Part shown: in pieces, positions 1-64,000 of the stretch
Position numbering within the stretch: the first letter of the stretch is position 1
Layout of the letters: every line of letters begins with the position of its first letter
NCBI GenBank assembly: GCA_965222605.1
Contig: OZ244960.1
Span: 3,776,001-3,840,000, forward strand
DNA from: Candidatus Latescibacterota bacterium
GTDB lineage: Bacteria; Latescibacterota; UBA2968
DNA: 64,000 bases
Reading direction: 5' to 3'
Translations under genes and position numbers: made by a program
The notes under the pieces: model-generated
Seen by the model: only the letters and a program-made list of their open reading frames with translations
The model's database searches: none
What the model was told of the DNA's origin: nothing

Positions 1-2388
1 GTCTGCTGACTGTTCAGGCGATATGGTGCCAAAGGGAATCATCGCAGCGTTGGATACAAATAACTGCGTCAATTCATCTACTCCTGTCCCATTGCCATTG
101 CCTACCAATCCAAACTCTGGCTCGTTGAGCTGATCTAAAAGAATAAGGGCAAGTGCGAGACTTGCATTGGCGGGGTCTTTCAATTTTTCGGTAATCCCGT
201 CTGTTAAAGCCTCGGCTAAAGGTCCGGGGGCGAGAAATACGTTGGGCGTTTCAATTCGCAACGGGCTGACAAAATTTTTGATCCTGGTTTGATAGACATC
301 TGCTGCCAGAATGAGTTTGTTTTTGACAATGCCTTTGTATCCCACTTCAACGGTTTCTGAGATGGTCGGTCCGATTTTTTTTATGTCTGTCACTGCGTTG
401 GCGAGGTCGGAGATGGAATCGAAACCCTGCGTTTCTGTATTCAGTATTGCAGCTATATTTTGCAGATCCGGTAGTGTCTCTGGAATAATCCCGGGAAAGG
501 TTTCGACGAGTTTTTCGACCATCGCAGCAGCTTGATCTTGTGGTAGGCCAAGCCCGTCTGCGAGAAGCTCTGTTGCGAGAGGTTCCAGTTCTGCCAATAG
601 GCCGTTCAGTATTACCCCTCTGGCAACGTTCCACATCAAATTGGTGCCCTGCGGATCGTGCAGAGAGAAATAGTGATCATTTGGCAGACCCGCTGCGGGC
701 GCAAATGGCGTCCGAAACATGGGTAGCCCATTGCCGTCTCTGCGAAATGTGAATCCGGTCTCGGCTGTGCCCTGGGCGCGAAGGTCAATTGCTGGACTAA
801 ATGCCAACATCGGGCCGAAATTTGTCCCCAGCCCAAAGACATCGGGGACACCGATCCGGTCTAAAAACAAGTCAGTGGTTTCGGGTGTGCTAAATGCGCG
901 GTTATAGGTCAATCTCAGGGCGTTGGCCTGCGTGGGTTTGATGACCAGTGCCGCGCGGGGTGAAAAAAATGGGTTTTCAATATGAGTGTGTTTGTCTATG
1001 CGTCCGGCTAATACCAAATCCATCTGATCGCTCAGGTTTGTTTCACTTTGCAGGTAGATCCCGTATTCATCGGTGTTATCATTTTCTTCATGCATGCCAC
1101 TTATTGTTCCACCTGTCTTGGGCCGGGTTAGCAGCACATCAGCACCATAAGCAAAGTGTTGTTTCTGTCCCAGGCTGGTATTGTGTTGCAATTGCATGAC
1201 TAGCAAATGTGAATTATCTACAATTAGATCGCCGGCTGTGATCAGTTCCGTATCACCCGCATTACTGGTGTTGTAGAAGATTTGTGCAAACCACCCGCGA
1301 TACAACAGGCGGCCTTGATAAAAATTATAGGTCCAGTCTTTGCCCTGGCCCACACCTAAATCCGTCTGTTGAAGACCGCTCATTTTTGAATGGCCCACCG
1401 TCCCTATAAGTGTCAATTCATCAGTTGGTCGGAAATCGAGCCTGAATTCCCCAGTTGTCCTTTCTGCGCTGTAATCTCGTGGATTTTTACCGCGTGCTGC
1501 CACTTCCAGGGAATCGACATATTCCCAGTCATGGGTTGCTGCATATCCACCCGAAATTTTGATCCCGATCTTGTTGTTGAGACTGCTGGCATGCCGCAGT
1601 GATAATTTTCGCACACTGCGCTGACCGCCAGATATAGAAATTGTATTGCCTTCTGATCCAAATGGTGAGCGGGTAATAATGTGCATCACGCCATTGGCGC
1701 TGTTGGGACCGTAAAGCGCGGATCCGGGTCCCAGAACGATTTCAATGCGCTCGATGTCGTCACTGGTAAGCGGGATTATATCATAAGCATTGAGGCGCAG
1801 CGATGGAATGCGGGCAATGCGATTGTCAACGAGTGTGAGCAATGCGCCGGAAAATACACTGTTGAATCCGCGAATCACCATGCTGCCTTGCGAAATGCCC
1901 GTTTGAGCATAGTCAACGCCGGGCAGGGTCTTGACATATTCACTCATTGTCAAGACTTCTCGATTTCTGATTTCAGTTGCATCGACCGTTGCTATCGAAG
2001 CAGGCGCGTCCAGGGCTTTTTCTTGTTTGCGCGATGCCGATACCACGACCTGTTGGCCAATGAGAGCTACGGCGGTCAGACTAAAATTTCGCGTCATACT
2101 TTCGCCAGCGCGGATTTCTACGCCGGATGCAACCATGGTTTCATATCCGATATAACTGATGGTGATTTCGTAAATGCCCGACGGCAAGCGGTCGATGCGA
2201 TAGATCCCCTGGTCATTGGTGATTGCTCCCCGGATGCCTTCAATGGCCGGTCCTTTGACTATGATATTAGCACCGAATAAGATTTCTCCGTCCTCGGTTT
2301 CTACTTTTCCAGTCAAGCTACCCATATTCTGAGCGGCAATCGAGTAAGCACTCCACAGTACGAAAACAAGGATATACAATACACGCAT
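1..2388 (-). CDS. TonB-dependent receptor, paralogue of 2449-5307 (3' end outside the window)
   Basis: ATG at 2388 with AAGGAGG RBS. Signal peptide MRVLYILVFVLWSAYSIAA. Colinear, highly similar DNA to 2920-5307. Missing from the ORF track because no stop lies in the window. Confidence 0.9.
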   Translation of the reverse strand, partial: MRVLYILVFVLWSAYSIAAQNMGSLTGKVETEDGEILFGANIIVKGPAIEGIRGAITNDQGIYRIDRLPSGIYEITISYIGYETMVASGVEIRAGESMTRNFSLTAVALIGQQVVVSASRKQEKALDAPASIATVDATEIRNREVLTMSEYVKTLPGVDYAQTGISQGSMVIRGFNSVFSGALLTLVDNRIARIPSLRLNAYDIIPLTSDDIERIEIVLGPGSALYGPNSANGVMHIITRSPFGSEGNTISISGGQRSVRKLSLRHASSLNNKIGIKISGGYAATHDWEYVDSLEVAARGKNPRDYSAERTTGEFRLDFRPTDELTLIGTVGHSKMSGLQQTDLGVGQGKDWTYNFYQGRLLYRGWFAQIFYNTSNAGDTELITAGDLIVDNSHLLVMQLQHNTSLGQKQHFAYGADVLLTRPKTGGTISGMHEENDNTDEYGIYLQSETNLSDQMDLVLAGRIDKHTHIENPFFSPRAALVIKPTQANALRLTYNRAFSTPETTDLFLDRIGVPDVFGLGTNFGPMLAFSPAIDLRAQGTAETGFTFRRDGNGLPMFRTPFAPAAGLPNDHYFSLHDPQGTNLMWNVARGVILNGLLAELEPLATELLADGLGLPQDQAAAMVEKLVETFPGIIPETLPDLQNIAAILNTETQGFDSISDLANAVTDIKKIGPTISETVEVGYKGIVKNKLILAADVYQTRIKNFVSPLRIETPNVFLAPGPLAEALTDGITEKLKDPANASLALALILLDQLNEPEFGLVGNGNGTGVDELTQLFVSNAAMIPFGTISPEQSAD

Positions 2389-2448
2389 CAAACCCTCCTT
2401 ATCGCAATGGTCCGGATTTTTCTTTATGGAGAAGGGACTGGGAAAGTA

Positions 2449-5307
2449 TTAGAACCGAATATTCAGGCCAGTTAAGACCAGGCGTCCAATAAATGGCGCA
2501 CCGATAAATGATCGATATTCCTGGTTTAACACGTTGCTGGCTTCCACATTCCATGTGGTCTTGAAGCGATCATTTGAAAGTGGCAACTGATATGCGAAAT
2601 TAAGGTCCAATACAGTATAAGCATCTACATCGCCGACATATATACCCGATTGCATTGGAAAACCACCGCGATAGCTCAATTTTCCACTAATCTTGAGTGG
2701 TGTATTGGGCAGTTGGCAATCGACACCGATGTTAAATTTGTGTCTGGGGGCATTGAGGGCAATGTCGCCGATGTTGTCTAAGTTGGGGAACCAGTCTTTG
2801 CTGACATAGGAGTAATTGCCGGTAAAAGTCCACATTTCGTTTGGATAATACGCAAACGATAGGTCAGCACCGTAGAGCGATATGCGACCAAAATTGCGAT
2901 ATGCGACCATCACCGCAGTGGGGTCTGATGCCTGTTCGGCAGATATGGTGCCAAAGGGGATCATCGCGGCGTTGGATACAAATAACTGCGTCAATTCATC
3001 TATGCCTGTGCCATTGCCATTGCCAACCAGGCCCAAATCCGGCAGGTTGAGCTGATCTAAAAGACCGATGGCAATTGCGAGACTTGCATTGGCAGGGTCT
3101 TTCAATTTCTCGGTAATTCCGTTTGCCAGAGCCTCGCTCAAAGGACCGGGTGCGAGAAATACACTGGGTGTTACAATCCGCAACGGGCTGGTGAAATTTC
3201 TTTTTTTGTTTAGATAGACATCGGCTGCCAGAATCAGTTTGTTATTGATGACGCTTTTGTATCCCACTTCAAAGGTTTCTGTGGTGGACGATCTGATTTT
3301 TTTTATGTCTGTCACTGCATTGGCGAGGTCGGGCACGGGATCAAAACTCCGCGTTGCTGTATTTAGTGTCCCGGCCGCATTTTGCAAGCCCGGCAGTTGT
3401 TCGGGAATAACCTTGGGGAAGTCCCCGACCAGTTGTGCGGCTACCGCAGCAGCTTGATCTTGTGGTAGCCCAAGCCGCTCTACGAAAAGCCCTGTTGCGA
3501 GAGGTTCCAGTTCCGCCAAAAGGATATTCATTATTACCGATCTGGCAACGCCCCACATCAAATTGGTGCCCTGGGGATCGTGCAGAGAGAAGTAGTGATC
3601 TTTTGACAAGCCCGCTATGGGCGCGAAGGGCGTCCGAAACAGGGGTAGCCCATTATCGCCTTGAGGAAATGTGAATCCGGTCTCGGCAGTGCCCTGTGCG
3701 CGAACGTCAATTGCTGGACTAAATCCCAATACCGATTGAAGTGCTCCCAGCCCAAAGGCATCGGGAACGCCGACCCGGTCTAAAAATAAGTTGGTGGTTG
3801 AGGGCGTGCTAAATGCGCGGTTATACGTCAATCGCAGGGTGTTGAGCGGCGAGGGTTTAATGACCAGTGCTGCGCGGGGTGAGAAAAACGGGTCTTCAAC
3901 ATGACTGTGCTTGTCAATGCGTCCGGCCAATACCAGATCGATTTGATCGCTCAGGCTGGTTTCACTTTGCAGGTAAAACCCGTATTCATCGATGTTATCA
4001 TTGTCTTCATGTATGCCACTTATTGTGCCCCCTGTCACGGGTCGGGTTCGCAGCACGTCAGCACCATAAGCAAAGTGTTGTTTCTGTCCCAGGCTGGCAT
4101 TGTGTTGCAATTGCAAGACCATCAAATGTGAATTATCTACAATTGGGTCGTCGGGTATGAGCAATCTCGTTTGACCTGCGTTACTGGCGTTGTAGAAGAC
4201 TTGTGCAAACCACCCGCGATACAGCAAGCGTCCTTGATAAAAATTATAGCTCCAGTCTTTTGCCTGGCCCGCGCCCAAACCCGTCAATTCAATGCTGCTT
4301 CTTTTTGTATAACCCGTTGATCCTATGATCGTCAGGTCATCTGTTGGTCGAAAATCGAGTCTGAGTTCCCCCATTGTCGTTTTTGAGTTGTAATCGCGTG
4401 GATTAAAACCGCGCGATTCCACTTCCAGAGGATCGATGTATTCCCAGTCATGGGCTGAACTATGCACACCCGAAACTTTGATCCCGATCTTGTTGTTGAG
4501 ACTGCTGGCGTGCCGCAGTGATAATTTTCGCACACTGCGCTCGCCGCCAGATATCGAAATTGTATTGCCTTCCGATCCAAATGGTGAGCGGGTGATAATG
4601 TGCATCACGCCATTGGCGCTGTTGGGACCGTAAAGCGCGGATCCGGGTCCCAGAACCACTTCAATGCGCTCAATGTCGTCACCGGTAAGGGGGATAAAAT
4701 CAAAGGCATTGAAACGCAGCGAGGGAATGCGGCCAATGCGGTTGTCAACGAGTGTGAGCAGTGCGCCAGAAAATACATTGTTAAATCCGCGAACCACCAC
4801 GTTGCTTTGTGAAATGCCTGTTTTAGAAAAGTCCACGCCTGGTAGGGCTTTGATATGCTCAGTCGGCGACAAGACTCCCCGATCTCTGATTTCAGATGCA
4901 TCGACCGTTGCTATCGAAGCAGGCGCGTCCAGGGCTTTTTCTTGTTTGCGCGATGCCGATACTACGACCTGTTGACCAATAAGGGCTACGGCGGTCAACT
5001 TGAAATCTCGCGTTATACTTTCGCCAGCGCGGATTTCTACGCCGGATGCAACCATGGTTTCATATCCGATATAACTGATGGTGATTTCGTAAATACCCGG
5101 CGGCAAGCGGTCGATGCGATAGATCCCCTGGTCATTGGTGATTGCGCCCCGTATGCCTTCAATGGCCGGTCCTTTGGCTATGACATTGGTCGCGAATAAT
5201 GCTTCTCCCGTCTCATCTTCCACTTTTCCAGTCAAGCTACCCATATCCTGAGCTACGACCGAGCAAGTACTCCACAGTAAGAGAAAAATTACACCCAATG
5301 CACGCAT
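2449..5307 (-). CDS. TonB-dependent receptor with N-terminal carboxypeptidase-regulatory-like domain
   Basis: 952 aa, signal peptide, VVVSASRK box, plug motif IERIEVVLGPGSALYG, C-terminal GLNIRF. Confidence 0.93.
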   Translation of the reverse strand: MRALGVIFLLLWSTCSVVAQDMGSLTGKVEDETGEALFATNVIAKGPAIEGIRGAITNDQGIYRIDRLPPGIYEITISYIGYETMVASGVEIRAGESITRDFKLTAVALIGQQVVVSASRKQEKALDAPASIATVDASEIRDRGVLSPTEHIKALPGVDFSKTGISQSNVVVRGFNNVFSGALLTLVDNRIGRIPSLRFNAFDFIPLTGDDIERIEVVLGPGSALYGPNSANGVMHIITRSPFGSEGNTISISGGERSVRKLSLRHASSLNNKIGIKVSGVHSSAHDWEYIDPLEVESRGFNPRDYNSKTTMGELRLDFRPTDDLTIIGSTGYTKRSSIELTGLGAGQAKDWSYNFYQGRLLYRGWFAQVFYNASNAGQTRLLIPDDPIVDNSHLMVLQLQHNASLGQKQHFAYGADVLRTRPVTGGTISGIHEDNDNIDEYGFYLQSETSLSDQIDLVLAGRIDKHSHVEDPFFSPRAALVIKPSPLNTLRLTYNRAFSTPSTTNLFLDRVGVPDAFGLGALQSVLGFSPAIDVRAQGTAETGFTFPQGDNGLPLFRTPFAPIAGLSKDHYFSLHDPQGTNLMWGVARSVIMNILLAELEPLATGLFVERLGLPQDQAAAVAAQLVGDFPKVIPEQLPGLQNAAGTLNTATRSFDPVPDLANAVTDIKKIRSSTTETFEVGYKSVINNKLILAADVYLNKKRNFTSPLRIVTPSVFLAPGPLSEALANGITEKLKDPANASLAIAIGLLDQLNLPDLGLVGNGNGTGIDELTQLFVSNAAMIPFGTISAEQASDPTAVMVAYRNFGRISLYGADLSFAYYPNEMWTFTGNYSYVSKDWFPNLDNIGDIALNAPRHKFNIGVDCQLPNTPLKISGKLSYRGGFPMQSGIYVGDVDAYTVLDLNFAYQLPLSNDRFKTTWNVEASNVLNQEYRSFIGAPFIGRLVLTGLNIRF

Positions 5308-5585
5308 AACGCCTCCTCAATATTTTTTTCAGCTTTTAATAGCTACCATAATTACTTTGAAATAATAGAGAAAATAAATACAAATGTCACGAACAAAAGC
5401 AGCGATCAGGAGCCATGCCTCTCACGACATAAAGACATATTTGAGAATAAAAATGATAGCCAGCACATCTATGAGCGGATGCACTTCAGAGCCTTTTTTG
5501 CTCAATCGCTTGATTATGGGATAGGCAATAAATCCGAGAGCCAGTCCACGTGATTTTTTCTATTCTCATTTTTTTCTTTTTATAG

Positions 5586-5670
5586 GTGAGACGTTAAAGG
5601 CAGTGAGACGAAAGAGGTGAGACGTGAGAGGGGGTAGGGTCGTCTTACCTTTTATGTTTTACGTCTTAGA
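5586..5670. repeat. Short GTGAGACG repeats with downstream CGTCTTA complements
   Basis: Three GTGAGACG copies at about 5586-5624, then two CGTCTTA copies, in a divergent intergenic region. Confidence 0.5.
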
Positions 5671-5810
5671 TGCGCTTTACATGATACTTGCGTCTGCTCT
5701 TAAATGCAATTAGATTGAAAACTATTGCGCGATAGGTTTGGGTATTTTGCCGAGCACGCCGACGTCAGCAGTTCAAGGGATGTGTCTCACACACACGCAG
5801 GGGAGTTGCC

Positions 5811-6581
5811 ATGACCGAAGATATTGGCCCTTTGCTGAACCACTGGCCGTATGACCCAAAAAACAGCATTCGCAAAATTTTCTCGTCCAAAGGCGTTGAA
5901 AAAATCCAGGTGCGCATAGATCAAGGTCCATTTCAAGGCATTCTACAGATGGAACTCGACGGGCGTCCCGATGGCCGCAGACCGCACAATAGCGCGTTTG
6001 TTCTGGATCATTTTACCGGTAGGCTACGTCGTTTTATTAAAGAACACGGTACATCCGATGGTTTTTCACTGAAAAAGGCGCACTGTCGTGAACTGTTTGA
6101 TGAGAGCCGACTGCTCTACGAGCGATATGTTTTTTTGCTCCAAATACGAGACTATGACCGCGTTATTCGCGATACACAGCGCAACATGGAGCTATTTCGT
6201 TTTGTCAACCAATACGCTGCCGCGGAAAATGACCGTCTCAATCTCGAAAAATGGTGGCCTTATGTTTTGCGAATCCACGCGATTGCGCGCGTGATGATTG
6301 CATCGCAAGAGAACGATTTTACGAAGGGCATCCAAATTATTCGAGATGTGCTCGATAAGATCGAAAATCTGGAAGAAGTAGATGCAGAAGAATTTGCCGT
6401 TGAAAAAAAACGCTCTGTTGAATCTCTGCACGAATTGCTCGACGAACTCGAGCAACAGCGCCCCCTCACGGAATCTGAACGCCTGAAGAAAGAATTGCTC
6501 GAAGCGATTGACAACGAAGAGTTTGAACGCGCTGCCGAGCTTCGAGATCGCATTAATATGATGGGTGAGAAGGATGGGTGA
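5811..6581 (+). CDS. UvrB/UvrC motif-containing protein
   Basis: 256 aa, C-terminal LLEAIDNEEFERAAELRDRI UVR motif, GGGAG RBS. Confidence 0.8.
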   Translation: MTEDIGPLLNHWPYDPKNSIRKIFSSKGVEKIQVRIDQGPFQGILQMELDGRPDGRRPHNSAFVLDHFTGRLRRFIKEHGTSDGFSLKKAHCRELFDESRLLYERYVFLLQIRDYDRVIRDTQRNMELFRFVNQYAAAENDRLNLEKWWPYVLRIHAIARVMIASQENDFTKGIQIIRDVLDKIENLEEVDAEEFAVEKKRSVESLHELLDELEQQRPLTESERLKKELLEAIDNEEFERAAELRDRINMMGEKDG

Positions 6582-6603
6582 GAGGTGCGAGAAGCGAGTT
6601 TTC

Positions 6604-6632
6604 TTGACAGAACAGGACTAAGCCTGTATCTT
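6604..6632 (+). promoter_or_regulatory. Sigma70-type promoter of the ilvB leader
   Basis: TTGACA-17-TATCTT; the same pattern recurs at 12166 and 12997. Confidence 0.65.
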
Positions 6633-6662
6633 TTTTTTCTCACTGAAAGAGAGCACAGAGTT

Positions 6663-6743
6663 ATGACACGTCAGATCACCACATCCCACATTGCAATTAC
6701 AACGGCTGTTGTAGGCCGTGTTGTAGTACTTGTACCTATGTGA
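6663..6743 (+). CDS. ilv leader peptide, 26 aa (MTRQITTSHIAITTAVVGRVVVLVPM)
   Basis: Ile/Val/Thr-rich short ORF upstream of ilvB, adjoining the antiterminator strand. Confidence 0.8.
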   Translation: MTRQITTSHIAITTAVVGRVVVLVPM

Positions 6744-6812
6744 TGGTGGGATTATTGTATCGCAAAAACATCTTAATCCCGTCATCGCTACAATGCAATG
6801 GCGGTTTTTTTT
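6742..6812 (+). terminator. ilvB attenuator
   Basis: 6742-6754 pairs with 6774-6786 (13 bp, 2 G-U). The competing stem 6779-6788/6795-6804 is followed by a T8 run. Confidence 0.8.
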
Positions 6813-6866
6813 GTTTGACAAAGGACGCACGCGCAGGTGTGCTCCGATCTCAAGGAGATTTTTGCA

Positions 6867-8642
6867 ATGGCGAGCAAATCCCAGATTCCGGCATCCGGCA
6901 ATGGCACAACTACCTCTGGCGAAATGAGAGGTGCCGATATTCTGGTTGAATGTCTCATCCGCGAGGGGGTCGAAGTTCTCTTTGGCTATCCCGGAGGGGC
7001 CAGCATGGAAATGCACCAGTCCCTCACGCGCTCCAATATCCAGGTTGTGTTGTGCCGGCACGAACAGGGCGAAATTTTTGCGGCTGAGGGATATGCCAAA
7101 GCCTCGGGCAAAGTCGGCGTGTGTATGGCAACTTCTGGACCGGGTGCTACCAATTTGGTCACGGGGCTGGCAGATGCCAAAATGGACTCTGTGCCGCTTG
7201 TTGCCATTACGGGTCAGGTCTCTACTGCTGTTATTGGTCGCGATGCGTTTCAAGAGACCCCGATTATTGAAGTTACGCGGCAGATTACCAAGCACAATTA
7301 TCTCGTAGATCGCATTGAAGATATTCCCCGCGTTGTCAAAGAGGCGTTTTACGTTGCCTCTTCTGGGCGGCCCGGTCCTGTGCTGATTGATGTTCCCAAA
7401 AATGTGCAGCAAAGTGCTTGCGTGCCCGATTTTCCAGAGACGGTTTCCATTCGCAGCTATAACCCCAATCATATGCACGCCAGCCGCGCGCAAATTCAAG
7501 AGGTCGCCCAGGCGATTTTAGAATCCAAACGCCCGCTTATTTATGCCGGTGGGGGGATTGTGACTTCCGGAGCGTCGGAAGAACTCCGCGCGTTTGCCCG
7601 GAAAACACGCATCCCCGTGGCACAGACTCTGATGGGTCTGGGTGTTTTTCCGCAAACAGATCCCCAGTCTTTGCAAATGCTGGGTATGCACGGGTCGGTT
7701 TACGCCAATTACGCCATCAATCACGCCGACTTATTGCTGGCATTTGGGGTGCGTTTTGATGATCGGGTGACGGGTAAGCTCGAAGAGTTTTGCAAACACG
7801 GTCGCATTGTGCATATCGATATTGATCCTTCTGAGATTAATAAAAACAAGGTCGCCCATTTGCCGATTGTGAGCGATATTAAATATGCCCTACAAGAGCT
7901 AAACAGTGTTGTTGTACCGGGCGATTATCAGGCCTGGTGTGATGAGATTGAAACGTGGCGGGAGAAATATCCCTTCAATTACAAGGATGTGGAAGATGTT
8001 ATTTTGCCCCAGTATGCGATTGAGATGCTCTATAAGATGACGCAGGGTAAGGCCATTATATCCACAGGGGTGGGGCAACACCAGATGTGGGCGGCGCAAT
8101 TTTACCCTTTTGATGAGCCGCGCCGTTGGCTCACGTCGGGTGGTTTGGGGGCGATGGGTTTTGGTTTGCCCGCTGCGCTGGGGGCGCAGTTGGCTTTTCC
8201 CGATGCGCTGGTTATTGATATTGATGGCGATGGCAGTTTTGCGATGAATGTGCAGGAGTTGGCGACGCTTCATGCGGAGAAAATTCCCGTCAAGACTATG
8301 ATTCTCAACAATCAGCATTTGGGCATGGTGGTGCAATGGGAGGATCGTTTTTACAAGAGCAATCGCGGGCATACGTTTATTGGCGATCCGGAAGCAGCGC
8401 AGGCGCATGAAGATATGAGTATTCCGCCTGGTCATGCCATTTTTCCCGATTATGTGACGGTAGCAAAGGGTTTTCGCGTGCCTGCTGAACGGGCGGAACG
8501 CAAGGAGGATCTCGTGCCGGCTATTGATCGCATGATTTCTTCTAATGGTCCCTATTTGCTCGATGTGGTTGTGCCGTATCAAGAGCATGTGCTGCCCATG
8601 ATTCCTTCGGGTATGACGTTTGCCGATATTATTACGGAGTGA
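6867..8642 (+). CDS. ilvB: Acetolactate synthase large subunit
   Basis: [31 protein letters not shown] and the GDGSF...NN ThDP motif; AAGGAG RBS before ATG 6867. Confidence 0.95.
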
Positions 8643-8658
8643 GCATCTGTGTTGCCGG

Positions 8659-8693
8659 AAATGGACATTGCTCAAAGCGATGTCCATTTTTTT
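8659..8693 (+). terminator. Rho-independent terminator
   Basis: AATGGACATTGC/GCGATGTCCATT stem plus T run. Confidence 0.75.
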
Positions 8694-8702
8694 ATTTTAT
8701 AG

Positions 8703-8731
8703 GGAACGCGAGTGCTGATCTCGTGGTCTAA
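8703..8731 (+). promoter_or_regulatory. Putative ECF (sigmaE-like) autoregulatory promoter
   Basis: GGAAC...GTCTAA upstream of an ECF sigma gene. Confidence 0.45.
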
Positions 8732-8819
8732 TCCTGCGAAACGGATAGACGCACAGGCGCACGCGCAGCATGGCGTAGTCATACCCTACAACGGATGGCT
8801 GCTATAGGAAAAAGATAAC

Positions 8820-9413
8820 GTGGCTGATTTTGAAGAACGGGATCTGATTCGTCAATGCCAAAAGGGCGATGTGCAAGCTTTCCGCCAGTTGGTTGAACGT
8901 TATGAAGACCGAATTTACGGTCTGGCGTGTTCGATTCTCGGCGATAGCGAGATGGCAAAGGATGCGGCGCAAGAGGCGTTTATTAGAGTGTATAGAGCAT
9001 TGGGAAAGTTTGAAGGTCGGTCGAGTTTTTACACGTATTTGTATCGCATTACCACTAATGTTTGTCTCACGTTTGCCCAGCGCGAGCAACGGCGGCCCGA
9101 TCGTGTTTCTATAGAGGGGATGCAAGAGGCGAGCGATATAGCACTGGATCGATTTTTGGGTACGGATGAACCGCAAAATGATATTGAGCGCATTGGTTTG
9201 CGCGAGGAGATTCAGAGGGTGCTCAATTACCTTTCGCCCGAGCATCGCGCGGTGGTGATTCTGAAAGATATAGAGGATCTTTCTCAAGAAGAAATTGCCG
9301 ATGTTTTAGATGTTTCCGTCGGCACTGTTAAATCGAGACTTTCGCGAGCACGGGCGCGTTTACGCGATTTGCTTATGCCGCTGTACCGCGAATGGCAAGG
9401 AGTGGATATATGA
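8820..9413 (+). CDS. ECF RNA polymerase sigma factor
   Basis: DAAQEAFIRVYR, SSFYTYLYRI, region 4 EIADVLDVSVGTVKSRLSRAR. Confidence 0.93.
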   Translation: MADFEERDLIRQCQKGDVQAFRQLVERYEDRIYGLACSILGDSEMAKDAAQEAFIRVYRALGKFEGRSSFYTYLYRITTNVCLTFAQREQRRPDRVSIEGMQEASDIALDRFLGTDEPQNDIERIGLREEIQRVLNYLSPEHRAVVILKDIEDLSQEEIADVLDVSVGTVKSRLSRARARLRDLLMPLYREWQGVDI

Positions 9414-9808
9414 CTGATCGCGATAAATTATTGCTCTATGTTGACGGTAATCTGTCTGCAGAAGACAGGCGCGAAATTGAAGCGCGGATAGCAGAAGATG
9501 CTGAGTTTCGCGCGGAATACGATTTGCTTCGCCATGTGCAGAGACGCCTGAGTAAGCGTCCGATGGATTCTTCGCCGGGGCTGTGGGATGGTATTCAGGC
9601 ACAGATTCAAGAAGAGAGCTTATGGAATAGCCTGGTCTGGGCGGGCAAACGCCTTGTGCCATTGGCCGCTGCCGCTGCTGTTATTTTTATGGTGCTGATA
9701 GATAATGGAAGTACTGAGGCAAATACGGTGTCGGATTATTTCGATTCGCAAACCGAGATGGTGCTGTCAGAGGTGCAACCCGATAGCCTGATTATCTATC
9801 CGGAGTAA
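9410..9808 (+). CDS. Putative transmembrane anti-sigma factor
   Basis: ATGA overlap with the sigma gene, LYVDGNLS ASD-like N-terminus, one TM helix. Confidence 0.75.
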   Translation: MTDRDKLLLYVDGNLSAEDRREIEARIAEDAEFRAEYDLLRHVQRRLSKRPMDSSPGLWDGIQAQIQEESLWNSLVWAGKRLVPLAAAAAVIFMVLIDNGSTEANTVSDYFDSQTEMVLSEVQPDSLIIYPE

Positions 9809-9829
9809 ACAACCGCAAAAGGAACTATC

Positions 9830-10258
9830 ATGATTTCTTTTTCACCTCGCACACAGGCCATTCTTTTCTTTATGGGTATTTTTGCCCTGGGGTTGGTGTG
9901 TGGCGTTGTTGCCGAGCGCAAGTTCTTGCGTCAGCCAGGTCCGCGTGGACGGCCTTATGACTACAATCGCATGATTGAACGCTTGAGCGATGATCTCGAT
10001 TTGTCGGACGAGCAAAAGAGTGCTGTGCGGGCTGCATTTCAGGAACACCGGCGCGAGATTGATACGATGCGCCGACAAATTGGCGAAGATATGCGGTCTC
10101 AAGAGCAGAAATTGCGCGAGAAATTGAAGACGATTCTCACGCCTGAGCAGTTTGAAAAATTTGAGGAAAATAATAGACGTCGAGGATTCCGCGGCCGAGG
10201 TGGCGGCCGCCGAGGTCCCCCGGGAGACCGTCCACCCGGTTCCCGCCGAGGACCATGA
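9830..10258 (+). CDS. Membrane-anchored Spy/CpxP-like periplasmic helical protein
   Basis: N-terminal TM, LDLSDEQ and LTPEQ motifs, RG/P-rich tail. Confidence 0.7.
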   Translation: MISFSPRTQAILFFMGIFALGLVCGVVAERKFLRQPGPRGRPYDYNRMIERLSDDLDLSDEQKSAVRAAFQEHRREIDTMRRQIGEDMRSQEQKLREKLKTILTPEQFEKFEENNRRRGFRGRGGGRRGPPGDRPPGSRRGP

Positions 10259-10393
10259 TTCGCGGCTTTCGCGTTGTGAACAGACGCCGGCCTGAGCACA
10301 GCCGAGGGTTGTTCGATGTTTTACCACAGACAGACAGTATTCGGGGAAATTCCCTCGCTTTCTGCTGCTGTTTAATCAAGAGGAGTAAATATC

Positions 10394-11065
10394 ATGAAAC
10401 GCAAAATTATCTACGCAGTTATCGGTGTTTTCGTTATTGGAGTTATTGGAAGTGTCGCTTTTGTGAAACATGCAGAGGCGCAAAGGGCCAAACGCCGCGG
10501 TATGCGCGGTATGGCGGTGCTGAAGTTGACGGATGAGCAGAAGGAGAAGATGTCTGATCTGCGTTCTGCCCATCAAAAAGCGATGATCGATTTGCGCGCG
10601 GCACACGCGAAAACGCGGATTGATTTGGGTGTGATTCGCAAGCAGGACAGTCCATCGGCTTCGGATATTCAGGCCAAGATCGATGTGATGATGGCGGCGC
10701 AGGGCAAAATTATGGCGCGCGAAATTCAGCACGGCATGGAGATAAAAAATTTGCTGACCGCTGAACAAAAGGAGAAACTCGGTGAGATGCGCGGCAAACG
10801 AGGGGGGCGCAAGGGGTTTCGCGGTCGCGGGGGACCTGGGTTCAGGGGACGCGGTGGTCCGGGTTTCAGAGGCCGTGGGGGACCTGGGTTCAGAGATAAC
10901 GATGGTCCCCGGTTCAGAGGACGCGGTGGTTTCCGCGGTCGCCGAGGTGGAGATCACGATCGGACTAAAAAGAAATCTGAGACGGAGGAAAAGTCTGAGA
11001 TGAAGGAGAAGTCCGAGATGAAGGAGAAGTCTGAACATCACAGTGAAGAGTCATCAGAGATGTAG
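10394..11065 (+). CDS. Spy/CpxP family periplasmic chaperone with repetitive tail
   Basis: Signal peptide, LTDEQ and LTAEQ (LTxxQ) motifs, GFRGRGGP and EKSEMK repeats. Confidence 0.8.
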   Translation: MKRKIIYAVIGVFVIGVIGSVAFVKHAEAQRAKRRGMRGMAVLKLTDEQKEKMSDLRSAHQKAMIDLRAAHAKTRIDLGVIRKQDSPSASDIQAKIDVMMAAQGKIMAREIQHGMEIKNLLTAEQKEKLGEMRGKRGGRKGFRGRGGPGFRGRGGPGFRGRGGPGFRDNDGPRFRGRGGFRGRRGGDHDRTKKKSETEEKSEMKEKSEMKEKSEHHSEESSEM

Positions 11066-11118
11066 TGCATCGCTGTCTGGTATGAACTGGCCTGAGGAGC
11101 GGCCAGTTGTACCCCGTC

Positions 11119-11146
11119 GTAGGGGACGGTCCCCGTGCCGTCCCGT
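11119..11146 (+). repeat. GTAG-type REP, identical to 34293-34320
   Basis: GTAGGGGACGGTCCCCGTGCCGTCCCGT, 28/28 identical, hairpin. Confidence 0.8.
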
Positions 11147-11175
11147 CCACAATCCAGTTTATCATTTGAACGCAT

Positions 11176-11209
11176 AAGCGCGGCGGGTTTTTCCCCGTCG
11201 CGCTTTTTT
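11176..11209 (+). terminator. Rho-independent terminator
   Basis: AAGCGCGGCGGG/CCCGTCGCGCTT stem plus T run. Confidence 0.75.
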
Positions 11210-11211
11210 AT

Positions 11212-11227
11212 TGGCATAAAAATTGCA
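11212..11227 (+). promoter_or_regulatory. Putative sigma54 -24/-12 promoter
   Basis: TGGCAT-AAAAA-TTGCA with GG-N10-GC spacing. Confidence 0.45.
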
Positions 11228-11358
11228 TTTGTTCCTATACTGAATACAATCCCCGTTAAAACCGCGCTTGCGTGTGGCGTTTTCGCAACAGGTGTGAATT
11301 TGATTCACACGCGAAGAGCGGTTCTAATCGGCTTTCAATATTTCAACAAAGGACAGCT

Positions 11359-12159
11359 ATGATTCGTACTATTTTTTTAAGTATAGGCTTTTTTATTTGT
11401 GTTATTTTTTCGTGTGTTGTGCAAGCGCAGGATCGCGTTGCCGTGGATATGGGGGGCGATTGGTTGCGACGCGATTGGGACGATTGCAGCGAGAATGTTA
11501 CGGGGCAACATCGAGATGGCGTGTTTGCGATTCGCAGCGATCATGCGGCGGCGCTTTTCTGGCAGGTGCCTACAAAAAATGGCACGGCGTTGTCAATTGA
11601 TCGCAGTCAGGGTTGGATCAGACGCTGTGACCGGCCGCCCAGGGGATTTGGAAAGGATGTTCGTGAACAGGCGCGGGGGCAGTATGATCTTATATCTGCA
11701 ACGGAGTATCCCTATATTTCGTGGCGCTGGCGGGTCAGCAACACGATTGATGATAGCGGTACGGCGGATCACAAAGGCAAGATTAAGAAATCGGGCGATG
11801 ATTTTGCAGCTAAGATCGGTATTTCGGTTCTCAATACCAGAGGGAAGTTGCGGGAAATTGCCTATCTCTGGACGCGCACTATACCCGAGGAGACTTCGCT
11901 GACACAGGTGACATCTGTTGCACTGGGCATTGTCAAATATAAGTGGTATCGCATTGTTGCCGAGAGCGGGGATCAAAATGCGAATCAGTGGGTTGGGGAG
12001 TCGCGCAATTTTTACAGGGATTTCAAACGCTTTTATCCCGATGAAGAACCCGCTGAGATTGTGCGCGTGTACCTTATGTCTGACTCGGATAATACGGGTA
12101 GTAGGGTGACGGGTGCGTTTGCGGATATCATGTTTCATCGAAAGCCTCCCGGTAATTAG
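11359..12159 (+). CDS. DUF3047-like secreted protein
   Basis: Signal peptide; YPYISWRWRV, GDDFAA and MSDSDNTG motifs. Confidence 0.75.
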   Translation: MIRTIFLSIGFFICVIFSCVVQAQDRVAVDMGGDWLRRDWDDCSENVTGQHRDGVFAIRSDHAAALFWQVPTKNGTALSIDRSQGWIRRCDRPPRGFGKDVREQARGQYDLISATEYPYISWRWRVSNTIDDSGTADHKGKIKKSGDDFAAKIGISVLNTRGKLREIAYLWTRTIPEETSLTQVTSVALGIVKYKWYRIVAESGDQNANQWVGESRNFYRDFKRFYPDEEPAEIVRVYLMSDSDNTGSRVTGAFADIMFHRKPPGN

Positions 12160-12165
12160 TAGGCT

Positions 12166-12194
12166 TTGACATTCGGCTTGCTATACCATATCTT
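12166..12194 (+). promoter_or_regulatory. Sigma70-type promoter
   Basis: TTGACA-17-TATCTT. Confidence 0.6.
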
Positions 12195-12231
12195 TTGCTC
12201 ATTCCTATGTGGATACAGGTGATATTGTTTT

Positions 12232-12413
12232 ACGTCATGTGTGACTTCATAATCAGTGGTCAGTTGCCCTGTCATTCTGAGCGGAGCGCAGCGGAGTCGA
12301 AGAATCTGCTGCTTGAACGGTGTGCATAGGTAAAAGATGCTTCGTCAGCCTATCGGCTTCCTCAGCATGACATAGCGTAGTAGCACATTCACTTTTAAAG
12401 TCACACATCGCGT
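12232..12413. mobile_element. MITE (182 bp) containing a REP doublet at 12270-12372
   Basis: 16-bp terminal inverted repeats (14/16; ACGTCATGTGTGACTT), 8-bp flanking direct repeat ATTGTTTT. Confidence 0.65.
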
Positions 12414-12422
12414 ATTGTTTTT

Positions 12423-12680
12423 ATGAATGAGGAAAAAAGACGAAAAAATGAGCGCAAGTTTCGCCAGTGGATATCTCTATCAGGTGGTGGACGGCGTTAT
12501 TCTTATGACGTGCTGAGTCGTAGAAATGGATGGAAAGCTCGATATATCAAAGATGTGAATGCCGATGAAGAAACAGTGCGTTTTTGGCAGGAAATTTACG
12601 ACGACCATGGAACATTGGTTGAAATTCATCAGAAGTTTCCAGAAGATACGGGGCATCAACAGATAAAGGATAAGGTATGA
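12423..12680 (+). CDS. Small hypothetical protein, first of a coupled TA-like pair
   Basis: 85 aa, ATGA overlap with the next gene. Confidence 0.7.
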   Translation: MNEEKRRKNERKFRQWISLSGGGRRYSYDVLSRRNGWKARYIKDVNADEETVRFWQEIYDDHGTLVEIHQKFPEDTGHQQIKDKV

Positions 12681-12940
12681 TTACGCGGGATGTTTTGGCT
12701 GATCGCTTAAAATTTTATCTCAACGGACAACTCTCGCTTGAATCACTTGTGTCCTGGGCTGAAGATGCGATGATGGAAGGGGAATTTGAGGAAAGAGATT
12801 TGCCGTTGATTCGCGATATTGTTGCTAAGTTGGGTGTTTCAGATGTTGCGGCCTTTGGCTTGACCTGGGAAGATGCGCGGTCCATGTTGGAGGCTCTTGG
12901 TTACCGTCCAAAGTTATCTTTTGAAATGATGGAGAGGTAG
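12677..12940 (+). CDS. Small acidic helical protein, immunity/antitoxin-like
   Basis: 87 aa, AAGG RBS, translationally coupled. Confidence 0.7.
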   Translation: MITRDVLADRLKFYLNGQLSLESLVSWAEDAMMEGEFEERDLPLIRDIVAKLGVSDVAAFGLTWEDARSMLEALGYRPKLSFEMMER

Positions 12941-12996
12941 TTATACTTTTGTCAGGCTGATGCTTTTTGTGCTGAAGACCGGCGCGAAAAACCCGC

Positions 12997-13025
12997 TTGA
13001 CTTTGCCAAAGCCCCGATATATCTT
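12997..13025 (+). promoter_or_regulatory. Sigma70-type promoter
   Basis: TTGACT-17-TATCTT. Confidence 0.55.
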
Positions 13026-13066
13026 CTGCATCATTCAGTTTGATTCGCAGATATAGTGAGATTAAC

Positions 13067-13252
13067 ATGATTTTTGCAACCCACCAGAATAATACCCAAC
13101 AGATGATGGATAGCTGCGCCAGCAGTGCAACTGCGCAGATGTCATTTATCCGTGCCATTGGTCATGTGTGCCCGGATGGTGGATCGAATCTCGCGGTTTT
13201 CACGGGTAATGACAAAAATATTATTGGCGGGTTCAAAATGAGACAGACTTAA
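13067..13252 (+). CDS. Putative leader ORF (61 aa)
   Basis: Lies between a promoter and a terminator; its 3' end contains a sequence complementary to the terminator stem. Confidence 0.4.
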   Translation: MIFATHQNNTQQMMDSCASSATAQMSFIRAIGHVCPDGGSNLAVFTGNDKNIIGGFKMRQT

Positions 13253-13278
13253 ATGTAAATCATAGTCTTGCAAAAACG

Positions 13279-13310
13279 AACCCGCTGAAGATACTTCGGC
13301 GGGTTTTTTT
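13279..13310 (+). terminator. Terminator or attenuator upstream of the VOC gene
   Basis: AACCCGCTGAAG/CTTCGGCGGGTT stem plus T7. Confidence 0.75.
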
Positions 13311-13350
13311 ATTGGTGGTTAGACCCCTTCGGGGAGAAAGGACATGCAAG

Positions 13351-13812
13351 GTGGAATCCGATTTCGACTACCAGATGCCGTCCTATACAACACTGATGGT
13401 TCACGATCTCAACATATCCACACGCTGGTATTGCGATACGCTCGGTTTTTCCCTGGTTTCACAGATGCCGGGTGCTAATGGCGATCCCATTATGTCGCAT
13501 TTGCGGTGGGCGCCCCATGCGGATTTGATTTTGATGGAGGAGGGGCCAAATGTTTTGATTTCAAGCACCCGGGGCGCGGGTGTTACGCTCAATTTTACGG
13601 TGTTGCGCGAATCGGTTGATGCGATTGCCAAACGGGTGCGACGCGATGGCAATGTCCAGATTTCCGGTCCGCACGATCGCCCGTGGAATGCGCGAGAGGT
13701 TATTGTGATAGATCCCAATGGGTATCGGCTCAATTTCACAGAGCCGCTACGCGCACCTATTGATGGCGATGATTTGATGAATGAGGTTATAAAAGAAATC
13801 ACTTTGAACTGA
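13351..13812 (+). CDS. VOC/glyoxalase family protein (start uncertain)
   Basis: LMVHDLNISTRWYCDTLGF and DRPWNAREVIVIDPNGYRL motifs. Confidence 0.8.
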   Translation: MESDFDYQMPSYTTLMVHDLNISTRWYCDTLGFSLVSQMPGANGDPIMSHLRWAPHADLILMEEGPNVLISSTRGAGVTLNFTVLRESVDAIAKRVRRDGNVQISGPHDRPWNAREVIVIDPNGYRLNFTEPLRAPIDGDDLMNEVIKEITLN

Positions 13813-13833
13813 TATTTCAGGAGATGCAGACTT

Positions 13834-15414
13834 ATGCCCGAATTGTCCTGGTCTTTTCCGTATCCTTCCCAACGCATGCCGGTTATGGCGCGCAATGTGG
13901 TTGCGACGTCTCAACCGCTGGCTGCTCAGGCGGGGTTGCAGATGTTGCAAAAAGGTGGCAATGCTGTAGATGCGGCTCTGGCGACAGCCATGGCGCTTAC
14001 TGTTGTTGAACCCAATATGAATGGTATAGGCAGCGATGCATTTTGCATTTTGTGGGATGGTGAACAAATATATGGTCTCAACGCATCGGGGCGTTCCCCA
14101 AAAGCGTGGTCGTCCGAATTATTTGCAGCGTATGCTCAGATGCCCCAGCGCGGTTGGGATGCCGTGACTGTGCCCGGCTGTGTTTCGGCGTGGGTTGCGC
14201 TTTCAGAGCGGTTTGGCAAGTTGCCGTTTGAGGCGTTGTTTGAACCCGCGGTTCATTATGCCCGCAATGGTTTTGGGGTTTCGCCTATTACGGGACATAG
14301 CTGGGCACAGGCTGTGTATAATTACGGCGATATGCCCGATTGGATGGCGACTTTTGCACCCCGGGGCCGTGCGCCTAAGATTGGTGAAAAATTTGTGTGT
14401 GGCGCGCAGGCGCGTACGCTTGAACGCATTGCGGAGACAAGAGGAGAGGCTTTTTATTCGGGCGATCTGGCAGAAAAGATCGTTGCGCATGCAAAACGCA
14501 CTGGCGGTGCGATGACAGAAGAAGATCTGGCAGAGCATCGGGCAGATTGGGTGGATACGATGACGATGGATTTTGGGGATTATTCGCTGCACGAAATTCC
14601 GCCGAATGGTCAGGGTATTGCGGCGCTTATTGCACTGGGCATATTGGAGAATTGGGATCTGTCCGGGTATGCTGTTGATTCGGCAGATAGCTTACATCTT
14701 CAGATTGAGGCGATGAAGTTGGCGTATGCCGATACGCACAGGTACGTATCTGATCCGAATACGCGGGATATTGAGTACGCGCAATTGCTCGATCTGGATT
14801 ATTTGGCTCAGCGCGCCAGGTTGATTGATCTGAAAAGGGCGGGGGTGCCCACTTTTGGCATGCCGCGTGGCGATACGGTTTATCTCACGGCTGCAGATGA
14901 AGATGGGATGATGGTTTCGTTTATTCAGTCCAATTATATGGGTTTTGGCTCTGGTATTGTGATTCCGGATACGGGTATTAGCATGCAAAATCGGGGCGCG
15001 GGTTTTGTTCTGACAGAGGGCCATCCCAATCGCGTGGATGGGGGCAAGCGACCGTATCACACGATTATTCCGGCGTTTGCGACCCGAGAGGGTCAACCTG
15101 TGATGTCATTCGGCGTTATGGGAGGGCATATGCAGCCGCAAGGTCACGCGCAGATGATGATTCGAATTTTTGCTTATGGTCAAAATCCGCAGGCTGCGTG
15201 CGATGCGCCCCGATGGCAGGTTTTTGGCGGCTTGGGTGTGGGTATTGAGCCCGGCGTGGATGCGGGTGTGCTCGACGATCTTCGCGCTCGCGGGCACGAT
15301 ATTCAAATTCCGCCGACTATTGGATATGGCGGGGGTCAACTTATTTATAAACTGGACGATGGTTATTGCGCGGCTTCCGATCCTCGCAAGGATGGTCTGG
15401 CAGTGGGGTATTGA
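13834..15414 (+). CDS. ggt: Gamma-glutamyltransferase family protein
   Basis: GGNAVDAA, catalytic Thr in GDTVY, KRPYHTIIP, GVMGGHMQPQG, SDPRKDG. Confidence 0.92.
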   Translation: MPELSWSFPYPSQRMPVMARNVVATSQPLAAQAGLQMLQKGGNAVDAALATAMALTVVEPNMNGIGSDAFCILWDGEQIYGLNASGRSPKAWSSELFAAYAQMPQRGWDAVTVPGCVSAWVALSERFGKLPFEALFEPAVHYARNGFGVSPITGHSWAQAVYNYGDMPDWMATFAPRGRAPKIGEKFVCGAQARTLERIAETRGEAFYSGDLAEKIVAHAKRTGGAMTEEDLAEHRADWVDTMTMDFGDYSLHEIPPNGQGIAALIALGILENWDLSGYAVDSADSLHLQIEAMKLAYADTHRYVSDPNTRDIEYAQLLDLDYLAQRARLIDLKRAGVPTFGMPRGDTVYLTAADEDGMMVSFIQSNYMGFGSGIVIPDTGISMQNRGAGFVLTEGHPNRVDGGKRPYHTIIPAFATREGQPVMSFGVMGGHMQPQGHAQMMIRIFAYGQNPQAACDAPRWQVFGGLGVGIEPGVDAGVLDDLRARGHDIQIPPTIGYGGGQLIYKLDDGYCAASDPRKDGLAVGY

Positions 15415-15439
15415 ATATGCGGAATAAGGTGTTGTAATC

Positions 15440-16174
15440 ATGAGCAAACGCAAAGATACAGCCTGGCAGGCGCGAGATCTGGCGCAGAAATATCTCAAGA
15501 ATATCCGGCAGGCAATTCCGCTGTCCGACGAACAGATTGCCGTTATGTGCCGGGTAATCAATGCGGATGATCACAGGGTAAATACTGTGCTCGATCTGGG
15601 ATGTGGTGATGGCATCCTCGGCGCTGCGGTTCTTGAACACCACCCGGATGCACGCGGCGTTTTTGTGGATTTTTCTGAGGCTATGATTGAGGCAGCGCAG
15701 AAACGGTTTGCGGGGACGGCCTCACAGCATCGTTTTGTTATTGGCGATTATGCGATGTCCGACTGGATCAGTCTGGTTGCAGATGACGCGCCTTATGATG
15801 CGATTGTATCGGGTTTTTCGATTCATCACCAGAGCGATGAACGCAAGCGCGAGGTTTATGGCGAGATTTTCGATCTGCTATCTCCCAATGGCGTGTTTGT
15901 CAATGTCGAGCATGTTCGCTCGCCGTCGAAGTGGGTTGAGTCGCGTTTTGCCGATCGCTTTATTGACGCGCTTTATGATTCTGTCACGCGGCGAGACCCA
16001 AATGCATCTCGCGATGAAATTGCACGGGCTTATTATTATCGCGATGACAAACAGGCGAATATTCTCGCGTCTGTTGAAGATCAATGTGAATGGCTCAGAG
16101 ATATTGGTTTTTCAGATGTAGATTGTTATTTCAAGCTTTTTGAACTCGCTGTTTTTGGTGGGAGAAAAATTTAA
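15440..16174 (+). CDS. Class I SAM-dependent methyltransferase
   Basis: VLDLGCGDG motif I, SGFSIHH. Confidence 0.88.
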   Translation: MSKRKDTAWQARDLAQKYLKNIRQAIPLSDEQIAVMCRVINADDHRVNTVLDLGCGDGILGAAVLEHHPDARGVFVDFSEAMIEAAQKRFAGTASQHRFVIGDYAMSDWISLVADDAPYDAIVSGFSIHHQSDERKREVYGEIFDLLSPNGVFVNVEHVRSPSKWVESRFADRFIDALYDSVTRRDPNASRDEIARAYYYRDDKQANILASVEDQCEWLRDIGFSDVDCYFKLFELAVFGGRKI

Positions 16175-16184
16175 TTAAAACTGG

Positions 16185-16283
16185 ATGAATACTATGTATA
16201 TGCACTATTTCCAAATCTCTCAGTTCACAGGCAATAATAATGACGATAATAATCCGATCCGGCGACGGGCTGGACCGGCATAG
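16185..16283 (+). CDS. aspS leader peptide, up to 32 aa, with NNNDDNN control codons
   Basis: MNTMYMHYFQISQFTGNNNDDNNPIRRRAGPA*; alternative ATGs at 16194 and 16200. Confidence 0.78.
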   Translation: MNTMYMHYFQISQFTGNNNDDNNPIRRRAGPA

Positions 16284-16343
16284 GTCGTCTTGTGCCATCA
16301 TGAAAGTGCCCGTTGTCGAAGAATGCGACAACGGGCTTTTTTT
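16260..16343 (+). terminator. aspS attenuator
   Basis: Perfect 11-bp stem 16308-16318/16326-16336 plus T7; 16260-16270 can pair alternatively with 16308-16318. Confidence 0.8.
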
Positions 16344-16368
16344 GTACCTAAATCAAAAGGAATTTGTC

Positions 16369-17676
16369 ATGAAATACATAGCAATATCTGAACTGTCCAA
16401 ACACATCGGCCAAAACGTTACGCTTCAGGGATGGGTGCATACCCTGCGAGACCAAAAGCATGTCCAATTTCTCATTTTGAGAAATCGCACGGGAAGTGTA
16501 CAGGTTGTTCACGAAAAGACAGGGGCGTTGGCAGGGCAGGTCTCTGCACTTACGCGAGAATCGGCGATAGCCATAAGCGGGCGCGTTGTCGAAAATTTGA
16601 GTGTTCGTCTGGGTGGTGTTGAAATTCAGCTTGCGGAGTTGCGCGTTGTCAATGTAGCCGAATCCCCGTTACCCCTGGATCCGTTTTCCGAAAATGCATC
16701 GGGTATAGATCATAGGCTGGACTGGCGGCATATTGATCTTCGCGTTCCGCGAAATCGGTTGATCTTTGAGATACAGACCACTGTTGAAAGGGCTATGCGC
16801 GAGTACTGGATGCGGAATCATTTTATTGAAATCCACTCGCCCAAATTCATGGGTACAGCCAGTGAATCGGGGGCTGAATTGTTCGCGCTGCCGTATTTCA
16901 ATACCACAGCTTATCTGGCGCAATCGCCCCAGTTTTACAAACAGATGGCGATGGCGTCTGGTTTTGATCGCGTGTTTGAGATCGCGCCCGTTTTTCGCGC
17001 CGATCCCTCGTTTACTTCGCGCCACACGACAGAGTTTACCAGTGTGGATGTTGAGATCGCATGGATTGATGGTCACGAGGATGTGATGGCGTGCGAAGAA
17101 GCGTGGCTCCAGCATGTCATTCAAGTAGTGCGAGAAAAACACGGTGACGCTATTGCCGAAAATTACGGTGTTGAAATTATGGTGCCGGCGGTGCCTTTTC
17201 CGCGCGTTACAATGGCCGAGGCATTGGCAGTGTTGTCTGAACTGGGCCACACGCCAGAGCGGGAAGGCGACCTCGATCCAAAAGGCGAACGTTTGCTCGG
17301 TGAATATATCCGGAAGACTCAGGGATGCGATTATGTCTTTGTGATAGACTACCCGGTGTCTGTGCGGCCATTTTATCACATGCGTCATGCAGAACACCCC
17401 GAGTTGACCAGGAGCTTTGACCTTCTCTGCCATGGTGTGGAGATCACTACAGGGGCGCAGCGCGAACACCGTCCCGATGTTCTGAAAGCGCAGGCAAGAG
17501 AGAAAGGGCTGGATTTAGAGACTATCCAATTTTATCTGGATTTTTTTAAGTACGGATGTCCACCGCATGGGGGATTTGGTTTTGGCCTGTCGCGCCTGCT
17601 TATGGTTATGCTCGGATTGTCCAATGTGCGCGAGACGACCTTTTTGTCTCGCACGCCCAATAGATTGCATCCATAA
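16369..17676 (+). CDS. aspS: Archaeal-type (probably non-discriminating) aspartate-tRNA(Asp/Asn) ligase
   Basis: 435 aa with no GAD insertion; GWVHTLRD, AYLAQSPQFYKQ, GAQREH, PPHGGFGFGLSR; AAGGA RBS. Confidence 0.92.
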   Translation: MKYIAISELSKHIGQNVTLQGWVHTLRDQKHVQFLILRNRTGSVQVVHEKTGALAGQVSALTRESAIAISGRVVENLSVRLGGVEIQLAELRVVNVAESPLPLDPFSENASGIDHRLDWRHIDLRVPRNRLIFEIQTTVERAMREYWMRNHFIEIHSPKFMGTASESGAELFALPYFNTTAYLAQSPQFYKQMAMASGFDRVFEIAPVFRADPSFTSRHTTEFTSVDVEIAWIDGHEDVMACEEAWLQHVIQVVREKHGDAIAENYGVEIMVPAVPFPRVTMAEALAVLSELGHTPEREGDLDPKGERLLGEYIRKTQGCDYVFVIDYPVSVRPFYHMRHAEHPELTRSFDLLCHGVEITTGAQREHRPDVLKAQAREKGLDLETIQFYLDFFKYGCPPHGGFGFGLSRLLMVMLGLSNVRETTFLSRTPNRLHP

Positions 17677-17677
17677 A

Positions 17678-17711
17678 AAAATCCCCGGCAGTTCAAAGCT
17701 GTCGGGGATTC
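17678..17711. terminator. Terminator between convergent genes
   Basis: AATCCCCGGCAG/CTGTCGGGGATT stem preceded by an A run. Confidence 0.65.
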
Positions 17712-17729
17712 GTCTCAGAAGGTAATTTT

Positions 17730-18026
17730 TTATTTTGTCCGCGTCGCCAACCAGCGCTGAATAGACTGCTTACTCTCGCTGCTATGCCTACCAGCCAACA
17801 AACCTTCAATACCGATATGCTCATCCAAATCAGGCCATTCAATAGCATATCCATCGCCTAACAACTGCCAGTTTTGCCGCTCCGCATTTGTTCCATGCAT
17901 CAGACGAGGATACCATTTAAAAGGAATGGAAAAACTACGCCCATCCTCTAACGATACGATAAACTTTCTATCTTCCATTTGAACATCAATAGCTACAGGT
18001 TCAATTTCAAGCATTAAAGTGGTCAT
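17730..18026 (-). CDS. DUF2442 domain protein (antitoxin-like)
   Basis: IPFKWYPRL and IEWPDLDEHIGIEGLL motifs. Confidence 0.85.
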   Translation of the reverse strand: MTTLMLEIEPVAIDVQMEDRKFIVSLEDGRSFSIPFKWYPRLMHGTNAERQNWQLLGDGYAIEWPDLDEHIGIEGLLAGRHSSESKQSIQRWLATRTK

Positions 18027-18086
18027 GCCACGCCTCCAAAAATCTTTGGAGAAATATAGCCCAACGCCTTTTCAATGTCAATTAAT
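18007..18086 (-). pseudogene. C-terminal remnant of a DUF4160-like partner gene
   Basis: LIDIEKAL, then after a frameshift LQRFLEAWHDHFNA*, overlapping the DUF2442 start; no 5' part found. Confidence 0.5.
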
Positions 18087-18230
18087 CGCCAAATACTCAA
18101 CGCTTCACTCCGTATCAAGCGGGGCCCCATTTGTGGATGTTTGTGCTGCGCTGTACTTGAGTATTGCGTAATATCAGTTTTTAATTTTAATTTTTGATTG
18201 AGGTGGGTATTACATGAGAGAGGAGATTTT

Positions 18231-19226
18231 ATGCGTCAATACGATGTATATGGGCTGGGCAATGCGCTGGTGGATATCCAGTTTCGGGTTGACCCGTCAT
18301 TTTTTGAAGCGATGGGGATTGATAAGGGTGTGATGACGCTGATTGACGGAGATCGCCAGCGCGCGTTGATCGATGCTTTGGGTGGGAAAGAGATGGCGCG
18401 TTCGTCGGGTGGTTCGGCAGCCAATACGATGATCGCGTTGGCCAATTGTGGTGGAAGGGGATATTATGGATGCAAAGTGGCCGAGGATGCAGATGGCGAG
18501 TTTTATCTTCGCGATCTCAGTGCTGCGGGGGTGGCGTCCAATCCGTCACATCTCGGGCAGGGGGTTACGGGCAAGTGTCTGGTGATGATTACGGAGGATG
18601 CGGATCGCACGATGAATACATTTTTGGGGATTACGAGTACGTTTGGTGTGGCGCAGGTTGAGGATGCTGTGATTGCCGACAGTCAGTTTATTTATATCGA
18701 GGGTTATCTAATTGCAGCAGACGATGGCTTTGAAGCGGCACAGGTGGCGCAAAAGGTGGCGCAGGAGCACGGTACAAAGGTCGCGCTCACTCTGAGCGAT
18801 CCGTCTATTGTGGCTGCTTTTAAGGATCGGATGACCGCATTGGTCGATGCAGGCGTGGATATGCTGTTTTGCAATGAGGATGAAGGCAGGATATTTACCG
18901 GTGCCGAGACAACGGAAGAGGCTTTTGGCGCATTGCGCCAACGAGTAGGCGGTTTGGCTCTGACGTATGGTGCTGACGGTGCCCGGGTCTGCGACGGTGG
19001 TGATGTGTTGCATGTACCGGGTTTTGAGGTAGATGCTGTGGATACCAATGGCGCAGGTGACTCGTTTGCCGGCGCGTATTTGTTTGCTGTGACCCAGGGT
19101 TACGACACGGCTCAGGCTGCGAGGCTCGCAACGTATGTGTCCTCGCGCGTTGTCGCCAAATACGGTCCGCGTTTTGAAAGAAAATTGAATGCGGTAGAAG
19201 TCAACCGGATTTTAAAAATGCATTAA
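18231..19226 (+). CDS. PfkB family carbohydrate/adenosine kinase
   Basis: GNALVD, SGGSAANT, DTNGAGDSFAG. Confidence 0.92.
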   Translation: MRQYDVYGLGNALVDIQFRVDPSFFEAMGIDKGVMTLIDGDRQRALIDALGGKEMARSSGGSAANTMIALANCGGRGYYGCKVAEDADGEFYLRDLSAAGVASNPSHLGQGVTGKCLVMITEDADRTMNTFLGITSTFGVAQVEDAVIADSQFIYIEGYLIAADDGFEAAQVAQKVAQEHGTKVALTLSDPSIVAAFKDRMTALVDAGVDMLFCNEDEGRIFTGAETTEEAFGALRQRVGGLALTYGADGARVCDGGDVLHVPGFEVDAVDTNGAGDSFAGAYLFAVTQGYDTAQAARLATYVSSRVVAKYGPRFERKLNAVEVNRILKMH

Positions 19227-19239
19227 CCTTACCATCAAT

Positions 19240-19301
19240 GTAGGGGCGAGGCATGCCTCGCCCGTGTCCGTCATCGCGGCAAGGTTTTAGCCGCGATCCA
19301 G
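19240..19301 (+). repeat. GTAG REP followed by a CGTC-type REP
   Basis: GTAGGGGCGAGGCATGCCTCGCCC, identical at 36607-36630; CGTCATCGCGGC...GCCGCGATCCAG hairpin at 19269-19301. Confidence 0.8.
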
Positions 19302-19723
19302 TGGTTTTGATTGCTATTTTTTAAAAGCTCTGTGAGTTCTATGAATCCAAATAGTTGTCCTGTTACATACTTTAACAAATTTTTCGTTGACAAGGTTGTT
19401 TTAACTCTATTATTTATATCCGCTTACGCTTAATATAATGTTTTAGAAATTCTTATTTTGAGCGTTTTGTTCGATAAGATTTTTGAATGCACATTTTTTC
19501 ATAAAACATTGTTTTGTAATGAAATATATGTAATTCTGGGTCTGTTGAGATTATTTTTTGCACGCAAAAACGCAAGATAATTTCGATTTTCAACATGGTC
19601 TTAAATGCTTTTTTTGAGGACTAATTTGCTTTGCCGTGTACTTTATAAATCGCTTGTCTTGCCTTTTATTGGGCATTATACTATTCCCTCTTTTTAGCTC
19701 ACTCCAAACCGAAGGAGGCACTT

Positions 19724-20539
19724 TTGAAAAGATTTTTAGTTTTGTACGCCGGGGTTTTCTTATTTGCTGTATCTTCCGCCGATGCCCGCGATGCAGACCT
19801 GTGGGCTATTGGCGGATTGGTGAACTATCATCAGCCAACGGGTCCTTTGAGCGGCTGGTACGCTGGTGATTTGAAGTTCGGCTTGAATGTGAGTTATGTG
19901 GTTTCTCCGCGTTTGACCACAGAGGTGGAGTATCACTACTCGAAGTTTCGCAAGTCAAATCTGCCCGGTCGCACGTTCGAATATAGAGGTCGTCAGGTCT
20001 CAAGCCCTGAGGCCGATTCAGAGATGACCTGGAATAGCGTGGCCTCGAACTGGCTGTGGTTTTTCAGGGAAAATGCCGAGACAATGTCCGAACGGAAGTG
20101 GTCGCCTTATCTGGGTTTGGGGCTTGGTTTTTACGATTATAGCCACAAGGTGAAGCATGGCTTGATTATCCCAACCAATCCCAATATTCCCAATGAGGTG
20201 GATGATGGACGCGTGCAAGTTCTGCTGGTGTATCCCGGCAGTCCGGACTTAGATGCTTCGACTATGACCGAAGCGCAAAAGAACAGCATTGGTCTGATTG
20301 TCAATGGCCAGGTGTTATTGTATGGGAAGGAACCCACAGAGGATACGCGAACAGCGTGGACAATTCCCGTGAGTGCGGGTTTTGAGGGATCGCTGGGTTC
20401 TTCTTATGGGCTTGATTTTCGCGTGCGCTACAATCTTATCTTTGGCGAGGTCAATCCATTGACCGCCTGGGATTTGCACAAGGCGTTTCCAATAGGGACA
20501 GTGGATGCTGGTGTGAGTTTTAAATATTATTTCGAGTAA
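19724..20539 (+). CDS. Outer-membrane beta-barrel protein (OmpA/OmpW-like barrel)
   Basis: GGAGG plus TTG start, signal peptide, SPYLGLGLG, terminal GVSFKYYF. Confidence 0.75.
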   Translation: MKRFLVLYAGVFLFAVSSADARDADLWAIGGLVNYHQPTGPLSGWYAGDLKFGLNVSYVVSPRLTTEVEYHYSKFRKSNLPGRTFEYRGRQVSSPEADSEMTWNSVASNWLWFFRENAETMSERKWSPYLGLGLGFYDYSHKVKHGLIIPTNPNIPNEVDDGRVQVLLVYPGSPDLDASTMTEAQKNSIGLIVNGQVLLYGKEPTEDTRTAWTIPVSAGFEGSLGSSYGLDFRVRYNLIFGEVNPLTAWDLHKAFPIGTVDAGVSFKYYFE

Positions 20540-20609
20540 TGAGCGATTCAGTTCTTCAGTATGAATGAACTGGACAATCCCACTCACCATTTTTTATGGA
20601 GGGTCGTAA

Positions 20610-23600
20610 ATGAGCAAGCGACTATTGTGTTGTTTGGGTCTGTTGAGTGCTCTGGTGATCAGCACCGGGTTGGCCTACGCGGGCACTACGGGTAAAATCA
20701 GTGGACGGATCACTGAGGCTACAGGTGGTCCACTGCCCGGTGCCAATGTGGTGATCGATATCGATGGCGTGAAACGCGCCGGGATCACCGATGAGAACGG
20801 CGAATACTTCATCATTAATATTCCACCAGGGGTCTATGATATTGAAACGGTGATGATGGGGTATTCAAAGTCTGTTCGCACAGGTGTGATAGTCAATGTT
20901 GACCATACCACGACGTTGAACTTCGAGATGCAGGAAGAAGCGCTGCAATTGGGCGAGATGATCGTCGTTGCCGAGCGTCCGCCGGTGGAGCACGACAAGA
21001 CGGAGAGTAAGTCCGTTATTACGGCAGAGGAAATCGAGTCGTTGCCGATTATCCGAGAAATGTCGGACTTTGTGGAGTTGCAGGCGGGCGTGACCCCCGA
21101 TGACGCAGAGAGCGTTCGCGGCGGCAATTTCTGGGAGACGGCGTATATGGTTGACGGGGTGCGCGTGGTGAACAACGATGGCCGCGCCGGATTTACGCGG
21201 TTTCAGGGCGTGAACACGAGTGCCGTGCAAGAACTGACGGTGTTGAGTGGTGGGATGAACGCGGAGTATGGCAATGCGGGTTCTATCGTTTCGGTGGTGA
21301 CCAAAGAAGGTGGTCAAAGGTACACGGGTAGGGGTGAATATCGCATTACGCCTCCTGGACAAAAGCACTGGGGCAACAATGTGTATGAATCGCCCGTGCA
21401 TCGCGGCAGGATGCAGTGGGGCAATAGCGAGTGGGAAAACTTGCAAGCGTGGTACCCGGGTCCCGATGGTATCCTGGGATACGACAATCAGACGGGAGAG
21501 ATAACTGATCCTCAGTTTGCCGCCGACGATGTTCAGCGCAAAGTTCATATCCGTCAGGATTACACGGGTGTGTGGGGCGGTCGCGGCGAAGCAATGCTGG
21601 GCGGCCCGATTATGAAGAAGATGGGCTTCACGCTGACGTCTTCGATGAATCGCAATCCATCGTCTTTGCCCGCGCCCACGGCGGTATCATTGTTCAATAA
21701 CCGCACGAACTTAAAGCTGACATATCGCCCGGGTAACAACGTCAAATTTAACTATGGTTCTCTGTTCAATCATCGGTCGCGGTACAATGCGGGCGTTATT
21801 CGGCGCATTGAACAGGGGTCGCGCAAGAATATGAACTCTTCTGGTCGCAACCTCTTTGTGCCCTCGGAATACTCGGGAGCGGGCAAGCGGCGCACGCGCG
21901 ATTTTTTGAATTACGCGTCTTTGACGCACACGCTATCAGCGCGCACCTTTTACGAAATTCGGTTCTCGTATTCCCGCACATCTGAAGTGAATACGGAACT
22001 GCCTTTCAATACAGATCAGCCTTATATCGAGCCGGGTATTGGCAATGACTCTGGCTGGTTTTACGTTGGCCGCCCGGTGGTGAACTGGACAAATTCAGAG
22101 CGCGATCGCTATCAGCTCAAGGTCGATTATTCGAGCCAGGTGACCAAGGGGCACTTCATCAAAACGGGTGTTGACTTTTTGTTCTACGACAACTGGGGTT
22201 TTACGCGCAACAAAAACGACTTCAGGGGTTTGATTGAGCAGTATTACAGCCAGTTCAACAATCCCAATGTCGGTGTGGTGCCGCGCCAGTATGCCGTGTA
22301 TTTCCAGGACAAGATGGAGTTTGAAGGAATTGTGGTGAATGTGGGCTTGCGCGGGTTGCGCTGGAGCCCGAATACCGAGATGCCGCAGGCAGCGTATTTT
22401 ATCCCATTTTACAAATATCACGATCCGACAAAGGTCGAGGGCATTCCGACCTATCGTCCGGAATCAATCCATGTGTTTTCGCCGCGCGTGGGTGTGTCTC
22501 ATCCGATTACGGAGAGCAGCGCGATGCACTTCACCTTTGGCAAGTTTGAACAAATCGAGCAATTCTGGTGGATTTTCTCACACAGCTACCGCACCGAAGA
22601 AGAGTTTCTGGATATAAACCAGAATGGTCGGATTGATGAGTCTGAGATAAACAACTCACTGGATGTTGTAGATGCGGGGCAGTGGGGATGGCCGAAGATC
22701 AAGCCACTCGTGACCACGAGTTTTGAAGTGGGTGCAGACTGGAACTTCATCACGGATTATACGGCTGGCTTGACGGCGTATTACAAGCAACAGGTCTTCC
22801 GCCGCAGCGGCGGCGCTTACGGGATGCAAGAGCAGGGTTTGCAGCACAACCGAACCGTGCGAGCATCGGGTCAGACGAATAACCGGGACACGCGCGGCTT
22901 TGAGTTGTCGGTAAAAAAGAAATTCAACTACATGACGGCGTTCACGATTGCCTACAATGTGCAGTGGGTTGAAAATGGTCAGTCTGGTGTTCGCGGCAAT
23001 CACTATATCAATGCAGACAGACTGGCGACAAAGAATCCGTCGAACTTTGGCAACTATGCCGGTTATATCGACAATGATGGCAACTTTTTGTCGCATTACT
23101 GGTATGAGTGGACACACGATTCCAATGGCGACGGTGATTTTATTGGCGAGGGTGTTGTTGGTCCCGGTATTGTCAATGGCAGCGATACGGGCGAAGAGTT
23201 CCCGCGGCCCATGGATGGCATTACGCGCTTTGAACGGGCACGATCCTTTGGCAGCTCGGCGCGCAATCAGATCGAACAGATCGAAGATGGTGTTGGGCGC
23301 AATAACTGGTCGCTGGATAATGAAAACAGCCTGATCAACTGGGATGGCAAAGGTGGCTCGACCTGGTTGCAGCGCAACAACCAGTCTCAGGAGTTTCGGC
23401 CTGCCAACCTGAATCGCACCAATTTTGGCACGGTGACCTTTATGTTTTCCTCGCCCGGAAAATTTGGGCCGCGGTTTGTGGGTTTCCATCCGTTTGAAAA
23501 TCTGCGCCTGAATGCGGTGTATCGCCTGTTCACGGGGCGCAGATTTTTCTATTCACCCCCAGAAAAAGGCGGCGAAGGGTTCTACAATGGCCCGATCCAC

Positions 23601-23885
23601 ACGCGTACAGATATCAACTTTGAGAAGACATTTAAATTCAACAGGCGCGCGAGCCTGACGACTTTCTTCGAAGCCTTTAATCTGTTCAACCAGAAAGATC
23701 CGCACATCAGTTATCGCGTGGATAATCAGTTGGTGGAAGTGGGTGCCGAGTACGTGGAATGGGGTGTGATTTACACGCCATTGCCGGACAATCCCGAATA
23801 TATCCAGTATGGCGATGTGGGTGACTATCTGCGCCAACAGGATTCACCTCGCGAGTTCCACTTTGGTTTGCGGATGAAATTCTAA
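20610..23885 (+). CDS. TonB-dependent receptor
   Basis: GTTGKISG N-domain, VRGG and GGMNAEYGN plug, QDKMEFEGIVVNVGLR, terminal GLRMKF. Confidence 0.9.
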   Translation: MSKRLLCCLGLLSALVISTGLAYAGTTGKISGRITEATGGPLPGANVVIDIDGVKRAGITDENGEYFIINIPPGVYDIETVMMGYSKSVRTGVIVNVDHTTTLNFEMQEEALQLGEMIVVAERPPVEHDKTESKSVITAEEIESLPIIREMSDFVELQAGVTPDDAESVRGGNFWETAYMVDGVRVVNNDGRAGFTRFQGVNTSAVQELTVLSGGMNAEYGNAGSIVSVVTKEGGQRYTGRGEYRITPPGQKHWGNNVYESPVHRGRMQWGNSEWENLQAWYPGPDGILGYDNQTGEITDPQFAADDVQRKVHIRQDYTGVWGGRGEAMLGGPIMKKMGFTLTSSMNRNPSSLPAPTAVSLFNNRTNLKLTYRPGNNVKFNYGSLFNHRSRYNAGVIRRIEQGSRKNMNSSGRNLFVPSEYSGAGKRRTRDFLNYASLTHTLSARTFYEIRFSYSRTSEVNTELPFNTDQPYIEPGIGNDSGWFYVGRPVVNWTNSERDRYQLKVDYSSQVTKGHFIKTGVDFLFYDNWGFTRNKNDFRGLIEQYYSQFNNPNVGVVPRQYAVYFQDKMEFEGIVVNVGLRGLRWSPNTEMPQAAYFIPFYKYHDPTKVEGIPTYRPESIHVFSPRVGVSHPITESSAMHFTFGKFEQIEQFWWIFSHSYRTEEEFLDINQNGRIDESEINNSLDVVDAGQWGWPKIKPLVTTSFEVGADWNFITDYTAGLTAYYKQQVFRRSGGAYGMQEQGLQHNRTVRASGQTNNRDTRGFELSVKKKFNYMTAFTIAYNVQWVENGQSGVRGNHYINADRLATKNPSNFGNYAGYIDNDGNFLSHYWYEWTHDSNGDGDFIGEGVVGPGIVNGSDTGEEFPRPMDGITRFERARSFGSSARNQIEQIEDGVGRNNWSLDNENSLINWDGKGGSTWLQRNNQSQEFRPANLNRTNFGTVTFMFSSPGKFGPRFVGFHPFENLRLNAVYRLFTGRRFFYSPPEKGGEGFYNGPIHTRTDINFEKTFKFNRRASLTTFFEAFNLFNQKDPHISYRVDNQLVEVGAEYVEWGVIYTPLPDNPEYIQYGDVGDYLRQQDSPREFHFGLRMKF

Positions 23886-23957
23886 AGCTTAGCTTTCAGC
23901 GGTCAGCAGTCAGTGGAAAAGCCGATTGCTGACCGCTATTTAATAAGGAGTTAGCTT

Positions 23958-26702
23958 ATGCAACGGATATTTAAGAGATTTACGCGGGTGTTGCTCGCCT
24001 TTGTGGTGCTGTGGGGTGCATCGGAGTTGTGGACAGTGATCGATGCCGACGCGCAGCAGCGCACGCGCCGCCGCACAAGCGCACGCGCGAAAGTCTGGTT
24101 GTCAATGCGCAACAATGGCACCCTGGGGCACTCGCTGGATGGTGGCAGCACCTTTGGTGTTGAAGTGGGCATGAATTATCCCGCGCGGTGGGCCTCGACC
24201 TATGCGTCTGGCATTATAGGCCGCGTGAATCGGCCGGACAATTCGCGGGGCAATGGCGTGTGGGTGATGGCGCGCACAGATGACGGACGCAAGTTCGTAT
24301 CTCAAGGAGGCCCCCGCCAGCCGACCGCAGACATTTTTCCGATCCAGCACAATCCGCGCAACAATATCGAGAGCATTGGGCCGATCTGGCGGTCTGTGTG
24401 GCGTACTGGTGCTCGTCCATTTAACCTGTACAATTACGCACAGAGTGCCGCACTGTACTGGCCCCGCATGAGAAATATGAAGATCACGCACAATTTTGTG
24501 AATGGCGAGCCTGTGGAATACCAGTATGCTGTCGGTACTTATGGTGGCCTGGGACAACGCGGTTTTCCACCAGGGCCAGAAAAAGTGGAGCCAATGGATT
24601 ATTACAACTGGGGCTATGGGTTTTATCCGCTGAACAAAGAGGCATTCAAGCAGATGCTGGTGTCTTCTTATAAAACGCCTCGCGCCGGGTTGAATCAGAT
24701 GCGGTCAAATGGCGTCAAGCCCAATAATCCGCGCTTGTCGCCCGAGTTGTTCAGTGAGAATACGATGGTGACGGGCTGGTCGCAGGCTTCGGGTATTACG
24801 GTGAAGCGGATGATCCATGCGTATTCCACGCCGGGCGCGGATAATGATGTGATGATCCCCGTACCAACTCCTAAAGGCAAGCAATCTTCGATTATGACCA
24901 CGGGGGATTACGATGACTTTTTGCTCACGGAGATGGAGTTCTGGAATAATGGGGATACAGATGGCGATGGCAAGGCAGACGCCGGATATCCCAAACAACT
25001 CGACGAAGTTTATATTGTGGTCAAAAACGCATTCGTCACCAGCAGGACCGGTGCTGAGTGGGTGCCTGCTGGCGGATCGAACTCGAATGCGTGGAATTTC
25101 GTTCAGCCCTCGACGCAAGACGATTACTGGCGCTATACGCAGGCGGAGAATTACGAGCATCCGGAATATGCCTACAACTACAAGGGTGCGCCTATGCACC
25201 TGACGTATGTGTATGATGGCGATGCCGTTGCGCGATTGTGGAATGACTACGGAGAGCCTTATACCCGGTCCCGCGCCCAGCATCAGTACGTGTCAACGTC
25301 CAATTTTAAGGATGGCACTTTGCTTTCTCCGCAGTATTTCGGCATGATGCCCATTGCGACTGGCACATCCGATCATCCGTTTAATGCACTGGACCGCAAA
25401 GGCGGTTATGTGAGGCCGCAAGGTCCACAGCCGCACACCGTGCTCAGGTGGCACATGTATTCTTCGGCTCTGGGCGATGATCCCCATGGGGGCACACACG
25501 GCGAGAATCAATTGTTTGACATATACAGCGATGCTGCCGGGCAGGTCGGAGAAAATGAGACCGACCGGATGGTTCAGAGCCACGACAATGACGAATTGGG
25601 TGCGTGGATCGATGCACAGGTTTATGGTCCTTATACCCTGGGTCTTGGCGACAAAGCCAAAGTGGTGATTGCTTATGTGGGGGGTATGGCGCCCAATTCG
25701 GCCAAGTATCGCATGGATACCGGGAATTATGCGCGTCCCTACGAGTGGAATTGGCAGCAACAGAGCCTGGTCAATGAATTGGAATTGGGTCTGGAAGCGA
25801 TCCATGCACACGGCAATGAAGCGCAAAAGCTGTATGACCTGGGCTTTGACGGGCTTAACCAACCGCCCGATGTGAAGGTTAATGGGCTGACGAACTTAAA
25901 CGGCAATATCGAACTGAACTGGTCTGGTGTTGCCGATACGGCGATCGATCCAGATCTGGGGCGTCCCGATGTGCTGGGTTATCGGATCTATCGCTCTGAT
26001 TTTATGCGGGCCGGGCCGTGGGAATTGCTGGCGACGATCCCCAAAGCTGAGGGACCCGAAGGCGAACGCCAGTTGCTCGCAGGTGCGCCCGCAGGTGCTG
26101 CTTTTCTCAATCAGCCCTGGGCAGAAGGTCAGGAGGATCCTGCCGAAGCCGAGGTCGATGGTCCCTTCCGCTGGGGCACCTATCAGTTTATCGATCCAGA
26201 ACCCGATATCGGTTTTATTCACCACTATTCGGTACGCGCTTATGACGAGCAGGGCCTGGAAACCGGACATTCTGATCAGCGCAATCAGTACTTATGGCCG
26301 GTCGGTGGCGTTGTACCTCGTTTGACCTCTGCATTGCTCAACCATGAAAACGAAACCATGTCGCTGCCGATTCGGGTGGTGCCCAACCCCTGGGTACAGG
26401 GCAGGGATGAGCACAGCTATGGCGCGCCTCGCATCCGGTGGGTCAATGTGCCGAGCAGGTGTACGCTGTACATTTATACGCTGACGGGCGATCTGGCATG
26501 GCGCCAGACTTTTGATACGCTCGACCCTCAGCGGGGCAATCCGGTGGCGCGCGGCGAGATCGAGTGGGATACGCACACGGTGGGTTTGAATGCCAATACG
26601 CGCGGTCGTCTCAATGCCGGTACGTATATCTGGGCGATTGAGTCGCACCATCCCGCGAGTGAGGGGCAGATCCAGAAGGGTCTGTTTGTGATTGTCAATT
26701 GA
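23958..26702 (+). CDS. Large secreted protein with FN3-like region and T9SS-type C-terminal domain
   Basis: Signal peptide; IELNW...GYRIYRS...YSVRAYD; C-terminal IRVVPNPW...IYTLTGDL...W...GTYIW...GLFVIVN. Confidence 0.78.
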   Translation: MQRIFKRFTRVLLAFVVLWGASELWTVIDADAQQRTRRRTSARAKVWLSMRNNGTLGHSLDGGSTFGVEVGMNYPARWASTYASGIIGRVNRPDNSRGNGVWVMARTDDGRKFVSQGGPRQPTADIFPIQHNPRNNIESIGPIWRSVWRTGARPFNLYNYAQSAALYWPRMRNMKITHNFVNGEPVEYQYAVGTYGGLGQRGFPPGPEKVEPMDYYNWGYGFYPLNKEAFKQMLVSSYKTPRAGLNQMRSNGVKPNNPRLSPELFSENTMVTGWSQASGITVKRMIHAYSTPGADNDVMIPVPTPKGKQSSIMTTGDYDDFLLTEMEFWNNGDTDGDGKADAGYPKQLDEVYIVVKNAFVTSRTGAEWVPAGGSNSNAWNFVQPSTQDDYWRYTQAENYEHPEYAYNYKGAPMHLTYVYDGDAVARLWNDYGEPYTRSRAQHQYVSTSNFKDGTLLSPQYFGMMPIATGTSDHPFNALDRKGGYVRPQGPQPHTVLRWHMYSSALGDDPHGGTHGENQLFDIYSDAAGQVGENETDRMVQSHDNDELGAWIDAQVYGPYTLGLGDKAKVVIAYVGGMAPNSAKYRMDTGNYARPYEWNWQQQSLVNELELGLEAIHAHGNEAQKLYDLGFDGLNQPPDVKVNGLTNLNGNIELNWSGVADTAIDPDLGRPDVLGYRIYRSDFMRAGPWELLATIPKAEGPEGERQLLAGAPAGAAFLNQPWAEGQEDPAEAEVDGPFRWGTYQFIDPEPDIGFIHHYSVRAYDEQGLETGHSDQRNQYLWPVGGVVPRLTSALLNHENETMSLPIRVVPNPWVQGRDEHSYGAPRIRWVNVPSRCTLYIYTLTGDLAWRQTFDTLDPQRGNPVARGEIEWDTHTVGLNANTRGRLNAGTYIWAIESHHPASEGQIQKGLFVIVN

Positions 26703-26728
26703 TCATTGGTCATTATTGAGGAGCAATT

Positions 26729-27736
26729 ATGAAACATTTGATTTGGATAGTAGCTGTCGCGCTTTTTCTCAGCCCTCAAAGTGCCCTGGCCCAGGATGTG
26801 GAAGGCCTCGAGAATCTGGAACCCATAGCTGCGGAAGGGCACTTTCGCTCGGAAGGCGATAAGGGCAACCGCATTGCGCGCAGTGGCTTCGCGCTTTTGA
26901 AGATTTCGGCATCTGCACGCCTGGCAGGTATGGCCGATGCCAATGTGGGCACGTCGCGAGATATTCACTCGATATTCCAGAATGCAGCCGGATTGGTGCA
27001 TATCGACAATATGGCATATCTGGCCTCTTATAACGAGTGGCTGGTGGGCACCAAGATGGGGGCTGGGGGTTTTGCCTATCGCATTCCCGTGGGCGTTGTG
27101 GGTATTGCCTTCCGCACATTTACCTATCCCGATGTGGAAGAGACCACGCCCTTGCAACCCGATGGCACGGGTCGCACTATCCAACTCGGAGATTTTTCGG
27201 TTGCGGCGTCTTTTGCCAAGCAACTGACCGATAAGTTTTCGCTCGGTTTTCGCCTGCGCTATGTGCGGTCACAGCTTCATATCATCAATGTGAGTTCCAC
27301 GACTTTTGACATTGGCACGATCTTTTACACGGGTTTCAAGAGTCTGCGCGTGGGCATGACCATCAGCAACCTGGGTGGCAATAAGGAAGTGCTGACCGAG
27401 GATTATCGCCTGCCGTTTTTCTACAATCTGGCTGTTGCGATGGAATTGCTTGGCAAGCAGGGCGATCCGCTTTATCTGACGGCTGCTTATGAGCATGTGT
27501 TTTTCCGCGATTATGGAGAGCGCGATCACATTGGTGGTGAGTTGTGGATACAAAATCTGCTGGCACTTCGCGCCGGTTATAAGTTCAAGTACGATGTGGA
27601 GAGCTGGAGCGTGGGGGCGGGTGTGAATCTCAGTGTGAGCGAAGAGCGCAAGATTAGTGTGGATGTTTCGTATAGCGATATCGGCGGTGTGATCAAAGAG
27701 CGACCGCTGCGTTTGACGCTTTCGGGAACCTTCTAA
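26729..27736 (+). CDS. PorV/PorQ (UPF0164) family beta-barrel
   Basis: LLKISASARLAGMADA, IFQNAAGL, LALRAGY motifs. Confidence 0.82.
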   Translation: MKHLIWIVAVALFLSPQSALAQDVEGLENLEPIAAEGHFRSEGDKGNRIARSGFALLKISASARLAGMADANVGTSRDIHSIFQNAAGLVHIDNMAYLASYNEWLVGTKMGAGGFAYRIPVGVVGIAFRTFTYPDVEETTPLQPDGTGRTIQLGDFSVAASFAKQLTDKFSLGFRLRYVRSQLHIINVSSTTFDIGTIFYTGFKSLRVGMTISNLGGNKEVLTEDYRLPFFYNLAVAMELLGKQGDPLYLTAAYEHVFFRDYGERDHIGGELWIQNLLALRAGYKFKYDVESWSVGAGVNLSVSEERKISVDVSYSDIGGVIKERPLRLTLSGTF

Positions 27737-27759
27737 AGATGAACAGGAGGAATCACAAG

Positions 27760-29085
27760 ATGCGTAAGTTTTTATTATTTTGTCTGATTGGTGTGTTGGG
27801 CGCGGCGGGATGTACTCGAGATATCCCAACTGAGCCTGCCGAAGAGTGGCGCGGCAGCTACCGGCTGATTTCTGGGACGAATGGTGGAAGTGCCATAGAT
27901 GTTGCGGACCCGCCTCATGGCACGCCCCGGCATATCATTTTTACGGCACCAGCAGCAGATTATGGCACGGTGGTATTTGTGTATAATCCGCCGCTTACAG
28001 CACCGCCAATGGCCTCGGTGACGTATGAGAAGACCATGCGGCATTATTGGCGTTCAGTAGATGGCACGCGCGACCAGCTTCGCATTGAATATGTTCAAAA
28101 CAATAGGGAGCGCATCCGGTTGTCGCTCGGTGCATTTTATATTTGGCAGAGCACTCCCAGGTTGCCGCTGGCCGGTGAATTTCCCAACGATATACGCAAT
28201 GTCTATAACAGTCCGTTTCCGCCGAATGCGTCTCAGGCATTGAACCAGCCCCATACTTTGATACGCCTGCTGCCCGGAGCCGAGGAACATAGTAATGTGA
28301 GGGTGTTGGGTAATGGGCGCATTCGCATTTCGATTGCCAACGATCAGAGGCCAGACAACCGCTCGTTTGATAATCGCAACAACCGAACAGCCATTTGTTT
28401 CCAGAGTCCATGGCCGTGGGAAGATCCCCGCCCCCATCGCATGATGATGTGGGTGCAGGACGGTCAAGGCGTACGCTATGGCATGTATGCCCCCCCGGCT
28501 GATGTGGTTGCCGAACTGGAGGACCATTCGCCACCGTATTCCGGCACATGGTTTTTGCAAGATTCTCATCTCAATGGCACGTGGATGGATCCCGAAGCCC
28601 CATTCCCGAGTATTCCGGCTTCACTGGATATCCAGTGGATACCTGTTCTGGAGCGGCGCAGTCCTCGCCACCGCGCGCCATCTGGCCATGTGCCAGCCGC
28701 TGGCGTGGTGGATCCCCTCGTCGAGAATGGCGTGGTCATAGAACAGGGTTTGGTGGAAATCACGTTTGCCAGGCCGCTTGAGTTTTCCACGCACGCCGAT
28801 GAAGCCCGGTTCTTCAACAGACGCGCGGGATATGTTGTTCAAAATGGCGTGCCCGTGCTCAATGGCACATTGCGGGGTGGTTCGCCTGATGGCGTGAATC
28901 TGACTTATGTGACGGCGTCCGATGTGGATTTCAGCAAAGAGGGCGATATTTTGACCGTGAATCTGACGCAGGGCGGCGGGTCTTATATCCTGCAATACAG
29001 GCAAGCCCCTTTGAATCCTCAGCAACTGGAAGGCTTTGGGGTTGACTCGATTGTTGTGAAGCCCGTTCCGGCAGATTTGTTCTGA
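27760..29085 (+). CDS. Hypothetical lipoprotein
   Basis: AGGAGG RBS, lipobox-like GAAGC. Confidence 0.75.
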   Translation: MRKFLLFCLIGVLGAAGCTRDIPTEPAEEWRGSYRLISGTNGGSAIDVADPPHGTPRHIIFTAPAADYGTVVFVYNPPLTAPPMASVTYEKTMRHYWRSVDGTRDQLRIEYVQNNRERIRLSLGAFYIWQSTPRLPLAGEFPNDIRNVYNSPFPPNASQALNQPHTLIRLLPGAEEHSNVRVLGNGRIRISIANDQRPDNRSFDNRNNRTAICFQSPWPWEDPRPHRMMMWVQDGQGVRYGMYAPPADVVAELEDHSPPYSGTWFLQDSHLNGTWMDPEAPFPSIPASLDIQWIPVLERRSPRHRAPSGHVPAAGVVDPLVENGVVIEQGLVEITFARPLEFSTHADEARFFNRRAGYVVQNGVPVLNGTLRGGSPDGVNLTYVTASDVDFSKEGDILTVNLTQGGGSYILQYRQAPLNPQQLEGFGVDSIVVKPVPADLF

Positions 29086-29095
29086 GAAGAGAGAA

Positions 29096-29141
29096 TTGTA
29101 TAAAGTTGTATAGTGTTGTATATAATTGTATAATTGTATTG
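29096..29141. repeat. TTGTATA short repeats
   Basis: About five TTGTAT(A) units right after the operon. Confidence 0.5.
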
Positions 29142-29171
29142 TTCCATTAGGCATTGTGATATATTTTATAT

Positions 29172-29350
29172 ACTGATGTTACGCATGTCAGGCGTTTTGT
29201 CATGCTGAGCGGAGTGGAACGGAGCCGAAGCATCTGTTCCACCTGCGTTAGTAGTAGATGAACTGCTATCGCAGTTGTACACCGCTCCTTCGACTACGCT
29301 ACGCTCAGAATGACAGGCACATTATATTGTGCCTATGCGTAACGTTCAGT
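29172..29350. mobile_element. MITE-like element containing a REP doublet at 29198-29315
   Basis: Ends ACTGATGTTACGCAT / ATGCGTAACGTTCAGT, TATAT on both flanks. Confidence 0.55.
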
Positions 29351-29403
29351 TATATAGAAGACTTTTATACTATTCCCACTGGGAATTTTCAAGGAGGTTT
29401 GCT

Positions 29404-31191
29404 ATGCTATTTCGCCTTTCACTCATTGTTCTGTGTTGCGGCGCGCTGCTTGCGGGTGCGGCGAATGCTGAATTGCAACTGCCCTACAAGGCAGAGGGGC
29501 TGAGTAAGGAGCAGGCTGCAGCGTATCTTCTGGAGCGTTTTGCCTTTGGTGCGCGTCCAGGTGAAGTGGAAAAAGTGGTGCAGATGGGGCCAGAGAAATG
29601 GCTGGCACAGCAGTTGGCAGGCAATTTGTCGGATGCGGCGTTGGATAAACGATTGGAAGCATTTCCCGCGTTGAAAATGACGCAGTCTGAGATGGCCGCA
29701 GTTTATTTGCAAAATGGCCGGCTTCGCAATATGATGAAGAAAGAGGGGATAATTGATCCCGCAAAGACGCCTCGCAAAGAGATGAATGAAAAGATGAAAG
29801 CGTATCGCGAGAAGCACGGGTTGCGTCCTTATGGCGTGCTTTCCAATCAGGAACTGAAGGGTCAGAAGGTGATGCGGGCGGTGTATAGCGAGAACCAGCT
29901 CACCGAGGTGATGACGGATTTCTGGTTTAATCATTTCAATGTGACCACGCGCGATGGTGGGGCGCGCAGTCGCACGCTTTCTTATGAGCGCGATGCGATT
30001 CGCCCCAATGTGTTGGGCAATTTCCGCACGATTTTGGGTGCGACGGCCAAGCATCCGGCGATGTTGTATTATCTGGACAATGCACAGTCGCGTATGGCAC
30101 CGCCAGAGCAGCAGAATCAGCCCAAGCCCGAGCCTGTGAAGGAGATGGCAGCAGGCGAGATGGGTATGGATGGCGGTATGGATGGTGGGATGATGGGTGA
30201 GACGGCAAAGGCTCCTGAAAAGGCTCCCGCAAAGGCGCAGACGCCTCCAAGACGCAAGCGCAAGTACGGTTTGAATGAGAATTATGCGCGCGAGTTGATG
30301 GAGTTGCACACCCTGGGCGTGGATGGTGGGTACACGCAGCGTGATGTTACCGAGGTTGCGCGTGTGTTGACCGGATGGGCTGCGGCGCCTTATGGCAATG
30401 GGCGAAAAAATATCGACAAGCAAATCGCCAGGGGCAGTAAAAACATCATTCGTCAGGGCGAATTTGTATTCCGCACATCCTGGCACGATCAAAATGCCAA
30501 GGTGGCGTTGGGTGAGACATTCCCCGCAGGAGGTGGTATAGAAGAGGGCGAGCGCGTTTTGGATATGCTGTCTAAGCACCCTTCAACCGCGCGGTTTATT
30601 TCGACCAAGTTGGCGCGTCGGTTTGTCAACGATGTACCGTCAGATGATCTGATTGATCAGATAGCCGAAACCTTTACCAGGACCGACGGGGATATCGCTG
30701 CTGTGGTGGCTACATTGGCTCAGTCCCGCGTGTTTTGGGTCGAGGCGAAAAAGCGCAGCAAGATGAAGTCGCCGTTTGAGCTGGTGGTGAGTTCTCTTCG
30801 CGCATTGGAAGCGGATGTGAAGAATCCGCAGCCGATGATGACCTGGTTTAACCGCATGGGCGAGCCCCTGTATGGTTATTTGCCGCCTACGGGTTTTCCG
30901 GATTATGCCGAGTCGTGGGCAAATTCGGGTACGCTGATCGCGCGAATGAATTTCGGCGTGCGTCTGGCTACGGGTAGAATTAACGGGGTGACGCTGAAGC
31001 GATTGTCCAGGGATAGCGATGGTCTGACAACGGATGAGGCATTGGCGATGTATAGCAAGTTGCTATTGCCGGCACAGGATACCAGTGCTATTGCGTCCGA
31101 GGTGAAAGAGACGATTCCAGATGATGCCGAACGCAAAGATATTCATGTGGTTAGTATGTTGCTGGGGTCGCCGGAATTTCAATACCGATAA
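29404..31191 (+). CDS. DUF1800 family protein
   Basis: FWFNHF, HPAMLYYLDN, NENYARELMELHTLG, terminal SPEFQYR. Confidence 0.9.
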   Translation: MLFRLSLIVLCCGALLAGAANAELQLPYKAEGLSKEQAAAYLLERFAFGARPGEVEKVVQMGPEKWLAQQLAGNLSDAALDKRLEAFPALKMTQSEMAAVYLQNGRLRNMMKKEGIIDPAKTPRKEMNEKMKAYREKHGLRPYGVLSNQELKGQKVMRAVYSENQLTEVMTDFWFNHFNVTTRDGGARSRTLSYERDAIRPNVLGNFRTILGATAKHPAMLYYLDNAQSRMAPPEQQNQPKPEPVKEMAAGEMGMDGGMDGGMMGETAKAPEKAPAKAQTPPRRKRKYGLNENYARELMELHTLGVDGGYTQRDVTEVARVLTGWAAAPYGNGRKNIDKQIARGSKNIIRQGEFVFRTSWHDQNAKVALGETFPAGGGIEEGERVLDMLSKHPSTARFISTKLARRFVNDVPSDDLIDQIAETFTRTDGDIAAVVATLAQSRVFWVEAKKRSKMKSPFELVVSSLRALEADVKNPQPMMTWFNRMGEPLYGYLPPTGFPDYAESWANSGTLIARMNFGVRLATGRINGVTLKRLSRDSDGLTTDEALAMYSKLLLPAQDTSAIASEVKETIPDDAERKDIHVVSMLLGSPEFQYR

Positions 31192-31211
31192 ATCGGAAAG
31201 GAGATAGCATT

Positions 31212-32480
31212 ATGGAATGGAATCGAAGAGCATTTATGAAGGGCAGCGGATTGGCCTTGTTTTCGGCATCGTTTGGCGGTACGCCGCTGTTCTTGAGCCG
31301 TGCGGCTGATGCTGCGAATAATCCGCTGGCACATAGCCGTCGCAAAGTGCTGGTGACGATTTTCCAGCGCGGGGCAATGGATGGGTTGATGGCGGTGACG
31401 CCATTTAACGATACCGCCCTTGCCGAGGCGCGCCCCAATTTGTTTATGAATTTGACCGATCCGGAAAACAAGCTGACGGATCTGGATGGTCGGTTTGCAT
31501 TGCATCCCTCTCTTGTGGAACTGGCACCGCTGTACAAGGAAGGTCGTCTGGCTATTGTACACGGTATAGGTTCGCCGAATAAGACGCGGTCGCACTTTGA
31601 TGCGCAGGATTACATGGAGAATGGGACGCCTGGTGTGAAAGGGACGACGTCGGGTTGGCTCAATCGGGCTGTGGGTTTGCTCGGTCACGAGGGCACGCCC
31701 TTCCGGTCTGTGGCATTGACGAAAGCATTACCGCGCTCATTTTACGGGAAGACGCCTTCGATTGCAGTGGATGATTTGCGTTCCTTTGGCATTCAGGTGC
31801 CGAATAATCCGCAGGCGACCGAACAGATGGAGGCAGGGTTTGAGTCGATGTATGCGCGGAGTGCCAAACGTCTGGTTCAGAAGGTGAGCACAGAGAGTTT
31901 TGAAGCGATTGAGATGTTGGAAAAAATCGGTGTGAGGAATTACAAACCCGTTGAGGGCGCGAAATATCCCAATACAGCATTGGGTCGTCGGATGCAACAG
32001 ATCGCGTTGCTGATCAAGTCGGATGTGGGGCTTGAAGTGGCGTTTACCGAGACAGGTGGGTGGGATACGCATGTGCAGCAAGGCACAACGACTGGTTCTT
32101 TCCAGCGCAGAGCCGTCGAGTTGTCGCAGTCCATAGGCGCGTTTTGGACGGATTTGGGCACGTATCAGGACGATGTGGTTCTGATGACGATGACGGAATT
32201 TGGTCGCACGGTGCATCAGAATGGTTCTCTGGGTACGGATCACGGTCGCGGATCGTGTTTGTTTGTGCTGGGGAATAACGTGGCTGGTGGTAAGGTCCAC
32301 GGGGACGTGCCAGAGCGGCTGGTGAAAGATGCGCTCGAAGATCGGCGCGATTTGCCCGTAACGACGGATTTCCGTTCTGTGTTTGCCGATGTGGCTGGTA
32401 AGCATCTGAATATTGATCGCTCCCATGATAGCGCGATGTTCCCGGGTTGGGAAGGTGAGCGGTTTAAGTTGATGACGTAA
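31212..32480 (+). CDS. DUF1501 family protein, Tat-exported
   Basis: NRRAFMK twin-arginine signal, RSHFDAQ, GGWDTH, EFGRT, GTDHG. Confidence 0.9.
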   Translation: MEWNRRAFMKGSGLALFSASFGGTPLFLSRAADAANNPLAHSRRKVLVTIFQRGAMDGLMAVTPFNDTALAEARPNLFMNLTDPENKLTDLDGRFALHPSLVELAPLYKEGRLAIVHGIGSPNKTRSHFDAQDYMENGTPGVKGTTSGWLNRAVGLLGHEGTPFRSVALTKALPRSFYGKTPSIAVDDLRSFGIQVPNNPQATEQMEAGFESMYARSAKRLVQKVSTESFEAIEMLEKIGVRNYKPVEGAKYPNTALGRRMQQIALLIKSDVGLEVAFTETGGWDTHVQQGTTTGSFQRRAVELSQSIGAFWTDLGTYQDDVVLMTMTEFGRTVHQNGSLGTDHGRGSCLFVLGNNVAGGKVHGDVPERLVKDALEDRRDLPVTTDFRSVFADVAGKHLNIDRSHDSAMFPGWEGERFKLMT

Positions 32481-32554
32481 AGCCATTATCGACCACTCAT
32501 TTGAACTGCTGTACTGGCGTTGTGCAGCGTGTGTGCAGTTGTACACCGCTTTAG

Positions 32555-32596
32555 AAAAAAAACTCGAGTGTCGAAGTGCGGCACTCGAGTTTTTTT
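32555..32596. terminator. Bidirectional terminator, related to 34186-34221
   Basis: A-run CTCGAGTGTC/GGCACTCGAG T-run. Confidence 0.75.
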
Positions 32597-32609
32597 AATT
32601 TTTTATTAA

Positions 32610-32730
32610 TGGATTGCGGCCCCGTATTACAACCTACGGGACATGCTTTAAGCCTGCCGCCACGCGAAGCACAACGCTAGTAATGACATCAGTTACTCGT
32701 CACGCCTGCATGCCTTAAGCAGGCGTCCAG
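32610..32730. repeat. CGTC-type REPs carrying micro-insertions
   Basis: Inverted REP 32610-32687 with inserts 32621-32647 and 32661-32681; second REP at 32698-32730. Confidence 0.65.
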
Positions 32731-32836
32731 AATGAGTTTTTTTTAACTTTTAATTCGCGCTGATAGCTACATACAGTTGCCTTTGATCTCTGTTCATCCG
32801 TGTTCATCGGTGGTTGCTTTTTTAAGGAGGTTTGCA

Positions 32837-34165
32837 ATGACATTGCGCTTTGCACTAATTGTTTTGTGCTGCGTTGCGTTGCTTAGGGTGGCTCCGGCGG
32901 ATGCTGAATTGCCCTACAAGGCGGAAGGGCTGAGTAAGGAGCAGGCTACAGCGTATCTTTTGGAACGCTTTGCTTTTGGTCCTCGACCTGGTGAAGTGGA
33001 AAAAGTGGCGCAGATGGGTCCCGAGAAGTGGCTGGCACAGCAGTTGGCGGGCAATTTGCCCGAGACTGAGTTGGACAAGCGATTGGAAGCGTTTCCCGCG
33101 TTGAAACTGACGCAGGCTGAAATGCAGGCAATCTATGTGCAGAATGGGCGGATTCGCAGAATACTGCAGAGAGAGGGAGTGATTGATGCCGCAAAGATGG
33201 ATCGCAAAGAGATGAATAAAAAGATAAGCGCATATCGCAAGAAGCACGGGTTGCGTGCTTATAACGCGCTTTACAATCAGGAGCTTCGGGGGCAAAAAGT
33301 GATGCGGGCGGTGTATAGCGAGAACCAGCTCACCGAGGTGTTGACGGGATGGGCGGCGATGCCTTATAACAATGCGCGGAAAAATCTCGAGAAGCAAATT
33401 GCAAAAGGAAGTAACAAAGTCATTCGCGAGGGCGAATTTGTGTTCCGCAGAGACTGGCATGATAAAAATGCCAAGGTGGTGTTGGGTGAGAAGTTCCCGG
33501 CGGCGGGTGGTATAGAAGAGGGCGAGCGCGTTCTGGATATGCTGACCAAACATCCTTCAACTGCGCATTTTATTTCGACTAAGTTGGCGCGTCGGTTTGT
33601 CAACGACAGTCCTCCCGAGGCTTTGATTGAGCGGATGGCGAATACATTCCGCAAGACAGATGGGGATTTGGCTGCTGTGATGGGTACGTTGGCGCAGTCT
33701 CCCGAGTTTTGGGCAGAGGCGAAGAAGCGCAGCAAGATGAAGTCGCCGTTTGAACTTGTGGTGAGTTCTCTTCGCGCGCTGGAAGCGGATGTGAAGAATC
33801 CGCAGCCGATGATGGGCTGGTTTGACCGCATGGGCGAGCCGTTGTATGGTTATTTGCCACCTACGGGTTATCCAGATTATGCCGAGTCGTGGGCAAATTC
33901 GGGCACGCTGATTGCGCGAATGAATTTCGGTGTTCATCTGGCTACGGGCAAAATTAGAGGGATTGAACTGAAGCGATTGTCGCGGGATAACGATGGTCTG
34001 ACAACGGATGAGGCATTGGCGGTTTATAGCAAGTTGCTGTTGCCGGCACAGGATACCAGTGCTATTGCGTCAGAGGTGAAAGAGACGATCCCCGCGGATG
34101 CCAAGCGTAAAGATATTCAGGTGGTTAGTATGTTGATAGGATCGCCGGAGTTTCAATACCGGTAG
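32837..34165 (+). pseudogene. DUF1800 paralogue with in-frame internal deletion
   Basis: Lacks the 152 codons equivalent to 29908-30363, including the conserved motifs. Confidence 0.7.
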
Positions 34166-34185
34166 ATAGATGCGCTGGTTCAAGT

Positions 34186-34221
34186 AAAAAACTCGGGTGC
34201 CAAAGGGCACTCGAGTTTTTT
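34186..34221. terminator. Bidirectional terminator
   Basis: AAAAACTCGGGTGCC/GGCACTCGAGTTTTT. Confidence 0.75.
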
Positions 34222-34292
34222 GCGTTTGCAGGGTTCTAAATCGGTTGTGTAAGTTGCGTGTGGCATTTGATTGTTCGTAGCGAAAATATAAT

Positions 34293-34320
34293 GTAGGGGA
34301 CGGTCCCCGTGCCGTCCCGT
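34293..34320 (+). repeat. GTAG-type REP
   Basis: Identical to 11119-11146. Confidence 0.8.
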
Positions 34321-34328
34321 TGGTTTTA

Positions 34329-35828
34329 TTACCCCATCTCATCTATTCGTTCACATTTTTCATTGAGGCGCTGTTCGGCATCGGTGCCGCGCATTTGATG
34401 GGTGTGTGGGGAAATGCGAGGAGCTACGTTGGTGTATCCCCGGGCGTTTGGTCCTCTGTTTTTGGTTGTGCCTTCCAGTACTGTTTTGAGGTCGGCAATG
34501 TCGCCGCGCCAGGATAAGAGGGCGTGGCGCAGTTCGTTGCGGATTTCGAGATGGTCTGGATGGTCGTATAGATCGTTTTGTTCTTTGGGATCATTGAGGC
34601 GGTCAAAAAGACGGCCTTCGTCTTCTTCAAAGAAGTAGGTGAGTTTCCAGCGTTTGGTGGCGACGGCGCAGGATTTGTAGAGGGTGGCAACGGCGCAGCG
34701 GCGAGGAGATTGTTCGCCCCTGGCGAGTGGGGTGAAGAGGTCGAAGCCTTGCATGGAGGGGCATTCGGTGCCGGCAGCCGCGAGGAGGGTGGTGGTGATG
34801 TCGTTCCAGATGGCGAAGTCGCGCGTTTCTCCTTGCGGAAGTGTGCCGGGCATGCTCATGATAAAGGGGACGCGCCAGGATTCGTCGTGGAAGTTGTGTT
34901 TGTCATTAAAGCCGTGATCAAAGAATTGCTGTCCGTGATCGGATGTGAAGATGATCAGGGTGTTTTCCCGGAGGTTATTCTGGTCGAGGTAGTTCACGAT
35001 GCGACCGAGCAGGGCGTCGCAGTACGCGGCATACGCATAATAGATTTTGCGCAGTTCCATGATGGGGTCGCGATATTGCGGGTCGTAGATGCGGCCAATG
35101 GCTTCTCGCCAGTACCCGATATCATTTGGGTCTTCGCCTAGATGGCATTCGTTTTCGGGTTTGATGCCGAGCAGGCGTTTGGTGTGTGTGGGTTGGTTTT
35201 GTTCTTCGCGGTGGGTATAATTGAGGTCGGGCAGGTTGTCGCAGTTGTCATAAAAGGTGAGCCAGTCGCCTGGTGGACATTCGGGTGGATGCGGTGCAGA
35301 GAATGAGCAGAAGGCAAAAAAGGGACCCGAATCGCTATTAACTACTTTGTCGATTTGTTCGATGGTTTGTTTGGCGAAAAAGGTGTCGAGGAAGTGTTCT
35401 TCGGGTACGGGTGTGGGTTGTTTGTGACAGTCTTGAGGCGTGAATCCGTGTTTTGGGATGTATTCGCTATAATCGGCCTGGTCAATGATAATGTCGAAGG
35501 TGTCGGGGGTTTGACCAAAGTGTTGTTTGCCGACCATGATGTTGGTGTAGCCCTGTTCTTTGAGGAGGTCGGGAAGGGTTGAGAAGTGGGTGAGGCGGGT
35601 CATGCCGTTTTCCCACACGCCGTGTATGGGGGTGTGCAGGCCGGTGATGAGACTGCTGCGCGCGGGGTTGCATACCGGTGAGGGCGTGTGTCCCTGTGTG
35701 AACATCACGCCTTCGGCTGCGAGGCGATCTGCATGAGGTGAATGTGCAAATGGACTGCCCATGCAGTTGAGTGTGTCACAGCGTTGGGTGTCTGTTGTGA
35801 TGAGTACGAGGTTGGGTTGTCTGGTCAT
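34329..35828 (-). CDS. Sulfatase (Cys-type, S1 family)
   Basis: PNLVLITTD, CNPARSSLITG, GKQH, TSDHG. Confidence 0.92.
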   Translation of the reverse strand: MTRQPNLVLITTDTQRCDTLNCMGSPFAHSPHADRLAAEGVMFTQGHTPSPVCNPARSSLITGLHTPIHGVWENGMTRLTHFSTLPDLLKEQGYTNIMVGKQHFGQTPDTFDIIIDQADYSEYIPKHGFTPQDCHKQPTPVPEEHFLDTFFAKQTIEQIDKVVNSDSGPFFAFCSFSAPHPPECPPGDWLTFYDNCDNLPDLNYTHREEQNQPTHTKRLLGIKPENECHLGEDPNDIGYWREAIGRIYDPQYRDPIMELRKIYYAYAAYCDALLGRIVNYLDQNNLRENTLIIFTSDHGQQFFDHGFNDKHNFHDESWRVPFIMSMPGTLPQGETRDFAIWNDITTTLLAAAGTECPSMQGFDLFTPLARGEQSPRRCAVATLYKSCAVATKRWKLTYFFEEDEGRLFDRLNDPKEQNDLYDHPDHLEIRNELRHALLSWRGDIADLKTVLEGTTKNRGPNARGYTNVAPRISPHTHQMRGTDAEQRLNEKCERIDEMG

Positions 35829-35852
35829 AGAAGTTCTCCGGAAGGGGTTGGT

Positions 35853-36593
35853 ATGTCACTTTTAACAACGAAAGATAAAGCTTTTTTTAAGGAAAATGGC
35901 TATCTCATTCGGGACAATCTGTTGAATGAGGGTCAAATTCAACGAGCAGTTGATACACTTTGGAGTTATATTGAAGCAGATCGCAATGATCCGGAGACAT
36001 GGGTGGATGCTGGTCCGCGAAGTCCAGATTGTTGGGATCATCCGACAATTCGCGCGACGCTTTATGAGACGGATTTGTTTGCGATGTGCAGAGAATTGGC
36101 GGGCGATTTGAGCGATGATGCAGATCCTTGGACTATTCTGGTGTATCCGAGTGACAGCGATGAGTGGGCGATCAAGTTGCCTCATCTGGATGGATATAAT
36201 AAGGACGAGCAAGCAACCGTGGGATTTACGATTGGCGTGACGGTTTATCTCAATGATGTGGCTCCGCGTGGCGGAGGTTTTACACTGTGGCCGGGTAGTC
36301 ATAAGGCTGTTGCAGAGTTTTTCAAATCGCATTCCCTGTTGGGTCTCAATATGCATCATCCCGGCGGTATTGTCGAGCGCGATATGGGCCGCATTTTTGA
36401 TCTGAATGAACCTGTTGAGCTGGTCGGGCGAGCAGGTACTGCATGTATCTGGCACGGGTATATGGTCCACAGCGGTACGTCGAATTGCAGCGATCAGATA
36501 CGGATGGCACTGGTCAGTCGCATGAGTACAAGAAATTGGGATCTGTTGCAGTTTGAGACACCGGATGATATGTGGGAATATTGGGAAGTATGA
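35853..36593 (+). CDS. PhyH family Fe(II)/2OG dioxygenase
   Basis: FFKENGY, HLD...PGSH...H facial triad. Confidence 0.85.
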   Translation: MSLLTTKDKAFFKENGYLIRDNLLNEGQIQRAVDTLWSYIEADRNDPETWVDAGPRSPDCWDHPTIRATLYETDLFAMCRELAGDLSDDADPWTILVYPSDSDEWAIKLPHLDGYNKDEQATVGFTIGVTVYLNDVAPRGGGFTLWPGSHKAVAEFFKSHSLLGLNMHHPGGIVERDMGRIFDLNEPVELVGRAGTACIWHGYMVHSGTSNCSDQIRMALVSRMSTRNWDLLQFETPDDMWEYWEV

Positions 36594-36606
36594 AATGTGA
36601 ACAACT

Positions 36607-36691
36607 GTAGGGGCGAGGCATGCCTCGCCCCTAATCGTCATTGCGGCAGGGTGTAAGCCGCCACGCCGAAGGCACAACGCCAGTAATCCAG
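36607..36691 (+). repeat. GTAG REP plus CGTC REP with a 23-nt insert
   Basis: Same composite as 19240-19301; insert at 36662-36684. Confidence 0.75.
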
Positions 36692-36733
36692 TGGGGGTTG
36701 GGTAGTTGGTGAAGTGTGAAGGAGGATGTTATC

Positions 36734-37570
36734 ATGGATTTTGTAAAATTGAGCGATGAGCAGCGGGAGTTTTTTGATGCGGAAGGGTATCTGGTGGTGG
36801 AGAATGTTCTGGGGGCTGAGGAAGTTGCGCGGTTGACGGAAGCGTGTGATGAGATGATGGCGATTTACGATGATAAGGGAAGGGCGTACAAGCAGTTTCG
36901 AGACGGGATAGTGGAGAAGCCTGTATTTCGCTCTTTGATTGCACACTCGGGGACGGTGCCTCTGGTGATTCAACTTTTGAGTCCGGATATTCATTTGCAG
37001 AATACGGCGATTATTTACAAAGATCCGGAAGATGCCGAGACGACGGAGCCGATGCGTAGCTGGCATCGGGATATTGGGATTACGCAAGAGATTGGGCATG
37101 CGTATCAGCCGCGTGTTGGGATTAAGGTGTGTTATTGTTTGACGGATTTTCCAGGACCAGATTCGGGGATTACGCGGTTTGCGAGAAGAAGCCAGGTGCT
37201 CAATGAACCGCTGGGCATTCCAAGGGGAGAAGTCGATCCGCCCGAGGTGGTGCAGCCCGTATGTAAGGCGGGTGATGTGCTGTTTTTTGAGAATCGCATT
37301 TTTCACACGAAATCGCCAAATTTGAGCCACCGCACGTCCAGGGTGGTTATTTATGGGTATAGTTATAACTGGATTCAGAATGGATTTTATCTGGAGAATT
37401 TAGATAATGACGTGGTCGCAGATTTGACCGATATTGAGAAGCAGCTTCTGGATGTGCAGTTGAGTGATAATCCCAATTTGCGCGCGAGGCCAAATACCTA
37501 TCCGCTCACTGATTGGGCAGAGGAACACGGGGTGACGCCAGAGCAAATTCCCTGGACGGTTGAGGTTTAG
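36734..37570 (+). CDS. PhyH family dioxygenase
   Basis: FFDAEGY, WHRD, AGDVLFFENRIFH. Confidence 0.87.
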   Translation: MDFVKLSDEQREFFDAEGYLVVENVLGAEEVARLTEACDEMMAIYDDKGRAYKQFRDGIVEKPVFRSLIAHSGTVPLVIQLLSPDIHLQNTAIIYKDPEDAETTEPMRSWHRDIGITQEIGHAYQPRVGIKVCYCLTDFPGPDSGITRFARRSQVLNEPLGIPRGEVDPPEVVQPVCKAGDVLFFENRIFHTKSPNLSHRTSRVVIYGYSYNWIQNGFYLENLDNDVVADLTDIEKQLLDVQLSDNPNLRARPNTYPLTDWAEEHGVTPEQIPWTVEV

Positions 37571-37583
37571 AGATAGGAGGATT

Positions 37584-38510
37584 ATGGCAATGCGCGTTGG
37601 GAGATGGATTTTATGCTTCATTTTAATCGGGGCAACAGGTGTATATGCTCAGGATACTGAGCGAAAAAGGACGCCGCCCACGCTCGAGAATGTGGCTTAT
37701 GGACCTTATGAGCGGAATGTGCTGGATTTTTGGAGGGCAGAGTCGGACGCGCCAGCACCTGTTTTGATTTTTATTCACGGGGGTGGATTTGTCGGCGGCA
37801 ATAAAAGGAGTATTCGCGGTAATGTGGTTGTTAAAGCTTGTTTGGAAAAGGGCGTTTCATTTGCGGCGATTAACTATCGGTTCAGATCTACTGCGCCTAT
37901 ACAGGATATTTTGCGCGATGCAGCGCGTGCGGTGCAGTTTATCAGATATAATGCCGAGGCGTGGCATGTCGATCCCAAACGCATCGCTTCTTATGGTGGT
38001 TCTGCCGGTGCGGGGACTTCGATGTGGCTGGCGTTTCACGATGATGTGGCCGATCCCGATAGTGAAGATCCCGTGCTTCGCCAGTCTTCGCGTATTGTGG
38101 CGGCGGGATCTCGCAATGGACAGTTTTCCTATGATCTTTTGAAATGGGAATCTGTGCTCGGCGTGCCTGCTGAGAATTTTTATCCCAGGGATGCCTCGTT
38201 TTACGGTCTGGCGACATATAGTGAAACTGAGACTGAAAAGGGTAAGCAAATTCGGGCGGATGTGGATATGCGCGGGTTGATTACAAAAGACGATCCTCCT
38301 GTGTTTTTGTTTTCTGGTCAAAAGGGTGGGGTACCTCAAAATCGCGGTCATTATGTTCATCATCCCAAACATGCAATTGCGATCAAAGAGCGGTGCGGTG
38401 AAGCTGGTGTTGAGGTGGAAATGTATTTGCCAAAGATGGGGTCGCCTCCGCCGGGGAATGCAAATCAGGCGATGCTAACTTTCTTTTTTAAGCATCTGAA
38501 AGTTGAGTAA
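37584..38510 (+). CDS. Secreted alpha/beta hydrolase (HSL-like esterase)
   Basis: Signal peptide, HGGGF, GGSAG. Confidence 0.88.
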   Translation: MAMRVGRWILCFILIGATGVYAQDTERKRTPPTLENVAYGPYERNVLDFWRAESDAPAPVLIFIHGGGFVGGNKRSIRGNVVVKACLEKGVSFAAINYRFRSTAPIQDILRDAARAVQFIRYNAEAWHVDPKRIASYGGSAGAGTSMWLAFHDDVADPDSEDPVLRQSSRIVAAGSRNGQFSYDLLKWESVLGVPAENFYPRDASFYGLATYSETETEKGKQIRADVDMRGLITKDDPPVFLFSGQKGGVPQNRGHYVHHPKHAIAIKERCGEAGVEVEMYLPKMGSPPPGNANQAMLTFFFKHLKVE

Positions 38511-38524
38511 TAAAGGAGGTTGTT

Positions 38525-39415
38525 GTGGCATTCAAGGTATTGACAGATGGACAGGCGGCGCATTTTGTCGAGAAGGGGTATGTGAAGCTGGAGGGGTGTT
38601 TTGAGAAGGCGGAAATTCAGGATTGGCTCGATCTGGCATACGTGCGATTGGGGTATGATAGGGATGATCCTTCTACCTGGGAAGAAGAGCGGATTCACAT
38701 GCCGTCGATGAACCGGCGGGCAGTTGCCGAATTGGCGCCAAAGGCATGGGAGGGAATATGCGATGTGATGGGTGGGGCAGAGCGTATCAAGGGAGAACCT
38801 TCGTGGGGGGATGGGTTTATTATTAATTTTAATAAGGATGCCGATGATCCCTGGGCTCCGTCGGCAAAGCGCGGGGGATGGCACAAGGATGGAAATTTTT
38901 TCCGGCATTTTTTGGATAGTCCAGAGCAGGGTCTGTTGACGGTGGTCGTTTGGGATGATGTGTTGCCAAATAGCGGCGGTACGTATCTGGCACCGGATTC
39001 GGTTCCCAAAGTTGCGAAGTTTCTGTACGATCATCCCGAAGGTCTGGAACCCGGCGGGTTTGGGAAGATGATTGAGGGATGTGAGGAGTTTGTGGAAGCG
39101 ACGGGTAATGCGGGTGATGTGTATCTCATTCATCCGTATATGTTGCATTCTGCCGCGCCAAATCCTTCGGGACGACCACGGATTATTACGAATCCGCCGG
39201 TTGCGTTTGTGGAGCCTATGAATTTCAATCGCGAGAATCCCGATGAGTTTTCACTGGTGGAAAGAGTCGTGTTGAAGGCGCTAAGTGTCGAGCGATTGGA
39301 TTATCGTATTACAGGTGAACGAGAGGGGTATTACACGGAGTTTCGCCGCGAACGAGAGCGGATGCTGGTGGAGCAGAAGGCGCGTTTGGCGGGGCTTGAA
39401 AAGGAGGTTGTATGA
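38525..39415 (+). CDS. PhyH-like dioxygenase
   Basis: FVEKGY, WHKDG, GDVYLIHPYMLH. Confidence 0.82.
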   Translation: MAFKVLTDGQAAHFVEKGYVKLEGCFEKAEIQDWLDLAYVRLGYDRDDPSTWEEERIHMPSMNRRAVAELAPKAWEGICDVMGGAERIKGEPSWGDGFIINFNKDADDPWAPSAKRGGWHKDGNFFRHFLDSPEQGLLTVVVWDDVLPNSGGTYLAPDSVPKVAKFLYDHPEGLEPGGFGKMIEGCEEFVEATGNAGDVYLIHPYMLHSAAPNPSGRPRIITNPPVAFVEPMNFNRENPDEFSLVERVVLKALSVERLDYRITGEREGYYTEFRRERERMLVEQKARLAGLEKEVV

Positions 39416-39503
39416 ATTGATGCACAGATGTGGTATCATGGTGATGGGATTGGGAGAGGGGTTTCCCGTTCACACAGAGTTTTGAAAAGAGGAGCGTGTT
39501 GTT

Positions 39504-40358
39504 ATGGACGCGAGATGTTTGGATTATTGCGTGACGGAAGAGGAGCGGTTGAAGTTTGAGCGCGATGGGTTTTTGATAATTGAAGATGTGTTGCCAGAGG
39601 ATCTGGTAGATGAGTTGGTTCCCGTTGTAGATCGGGTGGATGGCGCGCATCGGGAGCGAGAGGGCATGGGGCCAGATAAGCGGTCCAATATGCTGGATTT
39701 TATCGGCCATGACGATTTGTTTTTGGAATTGCTCGATTGGTACAAGACATTTCCAAAGGTATGGGGGTTGCTGAATTGGAATATTCAGCTTTACCATTCT
39801 CACATGATTGTGACGCCTCCTGTTGGTCCTGGAAAATCGCTTGAGAAGGATGGACCGGGGCTTGGGTTTCACCAGGATAGCGGTCGCCTCAATCTCGATA
39901 TTGAGACGAGTCCGCGTCCGAGGATTTCGCTGAAGGTGGCGTTCTTTTTGTCGGATGCCTCACAACCCGGTCGCGGGAATTTTGTTGTGGCTCCCGGTTC
40001 GCATCTGGGCAATGTGTTTCCGGGCGAAAGTCGCTCAGAAATGCCCGAGGGCGGTATGCAGGTGTGTGTGCCGAAAGGCAGTGCGGTTATTTTTGATCGG
40101 CGTATCTGGCATTCGAGCAGTACCAATTATTGGGATTCGCCCAGGCGAACGCTGTTTTACGGCTATAGCTATCGCTGGTTGCGGCCCCGCGATAATATGA
40201 CGGTGGATCACTTTTTGGAGCGTTGCGATCCCATTCGCCAGCAGTTGTTGGGGGCGAGTCCTTCGGGTGGTTTTGGCTATACGTCGCCCAAACCCCAAGA
40301 TGTGCCTTTGAAGACGTGGATCGAAGCGCATGTGGGTGAAAAAGCGGTGGCGGCTTAA
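39504..40358 (+). CDS. PhyH family dioxygenase
   Basis: FERDGF, FHQD, PGSH, FDRRIWH. Confidence 0.87.
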   Translation: MDARCLDYCVTEEERLKFERDGFLIIEDVLPEDLVDELVPVVDRVDGAHREREGMGPDKRSNMLDFIGHDDLFLELLDWYKTFPKVWGLLNWNIQLYHSHMIVTPPVGPGKSLEKDGPGLGFHQDSGRLNLDIETSPRPRISLKVAFFLSDASQPGRGNFVVAPGSHLGNVFPGESRSEMPEGGMQVCVPKGSAVIFDRRIWHSSSTNYWDSPRRTLFYGYSYRWLRPRDNMTVDHFLERCDPIRQQLLGASPSGGFGYTSPKPQDVPLKTWIEAHVGEKAVAA

Positions 40359-40696
40359 GATGATTGTGTCTGCAGGATATCAGCGAGTGTATCGGTTGTC
40401 CATTGATTGATGCTTTTTCCGCTGACTTCAGCAGCTATGGCAATTGCTGCGTGAACTTCTGGTGGAAGGCGCAACATCAGATTTCCAGAATAGGGCTTTT
40501 GTGGAGGGCGATTTAATTTTTCACAGGTTTCGAGATAATCCTCTACGGCTTCTTCAAAAGCGGTACGCAGTTGTGCCACTGAATCGCCATGGAAACCTAC
40601 GATATCGTTAATGCCCGCTATGTGACCAATAAAGCAATGGTCTTCATCGCTGTATTCAATGCGAGCCGCACATCCTTTATGTGTCATAGTATTCAT
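40355..40696 (-). CDS. hicB: HicB antitoxin
   Basis: FEEAVEDYLETC...KPYSGNLMLR...SINQW. Confidence 0.9.
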   Translation of the reverse strand: MNTMTHKGCAARIEYSDEDHCFIGHIAGINDIVGFHGDSVAQLRTAFEEAVEDYLETCEKLNRPPQKPYSGNLMLRLPPEVHAAIAIAAEVSGKSINQWTTDTLADILQTQSS

Positions 40697-40947
40697 GGTG
40701 TTATTCCCGCTTGTAGTAGAAAGCGTTTGGCATCACGCACTTGATATGGCTTTGCCTCTTTCTGGGGATGAGGACGATGAAAAGTAGCGACAACGCGATT
40801 CAGTTCAAATCTCACGCGCGAACCTCTGCCTTCAATAGTTCTGGCTCCAAGTGCTTTGAAAAGGGATTCGATACGCCGCCATTCCAATGTGGAGGGAACG
40901 GGCGTTCTGAAGATATCGTTTAAGGTGTTCTGGTGACGTCTGTTCAT
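40693..40947 (-). CDS. hicA: HicA toxin
   Basis: EGRGSRVRF...FHRPHPQKE; ATGA overlap with hicB. Confidence 0.9.
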   Translation of the reverse strand: MNRRHQNTLNDIFRTPVPSTLEWRRIESLFKALGARTIEGRGSRVRFELNRVVATFHRPHPQKEAKPYQVRDAKRFLLQAGITP

Positions 40948-41008
40948 TGTTTAGATGATAGCAGAATATGATATCATTGACAAGTGTTTTGTATAGAGGG
41001 AGTGTATC

Positions 41009-41770
41009 ATGGGGTTGCTTACTCATGATGAGAAGCAATTTTTCAAAGATAATGGGTATCTCATTAAGCGGGATGTTTTGCCTGAAGACTTGATTGAACG
41101 CGCTGTGGATGGCCTGTGGCACGGTGTTTGGGCAGATCGCAGCGATCCTCAGACTTGGGTAAATGCGGAGCCTAAGAAGCCCGAGAGCAGTGATCCGACT
41201 TTGCACCGATCAATTGTGTATGATTACGGTGTGTTTGATATGGCCGAAGAGATGACGGGCAAAGGGCGGTTGGCCGAGTGGGCTGATCCGGCGCCATTGT
41301 TCCGCTATCCCACGGGTGACGAGCGTTGGTCAACGCCTTCGGGCGGGCATGTAGATGGCTATGGGCAAAAGGATTTGACGGTGGCTGGTTTTACGGTTGC
41401 CGCGACCGTGTATCTCAATGATATCAAGTCTCGCTCGGGGGGATTTTGCGTGTGGCCCGGTACGCATGCAAAGATTGCGGATTATTTTAAGTCGCATTCT
41501 TTGCTGAGTGTGAACCGCCAGTTTTTAGATCCCAATGAGCCGCCTAATCAGATTCACATGGGGACGATTATTGATTTGCCCGATCCAATGGAGATCACAG
41601 GTCCTGCAGGGACGGTAGTTTTCTGGCACGGCTTGATGGTTCACAGCGCGAGTAAGAATTGTAGCCGAGATATTCGTATGGGGTTGTTTACGCGGTTTAA
41701 GTGGAAAAATTGGAATGACTTGCAGTTTGAGACGCCAAATGATATGTGGGAATATTGGGAGGGGTTGTAG
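41009..41770 (+). CDS. PhyH family dioxygenase, paralogue of 35853-36593
   Basis: HVDG...WHGLMVH; shared tail LQFETPxDMWEYWE. Confidence 0.85.
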   Translation: MGLLTHDEKQFFKDNGYLIKRDVLPEDLIERAVDGLWHGVWADRSDPQTWVNAEPKKPESSDPTLHRSIVYDYGVFDMAEEMTGKGRLAEWADPAPLFRYPTGDERWSTPSGGHVDGYGQKDLTVAGFTVAATVYLNDIKSRSGGFCVWPGTHAKIADYFKSHSLLSVNRQFLDPNEPPNQIHMGTIIDLPDPMEITGPAGTVVFWHGLMVHSASKNCSRDIRMGLFTRFKWKNWNDLQFETPNDMWEYWEGL

Positions 41771-41794
41771 TGGGCGAATCTTTGGAGCAATTGT

Positions 41795-43261
41795 ATGTCC
41801 GATAGACCCAATATTATTTTTATTTTGACTGATCAACATCGGTTGTCGGGCGTGGGTGCTTATGGCGAGACGCCATGCCGAACGCCCAATATTGATCGCC
41901 TTGCGGCAGAGGGCGTGTTGTTTGAAAATGCTTATACGGTTTATCCTGTGTGTAGTCCGGCTCGTGGTACGTTGCAAACCGGCGTGTATCCACATACCCA
42001 TGGCATTACGTCAAATATCCACGAGGTGGGGTGTAGTGTTCACGAGTTAGAGGATCGGCCCGAACTTTTGTCGCGGCGTCTGCAAGCGGCGGGGTACGGG
42101 ACGGGATATACGGGAAAGTGGCATCTCGGCTCTGAGAAGACACGGACATTTCAGGGGTCTAACAGGCCGTCTTCGCCTTCGCGTATCGGGTATGAAGGTC
42201 AGGATTTTGTCGGGCATGGCGGGGCTGGTTCGAGCTATTCGGATTATCGGGCATGGGCGCGGGCAAAGGGTTATGAGCCGGGCGTGAAGCCCTGGGCTGA
42301 GGCGACTACGAGGGTCCGCAATGGAGTCGGTGAGTTGACTGTGCCAACTGAGGCGACTGTGCCGGCTTATCTGGTGGATAATGTGATTGAGATGAGCAGG
42401 TCGTTTCGGGGACGGGATTTGCCATATTTTGTCAGTTTGAATTTTTGGGGACCACATGGACCGTATCACGCGACGGGTGAGTTTCTGGACTGGTATCGGG
42501 ATGTGGAGATTCCGCCGTGGGGAAATTACGAGTGGCCCTCGCGGGAGATTCCCGGTCCGCATCATTTGAAGATTCACTGGGATAAGGAAAATTTGACGTG
42601 GGAAGATTGGGCAATGGCGGTGCGCTATTATTATGCGCGGGTGTCGATGATTGACAGTCAGATTGGTCGGCTGTACGATTATTTGAAGGCGAGTGGGGAA
42701 TTGGATCATACGGTTCTGATTTTTACGGCGGATCACGGCGAGACTCTGGGCAGTCACGGGGGGTTGCTGGATAAGGGATGGCATCATTTTGAAGAGACGC
42801 ATCATGTTCCGATGATTATTCGGCTGCCGGATGGTTCGCATGCGGGCGAGCGCGTTTCAGAGTTTGCTTCGCTGGCTGATATGTATCCCACGATTTTGGA
42901 TCTGGCTGGTGGACATTACGATGGGGATGCGATTCACGGTGCGTCGCTGTTGCCGCTTGTTCGCGGTGAGGCGACGGCTTGGCGCGATGCTGTGGTGACT
43001 GAGTTTTTGGGTTTGGGCAATGTCGCTACGTCGATGAAAATGCTGCGTATGGGAGATTTAAAATACGGGTGTAATTTGACGGGGCAGGACGAGTTGTACG
43101 ATCTGGCAAATGATCCCTATGAGATGAATAATGTGATTAGTGATCCCGATTATGCCGATGATGTGGTGCGATTGAAGGCGCGATTGCAGCAGTGGATGGT
43201 GGAGACAAATGATCCGGCTTTGCGAATGTATCGCTGGCGCGAGCGAGAGGCGATTGGATAG
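41795..43261 (+). CDS. Sulfatase (Cys-type)
   Basis: PNIIFILTD, CSPARGTLQTG, GKWH, TADHG. Confidence 0.92.
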   Translation: MSDRPNIIFILTDQHRLSGVGAYGETPCRTPNIDRLAAEGVLFENAYTVYPVCSPARGTLQTGVYPHTHGITSNIHEVGCSVHELEDRPELLSRRLQAAGYGTGYTGKWHLGSEKTRTFQGSNRPSSPSRIGYEGQDFVGHGGAGSSYSDYRAWARAKGYEPGVKPWAEATTRVRNGVGELTVPTEATVPAYLVDNVIEMSRSFRGRDLPYFVSLNFWGPHGPYHATGEFLDWYRDVEIPPWGNYEWPSREIPGPHHLKIHWDKENLTWEDWAMAVRYYYARVSMIDSQIGRLYDYLKASGELDHTVLIFTADHGETLGSHGGLLDKGWHHFEETHHVPMIIRLPDGSHAGERVSEFASLADMYPTILDLAGGHYDGDAIHGASLLPLVRGEATAWRDAVVTEFLGLGNVATSMKMLRMGDLKYGCNLTGQDELYDLANDPYEMNNVISDPDYADDVVRLKARLQQWMVETNDPALRMYRWREREAIG

Positions 43262-43323
43262 GACTTTTGATTCTCATCCGCTATCCTGTCTATACTGTGG
43301 TATTGCACAAAGGAGAGATTCCC

Positions 43324-43614
43324 ATGCGAAAACAAATTATTCAATATACTTCGCCCATTGATGCACTGGTTGCAGTGACAAAGCGGTTGAGTACCTATGA
43401 GAGTCGGCAGCAGATGGACTCGGAGGAGTTCTTTGACCAGTATAGCCGGGGACAATTGTCAGATGACATTGTATTTGTAGAGTGGGCGAACGATTATCGC
43501 CACTATTTAGAACTCCGTCAAAAATTAGAGAAAATCCTGCCCGATACTGTGATACCCTCGGACAAACCAGACATTGATCAAATAATAAAAGAAGCTGAAG
43601 AGGCACGCAGGTAA
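43324..43614 (+). CDS. Orphan TumA-like antitoxin with atypical tail
   Basis: LSTYESRQQMDSEEFF...FVEWA pattern; no toxin gene follows. Confidence 0.6.
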   Translation: MRKQIIQYTSPIDALVAVTKRLSTYESRQQMDSEEFFDQYSRGQLSDDIVFVEWANDYRHYLELRQKLEKILPDTVIPSDKPDIDQIIKEAEEARR

Positions 43615-43637
43615 ATGGATAATGCGATGGAGGTGTT

Positions 43638-44111
43638 ATGAAAAAAAATAAGGATTGGCGAAATCAGGGAGTGCGGGTGGTGACGGGTGATCAGTTGGAT
43701 TTTAATACGCCGCAGACGCCGGGGATGACGCGGGCCGCGGCGATTAATCGCGCGAGTGCGGGTGCTGAAAAGCTGTGGGCGGGTACGGTTGAGATTCATC
43801 CGAATGCAAAGACCGGCGCGCATCATCACGGGGCACTGGAGAGTGTGATTTATGTGGTGCGCGGCAGGGCGCGCATGCGATGGGGCGATCAGTTGGAGTA
43901 TGTGGCAGAAGCGGGACCGGGTGATTTTATCTATGTGCCGCCTTATGTGCCGCATCAAGAGATCAATGCCAGCAAAGATGAACCTCTGGAATGCGTGCTG
44001 GTGCGCAGCGATCAGGAGCCTGTGGTGGTGAATCTGGATATTCCGGTTGTTGAAGAACCCGAGAACGTGTATTGGGTTGATCCGATACATCCGGATCCGA
44101 ACACTGATTGA
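43638..44111 (+). CDS. Cupin domain protein
   Basis: HHHGALES and PGDFIYVPPYVPHQE. Confidence 0.88.
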   Translation: MKKNKDWRNQGVRVVTGDQLDFNTPQTPGMTRAAAINRASAGAEKLWAGTVEIHPNAKTGAHHHGALESVIYVVRGRARMRWGDQLEYVAEAGPGDFIYVPPYVPHQEINASKDEPLECVLVRSDQEPVVVNLDIPVVEEPENVYWVDPIHPDPNTD

Positions 44112-44122
44112 CGAGGCCGTTT

Positions 44123-47100
44123 ATGGCAGATCAATTTTTTGAACATCCCATCCTCAATTCTCCCTACTACTGTCCAACGCGGCACTGGGAACTTGACGAT
44201 CAGGGCCAGCCAACACAGCGCATTGTTGAAAGCCGGCGGCGTGCAGATTTTATCACGCCTATTCCAAAGCCGAAGAAGCGCGGGGCGTCGAAGCGTCAGC
44301 AGCAGATTGTCTTTGACGAGGGTAAGGGACTATCTACTGAGGATCAGCAGTACGATGTTACGGCGATGGTAAATGAGATTCGGCGGCATGTCGATGGATG
44401 GCGAAGTCTGCCAAATCCCAATGATTGGCGTGTGACACCCGAAACCGCGCGTTTGCTCGTGCATTGGAGACACCATCACTTTAGCGATATTCGCCCGTTT
44501 TTCTGTCAGATTGAGGCGGTTGAGACAGCCATTTATCTGACTGAGGTCGCGCCAAATTTGGGGCAGTTGGGAAGGCGTTTAAGGGATCATCTTGCCAATG
44601 CCAATAATGACGCCAACCCGGAACTTATGCGCCTGGCACTGAAGATGGCTACCGGTGCTGGCAAGACCACTGTTATGGCGATGATTATTGCCTGGCAGAC
44701 AATTAACGCGGTGCGGCATCCCAATAGCAGAAGGTTCACGCGGGGGTTCCTGGTCATGACTCCCGGCATCACAATCAAAGATCGCCTGCGCGTACTTTTG
44801 CCCAATGATCCGGATAGCTACTATGCGAATCGAGAGTTGGTGCCGCAGGACATGCTCGGCGACCTCGACCGCGCTAAGATTGTCATTACCAACTACCACG
44901 CGCTGAGAAGGCGCGAAAGAATAGAGATTTCCAGAGGGGGTAGAGGACTTCTGCAAGGGCAGGGACCCGCACTCAATACGATGGAGACCGAGGGGCAGAT
45001 GATTCAGCGGGTTATGCCTGAGCTTATGGGTATCAGAAATATCAATGTGCTCAACGACGAGGGACACCACTGCTACCGGGAGAAGGTGGAAAAAGATGAT
45101 GAAGGACGGTTGACGGGAGACGACCGGCAAGAAGCAAATAAGAACAACGAGGCCGCCCGTGTGTGGATTTCAGGACTTGAGATGGTCAAGCGCAAGCTGG
45201 GTATCAGGCAAGTTATGGATTTGTCAGCGACGCCCTTTTTTCTTCGCGGGTCGGGCTATGCCGAGGGGACGCTGTTCCCATGGACGGTGAGCGATTTTTC
45301 GCTGATGGACGCGATTGAGTGTGGTATTGTCAAACTACCGCGTGTGCCCGTGGCTGACAATATACCCGGTGGAGATATGCCCAAGTTCCGCAATTTGTGG
45401 GATCACATCGGCACCGATATGCCCAGAGGAGGACGCCGCACAGCAAATAATCTCGATCCTTTAAGCCTACCCGTACCGTTGCAGACCGCGCTGGAGGCTC
45501 TCTATGGTCACTATGAGAAGACTGACGCATTGTGGGAAAAAGGCAAAGTGCTCGTTCCGCCCTGTTTTATTCTGGTTTGCAATAACACCTCAACCTCGAA
45601 GTTGGTCTATGATTACATATCGGGTTTTTACCGCGAGAATGAAGATGGTTCGAAGATGCTGGAGAATGGACGCTTGCCGCTGTTTCGCAACTTCGACGAG
45701 GTTGGTGACCGCCTCCCCATTCCCCCTACTTTGCTGATAGATAGCGAACAACTGGAATCTGGCGACGCTCTGGACAAGAATTTCCGCAAGATGGCTTCCG
45801 ACGAGATCGAACGCTTTCGCAGGGAGATCGTCGAGCGCACTGGCGATGTTCGCCAGGCCGAAAATATTACGGATCAGGATTTGCTTAGAGAGGTGATGAA
45901 TACAGTAGGCAAAGAAGGCCGGCTCGGTGAGTCTATTCGCTGTGTTGTATCGGTTTCCATGCTCACTGAGGGTTGGGATGCCAACAATGTCACTCATGTT
46001 CTTGGCGTGCGGGCTTTTGGAACGCAACTTTTGTGCGAGCAGGTTATTGGTCGCGCGTTGCGCCGCCAGTCTTATGATTTGAACGCGGACGGTCTGTTTG
46101 ATGTCGAATATGCCGATGTACTGGGGATCCCGTTTGATTTCACTGCGAAGCCAGTCGTTGCGCCGCCGCAGCCACCGCGGAAGACTGTCCAGGTCAAGGC
46201 GGTTACGCCAGAACGCGATGGGTGCGAGATTCGCTTTCCTCGTGTGGCGGGTTATCGGGTTGAGCTTCCGAGGGAGAAACTCAGGGCAGATTTTACCGAT
46301 GATTCGACACTGATACTCACGCCCGAACTCGTTGGGCCAACCAATACGAGAAACGAGGGTATCATTGGTGAGGGGGTCAATCTGAATCTTGAGCGTCTGG
46401 AGTCCATGCGTCCGGCCACGCTGGCGTTTCGCCTCACCAAGCATCTGATCTATACGAAGTGGCGCGATTCGGGCGAGGAGCCATCGTTGAATTTGTTCGG
46501 CCAGTTCAAGCGGATAACGAGCGAATGGCTGGATACTTGTCTCGTTTGCAAGGGCGGAACGTATCCGGCGCAGCTTGTGTACCAGAAACTGGCAGATATG
46601 GCTTGTGAGCGCATCAAAGACGCTATTAACCGCACACACATTGGCGAGCGTCCTATCAAGGTTCTGTTCGATTCCTATAACCCGATGGGTTCGAGCAGGC
46701 ATGTGAATTTCAGTACGTCCAAAACGAGGCGATGGCAGACCGATTCTCGTAAGTGTCACGTCAATTGGGTCGTTCTGGACAGCGATTGGGAGGCCGAGTT
46801 TTGCCGCGTGGCTGAGTCTCATCCGAAGGTGCAGGCTTATGTGAAGAATCACAACCTGGGGCTGGAGGTTCCCTATCGCTACGGTTCCAATACGCGCACG
46901 TACATTCCCGATTTCATTGTCCTGGTGGATGATGGGCAGGACGATCCCCTGCACCTCGTCGTCGAGATTAAGGGCTATCGCGGTGAGGATGCCAAGGTGA
47001 AGAAAAGCACGATGGAGACCTATTGGGTCCCCGGTGTGAATGGTCTTAGAGAATATGGACGCTGGGCCTTTGTCGAGTTTACGGATGTGTATGAGATTGA

Positions 47101-47269
47101 AAAGGAGTTCAACACGCTCATTGATCGCTTCAGTATCAGCGCAATAGGCACGCAGCCACGGGATGCTAAGACTTCTAATTTCAAAGATTTACTGGCATCC
47201 TGCCCGATTGATGGGATTGATATTGATCAGCTTCGTACGCGCGAATTGCCACGCGAGATTGAGTTGTAA
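44123..47269 (+). CDS. Type III restriction subunit-like helicase-nuclease (BPTD_3080-like)
   Basis: ATGAGKT, DEGHH, SAT, EGWD, QVIGRALR, PD...EIKG nuclease; extra tail of about 45 aa. Confidence 0.9.
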   Translation: MADQFFEHPILNSPYYCPTRHWELDDQGQPTQRIVESRRRADFITPIPKPKKRGASKRQQQIVFDEGKGLSTEDQQYDVTAMVNEIRRHVDGWRSLPNPNDWRVTPETARLLVHWRHHHFSDIRPFFCQIEAVETAIYLTEVAPNLGQLGRRLRDHLANANNDANPELMRLALKMATGAGKTTVMAMIIAWQTINAVRHPNSRRFTRGFLVMTPGITIKDRLRVLLPNDPDSYYANRELVPQDMLGDLDRAKIVITNYHALRRRERIEISRGGRGLLQGQGPALNTMETEGQMIQRVMPELMGIRNINVLNDEGHHCYREKVEKDDEGRLTGDDRQEANKNNEAARVWISGLEMVKRKLGIRQVMDLSATPFFLRGSGYAEGTLFPWTVSDFSLMDAIECGIVKLPRVPVADNIPGGDMPKFRNLWDHIGTDMPRGGRRTANNLDPLSLPVPLQTALEALYGHYEKTDALWEKGKVLVPPCFILVCNNTSTSKLVYDYISGFYRENEDGSKMLENGRLPLFRNFDEVGDRLPIPPTLLIDSEQLESGDALDKNFRKMASDEIERFRREIVERTGDVRQAENITDQDLLREVMNTVGKEGRLGESIRCVVSVSMLTEGWDANNVTHVLGVRAFGTQLLCEQVIGRALRRQSYDLNADGLFDVEYADVLGIPFDFTAKPVVAPPQPPRKTVQVKAVTPERDGCEIRFPRVAGYRVELPREKLRADFTDDSTLILTPELVGPTNTRNEGIIGEGVNLNLERLESMRPATLAFRLTKHLIYTKWRDSGEEPSLNLFGQFKRITSEWLDTCLVCKGGTYPAQLVYQKLADMACERIKDAINRTHIGERPIKVLFDSYNPMGSSRHVNFSTSKTRRWQTDSRKCHVNWVVLDSDWEAEFCRVAESHPKVQAYVKNHNLGLEVPYRYGSNTRTYIPDFIVLVDDGQDDPLHLVVEIKGYRGEDAKVKKSTMETYWVPGVNGLREYGRWAFVEFTDVYEIEKEFNTLIDRFSISAIGTQPRDAKTSNFKDLLASCPIDGIDIDQLRTRELPREIEL

Positions 47270-47679
47270 TGTTCTTACTCGATACCAATATCATCTCGGA
47301 AATACGCAAGGGCGACCGCTGCGATGGGCGGGTTGCAACTTGGTATGCCGGTATCAAGGGAGCCGATCTATTTCTCAGCGTGCTGGTGACCGGCGAGATT
47401 CGCAAAGGAATAGAGTTGATCCGCGATCGAGATTTACAGCAGGCAGAGGCTTTGGAACGCTGGTTGCAAGAGGTCTTACAGTCATTTTCTGGACGCATTC
47501 TGCCAATTGATGCCAAAGTTGCTGACACTTGGGGCCAGATGAACGCCATCCGGCCTATTCCTGTTATTGACGGCCTTTTGGTCGCCACTGCCAAAGTGCA
47601 TGACATGACTTTGGTGACACGCAACTCTGACGATATTAAAGGCTTAAGTGCAAGTGTGCTTAATCCATTCAGCGAGTAA
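47269..47679 (+). CDS. vapC: VapC PIN-domain toxin
   Basis: LLDTNIISE, GEIRKG, DGLLVATA, LVTRN..D, NPF; TAATG overlap with res. Confidence 0.92.
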   Translation: MFLLDTNIISEIRKGDRCDGRVATWYAGIKGADLFLSVLVTGEIRKGIELIRDRDLQQAEALERWLQEVLQSFSGRILPIDAKVADTWGQMNAIRPIPVIDGLLVATAKVHDMTLVTRNSDDIKGLSASVLNPFSE

Positions 47680-47836
47680 TATCGCCAGAATCGTTTTTAG
47701 TTGGACTCATAAGGGACAAGAAGTAAAGGTAATCAGGATGAATAGAGATGAGATATTGACTCTCCTTCGAGCGCAACCGTGGGAATGGATCAAGCCGGGT
47801 TTGTCACCGACACACTCACTAAGCAAGGATATGTAG

Positions 47837-50536
47837 ATGGCTAAACGTAGATCACCTAAAACTGTCACCACTATCCGGCACAAGGACGCATCACGAAAAA
47901 ATATCCCCACTGCCGAACACCAGCCACTCATGCGCGAGGAGGAGCAGACCCCTATTCCCCGTACCTATGCGCGACGCAACCGCGATCTCGATCCCCAATT
48001 GGTGTGGCGCGGCAAGGATGAGCAGGATTGGTCAGATTTGGTGGTACAGGCACCACCTCTGTACATTCAGGAGAAGGTCCATCCCAAGGTGCTAATCGAC
48101 GATTTGGTGCGCCGAAGCGAAGAAGACGCTGCGAGTGAGTCGGGCTTCCAGACGGACCTCTTTGCCGATTTCAATGGCTTGCCTTCGGAGGACGCCAAGA
48201 CCGAGTTCTACCAGCACGAGGCCAACTGGTCGAATCGCATGATCCTCGGCGATAGTTTGCAGGTGATGGCGTCGCTGGCAGAGCGCGAAGGACTGCGCGG
48301 CAAGGTGCAGTGTATCTACATCGATCCACCTTATGGGATTAAGTTCAATTCCAATTTCCAGTGGTCAACCACCAGCCGCGATGTGAGAGATGGTAAAGCC
48401 GAGCATATTACTCGAGAGCCAGAGCAGGTGAAAGCGTTTCGGGATACCTGGCGGGATGGGATTCATTCATACCTGACGTATCTGAGGGATAGACTGACGG
48501 TGGCGCGGGATTTGTTGACAGAGAGTGGGTCGGTGTTTGTGCAGATTGGGGATGAGAATGTGCATCGGGTGCGGGCTGTGATGGATGAGGTGTTTGGGGA
48601 GGAGAATTTTCTTTCATTAATTAGCTTTCAAACCTCTACAGGTAGGACTGCTGCAACACTTGATTCCGTAGCCGACTATCTCCTTTGGTATGCGAAAGAT
48701 CCGAGTTCAATCAAGTTTCGACAATTGTTTACAGTAGGAGAGGCTTTTAGATCTTCAGGTGAGGATTACCGCGGCAGATATGAGCTAGGAGACTTAACAT
48801 CCCAACATCCTAGCCAGACACGTAGCGTCGAAATTAGCTTTCGTGGTGAGTCCTTTTGGCCCTCGGCAAATAGGCAGTGGGCATTCGACCCGGAACGGAT
48901 AAATAGATTAGAAGCTGCCGATAGGGTAGTCAGATTTAGTTCCAGGCAGATTCGGTGGAAGAAGTATGAATTTGAACGTGCCAGAGGGAAGCTTAATAAT
49001 GTTTGGCCTGACACACAATTTGGAGCCTTCGCAAGCGATAAGATTTACGTTGTACAAACGAATCGCAAGGTCATTGAACGCTGCATCCTCATGACTACCG
49101 ACCCCGGCGATCTCGTTCTTGATCCAACTTGCGGCTCCGGCACAACCGCGTACGTCGCCGAGCAGTGGGGCCGTCGCTGGATTACCATTGACACTTCCCG
49201 CGTCGCGCTGGCACTTGCTCGTGCTCGTATCATGGGCGCTCGCTATCCCTACTACTTGCTTTCCGATAGCCGCGAGGGGCAGATCGAGGAGGCTGAGATA
49301 GAACGCCGGGCACCCTCGGAATCGCCGACCTATGGCAACATCCGCCAGGGTTTCGTGTACGAGCGCGTGCCCCACATCACCCTTAAGTCCATTGTCAATA
49401 ACGCCGAAATTGACGTGATTTGGGAGGCGTTTCAGGAGAAGTTGGAGCCTTTGCGCCAGCAACTCAATGAGGTTCTTGAGAAGAAATGGGAAGAGTGGGA
49501 GATTCCGCGCGAGGCTGAGGATGATTGGTCCAAACGCGCAAAGGATTTACATGCCGACTGGTGGAAGCAGCGGATCGCGCGGCAAAAGGAGATTGACGCA
49601 TCTATCGCAGCTAAGGCAGACTATGAGTACCTCTACGATAAGCCTTATGAGAACTCGCGGAAGGTGCGCGTTGCGGGGCCGTTTACTGTTGAGAGCATTT
49701 CGCCCCATCGCGTGCTATCAGTGGATGAGAACGACGAGTTCATTGAAGATGTCGAAGAAGCAAAGACCGGCTACGATTTCGCCCAGGTCATTCTGGATAA
49801 TCTGAAGACTGCGGGCGTCCAGCAGGCGCATAAGGAAGATCGGATTGCGTTTACGTACACTACGCCATGGCCAGGTGAGATGGTTTGCGCCGAGGGGCGT
49901 TATGCCGAAGGTGCGTCTGAGAAACGTGCAGGTATTTTCGTCGGGCCGGAGTTCGGTACTGTGTCTCGTCCTGACCTGGTGCAGGCTGCGCGGGAGGCTG
50001 CTGATGCGGGTTTTGATGTGCTGGTCGCTTGTGCCTTCAACTACGACGCACACACGACGGATTTCGAACGGCTGGGGCGCGTCCCGGTGCTCAAGGCGCG
50101 CATGAATGCCGACCTGCACATGGCCGATGACTTGAAGAATACAGGTAAGGGAAATTTGTTCGTTATTTTTGGTGAGCCGGATATCGACATACTGGATGCC
50201 GAAGATGGACAGATACAGGTGAAAGTAAATGGGGTGGATGTGTTCCACCCAAATACAGGAGAGGTTCGCAGCGATGGCCCGGAGGGTATCGCCTGTTGGT
50301 TTATTGATACGGACTACAATGAGGAGAGTTTCTTTGTGCGCCACGCTTATTTTCTCGGTGCCAGCGATCCGTACAAATCGTTGAAGACTACGCTCAAGGC
50401 CGAGATCAACGCGGACGCCTGGGCCACGCTCAAAAGCGATACTTCTCGTCCCTTTGAGAAGCCCGCATCTGGACGCATCGCTGTCAAGGTCATCAACCAC
50501 TTGGGGGATGAGGTGATGAAGGTTTTCAGGGTGTAA
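47837..50536 (+). CDS. Type III-like adenine DNA methyltransferase (Mod)
   Basis: DPPY motif IV precedes DPTCGSGTT motif I (beta class). Confidence 0.92.
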   Translation: MAKRRSPKTVTTIRHKDASRKNIPTAEHQPLMREEEQTPIPRTYARRNRDLDPQLVWRGKDEQDWSDLVVQAPPLYIQEKVHPKVLIDDLVRRSEEDAASESGFQTDLFADFNGLPSEDAKTEFYQHEANWSNRMILGDSLQVMASLAEREGLRGKVQCIYIDPPYGIKFNSNFQWSTTSRDVRDGKAEHITREPEQVKAFRDTWRDGIHSYLTYLRDRLTVARDLLTESGSVFVQIGDENVHRVRAVMDEVFGEENFLSLISFQTSTGRTAATLDSVADYLLWYAKDPSSIKFRQLFTVGEAFRSSGEDYRGRYELGDLTSQHPSQTRSVEISFRGESFWPSANRQWAFDPERINRLEAADRVVRFSSRQIRWKKYEFERARGKLNNVWPDTQFGAFASDKIYVVQTNRKVIERCILMTTDPGDLVLDPTCGSGTTAYVAEQWGRRWITIDTSRVALALARARIMGARYPYYLLSDSREGQIEEAEIERRAPSESPTYGNIRQGFVYERVPHITLKSIVNNAEIDVIWEAFQEKLEPLRQQLNEVLEKKWEEWEIPREAEDDWSKRAKDLHADWWKQRIARQKEIDASIAAKADYEYLYDKPYENSRKVRVAGPFTVESISPHRVLSVDENDEFIEDVEEAKTGYDFAQVILDNLKTAGVQQAHKEDRIAFTYTTPWPGEMVCAEGRYAEGASEKRAGIFVGPEFGTVSRPDLVQAAREAADAGFDVLVACAFNYDAHTTDFERLGRVPVLKARMNADLHMADDLKNTGKGNLFVIFGEPDIDILDAEDGQIQVKVNGVDVFHPNTGEVRSDGPEGIACWFIDTDYNEESFFVRHAYFLGASDPYKSLKTTLKAEINADAWATLKSDTSRPFEKPASGRIAVKVINHLGDEVMKVFRV

Positions 50537-50563
50537 TAGATTCCGCGGTGAAAAGGTGCATCG

Positions 50564-50597
50564 TTGCGAAAACAAGCGAAATAGGCTATTCTTGTTG
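50564..50597 (+). promoter_or_regulatory. Promoter overlapped by an AACAAG-N14-CTTGTT dyad
   Basis: TTGCGA-17-TATTCT; 50569-50597 matches 53629-53657 at 25/29. Confidence 0.5.
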
Positions 50598-50934
50598 GCA
50601 CAGAGAGATGCGAGTAGGCAAGCGAGATTGCTCGCTCACGCGATACAGGTAGTCTTATTTTTATGTACCAATTACCAGAAATAGCAAAATATAAAGGAGA
50701 TTATATTGAAGGAAAATACAACGACAAATAACTACAAATATGAAAAAGCGATAAATGCCTTGGTAGAGAAAGAAGTATCACAACCACTCTCTCCAATACA
50801 AAGAGTAGCTGCCGCGTTGTGGTTAAAAAATAATGACATCATCGAAACAATTAAGAGTGTTCTTGGTGTATTTGGATATGATGATAATCGTCTAAAAAAG
50901 ATGAATGAGTGGGGATTAAAGAAAACTCTTTTAG

Positions 50935-52641
50935 CCCGACTAATTCATGAACTGTAATGGTTGGGGTTGTTTGTCAGGCGGCATCGGTTCCAAGCATCAA
51001 AATGAGGGTGCTTTCTATCTTGTCTGCCGTCATAGGCGTCTTCATAGAGTTCAAGCAGCCCAAATCGTCCCCTGACAGGCTCTGCCAGTGTCAAAAGTAC
51101 AGACCGGTCCCTTGCCAGTCCTGTCTGTGGATAAGTCCGTGTATTTGTAAAGTCAGCAAGTGATGGGACAGACCCCTATTCCTTCCCCGTTGATGGGTTA
51201 TGGCACCGCCTTTGCCAGATTGCACAGGATTTTATCAAAAAGGTGTGGCAATGGAAATGACATAGGCAGATGGAAGGTGATCTTTGTTTTCAACTCACAG
51301 ACGCGTCCGGCGACTTTAAGGAAACGATTTTGGAGGGTATTGACCTGTGCGTTTATCCACGTTGTGCCTTGTAATCCGATGTGCGCTAAGGTGTGCAACA
51401 AGACATAGGCAGCCGAATGGAGGAAGAGGCGGAACTGATTGGCTCCAAAAGCGTGACAGGACGTGCGGTCTGAGTGGAGAAAGGTTTTGTGATTTTTAAT
51501 GAAGTTTTCCATCTGTCCGCGCGCACAATAGATATTTTGGTAGATAAAGGAGGCCCTTGAACTTTCAAGGTTGGTCACGACAAAGCGTGTGTTTTGGCCT
51601 CGGGTGGTGATTTCAGCTTTGCATAAGATGCGTCTGGCACAGGCCCAAGTCTGGGCTTGGTAATAAAATGAGGTAAAAAGTCGCACGGGCTTGCCGGTTT
51701 GTGCATAAAGGCTTTTGGTCTGATCCATCAGGGGCTTTGAAAGGGCTAAGAGTCGGGTATTGGCACTTTGTCCGAGGATAAAAAAGAGGTCCTTTGTCGC
51801 ACAAAAGTCCTGGACTTCTGGACTTGAGAAGTGGGCATCGCCTCGCAAAAAGAGTGCCACCTTTGGCCAAGCCTGACGAATATAAGCGACTAACCGCTTG
51901 AGAATGGTGACAATCTGTTTGCCATCAGGACGCACACCCGGACGTAAAATCGTCGTGATTAGCTTGCCCGATTGCCCTTCATAAATATGCAAAGGCTGGT
52001 AGGAGTAGGCACCCAAATACCCATTGAATAAGGACAACTGCTGCGTCCCATAAACCCTATCCTGCGTATCATCAATATCTAAGATGATCGACGAAGGCGG
52101 CTTTTTATACGAAGCAATAAAACAATCGACAAAGGCACGAGCAACGCGATACAAATCGCTTCTGCTCATCTGATTCTCAAACCGACTCATCGTGGGTTGA
52201 CTGGCCAAGTTCTCACCACTTATGGGCAAGCGATCACAGGCAACCTTGAAGCCGGGATCGCTGCGTAAGGCATTGCAATCATTGGCATCTTCATACCCAC
52301 AGGCAATTTGAAACACGCGCTGTTTGATCAACTCTGCCGTGCTATGCGCCACATAACTTTGATGCCGATGGTCTTTAATCGCGCGACTCAAACGTGATAA
52401 AATACCCGTTTTGGCCTCCACTTCTCGAAGCAATAAGGCTCCGCTATCGCTGGTGAGAATACCCCCATCAAAGGCGAGGTTGAGACGTTTGCCGAAAATG
52501 CTTGCCAAAGGAACCTTGCAATGATTATCTTGTGTGCTCACGGTAGTTTCTCCCAAGTTCATTGTTCAATGGTTATGCGTATAACCTAATATAATACAAT
52601 AACTTGAATAGGGAAACTACCTTTTTTATGAATTTTTCGGG
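50935..52641 (-). mobile_element. IS1380-family insertion sequence, 1707 bp
   Basis: Inverted repeats CCCGACTAATTCATGAA / CCCGAAAAATTCATAAA (14/17), TTAG target duplication. Confidence 0.9.
51198..52562 (-). CDS. IS1380-family DDE transposase
   Basis: FDGGILTSDSG, GYEDAND, LDIDDT, LRGD, YCARGQMENFIK. Confidence 0.93.
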   Translation of the reverse strand: MNLGETTVSTQDNHCKVPLASIFGKRLNLAFDGGILTSDSGALLLREVEAKTGILSRLSRAIKDHRHQSYVAHSTAELIKQRVFQIACGYEDANDCNALRSDPGFKVACDRLPISGENLASQPTMSRFENQMSRSDLYRVARAFVDCFIASYKKPPSSIILDIDDTQDRVYGTQQLSLFNGYLGAYSYQPLHIYEGQSGKLITTILRPGVRPDGKQIVTILKRLVAYIRQAWPKVALFLRGDAHFSSPEVQDFCATKDLFFILGQSANTRLLALSKPLMDQTKSLYAQTGKPVRLFTSFYYQAQTWACARRILCKAEITTRGQNTRFVVTNLESSRASFIYQNIYCARGQMENFIKNHKTFLHSDRTSCHAFGANQFRLFLHSAAYVLLHTLAHIGLQGTTWINAQVNTLQNRFLKVAGRVCELKTKITFHLPMSFPLPHLFDKILCNLAKAVP

Positions 52642-53347
52642 TTAGAAGAGATTGCCCAAGATTGTCATTATAAGTTCTTCACTTCACCATTAGGGTTATG
52701 GAGCAAGTCTGACCTAAAAAAGCGCATAGGTTGGATTGACGCTGAAGAACTGAAAGGAGAAATAGCGCAATTAAACATGCGTAATTCCATTATACACCAT
52801 GCAGATATGAAATCTATAGTTGTGTACAATTCGAAAAAAGGTATAATTCACAAAAAGGAGATATTGGAAACCCTTTCTCGTATGACAAAATTGCACATAT
52901 TGCTCCATGCGATATCAAGATATACAAGAAAAATAAGTAATATTGCCAATTTCTCAATCTCATTGAGAACGACGGATGATAACAAAAATATTATGCTATG
53001 TTTTTTGCCTTTTATATGTGGATTTTTATCATGGAAACATAACGAATATCGGGAAAATTTAAGAGCAGGATGGGAAGCTTCTATCATAAACCAAGCTGTT
53101 GGTAAACGTATTGATGACCGTATAGAGGTGTTTGAGAAATACAAAAAAGAATACGGTGCAAAATATCGTGGTGAACCGATAGAGGAGAGAACAGTTGTAT
53201 TCGGTGGAACTTATTCTGAACTCTGTACAAAACTACGCGAAGGATGTGAAGGGGCAGAACAATAGTCTTATTGTCCATCGCACTGCGATGAAGATATAAT
53301 CGTCTGTGAAGCATTAAGCACGCGAAGTTAAGGGAGCAGTTTCGGAT

Positions 53348-53557
53348 ATGGCCAAACACTATGTTGAGCACGAACACCAGAAAGTATCTCACGATGCCTT
53401 GCCAGAGGCGCAAGGAACGCTGGCGGACTTTCTCCGGGGACATATCGGCGTCCTGCATAGTGGTGAACATGTCCCCGGCGGTGATCGCATGTCGGAAGAT
53501 AGTGGCAAAAAATTTGCCGAGGGTTTGCTAAAACAACGTCAGCAAGGGGAACAATGA
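53348..53557 (+). CDS. Orphan antitoxin-like peptide followed by a vapC stub
   Basis: 69 aa; its stop overlaps (ATGA) MILTGTGP, which resembles a PIN toxin start MILxDTGP. Confidence 0.45.
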   Translation: MAKHYVEHEHQKVSHDALPEAQGTLADFLRGHIGVLHSGEHVPGGDRMSEDSGKKFAEGLLKQRQQGEQ

Positions 53558-53710
53558 TCCTGACGGGTACGGGCCCTTATTATTTTGAATTTCATCAAAA
53601 CCTGAAGAAAATTCTGCTCTTTATTATAAAAACAAGTAGAATAGGCTATCCTTGTTGACGTCTTTTTAAGTTTGCCGAATTTTTTGATCATCGAAGCACT
53701 GGAGATGAAC

Positions 53711-55060
53711 ATGAAGATAAAAGAAATAGAGATTCGATCCCTATTCGGGTATTTTAACCACAAGATACCTCTGAAGGAGGATGACCGTATTACCATAATC
53801 CACGGACCGAATGGCGTTGGCAAGACAACGGTTCTTCGTCTTATCTCTGACCTCTTTGAGGGGCATTTTCACGCATTGCTTGGTACTCCCTTTGACCGCA
53901 TTGTGGTGCGTTTCAAGCCCAAAGGTAGCTTGGCAGTTATTCCTACAAAAGAAAAAGGAGCAAAAGATTTTGGGAAGCTGGAATTGATCTACCGTTTTGG
54001 GAAAGAACGGATTGAGCATACTGTGTGGTTACTAAGGGGACAAGGGAGACATAGACGATTGTCCCCCAGTATCTTAGAAAGACTGATTGACAATATAGAA
54101 CGTATTAGCCCATCTGAGTGGAGCGATGACACTGGCGAAATAATGTCTTTTGATGAAGTGATTTCCCGTTACGAGCATTTCTTACCCCCTGATATCCGTG
54201 AATCTATGATCTCGGTTCCAGAGGAAATAGAGAGCTTATTAGAACAAATCAATATTGTAGTTGTTGAAACTCAGAGACTCTTCACAGGGCATAAAGACGA
54301 ACGCGAAGAACGAACGTTTCGATTTAGAAGAAGAGAAATTTCTGTACAGCGGATGACGGTAGAGCAATACTCGGAGGATATGGTCGCCAGAATAGAGAGC
54401 TACCAAAGGAAATCCGGTGAGCTTGGCGTATCTTTAGATAGCTCTTTCCCCCAACGACTTTTATTTGACTCAGAATTGCCGAAAATCGCGACAGAAAATT
54501 ACATTAGACAAGAATATACTGATCAGTCGAGATATAGAGATCGATTGATGGAGGCTAGCCTCCTTGCTGCTGAAACCCCGGTACCTCTCTCCTCTGAAAG
54601 TCTAAAAGAGCATGAACGAAAGGTTTTATGGGCCTACCTCAATGACGTGAAACAGAAACTCCAAGTTTTCGATCCTCTTCTCCGCCGCGTGGAATTGTTT
54701 AAAGATATTGTCAACTCTCGTTTCTCATATAAGAAATTCAAAGTAGATAGAGAGAAGGGTTTCATTTTCGAATCGGATCACGATGGATCTATTGTGCCTC
54801 CAGGAGCACTGTCTTCTGGTGAGCAGCACGAACTTGTCCTGACTTATGAACTTTTGTTCAAGGCACCGGCAGGCTCTCTCATTTTTATAGACGAACCCGA
54901 GTTGTCTCTGCATGTGTCATGGCAGAGACTGTTTCTCGAGGATATTGCCAAAATATCGGAGTTGGCGGACCTTGATTTTCTTGTGGCTACCCATTCTCCA
55001 TCTATCGTCTATGACCGGCGTGATCTCATGGTTGAGCTGGCAGGTGAAAAGGAAGGCTAA
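53711..55060 (+). CDS. ABC/AAA_21-type ATPase, PARIS AriA-like
   Basis: GPNGVGKT, LSSGEQ, IDEPELSLH, ATHSP. Confidence 0.85.
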   Translation: MKIKEIEIRSLFGYFNHKIPLKEDDRITIIHGPNGVGKTTVLRLISDLFEGHFHALLGTPFDRIVVRFKPKGSLAVIPTKEKGAKDFGKLELIYRFGKERIEHTVWLLRGQGRHRRLSPSILERLIDNIERISPSEWSDDTGEIMSFDEVISRYEHFLPPDIRESMISVPEEIESLLEQINIVVVETQRLFTGHKDEREERTFRFRRREISVQRMTVEQYSEDMVARIESYQRKSGELGVSLDSSFPQRLLFDSELPKIATENYIRQEYTDQSRYRDRLMEASLLAAETPVPLSSESLKEHERKVLWAYLNDVKQKLQVFDPLLRRVELFKDIVNSRFSYKKFKVDREKGFIFESDHDGSIVPPGALSSGEQHELVLTYELLFKAPAGSLIFIDEPELSLHVSWQRLFLEDIAKISELADLDFLVATHSPSIVYDRRDLMVELAGEKEG

Positions 55061-55064
55061 CATT

Positions 55065-55919
55065 ATGGAGCGGACAGGCGACGACATCGCCAACGAAGTA
55101 CTTTTTGAACGTGCCAAATACAATGGACCTGTGCTCCTCCTCGAAGGAGATAATGACGTGAAATTTTTCTACCAGTTTGTTAAAGAGGCTGAAATGCCGA
55201 TTATCCCTGCTTGGGGTAAGGAGAATGTCCTTGAAGCTGTCGAGAAACTTGAATCGGATGGTATCGTACAGGGCTTCTTAGGAATCGTTGATGCAGACTT
55301 TGGGCACGTTGATGGTTCGTTGCCGACTTCCCGGAATGTCGTTGTCACTGACGACCATGACGTAGAAATGATGATTATTAGAACCAGAGCATTTGATGCG
55401 GTCTTGCGTGAGTTGGGGTCAAAAGATAAAATTCGCAGATTCCAAGGTACAGAACATGGAATACGTCATAAAATGATGCAGAAAGCACTGATTATAGGAC
55501 ACTTCCGCCACTTATCTGTGACAAATCACCTTCGCTTGCGTTTTGAAGGGTTGCGTTTTGATCGTTTCGTTGACCGTAATACGTTGAAAATGGATAAGAA
55601 CAAAATGATAAATAACGTTTTTCAGTTAACAAAAAACCCACAATTAGAGGTGGAAGATATTCGAGACAAGTTTTTGGAGCTTGTAGAAGATGACAATGAC
55701 GATCCTTATCAAATCTGCTGTGGGCACGACTTTATTGCGATCTTTGGCATCGCGTTGAGAAAGGTTATAGGAAGCAAGTTAGAGAGAGAGACGCGTCCTG
55801 AAGTATTGGGTAGTATGCTACGTCTTGCGTACGACAGCGACGATTTCCGCCAGACTAAGCTCTACTCGGATGCAAAGCGGTGGTCTAAAAGTAATCAAGA
55901 CTACAATATATTCATTTGA
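55065..55919 (+). CDS. DUF4435 TOPRIM-like protein, PARIS AriB-like
   Basis: LLEGDND, GIVDADF, CGHD; 4 bp downstream of the ATPase. Confidence 0.8.
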   Translation: MERTGDDIANEVLFERAKYNGPVLLLEGDNDVKFFYQFVKEAEMPIIPAWGKENVLEAVEKLESDGIVQGFLGIVDADFGHVDGSLPTSRNVVVTDDHDVEMMIIRTRAFDAVLRELGSKDKIRRFQGTEHGIRHKMMQKALIIGHFRHLSVTNHLRLRFEGLRFDRFVDRNTLKMDKNKMINNVFQLTKNPQLEVEDIRDKFLELVEDDNDDPYQICCGHDFIAIFGIALRKVIGSKLERETRPEVLGSMLRLAYDSDDFRQTKLYSDAKRWSKSNQDYNIFI

Positions 55920-55981
55920 AGCGAGATTTCTAAAAAAATTATTCAATATACCTTCCCCACCAATGGTCTGGTTGACCACAC

Positions 55982-57685
55982 ATGAATTTTAATACCTCCA
56001 ACAATACCTTCCGCCAACTCATGGGCAATGGGCTGAGTTATTGCGTGCCGCCGTTTCAGCGCGACTACTCTTGGGGGGCCGACGAATGGGATGACTTGTG
56101 GCAGGATATTGTCGGGCTGTTTGGCGAGGACCCGGAGCCAGCGCACTACATGGGCTATCTGGTGCTACAATCCGCTGACAGCAGGGTGTTCGACATTATT
56201 GACGGACAGCAACGCATGACGACGCTTAGTCTGTTGATGCTGGCGGCGGTGTCTCATTTAACGGATCTGGCGGTGCCGGGCGACCTGAACGACCCGCAGT
56301 ACCGACGCGCGCAGCAGTTGCGTCACAACTACATCGGCTATCTGGATCCGGTGAGCCTGGTGGCACGCTCCAAGCTGACCCTGAATCGCCACGATGATGG
56401 TTTTTATCAGAACTATCTCGTTCCCTTAGAGCGCCTGCCGCAGCGCGGTTTGAACGCCTCGGAGCATTTATTGCGCCGGGCTTTTACCTTCTTTAAGGAA
56501 CGCGTCAGGGGACACTCACATGACGATGGCGAGGCGGTGGCGCGCTTTGTTGATGTTGCAGTGGATAAGCTATTCTTTACGGTTATCACAGTTACGGATG
56601 AGTTGAATGCCTTCAAAGTCTTCGAGACGCTGAATGCTCGCGGTGTGCGCTTATCGGCTACCGATTTGCTGAAGAATTACTTGTTTTCAGTCATATCGCG
56701 CGGCGGCATGCATGAATCTGAACTCAAGATACTGGAAAATCGCTGGGAAGATATCGTCGGGTTGCTGGGCAGCGAAAGTTTTCCAGAGTTTTTGCGGGTG
56801 TTCTGGAATAGTCGCAACAGGTTGGTACGCAGAACCTACTTGTTCAAAACCATCCGCGACGCAATTAACGACAGGAGCAAGGCGTTTGCGTTAATTCGCG
56901 ATATGGATAGGTGCGCACGGGTTTATACGGCGTTGCGCAGCCCAGAGGACAGTTTATGGGCAGAGAAGGAGCGCGATAACCTGGCGCAGTTGCAGATGTT
57001 CAGCGTGCGCCAACCACTGGCGGTGTTGATGGCGGTGTATGATCGTTTTGCGGAAGACGACAGAGCTGGATTTGGGCGCTTTTTGCGAGCTATTGCAGTG
57101 GTGTCCTTTCGCTACAATGTGATATGTGGTCGCCAAAGCAATGAGCAGGAAGTGGTGTATAACCAGATCGCTTGCGGAATTTCAGAAGGCCGCATTGATA
57201 ATATTGTTGCCGCGATTGCGGCACTGCGTCCGGTTTATCCCGGGGATGGAGAGTTTAGAACGGCTTTTTCCAATAAAGCACTACGGACCTCCAGCAGTCG
57301 CAACAAGAAGATAGCGCGTTTTATCTTGTTCCGTTTGGAAGAGTACCTATCCGGAAAACGGTTTGATTTTGAGAGTGCGAAGTACAGTATTGAGCATGTA
57401 TTGCCGGAGAATCCCGACGATGGCTGGGAAGCATTTGATGATCGACAGCGGGAAGCATCTACCTATCGTTTGGGTAATATGACACTCCTGGAAGCGGCCC
57501 CTAATCGACGTATCGGAAATGCGAGATTCCCTGAAAAGTGCCCTGTTTATGGTGCGAGTGAGTTCTCCATAACCCGCAAGTTGTCGCAAGAATACGATAT
57601 GTGGACCGTGGATAAGGTTCGCTCTCGACAAGAATGGATGGCGAGACAGGCTGCGAGTATATGGCAGATATCATTTAACATTTAA
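55982..57685 (+). CDS. DUF262-DUF1524 GmrSD-like type IV restriction nuclease
   Basis: PPFQRDYSW, DGQQR, FETLNARG, IEHVLP...LGNMTLL. Confidence 0.9.
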   Translation: MNFNTSNNTFRQLMGNGLSYCVPPFQRDYSWGADEWDDLWQDIVGLFGEDPEPAHYMGYLVLQSADSRVFDIIDGQQRMTTLSLLMLAAVSHLTDLAVPGDLNDPQYRRAQQLRHNYIGYLDPVSLVARSKLTLNRHDDGFYQNYLVPLERLPQRGLNASEHLLRRAFTFFKERVRGHSHDDGEAVARFVDVAVDKLFFTVITVTDELNAFKVFETLNARGVRLSATDLLKNYLFSVISRGGMHESELKILENRWEDIVGLLGSESFPEFLRVFWNSRNRLVRRTYLFKTIRDAINDRSKAFALIRDMDRCARVYTALRSPEDSLWAEKERDNLAQLQMFSVRQPLAVLMAVYDRFAEDDRAGFGRFLRAIAVVSFRYNVICGRQSNEQEVVYNQIACGISEGRIDNIVAAIAALRPVYPGDGEFRTAFSNKALRTSSSRNKKIARFILFRLEEYLSGKRFDFESAKYSIEHVLPENPDDGWEAFDDRQREASTYRLGNMTLLEAAPNRRIGNARFPEKCPVYGASEFSITRKLSQEYDMWTVDKVRSRQEWMARQAASIWQISFNI

Positions 57686-57693
57686 GAGGTGAT

Positions 57694-58650
57694 ATGGTGA
57701 AACGGAAATTGGGATATGTGGGGCTGGGGATGATGGGGGGTGGGATGGCGAGTCATTTGGTTGCGAGTGGTTATGATGTTGCGGTTCACGATTTGCGGGA
57801 TGAAGCGGTGCAGGTTTTGCAGGAGAAAGGGGCAACGGGTGTGAATACCCCCCGGGCTGTTGCCGAGCGGTCAGAGGTTGTTATTTCTTCGCTGCCAACT
57901 CCGCAAGCTGTTGAGCAAGTTGCTTTGGGATCAGATGGTATTGTTTCCGGATTGTCTGAGGGGCAGGTTTATATCGATATGAGTTCGATTGACCCGGATA
58001 CGACGCTTAAGGTCGGCAGGGTTGTAGCAGAAAAGGGTGGGCATATGCTGGATGTGCCTGTGGGCAAGGGTCCGGCAGACGCGGCACAAGGTGGATTGAC
58101 GCTGATGATTGGCGGCGATGCCAATGTGGTGGCGTCTGTACAAGATGTGCTGGATACATTGGGCGACGAGCAGTTTTATTGTGGCGAGTTGGGCATGGGG
58201 GTGACGACAAAGCTGGTTAATAATCTGGTGTCGTGCTCGGTTGCTACGCTGTTGGGTGAGGCATTTGCGATGGGTACTGCTGCGGGATTGGATGTCGATG
58301 TGTTGTGGGATGTGATGTCAACTACGGCTGCAAATTCATCGCATTTGCAGAGGAGTTTTAAACACCGTGCAATGGCGCGAAATTTTGAACCCAATTTTAA
58401 GCTGCGGTTGTCACACAAGGACCTCGGGTTGGCTGCACAGATGGCCGGTGCTCTGGGGGCGACAAATTTGATGGGCGCGGCAGCGTATCAGATTCAGACC
58501 ATAGCGATGGGGATGGGGTTGGGCGATGAAGATCAGACGGCGACGATTAAGGTGGCGGAGGAGACGGCGGGGATAGAGGTGAGAAGGCGATCCGCAGATG
58601 ACGCAGATAAAAAAGAGGGGCTGGGGGCTGGCAGGCGTTGTACCTATTGA
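57694..58650 (+). CDS. Beta-hydroxyacid dehydrogenase (3-hydroxyisobutyrate DH family)
   Basis: GLGMMG, DVPVG, KLVNN, KDLGLA. Confidence 0.88.
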   Translation: MVKRKLGYVGLGMMGGGMASHLVASGYDVAVHDLRDEAVQVLQEKGATGVNTPRAVAERSEVVISSLPTPQAVEQVALGSDGIVSGLSEGQVYIDMSSIDPDTTLKVGRVVAEKGGHMLDVPVGKGPADAAQGGLTLMIGGDANVVASVQDVLDTLGDEQFYCGELGMGVTTKLVNNLVSCSVATLLGEAFAMGTAAGLDVDVLWDVMSTTAANSSHLQRSFKHRAMARNFEPNFKLRLSHKDLGLAAQMAGALGATNLMGAAAYQIQTIAMGMGLGDEDQTATIKVAEETAGIEVRRRSADDADKKEGLGAGRRCTY

Positions 58651-58688
58651 GTAATGTGGTATATTCTTTAGAGAAAAGGAGGATGGAG

Positions 58689-59549
58689 ATGCCAGTTTTG
58701 AGCGAGAGAGATTGGGATTTTTGGCGGGAGAATGGGTATGTGGTGGTACACAATGCGGTGCCGCAAGAAAATTTGGATGCGATGGTGGATACGATCTGGA
58801 CGTTTTTGGAGATAGATCGCGATAATCCGGAGGATTGGTATAAGCACAAACCCTATACGCGCGGGAATCCGTGTTCGATGATTGCTGCGTCGGGGATGGT
58901 GGAAATTTATCAGCATCAGGCATTGTGGGATAACCGGCAGTATCCCCGCTTGCATCAGGCGTTTTCCGAAATTTGGGGAACGGAGCAGTTGTGGGTATCG
59001 CTGGATCGCGCGAATATGAAGCCGCCTTCGCGGGCAGATAAACCCGATTGGCAAAATGAGGGTATGATTCACTGGGATGCGGATACGTCTGTGCCCAAAG
59101 TGCCTTTTGGGGTGCAGGGGGTGTTGTATTTGACGGATACTTCGGAGGATCAGGGCGGGTTTCAGTGTGTGCCGGGGTTTAATAATATTTTTGAGGAGTG
59201 GGTCAAGGCGCAGCCGGAGGATCGCGATCCCCGGCGGCCCAATCTGGACGATCTGGAAGTGAAGTCAATTCCGGGCAAAGCAGGTGATCTTTTGATCTGG
59301 CATCGGTTGCTGGCACACGGCAATGGGCACAATCGCTCGGATAGGCCCCGTCTGGCGCAGTATATTACGATGTCGCTGGCAGAGGGACGCGGGGAGGCCG
59401 AGCGGGAAGAGCGCATTCAGGCATGGCGGGATTGCAGGCCCACGCCCCGCTGGCCGGGTGATCCGAGAGATTGGGAACACGAAACGCAAAAGCCCGCGAA
59501 GTTGACAGAATTGGGTGAGAAGCTGTTGGGAGTGACGTCGTGGAATTGA
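58689..59549 (+). CDS. PhyH family dioxygenase
   Basis: FWRENGY, IHWD, AGDLLIWHRLLAH. Confidence 0.87.
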   Translation: MPVLSERDWDFWRENGYVVVHNAVPQENLDAMVDTIWTFLEIDRDNPEDWYKHKPYTRGNPCSMIAASGMVEIYQHQALWDNRQYPRLHQAFSEIWGTEQLWVSLDRANMKPPSRADKPDWQNEGMIHWDADTSVPKVPFGVQGVLYLTDTSEDQGGFQCVPGFNNIFEEWVKAQPEDRDPRRPNLDDLEVKSIPGKAGDLLIWHRLLAHGNGHNRSDRPRLAQYITMSLAEGRGEAEREERIQAWRDCRPTPRWPGDPRDWEHETQKPAKLTELGEKLLGVTSWN

Positions 59550-59569
59550 AGGACTAATGGAGAAATCTC

Positions 59570-60331
59570 ATGGGCGTTTTAACGGAAGCACAACGCGCGC
59601 AATACGAAAGAGATGGGTATCTTCTGGCGTCGGGTTTGATTCCCGAAGATGTGGCGGAACGAGCAGAAGCGGCGATGTGGTGGATTATGGGTATGACGCC
59701 AGGTGATCCAGAGACCTGGCATAGAAAACCCGAAGGTGTTGCTGATTTTCAGGCCGCGCGGGGATTGTCTGTGTTTAACGGTCTTCGCGATCGGGATTTG
59801 ATGGCCTGTGCAACGCCGCAGTATTTGAAAGCGACGGCTGAGTTGATCGGTGAAGATGACGTGCATCCGCCAGAAGCGGTTCACACACAGAATAAAGTTC
59901 CGGTCAATGGGGAATGGTCTTTGCCCAGGGCGCATGTTGATGGCATTCCCAAAGCACACATGCACGAGACGTTTCCCGGTCCTTATCGCATTGCGAGTCT
60001 GGTATTTTTGAGTGATGTGAAACACAAGGGGGGTGGGACGGCGGTTTTTCCCGGCTCGCATCGAAAGATCCGCGGACTTGCAGAGTCGGATCGAGAAAAG
60101 TACAGATACTTGTTTTATCTGAACCAGGATATTCCCAAGCTGGATTTGGGCGATCCGATTGAGTTGACACCAAAACGCGGGGATGTGTTGTTTTTTACTT
60201 ATTTGTTTGGGCACAATGGCACGGCAAATGTGGGTGGGCGTCCGCGCTGGATGATGCGGTATTTTTGCTCTTGCAAAGCGTGTCAGACCCGCTGGAAGAA
60301 GACGGAAGATTGGGGCCTGTGGTCCCCGTGA
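59570..60331 (+). CDS. PhyH family dioxygenase
   Basis: YERDGY, HVDG, PGSH, FGH. Confidence 0.85.
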   Translation: MGVLTEAQRAQYERDGYLLASGLIPEDVAERAEAAMWWIMGMTPGDPETWHRKPEGVADFQAARGLSVFNGLRDRDLMACATPQYLKATAELIGEDDVHPPEAVHTQNKVPVNGEWSLPRAHVDGIPKAHMHETFPGPYRIASLVFLSDVKHKGGGTAVFPGSHRKIRGLAESDREKYRYLFYLNQDIPKLDLGDPIELTPKRGDVLFFTYLFGHNGTANVGGRPRWMMRYFCSCKACQTRWKKTEDWGLWSP

Positions 60332-60341
60332 GGAGCGTGTG

Positions 60342-61118
60342 ATGGAACTGACAAAATCTCAGAAGTTGGAATTTTACAGAGAGGGATTTTTGAAAATTGA
60401 GGGCGCTGTGCCGCGCGTGATGGTGCAGGCGGCGCGTCAGGCGATTAATGCGGAGATTGGGAAGGGTACGAGGCATGCTTTTGCGGATGTTCGCGCGATG
60501 CCGGTGATTACGGATCTGTTTAACGAGACACCGGTATTTTCATTGCTCGAATCGGCATTGGGCAAGGGGAATTTGCAATGCCAGAGCAATGGTGCTGTGA
60601 AGCTGAATTATCCCGCGGGGGTTGGGACGCCGCAAAGAGATCCCCAACTTGCGACTGCGGGACCTCCGCTGCGAACGGGTGGTCATTTGGATGGGATTGC
60701 AAAGGCGCGCGATTTTTTGAGGGGAACGGTTGAAAAGAGCGGGTACAGTCGAGATTTTACGGCTTTTGCTGTGGTGTATCTGGACAATGTGCCCGCGTCG
60801 TATTGCGGCAATTTTACGGTTTGGCCAAAGTCACACCATGTGATGGAAGATGTTTTTCGCGAAAAAGGGCATGAGATTTTGTTGAATTATATGCCCGATG
60901 TGACGGTGCCCGATGGTCCGGTGCAGTTGACCGGCGAGCCTGGCGATCTCATTCTGGCGCATCACCAGATTATTCACACGGCGGCGATCAATGCGTGTCC
61001 AGATATCCGATATGCCGTGATTTTCAGGGCGAGGCATGTCGATATCGGAAAGAACGGCAAGGATGTGTTTATGGATATTTGGCGAGAGTGGGATGGGATC
61101 AGAGCGGAAATCGAATAA
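60342..61118 (+). CDS. PhyH family dioxygenase
   Basis: FYREGF, HLDG, PGDLILAHHQIIH. Confidence 0.85.
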   Translation: MELTKSQKLEFYREGFLKIEGAVPRVMVQAARQAINAEIGKGTRHAFADVRAMPVITDLFNETPVFSLLESALGKGNLQCQSNGAVKLNYPAGVGTPQRDPQLATAGPPLRTGGHLDGIAKARDFLRGTVEKSGYSRDFTAFAVVYLDNVPASYCGNFTVWPKSHHVMEDVFREKGHEILLNYMPDVTVPDGPVQLTGEPGDLILAHHQIIHTAAINACPDIRYAVIFRARHVDIGKNGKDVFMDIWREWDGIRAEIE

Positions 61119-61130
61119 CGGGAGTGTGAG

Positions 61131-61919
61131 ATGGATTTGGGATTAAAAGGAAAAAGGGCGGTTGTTACGGGTGGTAGTCAGGGGATTGGGCGATGTTGCG
61201 CTCTGGCATTGGCGCGGGAGGGGGCGCAGGTTTGTATTGCGGCGCGTACGCGGGAGACGTTGGATGCGGTGGTTGCTGAGATCAATGCAGCAGGTGGGAA
61301 AGGGCATGCGGTTGCGGTTGATTTGACGCGAGAAGAAAATTGTGAGGTGGTGGTCAATGAGGCCATAGGCGCGTTTGGAGGGGTGGATGTGCTGGTCAAT
61401 AATGTGGGGGCTGCGCGCAATGCCGATATTTTGGATTTGGATGTGGTGCAGATTAGCGAGGCGTTGCAGTTGAAGAGTTATAGTTATTTGCAGATGGCGC
61501 AGTTGGTGATTCCGCTGATGCGGGAAAATGGATGGGGGCGTATTGTCAATATCGCGGGTGGCGCGGGCACGAGTCCCACGCGAAGCAATATTCCGACGGG
61601 GGCGGCCAATGCGATCATTTTGAATATGACGCGTGCGCTGTCCGATGCGGTGTCTGGCGATGGTATCCTGGTGAATGCGGTTTGCCCGGGGTTGACCAAT
61701 ACGCCTCGCGCTCGTTCGCAACAAAAGGCGCGGGCAGACCGCGAGGGGCGAGATGTCGAGGCGGTGCTTAAAGATCTGGGTACAGAATTGCCCGCCGGGC
61801 GCATGGCCGAGCCTGAAGAGATCGCAAATGTCGTTACTTTTTTGGCGTCTGAGGCGTGTTCTTATGTGTTTGGCAGTTCGATTTATATGGATGGCGGTGG
61901 GAGAAGAGGGACGCCGTAG
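61131..61919 (+). CDS. SDR family oxidoreductase
   Basis: TGGSQGIG, NNVG, VCPG, MDGG; lacks the canonical YxxxK. Confidence 0.88.
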   Translation: MDLGLKGKRAVVTGGSQGIGRCCALALAREGAQVCIAARTRETLDAVVAEINAAGGKGHAVAVDLTREENCEVVVNEAIGAFGGVDVLVNNVGAARNADILDLDVVQISEALQLKSYSYLQMAQLVIPLMRENGWGRIVNIAGGAGTSPTRSNIPTGAANAIILNMTRALSDAVSGDGILVNAVCPGLTNTPRARSQQKARADREGRDVEAVLKDLGTELPAGRMAEPEEIANVVTFLASEACSYVFGSSIYMDGGGRRGTP

Positions 61920-61980
61920 AAGCCTATCGGAAAGGTCTCATTATTTAAGTTTCAAACAGATGTATTGATCTGATTTCTAT

Positions 61981-62005
61981 AAATCCGCTTTGCGGATTTT
62001 TTTTT
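61981..62005 (+). terminator. Probable terminator
   Basis: AAATCCGC/GCGGATTT stem plus T run. Confidence 0.55.
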
Positions 62006-62085
62006 GTCCAAAAGAAAACCGGATGGTTCTGGGGTGTGTCTATATAGGTGAGGGGTGAGATTTGGGGACCATTCGGAGGACACAG

Positions 62086-64000
62086 ATGGTTGAGAAAAAG
62101 GATAAAAGAACATCGCTTTTGCCCAGGATTTCGGTGACGAGGCCGGTTACGGTGACGATGTGTTTGGTGGGGTTGATGGTGATTGGGTTGGTGGCTTATT
62201 GGCGCATTCCCATTCAGGCATGGGCGTCGGGCAATGACTGGAATCGGTTTTGGGTGGATGTGGCGCAGGAGAATGCGTCGATTCAAGAGCGATTTAATAC
62301 CATTGCACTGCCGATGGAACGGCATATGCGTACGGTGAGAGAACTCAGCGATATTTACGCATTTGCCGGCGATCCATGGGCCGGGGTAGAGTTGAAATTT
62401 CACCGCGGTACGGATATGCGAGAGGCGTATGTTCGGGTGGCAGACCGACTTGAGCACGCCAGGCTCGATTTGCCCGAGGAGGTGCGCGATCGGATCAAGG
62501 TGTATTCGTGGAATCAGGAAACCGATTCCGAGGTGATCTGGACGGGGTTGTCCATTCCGGAGGATATTGTCAATAAGGAGCAATGGGTCCAAACCCATGT
62601 TCTCGATCCAATTGAGCGGATTGATGGGGTGGCGAAAACCAGTGTGTGGGGGTTTGAGAATAAGGAAGTTTTGATTCTGGTAGATCAAGAGCGGTTGCGT
62701 ACGCATGGTATTGAAACCTATGAGCTTGTGGCGTCGTTGCAGCAGGACAATTTTTCTTTATCTGGCGGTCATGTGCAGGAGGGAGGTAAGCGGTTTTACG
62801 TGCGATCCCTGGCGCATTATCAAAGTCTGAAGGAGATTGAGGATATTGTTGTTCAGAGTCGTTATAGCAGTACGCAGGTGCGCCTCAGGGATGTGGCCGA
62901 TGTGGTGTATGCTGCGCCGCCGCGAGACCGGGTGTGGCGCGTGGATGGGCAGCGCAATCTGGGCCTGGATGTATATAAGGAGTCGGGTGAGAATATTGTC
63001 GATTTGTGCAAGCGCATTGTGGTCAAGATGGAGGAGATTGAGGCCAATACGCCTGCGGTGTTTCGCCTGTTTTACAGCGAGGGCAAGCTGATAGAAGATT
63101 CGATGGACAATTTGAAAGTCACGGGACTTTGGGGCGGGTTGTTTGCGGCGCTGGTGTTGTTGTTTTTTCTACGCGCTTTGCGTATGACGGCGCTGATTAC
63201 GCTGTCCATTCCGCTGTGTGTAATGATGACGATTACCGTGCTCTATTTTATGGGGTGGTCGCTCAATTTGTTGACAATGATGGGGTTGATGGTAGGGGTG
63301 GGCATGGTGGTGGATAATGCGATTGTGATTGTGGAGAATATTTATCGCTTGCGGGCAGAGGGTGAAGATCCGCGCGGTGCATCTATCCACGGGGCCAGCG
63401 AGGTGGGGCTGGCGATTACGATGGCGACATTGACCACTGTGGTGGTTTTTTTGCCGATGATGCTGATGAATGACAGCTTTGATATGAAGTTTTTGCTGTC
63501 GAAAATTGGGATGCCCGTGGTGTTTGCGCTGGTGGCGTCTTTGTTTGTGGCGCTGTTGTTTATTCCCCTGGCTGCACAGCGGTTTGGCGATGTGGTGGTG
63601 AGGTCAGATCCAAAGTCCATCGCTTTTGTCCGCCGCATTTATCGGCGCGGGTTGAACTGGGTTATTCACCATCGGCGGGATGCGTTTCTCATGGTGCTGG
63701 TTTTGTTTGCCACCATTTATTTTCCAATGGAGAACGTGAAGAAGACCGATAAGATGCGTTTTTCTTCTAATCGCGTGACCATTCGCATGTATGGTCCCAA
63801 TAATTTTTCGCTGGAAGAGATGGATAAAATTGCGAGCGATCTGGAAGTATATGTGAATGAGCAGCGGGATAGGTATAAGATCAAAAATGTTATGACGTAT
63901 TTTCGGCGCGGGTATATCAATTTGCGAATGAATCTCGAGGAAGATCCCCATCAAGAGTGGTGGTATGCTGTGTATCGCTGGGCGCATGGGGTGATCGGCT
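62086..64000 (+). CDS. RND efflux permease, AcrB family (runs off the window)
   Basis: GGAGG plus ATG 62086; ISVTRPVTVTM, GMVVDNAIVIVENI, TLTTVVVFLP. Confidence 0.9.
   Translation, partial: MVEKKDKRTSLLPRISVTRPVTVTMCLVGLMVIGLVAYWRIPIQAWASGNDWNRFWVDVAQENASIQERFNTIALPMERHMRTVRELSDIYAFAGDPWAGVELKFHRGTDMREAYVRVADRLEHARLDLPEEVRDRIKVYSWNQETDSEVIWTGLSIPEDIVNKEQWVQTHVLDPIERIDGVAKTSVWGFENKEVLILVDQERLRTHGIETYELVASLQQDNFSLSGGHVQEGGKRFYVRSLAHYQSLKEIEDIVVQSRYSSTQVRLRDVADVVYAAPPRDRVWRVDGQRNLGLDVYKESGENIVDLCKRIVVKMEEIEANTPAVFRLFYSEGKLIEDSMDNLKVTGLWGGLFAALVLLFFLRALRMTALITLSIPLCVMMTITVLYFMGWSLNLLTMMGLMVGVGMVVDNAIVIVENIYRLRAEGEDPRGASIHGASEVGLAITMATLTTVVVFLPMMLMNDSFDMKFLLSKIGMPVVFALVASLFVALLFIPLAAQRFGDVVVRSDPKSIAFVRRIYRRGLNWVIHHRRDAFLMVLVLFATIYFPMENVKKTDKMRFSSNRVTIRMYGPNNFSLEEMDKIASDLEVYVNEQRDRYKIKNVMTYFRRGYINLRMNLEEDPHQEWWYAVYRWAHGVIG

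Follow-up and report, generated by a model that had tools for sequence, protein, structure and literature searches.

Restriction-modification (R-M) operons often contain toxin-antitoxin (TA) modules and further small defence genes, and to our knowledge there is no evidence of a physical link between TA and R-M systems apart from that of PrrC with EcoprrI. The locus studied here raises the question of what restrains a VapC toxin that is encoded within an R-M operon with no vapB gene beside it. The window, that is, the whole stretch of 64,000 nucleotides that was analysed, belongs to contig OZ244960.1 of a Candidatus Latescibacterota bacterium, and all coordinates refer to it. Reading of the sequence and its open reading frames (ORFs) showed a plus-strand operon in the order res (44123-47269), vapC (47269-47679) and mod (47837-50536), with vapC embedded between the two R-M genes. 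A preliminary description of this DNA had reported a tail on the restriction subunit Res, a stop codon overlapping the start of an intact vapC, the lack of a vapB and mod as the next gene, and our ORF reading confirmed these observations. We propose, with a probability of about 0.72, that Res would have taken over the antitoxin role for the embedded VapC by means of the toxin-neutralising C-terminal peptide of an ancestral VapB. A role of Res as antitoxin is well supported in silico, by sequence comparison and by structure modelling.

The res gene is contained in one unbroken plus-strand ORF that runs from a TTG at 44108 to 47269, and the ATG at 44123 is its likely true start because the N-termini of homologues read MADQFFEHP. 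Residue numbers used here count from 44108 and equal the protein number plus 5, Res itself having 1048 aa. The ORF ends in ...SNFKDLLASCPIDGIDIDQLRTRELPREIEL, and its TAA at 47267-47269 has one base in common with the ATG of vapC, a 136-aa ORF, giving the stop/start overlap TAATG (47267..47271, plus strand). This overlap suggests translational coupling; overlaps of 1, 4 or 17 nt between res and vapC were also found in six of six tailed loci from Dehalococcoidia. No separate vapB could be identified, since nothing antitoxin-like was detected within 47100-47837, where the sole ORF has 62 aa and contains the relic of an mntA start. A whole-genome search with the 39-aa tail returned only the tail itself at E<=10. 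A scan of 43500-51200 gave four promoter-like sites where 6.8 were expected and 12 terminator-like sites where 7.0 were expected, with no such site between res, vapC and mod, and Rfam gave no match over 43000-52000. One metatranscriptome run (X16) contained a 230-nt contig over 47151-47378, with a depth of 2.7 and one inserted base; RNA libraries may contain DNA, and this contig therefore does not demonstrate transcription.

Comparison with protein families places Res as a full-length member of the BPTD_3080-family (NF046055) of type III-like R-M systems, with intact helicase and nuclease motifs. The protein scored 1351.7 bits against NF046055 (BPTD_3080-family restriction endonuclease, an equivalog model with a curated cut-off of 800), ORF residues 11-1004 corresponding to profile positions 1-969 of 970, and Pfam identified ResIII and RE_endonuc. 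The motifs ATGAGKT, DEGHH and D935...E953-I-K955 are invariant in an alignment of 44 tailed Res homologues (A2). The product of res (44123..47269, plus strand) can therefore be described, from NF046055 and Pfam, as a type III-like restriction subunit with an SF2 helicase, a PD-(D/E)xK nuclease and a C-terminal extension. The Res core shows dN/dS values of 0.073 against genome G019 and 0.079 against genome G020, and Res is under purifying selection. Since the family profile, which defines the normal C-terminus, ends at residue 1004, the remaining residues (~1005-1053, about 49) are extra, in agreement with the continuation past the nuclease domain reported earlier. Pfam and NCBIfam detected no RHH, AbrB, Phd or HTH domain in Res. 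The AF2 model of full-length Res (mean pLDDT 50.5, pTM 0.36, with pLDDT <50 from residue 1011 on) is too poor for the position of the tail on Res to be read from it.

The third gene, mod (47837..50536, plus strand), encodes a type III-like DNA methyltransferase of about 900 aa that matches N6_N4_Mtase (2.5e-33) and the PADLOC model MTase_III (1363 bits), and a DPPY motif and a SAM-binding CGSG motif are visible in its translation. The recognition part of Mod was swapped between genomes G000 and G019, with res, tail and vapC retained. The system resembles classical type III R-M of the EcoP15I kind in having a Res with SF2 helicase and PD-(D/E)xK nuclease and an N6/N4 methyltransferase as Mod. 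It differs from the EcoP15I type, where mod precedes res, in that res comes first and mod last here and in all relatives examined, and also in its distinct Res family (NF046055), its ~900-aa Mod and a cargo slot between the genes.

The embedded vapC (47269..47679, plus strand) encodes a FitB-like PIN-domain toxin of 136 aa (Pfam PIN, 5e-14). Comparison of a VapC profile with solved structures gave FitB (2h1o, 2h1c, 2bsq) as the best relative, with an E value of 1e-30. Among the acidic residues of VapC, D5, E43 and D101 do not vary across a 49-sequence alignment, and D122 is at least 90% conserved.

The extra part of Res consists of a linker (ORF residues 1005-1021; 47120..47170, plus strand), which varies in length and sequence among homologues, and of a conserved tail (ORF residues 1022-1053; 47171..47266, plus strand) made of a short helix, FKDLLAS, followed by an extended Arg-rich stretch. 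BLASTP matched this tail to stand-alone antitoxins with E values of 3e-12 (the RelB-type L016) and 2e-9 (L010), and in an alignment of 14 sequences (A4) K, L, A, P and R are invariant in the tail. Searched against 1.84 billion proteins, a 40-position profile derived from A4 retrieved 245 of them at E<=1e-3, nearly all small; 149 of the best 150 are between 38 and 204 aa long, and the match usually lies at or close to the C-terminus. Among the 80 VapC-relative loci, the closest have upstream ORFs ending in the same tail motif, carried either by stand-alone small proteins (L010, L011/L090, L013, L014, L016) or by Res (L009, L012). These data indicate, at the level of sequence, that Res is homologous over its last ~32 residues to the C-terminal ends of the stand-alone antitoxins belonging to this FitB-like VapC clade. 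Together with FitB as the nearest structure of VapC, they uphold the earlier suggestion that the tail is a toxin-binding C-terminus of the VapB/FitA type. The tail matched no family in Pfam and NCBIfam; these models cover the DNA-binding domains of antitoxins and not their C-terminal peptides. A phmmer search of PDB sequences gave nothing at E<=10. A FitA-like antitoxin of the same genome (L143) matched FitA in the PDB at E 0.09, a weak guide that would place FitA Arg68 near R1043/R1045.

The tail is conserved among diverged proteins: K1026, A1030, P1033, R1043 and R1049 do not vary among 44 Res whose overall identity to that of the window is 66-76%. The 49 codons of tail plus linker show three synonymous and four non-synonymous changes against G019 and three and five against G020, a non-synonymous share higher than in the Res core, on very few changes. 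These observations bear on the idea that the tail is a vestige, with VapC dead or neutralised by another antitoxin and the fusion persisting because it is harmless, which we judge very improbable. The same genome encodes two more FitB-like PINs whose antitoxins share the general tail pattern at their C-termini, so neutralisation in trans by these two paralogous antitoxins is possible, and tails can outlive the toxin. In G020 the tailed Res is intact and both vapC and mod are lost at that place, in L113 a tail of a second type lies only 59 nt before mod, and in L093 vapC is truncated at 116 aa. Against a vestige stand the five invariant tail residues, the retained catalytic residues of VapC, with a vapC that differs from that of G019 at 1 of 408 bases, a genome search in which the tail had no other copy, and a complete co-occurrence of tail and toxin in the sample described next.

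Among the Res loci of 401 Dehalococcoidia genomes we examined the 30 best, in which the six tailed Res are all directly followed by vapC and then by mod, whereas this vapC is absent from all 24 loci with an untailed Res. Other loci with the order res-tail, vapC and mod therefore exist, and tail and toxin occur together in them. It had been suggested that a tail in a Res without vapC would speak against an antitoxin role; such a case was found once, in G020, where the DNA match stops 10 nt inside vapC and the absence of vapC and mod thus reads as a secondary loss. The tail is present in 72 of 120 listed Res clusters, in a list ranked by likeness to a query that itself included the tail. In the phylum of the window the Res family occurs in 58 of 168 genomes, and the tail only in three genomes of one genus. 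A tree of the Res core placed the clade of the window among untailed Res, so the tail-vapC segment was probably gained by recombination and not co-inherited with this Res.

This restricted occurrence within the phylum is what would be expected of an assembly error, or of a deletion that happened by accident, recently and in this genome alone, an explanation that is hardly credible in view of the same fusion in Dehalococcoidia and in the 72 Res clusters. Misassembly was rejected as well: G019 has the same res-tail, vapC and mod order at 96% DNA identity, and runs of other studies yielded contigs that cross the junction, namely 906-nt contigs over 47111-48016 with eight differences (X4 and X7) and a 317-nt contig over 47156-47472 (X3). 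The preliminary description had considered a recent deletion fusing res to vapB; the divergence of the tailed Res (66-76% identity to that of the window) and their presence in at least two phyla contradict the recent date. A deletion of the DNA-binding domain of the ancestral antitoxin is nonetheless the likely origin of the fusion.

The DNA matches of relatives break off at ~47100 and start again at ~47814, delimiting an exchangeable segment (47101..47813, no strand assigned) that comprises the C-terminal extension of Res, vapC and a spacer, and that is flanked by the end of the res core and the start of mod, both of them conserved. Loose ends at 47097 in other runs represent a tail-less allele. 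In the spacer between vapC and mod we found a relic of the 5' end of mntA (47738..47795, plus strand; MNRDEILTLLRA...), which aligns at the DNA level with the beginning of mntA in G002 and in the second R-M locus of G000 and has 9 of 12 residues identical (E 2e-5). The relic, of ~60 nt, is the scar left by an earlier MntA/HepT cargo. The gap between res and mod contains MntA/HepT, VapBC, ParDE, Schlafen-like ATPases, an HTH-peptidase or Bro-N in relatives, MntA/HepT being the commonest, and it is a general cargo slot of this R-M family.

Fusions of antitoxins to Res occurred in this slot in at least three ways, two of them being VapB tail types and the third a whole MntA. Another tail type, which is unrelated to the first (..AGGxxPxIExIPRRR..), is joined to Res before a different PIN (L099) and equals the C-terminus of the stand-alone VapB in eight of eight other loci of that PIN, and two Res (P0046, P0102) carry both tail types in tandem. 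In two further Res (L110, L112) the fusion partner is an entire MntA domain, and HepT comes next in one of these cases. These loci resemble MntA-HepT modules in using the same slot, with MntA fused to Res at the position of the VapB tail; unlike the tail, MntA is a whole enzyme domain and not a peptide, and the window keeps only the ~60-nt mntA relic. Truncated res genes were found in 0 of 13 fused and in 4 of 17 assessable unfused loci (L096, L100, L111, L115), a difference among related loci that is not significant (P about 0.09, calculated by hand).

Co-folding of the tail with VapC gave a score of 0.75 (runs of 0.77, 0.75 and 0.74), against 0.01 for the best of three controls. Contacts agreed between runs by at least 87%, and the pLDDT of the partners was at least 59. 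The mark that this score passes was attained by 58 of 80 solved complexes, compared with 2 of 110 mismatched pairs. The similar FitAB and VapBC complexes are solved, so the pass may in part come from likeness to them. The predicted interface joins tail residues 1022-1048 to VapC residues 4-7, 43-44, 96-101, 118 and 122, which form the active site. The model thus supports binding in silico, with the tail predicted to lie across the PIN active site.

PIN toxins usually dimerise. The title of PMC4005696 gives type III enzymes as Res1Mod2, and both points could favour a tail that serves as a docking peptide, making VapC an extra nuclease subunit that would cut phage RNA near restricted DNA, or letting a VapC dimer bridge two Res. 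The available text of PMC3710099, in which HEPN RNase domains are described as fused many times to R-M nucleases and helicases, points the same way. Docking is nevertheless quite improbable, since the predicted interface covers the catalytic residues D5, E43, D101 and D122, as in the inhibitory mode of VapB and FitA, and the tail is homologous to those of ordinary antitoxins.

An unlikely alternative is that the tail neutralises VapC as a free small protein, made either by translation from a start codon that lies in frame within the 3' part of res or by proteolysis of the linker. Some of the 49 scanned tail-profile proteins have an N-terminal HTH_37, RelB, MazE/AbrB, RHH_1 or DUF6364 domain, and in most of them Pfam finds no domain at all, so that a free peptide of small size can be enough; tail homologues without a recognisable DNA-binding domain stand alone in L013 and L014 (67-88 aa). 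The linker is variable and predicted to be disordered, and a gene caller once gave a 77-aa product from the tail stretch (P0001). This C-terminal fragment of Res was the one candidate in a word-index search of 32-104-aa proteins with a 59-aa tail piece. The intragenic antitoxin of Rpn proteins, reportedly described by Zhong and colleagues in 2023 and cited in PMC12707154, would be a precedent. However, we saw no convincing internal start with a ribosome-binding site in the sequence: M969, which is in frame, is shared with untailed Res and conserved there, and an AAGGAG at ~47101 is followed by no in-frame ATG, GTG or TTG. Moreover, an in-frame fusion that was kept in diverged Res (66-76%) and arose in three ways argues that more than a free peptide matters.

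If Res is the antitoxin, its action can be outlined from known TA systems. The available text of PMC3384007 describes the C-terminus of VapB as wrapping VapC and putting an Arg into the active site. In the locus of the window, the ancestral VapB would have lost its DNA-binding N-terminal domain, and its C-terminal peptide would now end Res, attached through the variable linker. Because Res ends in an antitoxin peptide and has the toxin gene directly behind it, the enzyme itself probably restrains the toxin, and since vapC begins on the res stop codon, each VapC would be made just after a full-length Res. The tail would wrap VapC, and the conserved R1043/R1045 would enter the PIN active site like Arg64 of Shigella VapB and Arg68 of FitA, so that VapC would be held inactive on the restriction complex. 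Neutralisation, we infer, would last only while production of full-length Res continues. An RNase that stops growth would then be set free if the operon were lost, if res suffered a nonsense, frameshift or IS mutation, or if Res were shut off or destroyed during infection.

The arrangement resembles FitAB of Neisseria gonorrhoeae (2h1o, 2bsq) and VapBC of Shigella in having a PIN toxin, with FitB as its nearest solved relative, and an extended C-terminal peptide with a conserved Arg that is encoded directly upstream, overlaps the toxin start and is predicted to lie over the active site. It differs in that there is no antitoxin gene of its own, the peptide being the C-terminus of a restriction subunit of ~1050 aa. 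With no DNA-binding domain on the antitoxin borne by Res, the usual autoregulation of VapBC would be absent.

The PrrC/EcoprrI system, a type Ic 'RM guardian', also has an RNase toxin gene inside an R-M operon, and PrrC is held inactive through its physical contact with EcoprrI, as stated in the available texts of PMC3710099 and PMC12707154. In our model the toxin would likewise be silenced by a physical link to the restriction enzyme. PrrC is an ABC-ATPase-HEPN anticodon nuclease that is bound non-covalently to a type I enzyme and has a known trigger from phage, Stp, whereas here the toxin is a PIN protein of 136 aa and the antitoxin peptide is covalently fused to a type III-like Res.

Embedded TA and defence genes are reported as neighbours in Hma, BREX, DISARM and type I R-M systems in the portions available of Payne et al. 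2024 (10.1101/2024.01.29.577857) and PMC5499597. The latter, a PIN survey of 2017, describes PIN TA modules in type I R-M operons (section 17); its available text states that a direct TA-R-M interaction had not been demonstrated and that the antitoxins of PIN genes in R-M operons are sometimes 'missing'. The gap between res and mod resembles these systems in its varied cargo and differs in that the 'missing' antitoxin sits inside Res. No fusion of Res with an antitoxin is described in the literature that we searched; Supplementary Figure S7 of PMC5499597 and similar supplements may be relevant here.

The 'missing' antitoxin is thus found, on our preferred reading, as the C-terminus of Res, in a fusion conserved across phyla and reinvented with other antitoxins. 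The locus raises the question of whether a TA module inside an R-M operon stabilises it, guards against anti-restriction or polices the loss of restriction, and the conserved and reinvented fusion makes this question directly testable. Policing of the loss or truncation of res and the phage-triggered guard role proposed in the preliminary description, in which inhibition or degradation of Res by a phage would free VapC and abort infection, are equally good candidate readings. As a rough split of the main selective benefit, we would give somewhat under half to policing of res or operon loss (addiction), about a third to a PrrC-like backup triggered by phage and the remaining fifth to other benefits, which are not exclusive. 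The finding also draws attention to a group of 'orphan' toxins, which will be called antitoxin-less by annotation pipelines, and the tail is a candidate portable PIN-inhibiting tag of 30 residues. More tentatively, and with the odds somewhat against it, selection in this widespread R-M family may repeatedly make Res the antitoxin, yielding a suicide switch coupled to restriction, with the slot between res and mod as a socket for exchangeable toxin cassettes. If this were true, cells would survive only while full-length Res is translated, and loss of restriction, loss of the operon or the shut-off or destruction of Res by a phage would unleash the RNase.

The genes res, vapC and mod form one operon-like array on the plus strand of the window. 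The res reading frame opens at a TTG (44108; an ATG at 44123 agrees with where homologues begin) and closes with a stop at 47267-47269 that overlaps the ATG of vapC (47269-47679) by one base, as TAATG. A spacer of 157 nt follows, then mod (47837-50536), and a scan of the operon found no terminator-like sites between the three genes. The NCBIfam model NF046055 (BPTD_3080-family restriction endonuclease) matches Res with 1351.7 bits, and its positions 1-969 of 970 cover residues 11-1004, counted from the TTG, leaving about 49 residues over. By Pfam, Res contains ResIII and an RE_endonuc nuclease domain, the 136-aa VapC a PIN domain (5e-14), and Mod N6_N4_Mtase; PADLOC assigns Mod to MTase_III at 1363 bits. 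The surroundings are a defence island, with an IS DDE transposase (51198-52562, minus strand), an AAA_21/AriA-like ATPase (53672-55060) and a DUF4435/AriB-like protein (54912-55919) forming a PARIS-like pair (53672-55919), and a GmrSD-like type IV enzyme (55982-57685; PADLOC HEC-06) lying at 51198-57685, downstream of the operon.

The preliminary description had seen an extra stretch on Res with vapC directly behind it, and had read it as VapB/FitA-like; the observation is confirmed, and homology to antitoxin C-termini supports the reading. At 80 loci with relatives of the window's VapC, we inspected the ORF ending at each toxin start. Upstream of the closest relatives (45-66% identical) are small proteins that share the Res-tail motif at their end, such as ..NFKELLAACPLDGIDLDMTREPPRDIDV in locus L016, or, in loci L009 and L012, a Res with the same tail; more distant VapCs are preceded by Phd/YefM- or RHH-type antitoxins whose C-termini show a looser form of the pattern. 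The 49-aa tail matched the L016 protein, a RelB-type antitoxin by Pfam, at E 3e-12 and that of L010 at E 2e-9 (BLASTP), and an end-to-end alignment of nine Res tails with five stand-alone C-termini has invariant K, L, A, P and R. A 40-position profile made from this 14-sequence alignment and searched against 1.84 billion representative proteins had 245 matches at E<=1e-3, of which 32 reach E<=1e-10. Among the best 150 matches, 149 are proteins of 38-204 aa, most of them matched at or near the C-terminal end, and the sole exception, a leucine-rich-repeat protein, is a false match. The N-termini of 49 scanned proteins included a few HTH_37, RelB, MazE/AbrB, RHH_1 and DUF6364 domains, and most had no Pfam domain. 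This mixture of antitoxin-type and domain-less N-termini points to a portable toxin-binding module that is carried by varied N-terminal parts, here by a restriction enzyme.

The best solved relative of the VapC profile is FitB of the FitAB complex (E 1e-30), and in an alignment of 49 VapCs D5, E43 and D101 never change, with D122 kept in at least 90%. In VapBC/FitAB complexes, as outlined in PMC3384007, the PIN domain is wrapped by the antitoxin's extended C-terminal segment, an arginine of which binds the catalytic Glu and Asp. A co-fold pairing VapC (49 aligned sequences) with Res residues 1000-1053 (44 aligned sequences) passed with a score of 0.75 (runs 0.77, 0.75 and 0.74), versus 0.01 for the best of three controls; 58 of 80 solved complexes attain the pass mark, as do 2 of 110 mismatched pairs. 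Contact agreement between runs was at least 87% and partner pLDDT at least 59. In the model, the helix FKDLLAS (1025-1031) packs against helices of VapC, and the stretch 1037-1048, including R1043 and R1045, is predicted to reach VapC residues 4-7, 43-44, 96-101, 118 and 122, the active site. Since similar complexes have been solved, the model shows a likeness to FitAB/VapBC-type complexes, not proof of binding by this copy. The AF2 model of Res was poor.

A search with Res residues 900-1053 gave 7975 matches at E<=1e-5, of which 120 are listed. The listing is ordered by similarity to the query, tail included, and thus favours tailed forms. The tail is present on 72 of these 120 (69 by regular expression, with P0077, P0046 and P0102 added by eye); eight have a second tail type alone, two have other C-terminal extensions, and 38 end 28-42 residues past the GRWAF motif. 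In an alignment of 44 tailed Res, sharing 66-76% identity with the window's Res apart from three close relatives at 95-96%, K1026, A1030, P1033, R1043 and R1049 are invariant, as are Walker A, DEGHH and the nuclease motifs. Conservation of the tail across the listed homologues rules out the fusion as an accident, and misassembly of the tail/vapC junction is excluded because runs of other studies yield contigs that extend from the tail through vapC into mod. Compared with the sister genome G019, which has the same gene order, the Res core shows 67.5 synonymous and 17.5 non-synonymous differences (dN/dS 0.073), and the first 240 Mod codons 25 and 2. The central recognition part of Mod (window ~48590-49130; alignment columns 251-450) was swapped between the two genomes, with 10-26 identical residues per 50 columns versus 47-50 elsewhere, and res-tail-vapC was unchanged; this is probably a target-recognition domain swap, hence a different specificity. 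Low dN/dS and this replacement beside a retained res-tail-vapC give the locus the look of an R-M system in active use.

In Dehalococcoidia, 59 of 401 genomes had a Res match and the best 30 loci were inspected. At all six tailed loci (L089, L091, L092, L093, L095 and L101) vapC overlaps the res stop and is followed by mod, and window-type vapC was found at none of the other 24 (tblastn E<=1e-3), a count that overstates independence because the loci are related. Tail homology, co-occurrence with vapC and the co-fold together make the earlier proposal, that Res carries the antitoxin, well supported in silico.

A FastTree phylogeny of the Res core (107 rows, without the tail) puts the small clade containing the window's Res among untailed Res, apart from the main tailed clade, and so shows a second tail-vapC association. 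The Res family occurs in 58 of 168 genomes of the window's phylum, and the tail only in three genomes of one genus. DNA identity with relatives ends at ~47100 and restarts ~20 nt before mod, and loose ends at 47097, seen in other runs, carry the untailed allele. Between the window and G019 (L009 3001-3408), vapC has 1 differing base in 408 and no synonymous difference, despite a dS of 0.11 in res and 0.17 in mod, suggesting recent cassette exchange between lineages. The vapC-mod spacer contains an mntA relic (47738-47795), the first ~60 nt of the gene (MNRDEILTLLRA...), which matches MntA of genome G002 at 9 of 12 residues; it is the scar of an earlier MntA/HepT cargo displaced by the tail and vapC. 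Altogether, these patterns indicate that tail plus vapC behaves as an exchangeable cassette, recombining between the conserved res end and the conserved mod start.

The res-to-mod gap houses other cargo as well. In the best 30 Dehalococcoidia loci it holds separate MntA and HepT genes (six loci), MntA alone, ParE with an RHH antitoxin, a Bro-N protein, or an aspartyl protease with MNT (one locus each); it is empty in eight and not assessable in two. Four loci have fusions other than the window-type tail. In L110 (1894-2301, plus strand) and L112 (1165-1572, minus strand) Res continues in frame into a complete MntA nucleotidyltransferase domain, followed by a HepT gene in L112 and by only 254 nt to mod in L110. 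In L099 and L113 Res bears the second tail type (..AGGxxPxIExIPRRRSxL), with a PIN gene behind it in L099, unrelated to the window's VapC by BLASTP (E 0.58), and no toxin in L113; at 8 of 8 other loci of the L099-type PIN this tail is the C-terminus of a stand-alone VapB (MRTTxxxDDxLL...). The homologues P0046 and P0102 carry both types in tandem, ..NFKELLAAAPLEGVDLSRQRDFPRN.. then ..WLADAGGSEPQIEDIPRRRSEL, so two different PIN genes would be expected downstream. The unfused arrangement is found in one Vicinamibacterales genome (L011/L090), where res, a separate tail-bearing ORF, vapC and mod follow one another. That ORF (L090 2045-2608 = L011 2435-3001) encodes 188 aa with DUF2283, Gly/Trp/Arg-rich repeats (GGRWPVAGG...) and the tail. 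Cargo in the window's genus and phylum comprises MntA/HepT, VapB with PIN, Schlafen/AlbA_2-HATPase, HTH-peptidase M78, SDH protease and DUF1828 proteins; the non-TA cargo that most often follows res in the phylum is a Schlafen/AlbA_2 plus HATPase_c_4 protein of 350-500 aa (L151, L161, L162, L165 and L174). Another R-M locus of the family (L120, G000:C1:5861500-5871500) lies in the window's genome; its 2.1-kb res-mod gap contains MntA, a 162-aa membrane-like ORF, a mod-start fragment, VapB and a truncated PIN, and looks like stacked, decaying cargo.

Some findings weigh against Res as the antitoxin. The tailed Res of genome G020 is intact (1049-aa frame, dN/dS 0.079) but has no mod within 5 kb. 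A 370-aa Fic-domain-like gene (L128 5708-6820; HPFLDGNGRLGR motif, by eye) occupies the vapC/mod position there, leaving this Res orphaned. L113 and L093, in which vapC is truncated at 116 aa, show similar decay. The window's genome also has two further FitB-like toxins, each with its own antitoxin, although a genome search found no second copy of the tail. Less probably, the antitoxin is a free tail peptide, produced by internal initiation or by clipping. If full-length Res is the antitoxin, coupled translation would make VapC right after each Res, on which it would be held inactive, and loss of the full-length Res supply, by whatever cause, would free the RNase. Because the usual antitoxin DNA-binding domain is gone, expression would follow the R-M operon.

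TA and defence genes embedded in R-M and other systems are known (PMC3710099, PMC5499597, bioRxiv 10.1101/2024.01.29.577857), and fusions of HEPN toxin domains with nucleases and helicases of R-M systems have been described (PMC3710099). In the main texts of the literature searched, no restriction subunit was described as fused to an antitoxin or to an antitoxin's toxin-binding peptide. PrrC and PARIS have been termed "RM guardians" (PMC12707154). Truncated res was seen at 0 of 13 fused versus 4 of 17 unfused loci, a non-significant trend that carries no weight here. The fusion could serve to police loss of res or of the operon, which is attractive because the antitoxin needs a complete res reading frame, or could equally provide a PrrC-like backup when phages disable restriction.
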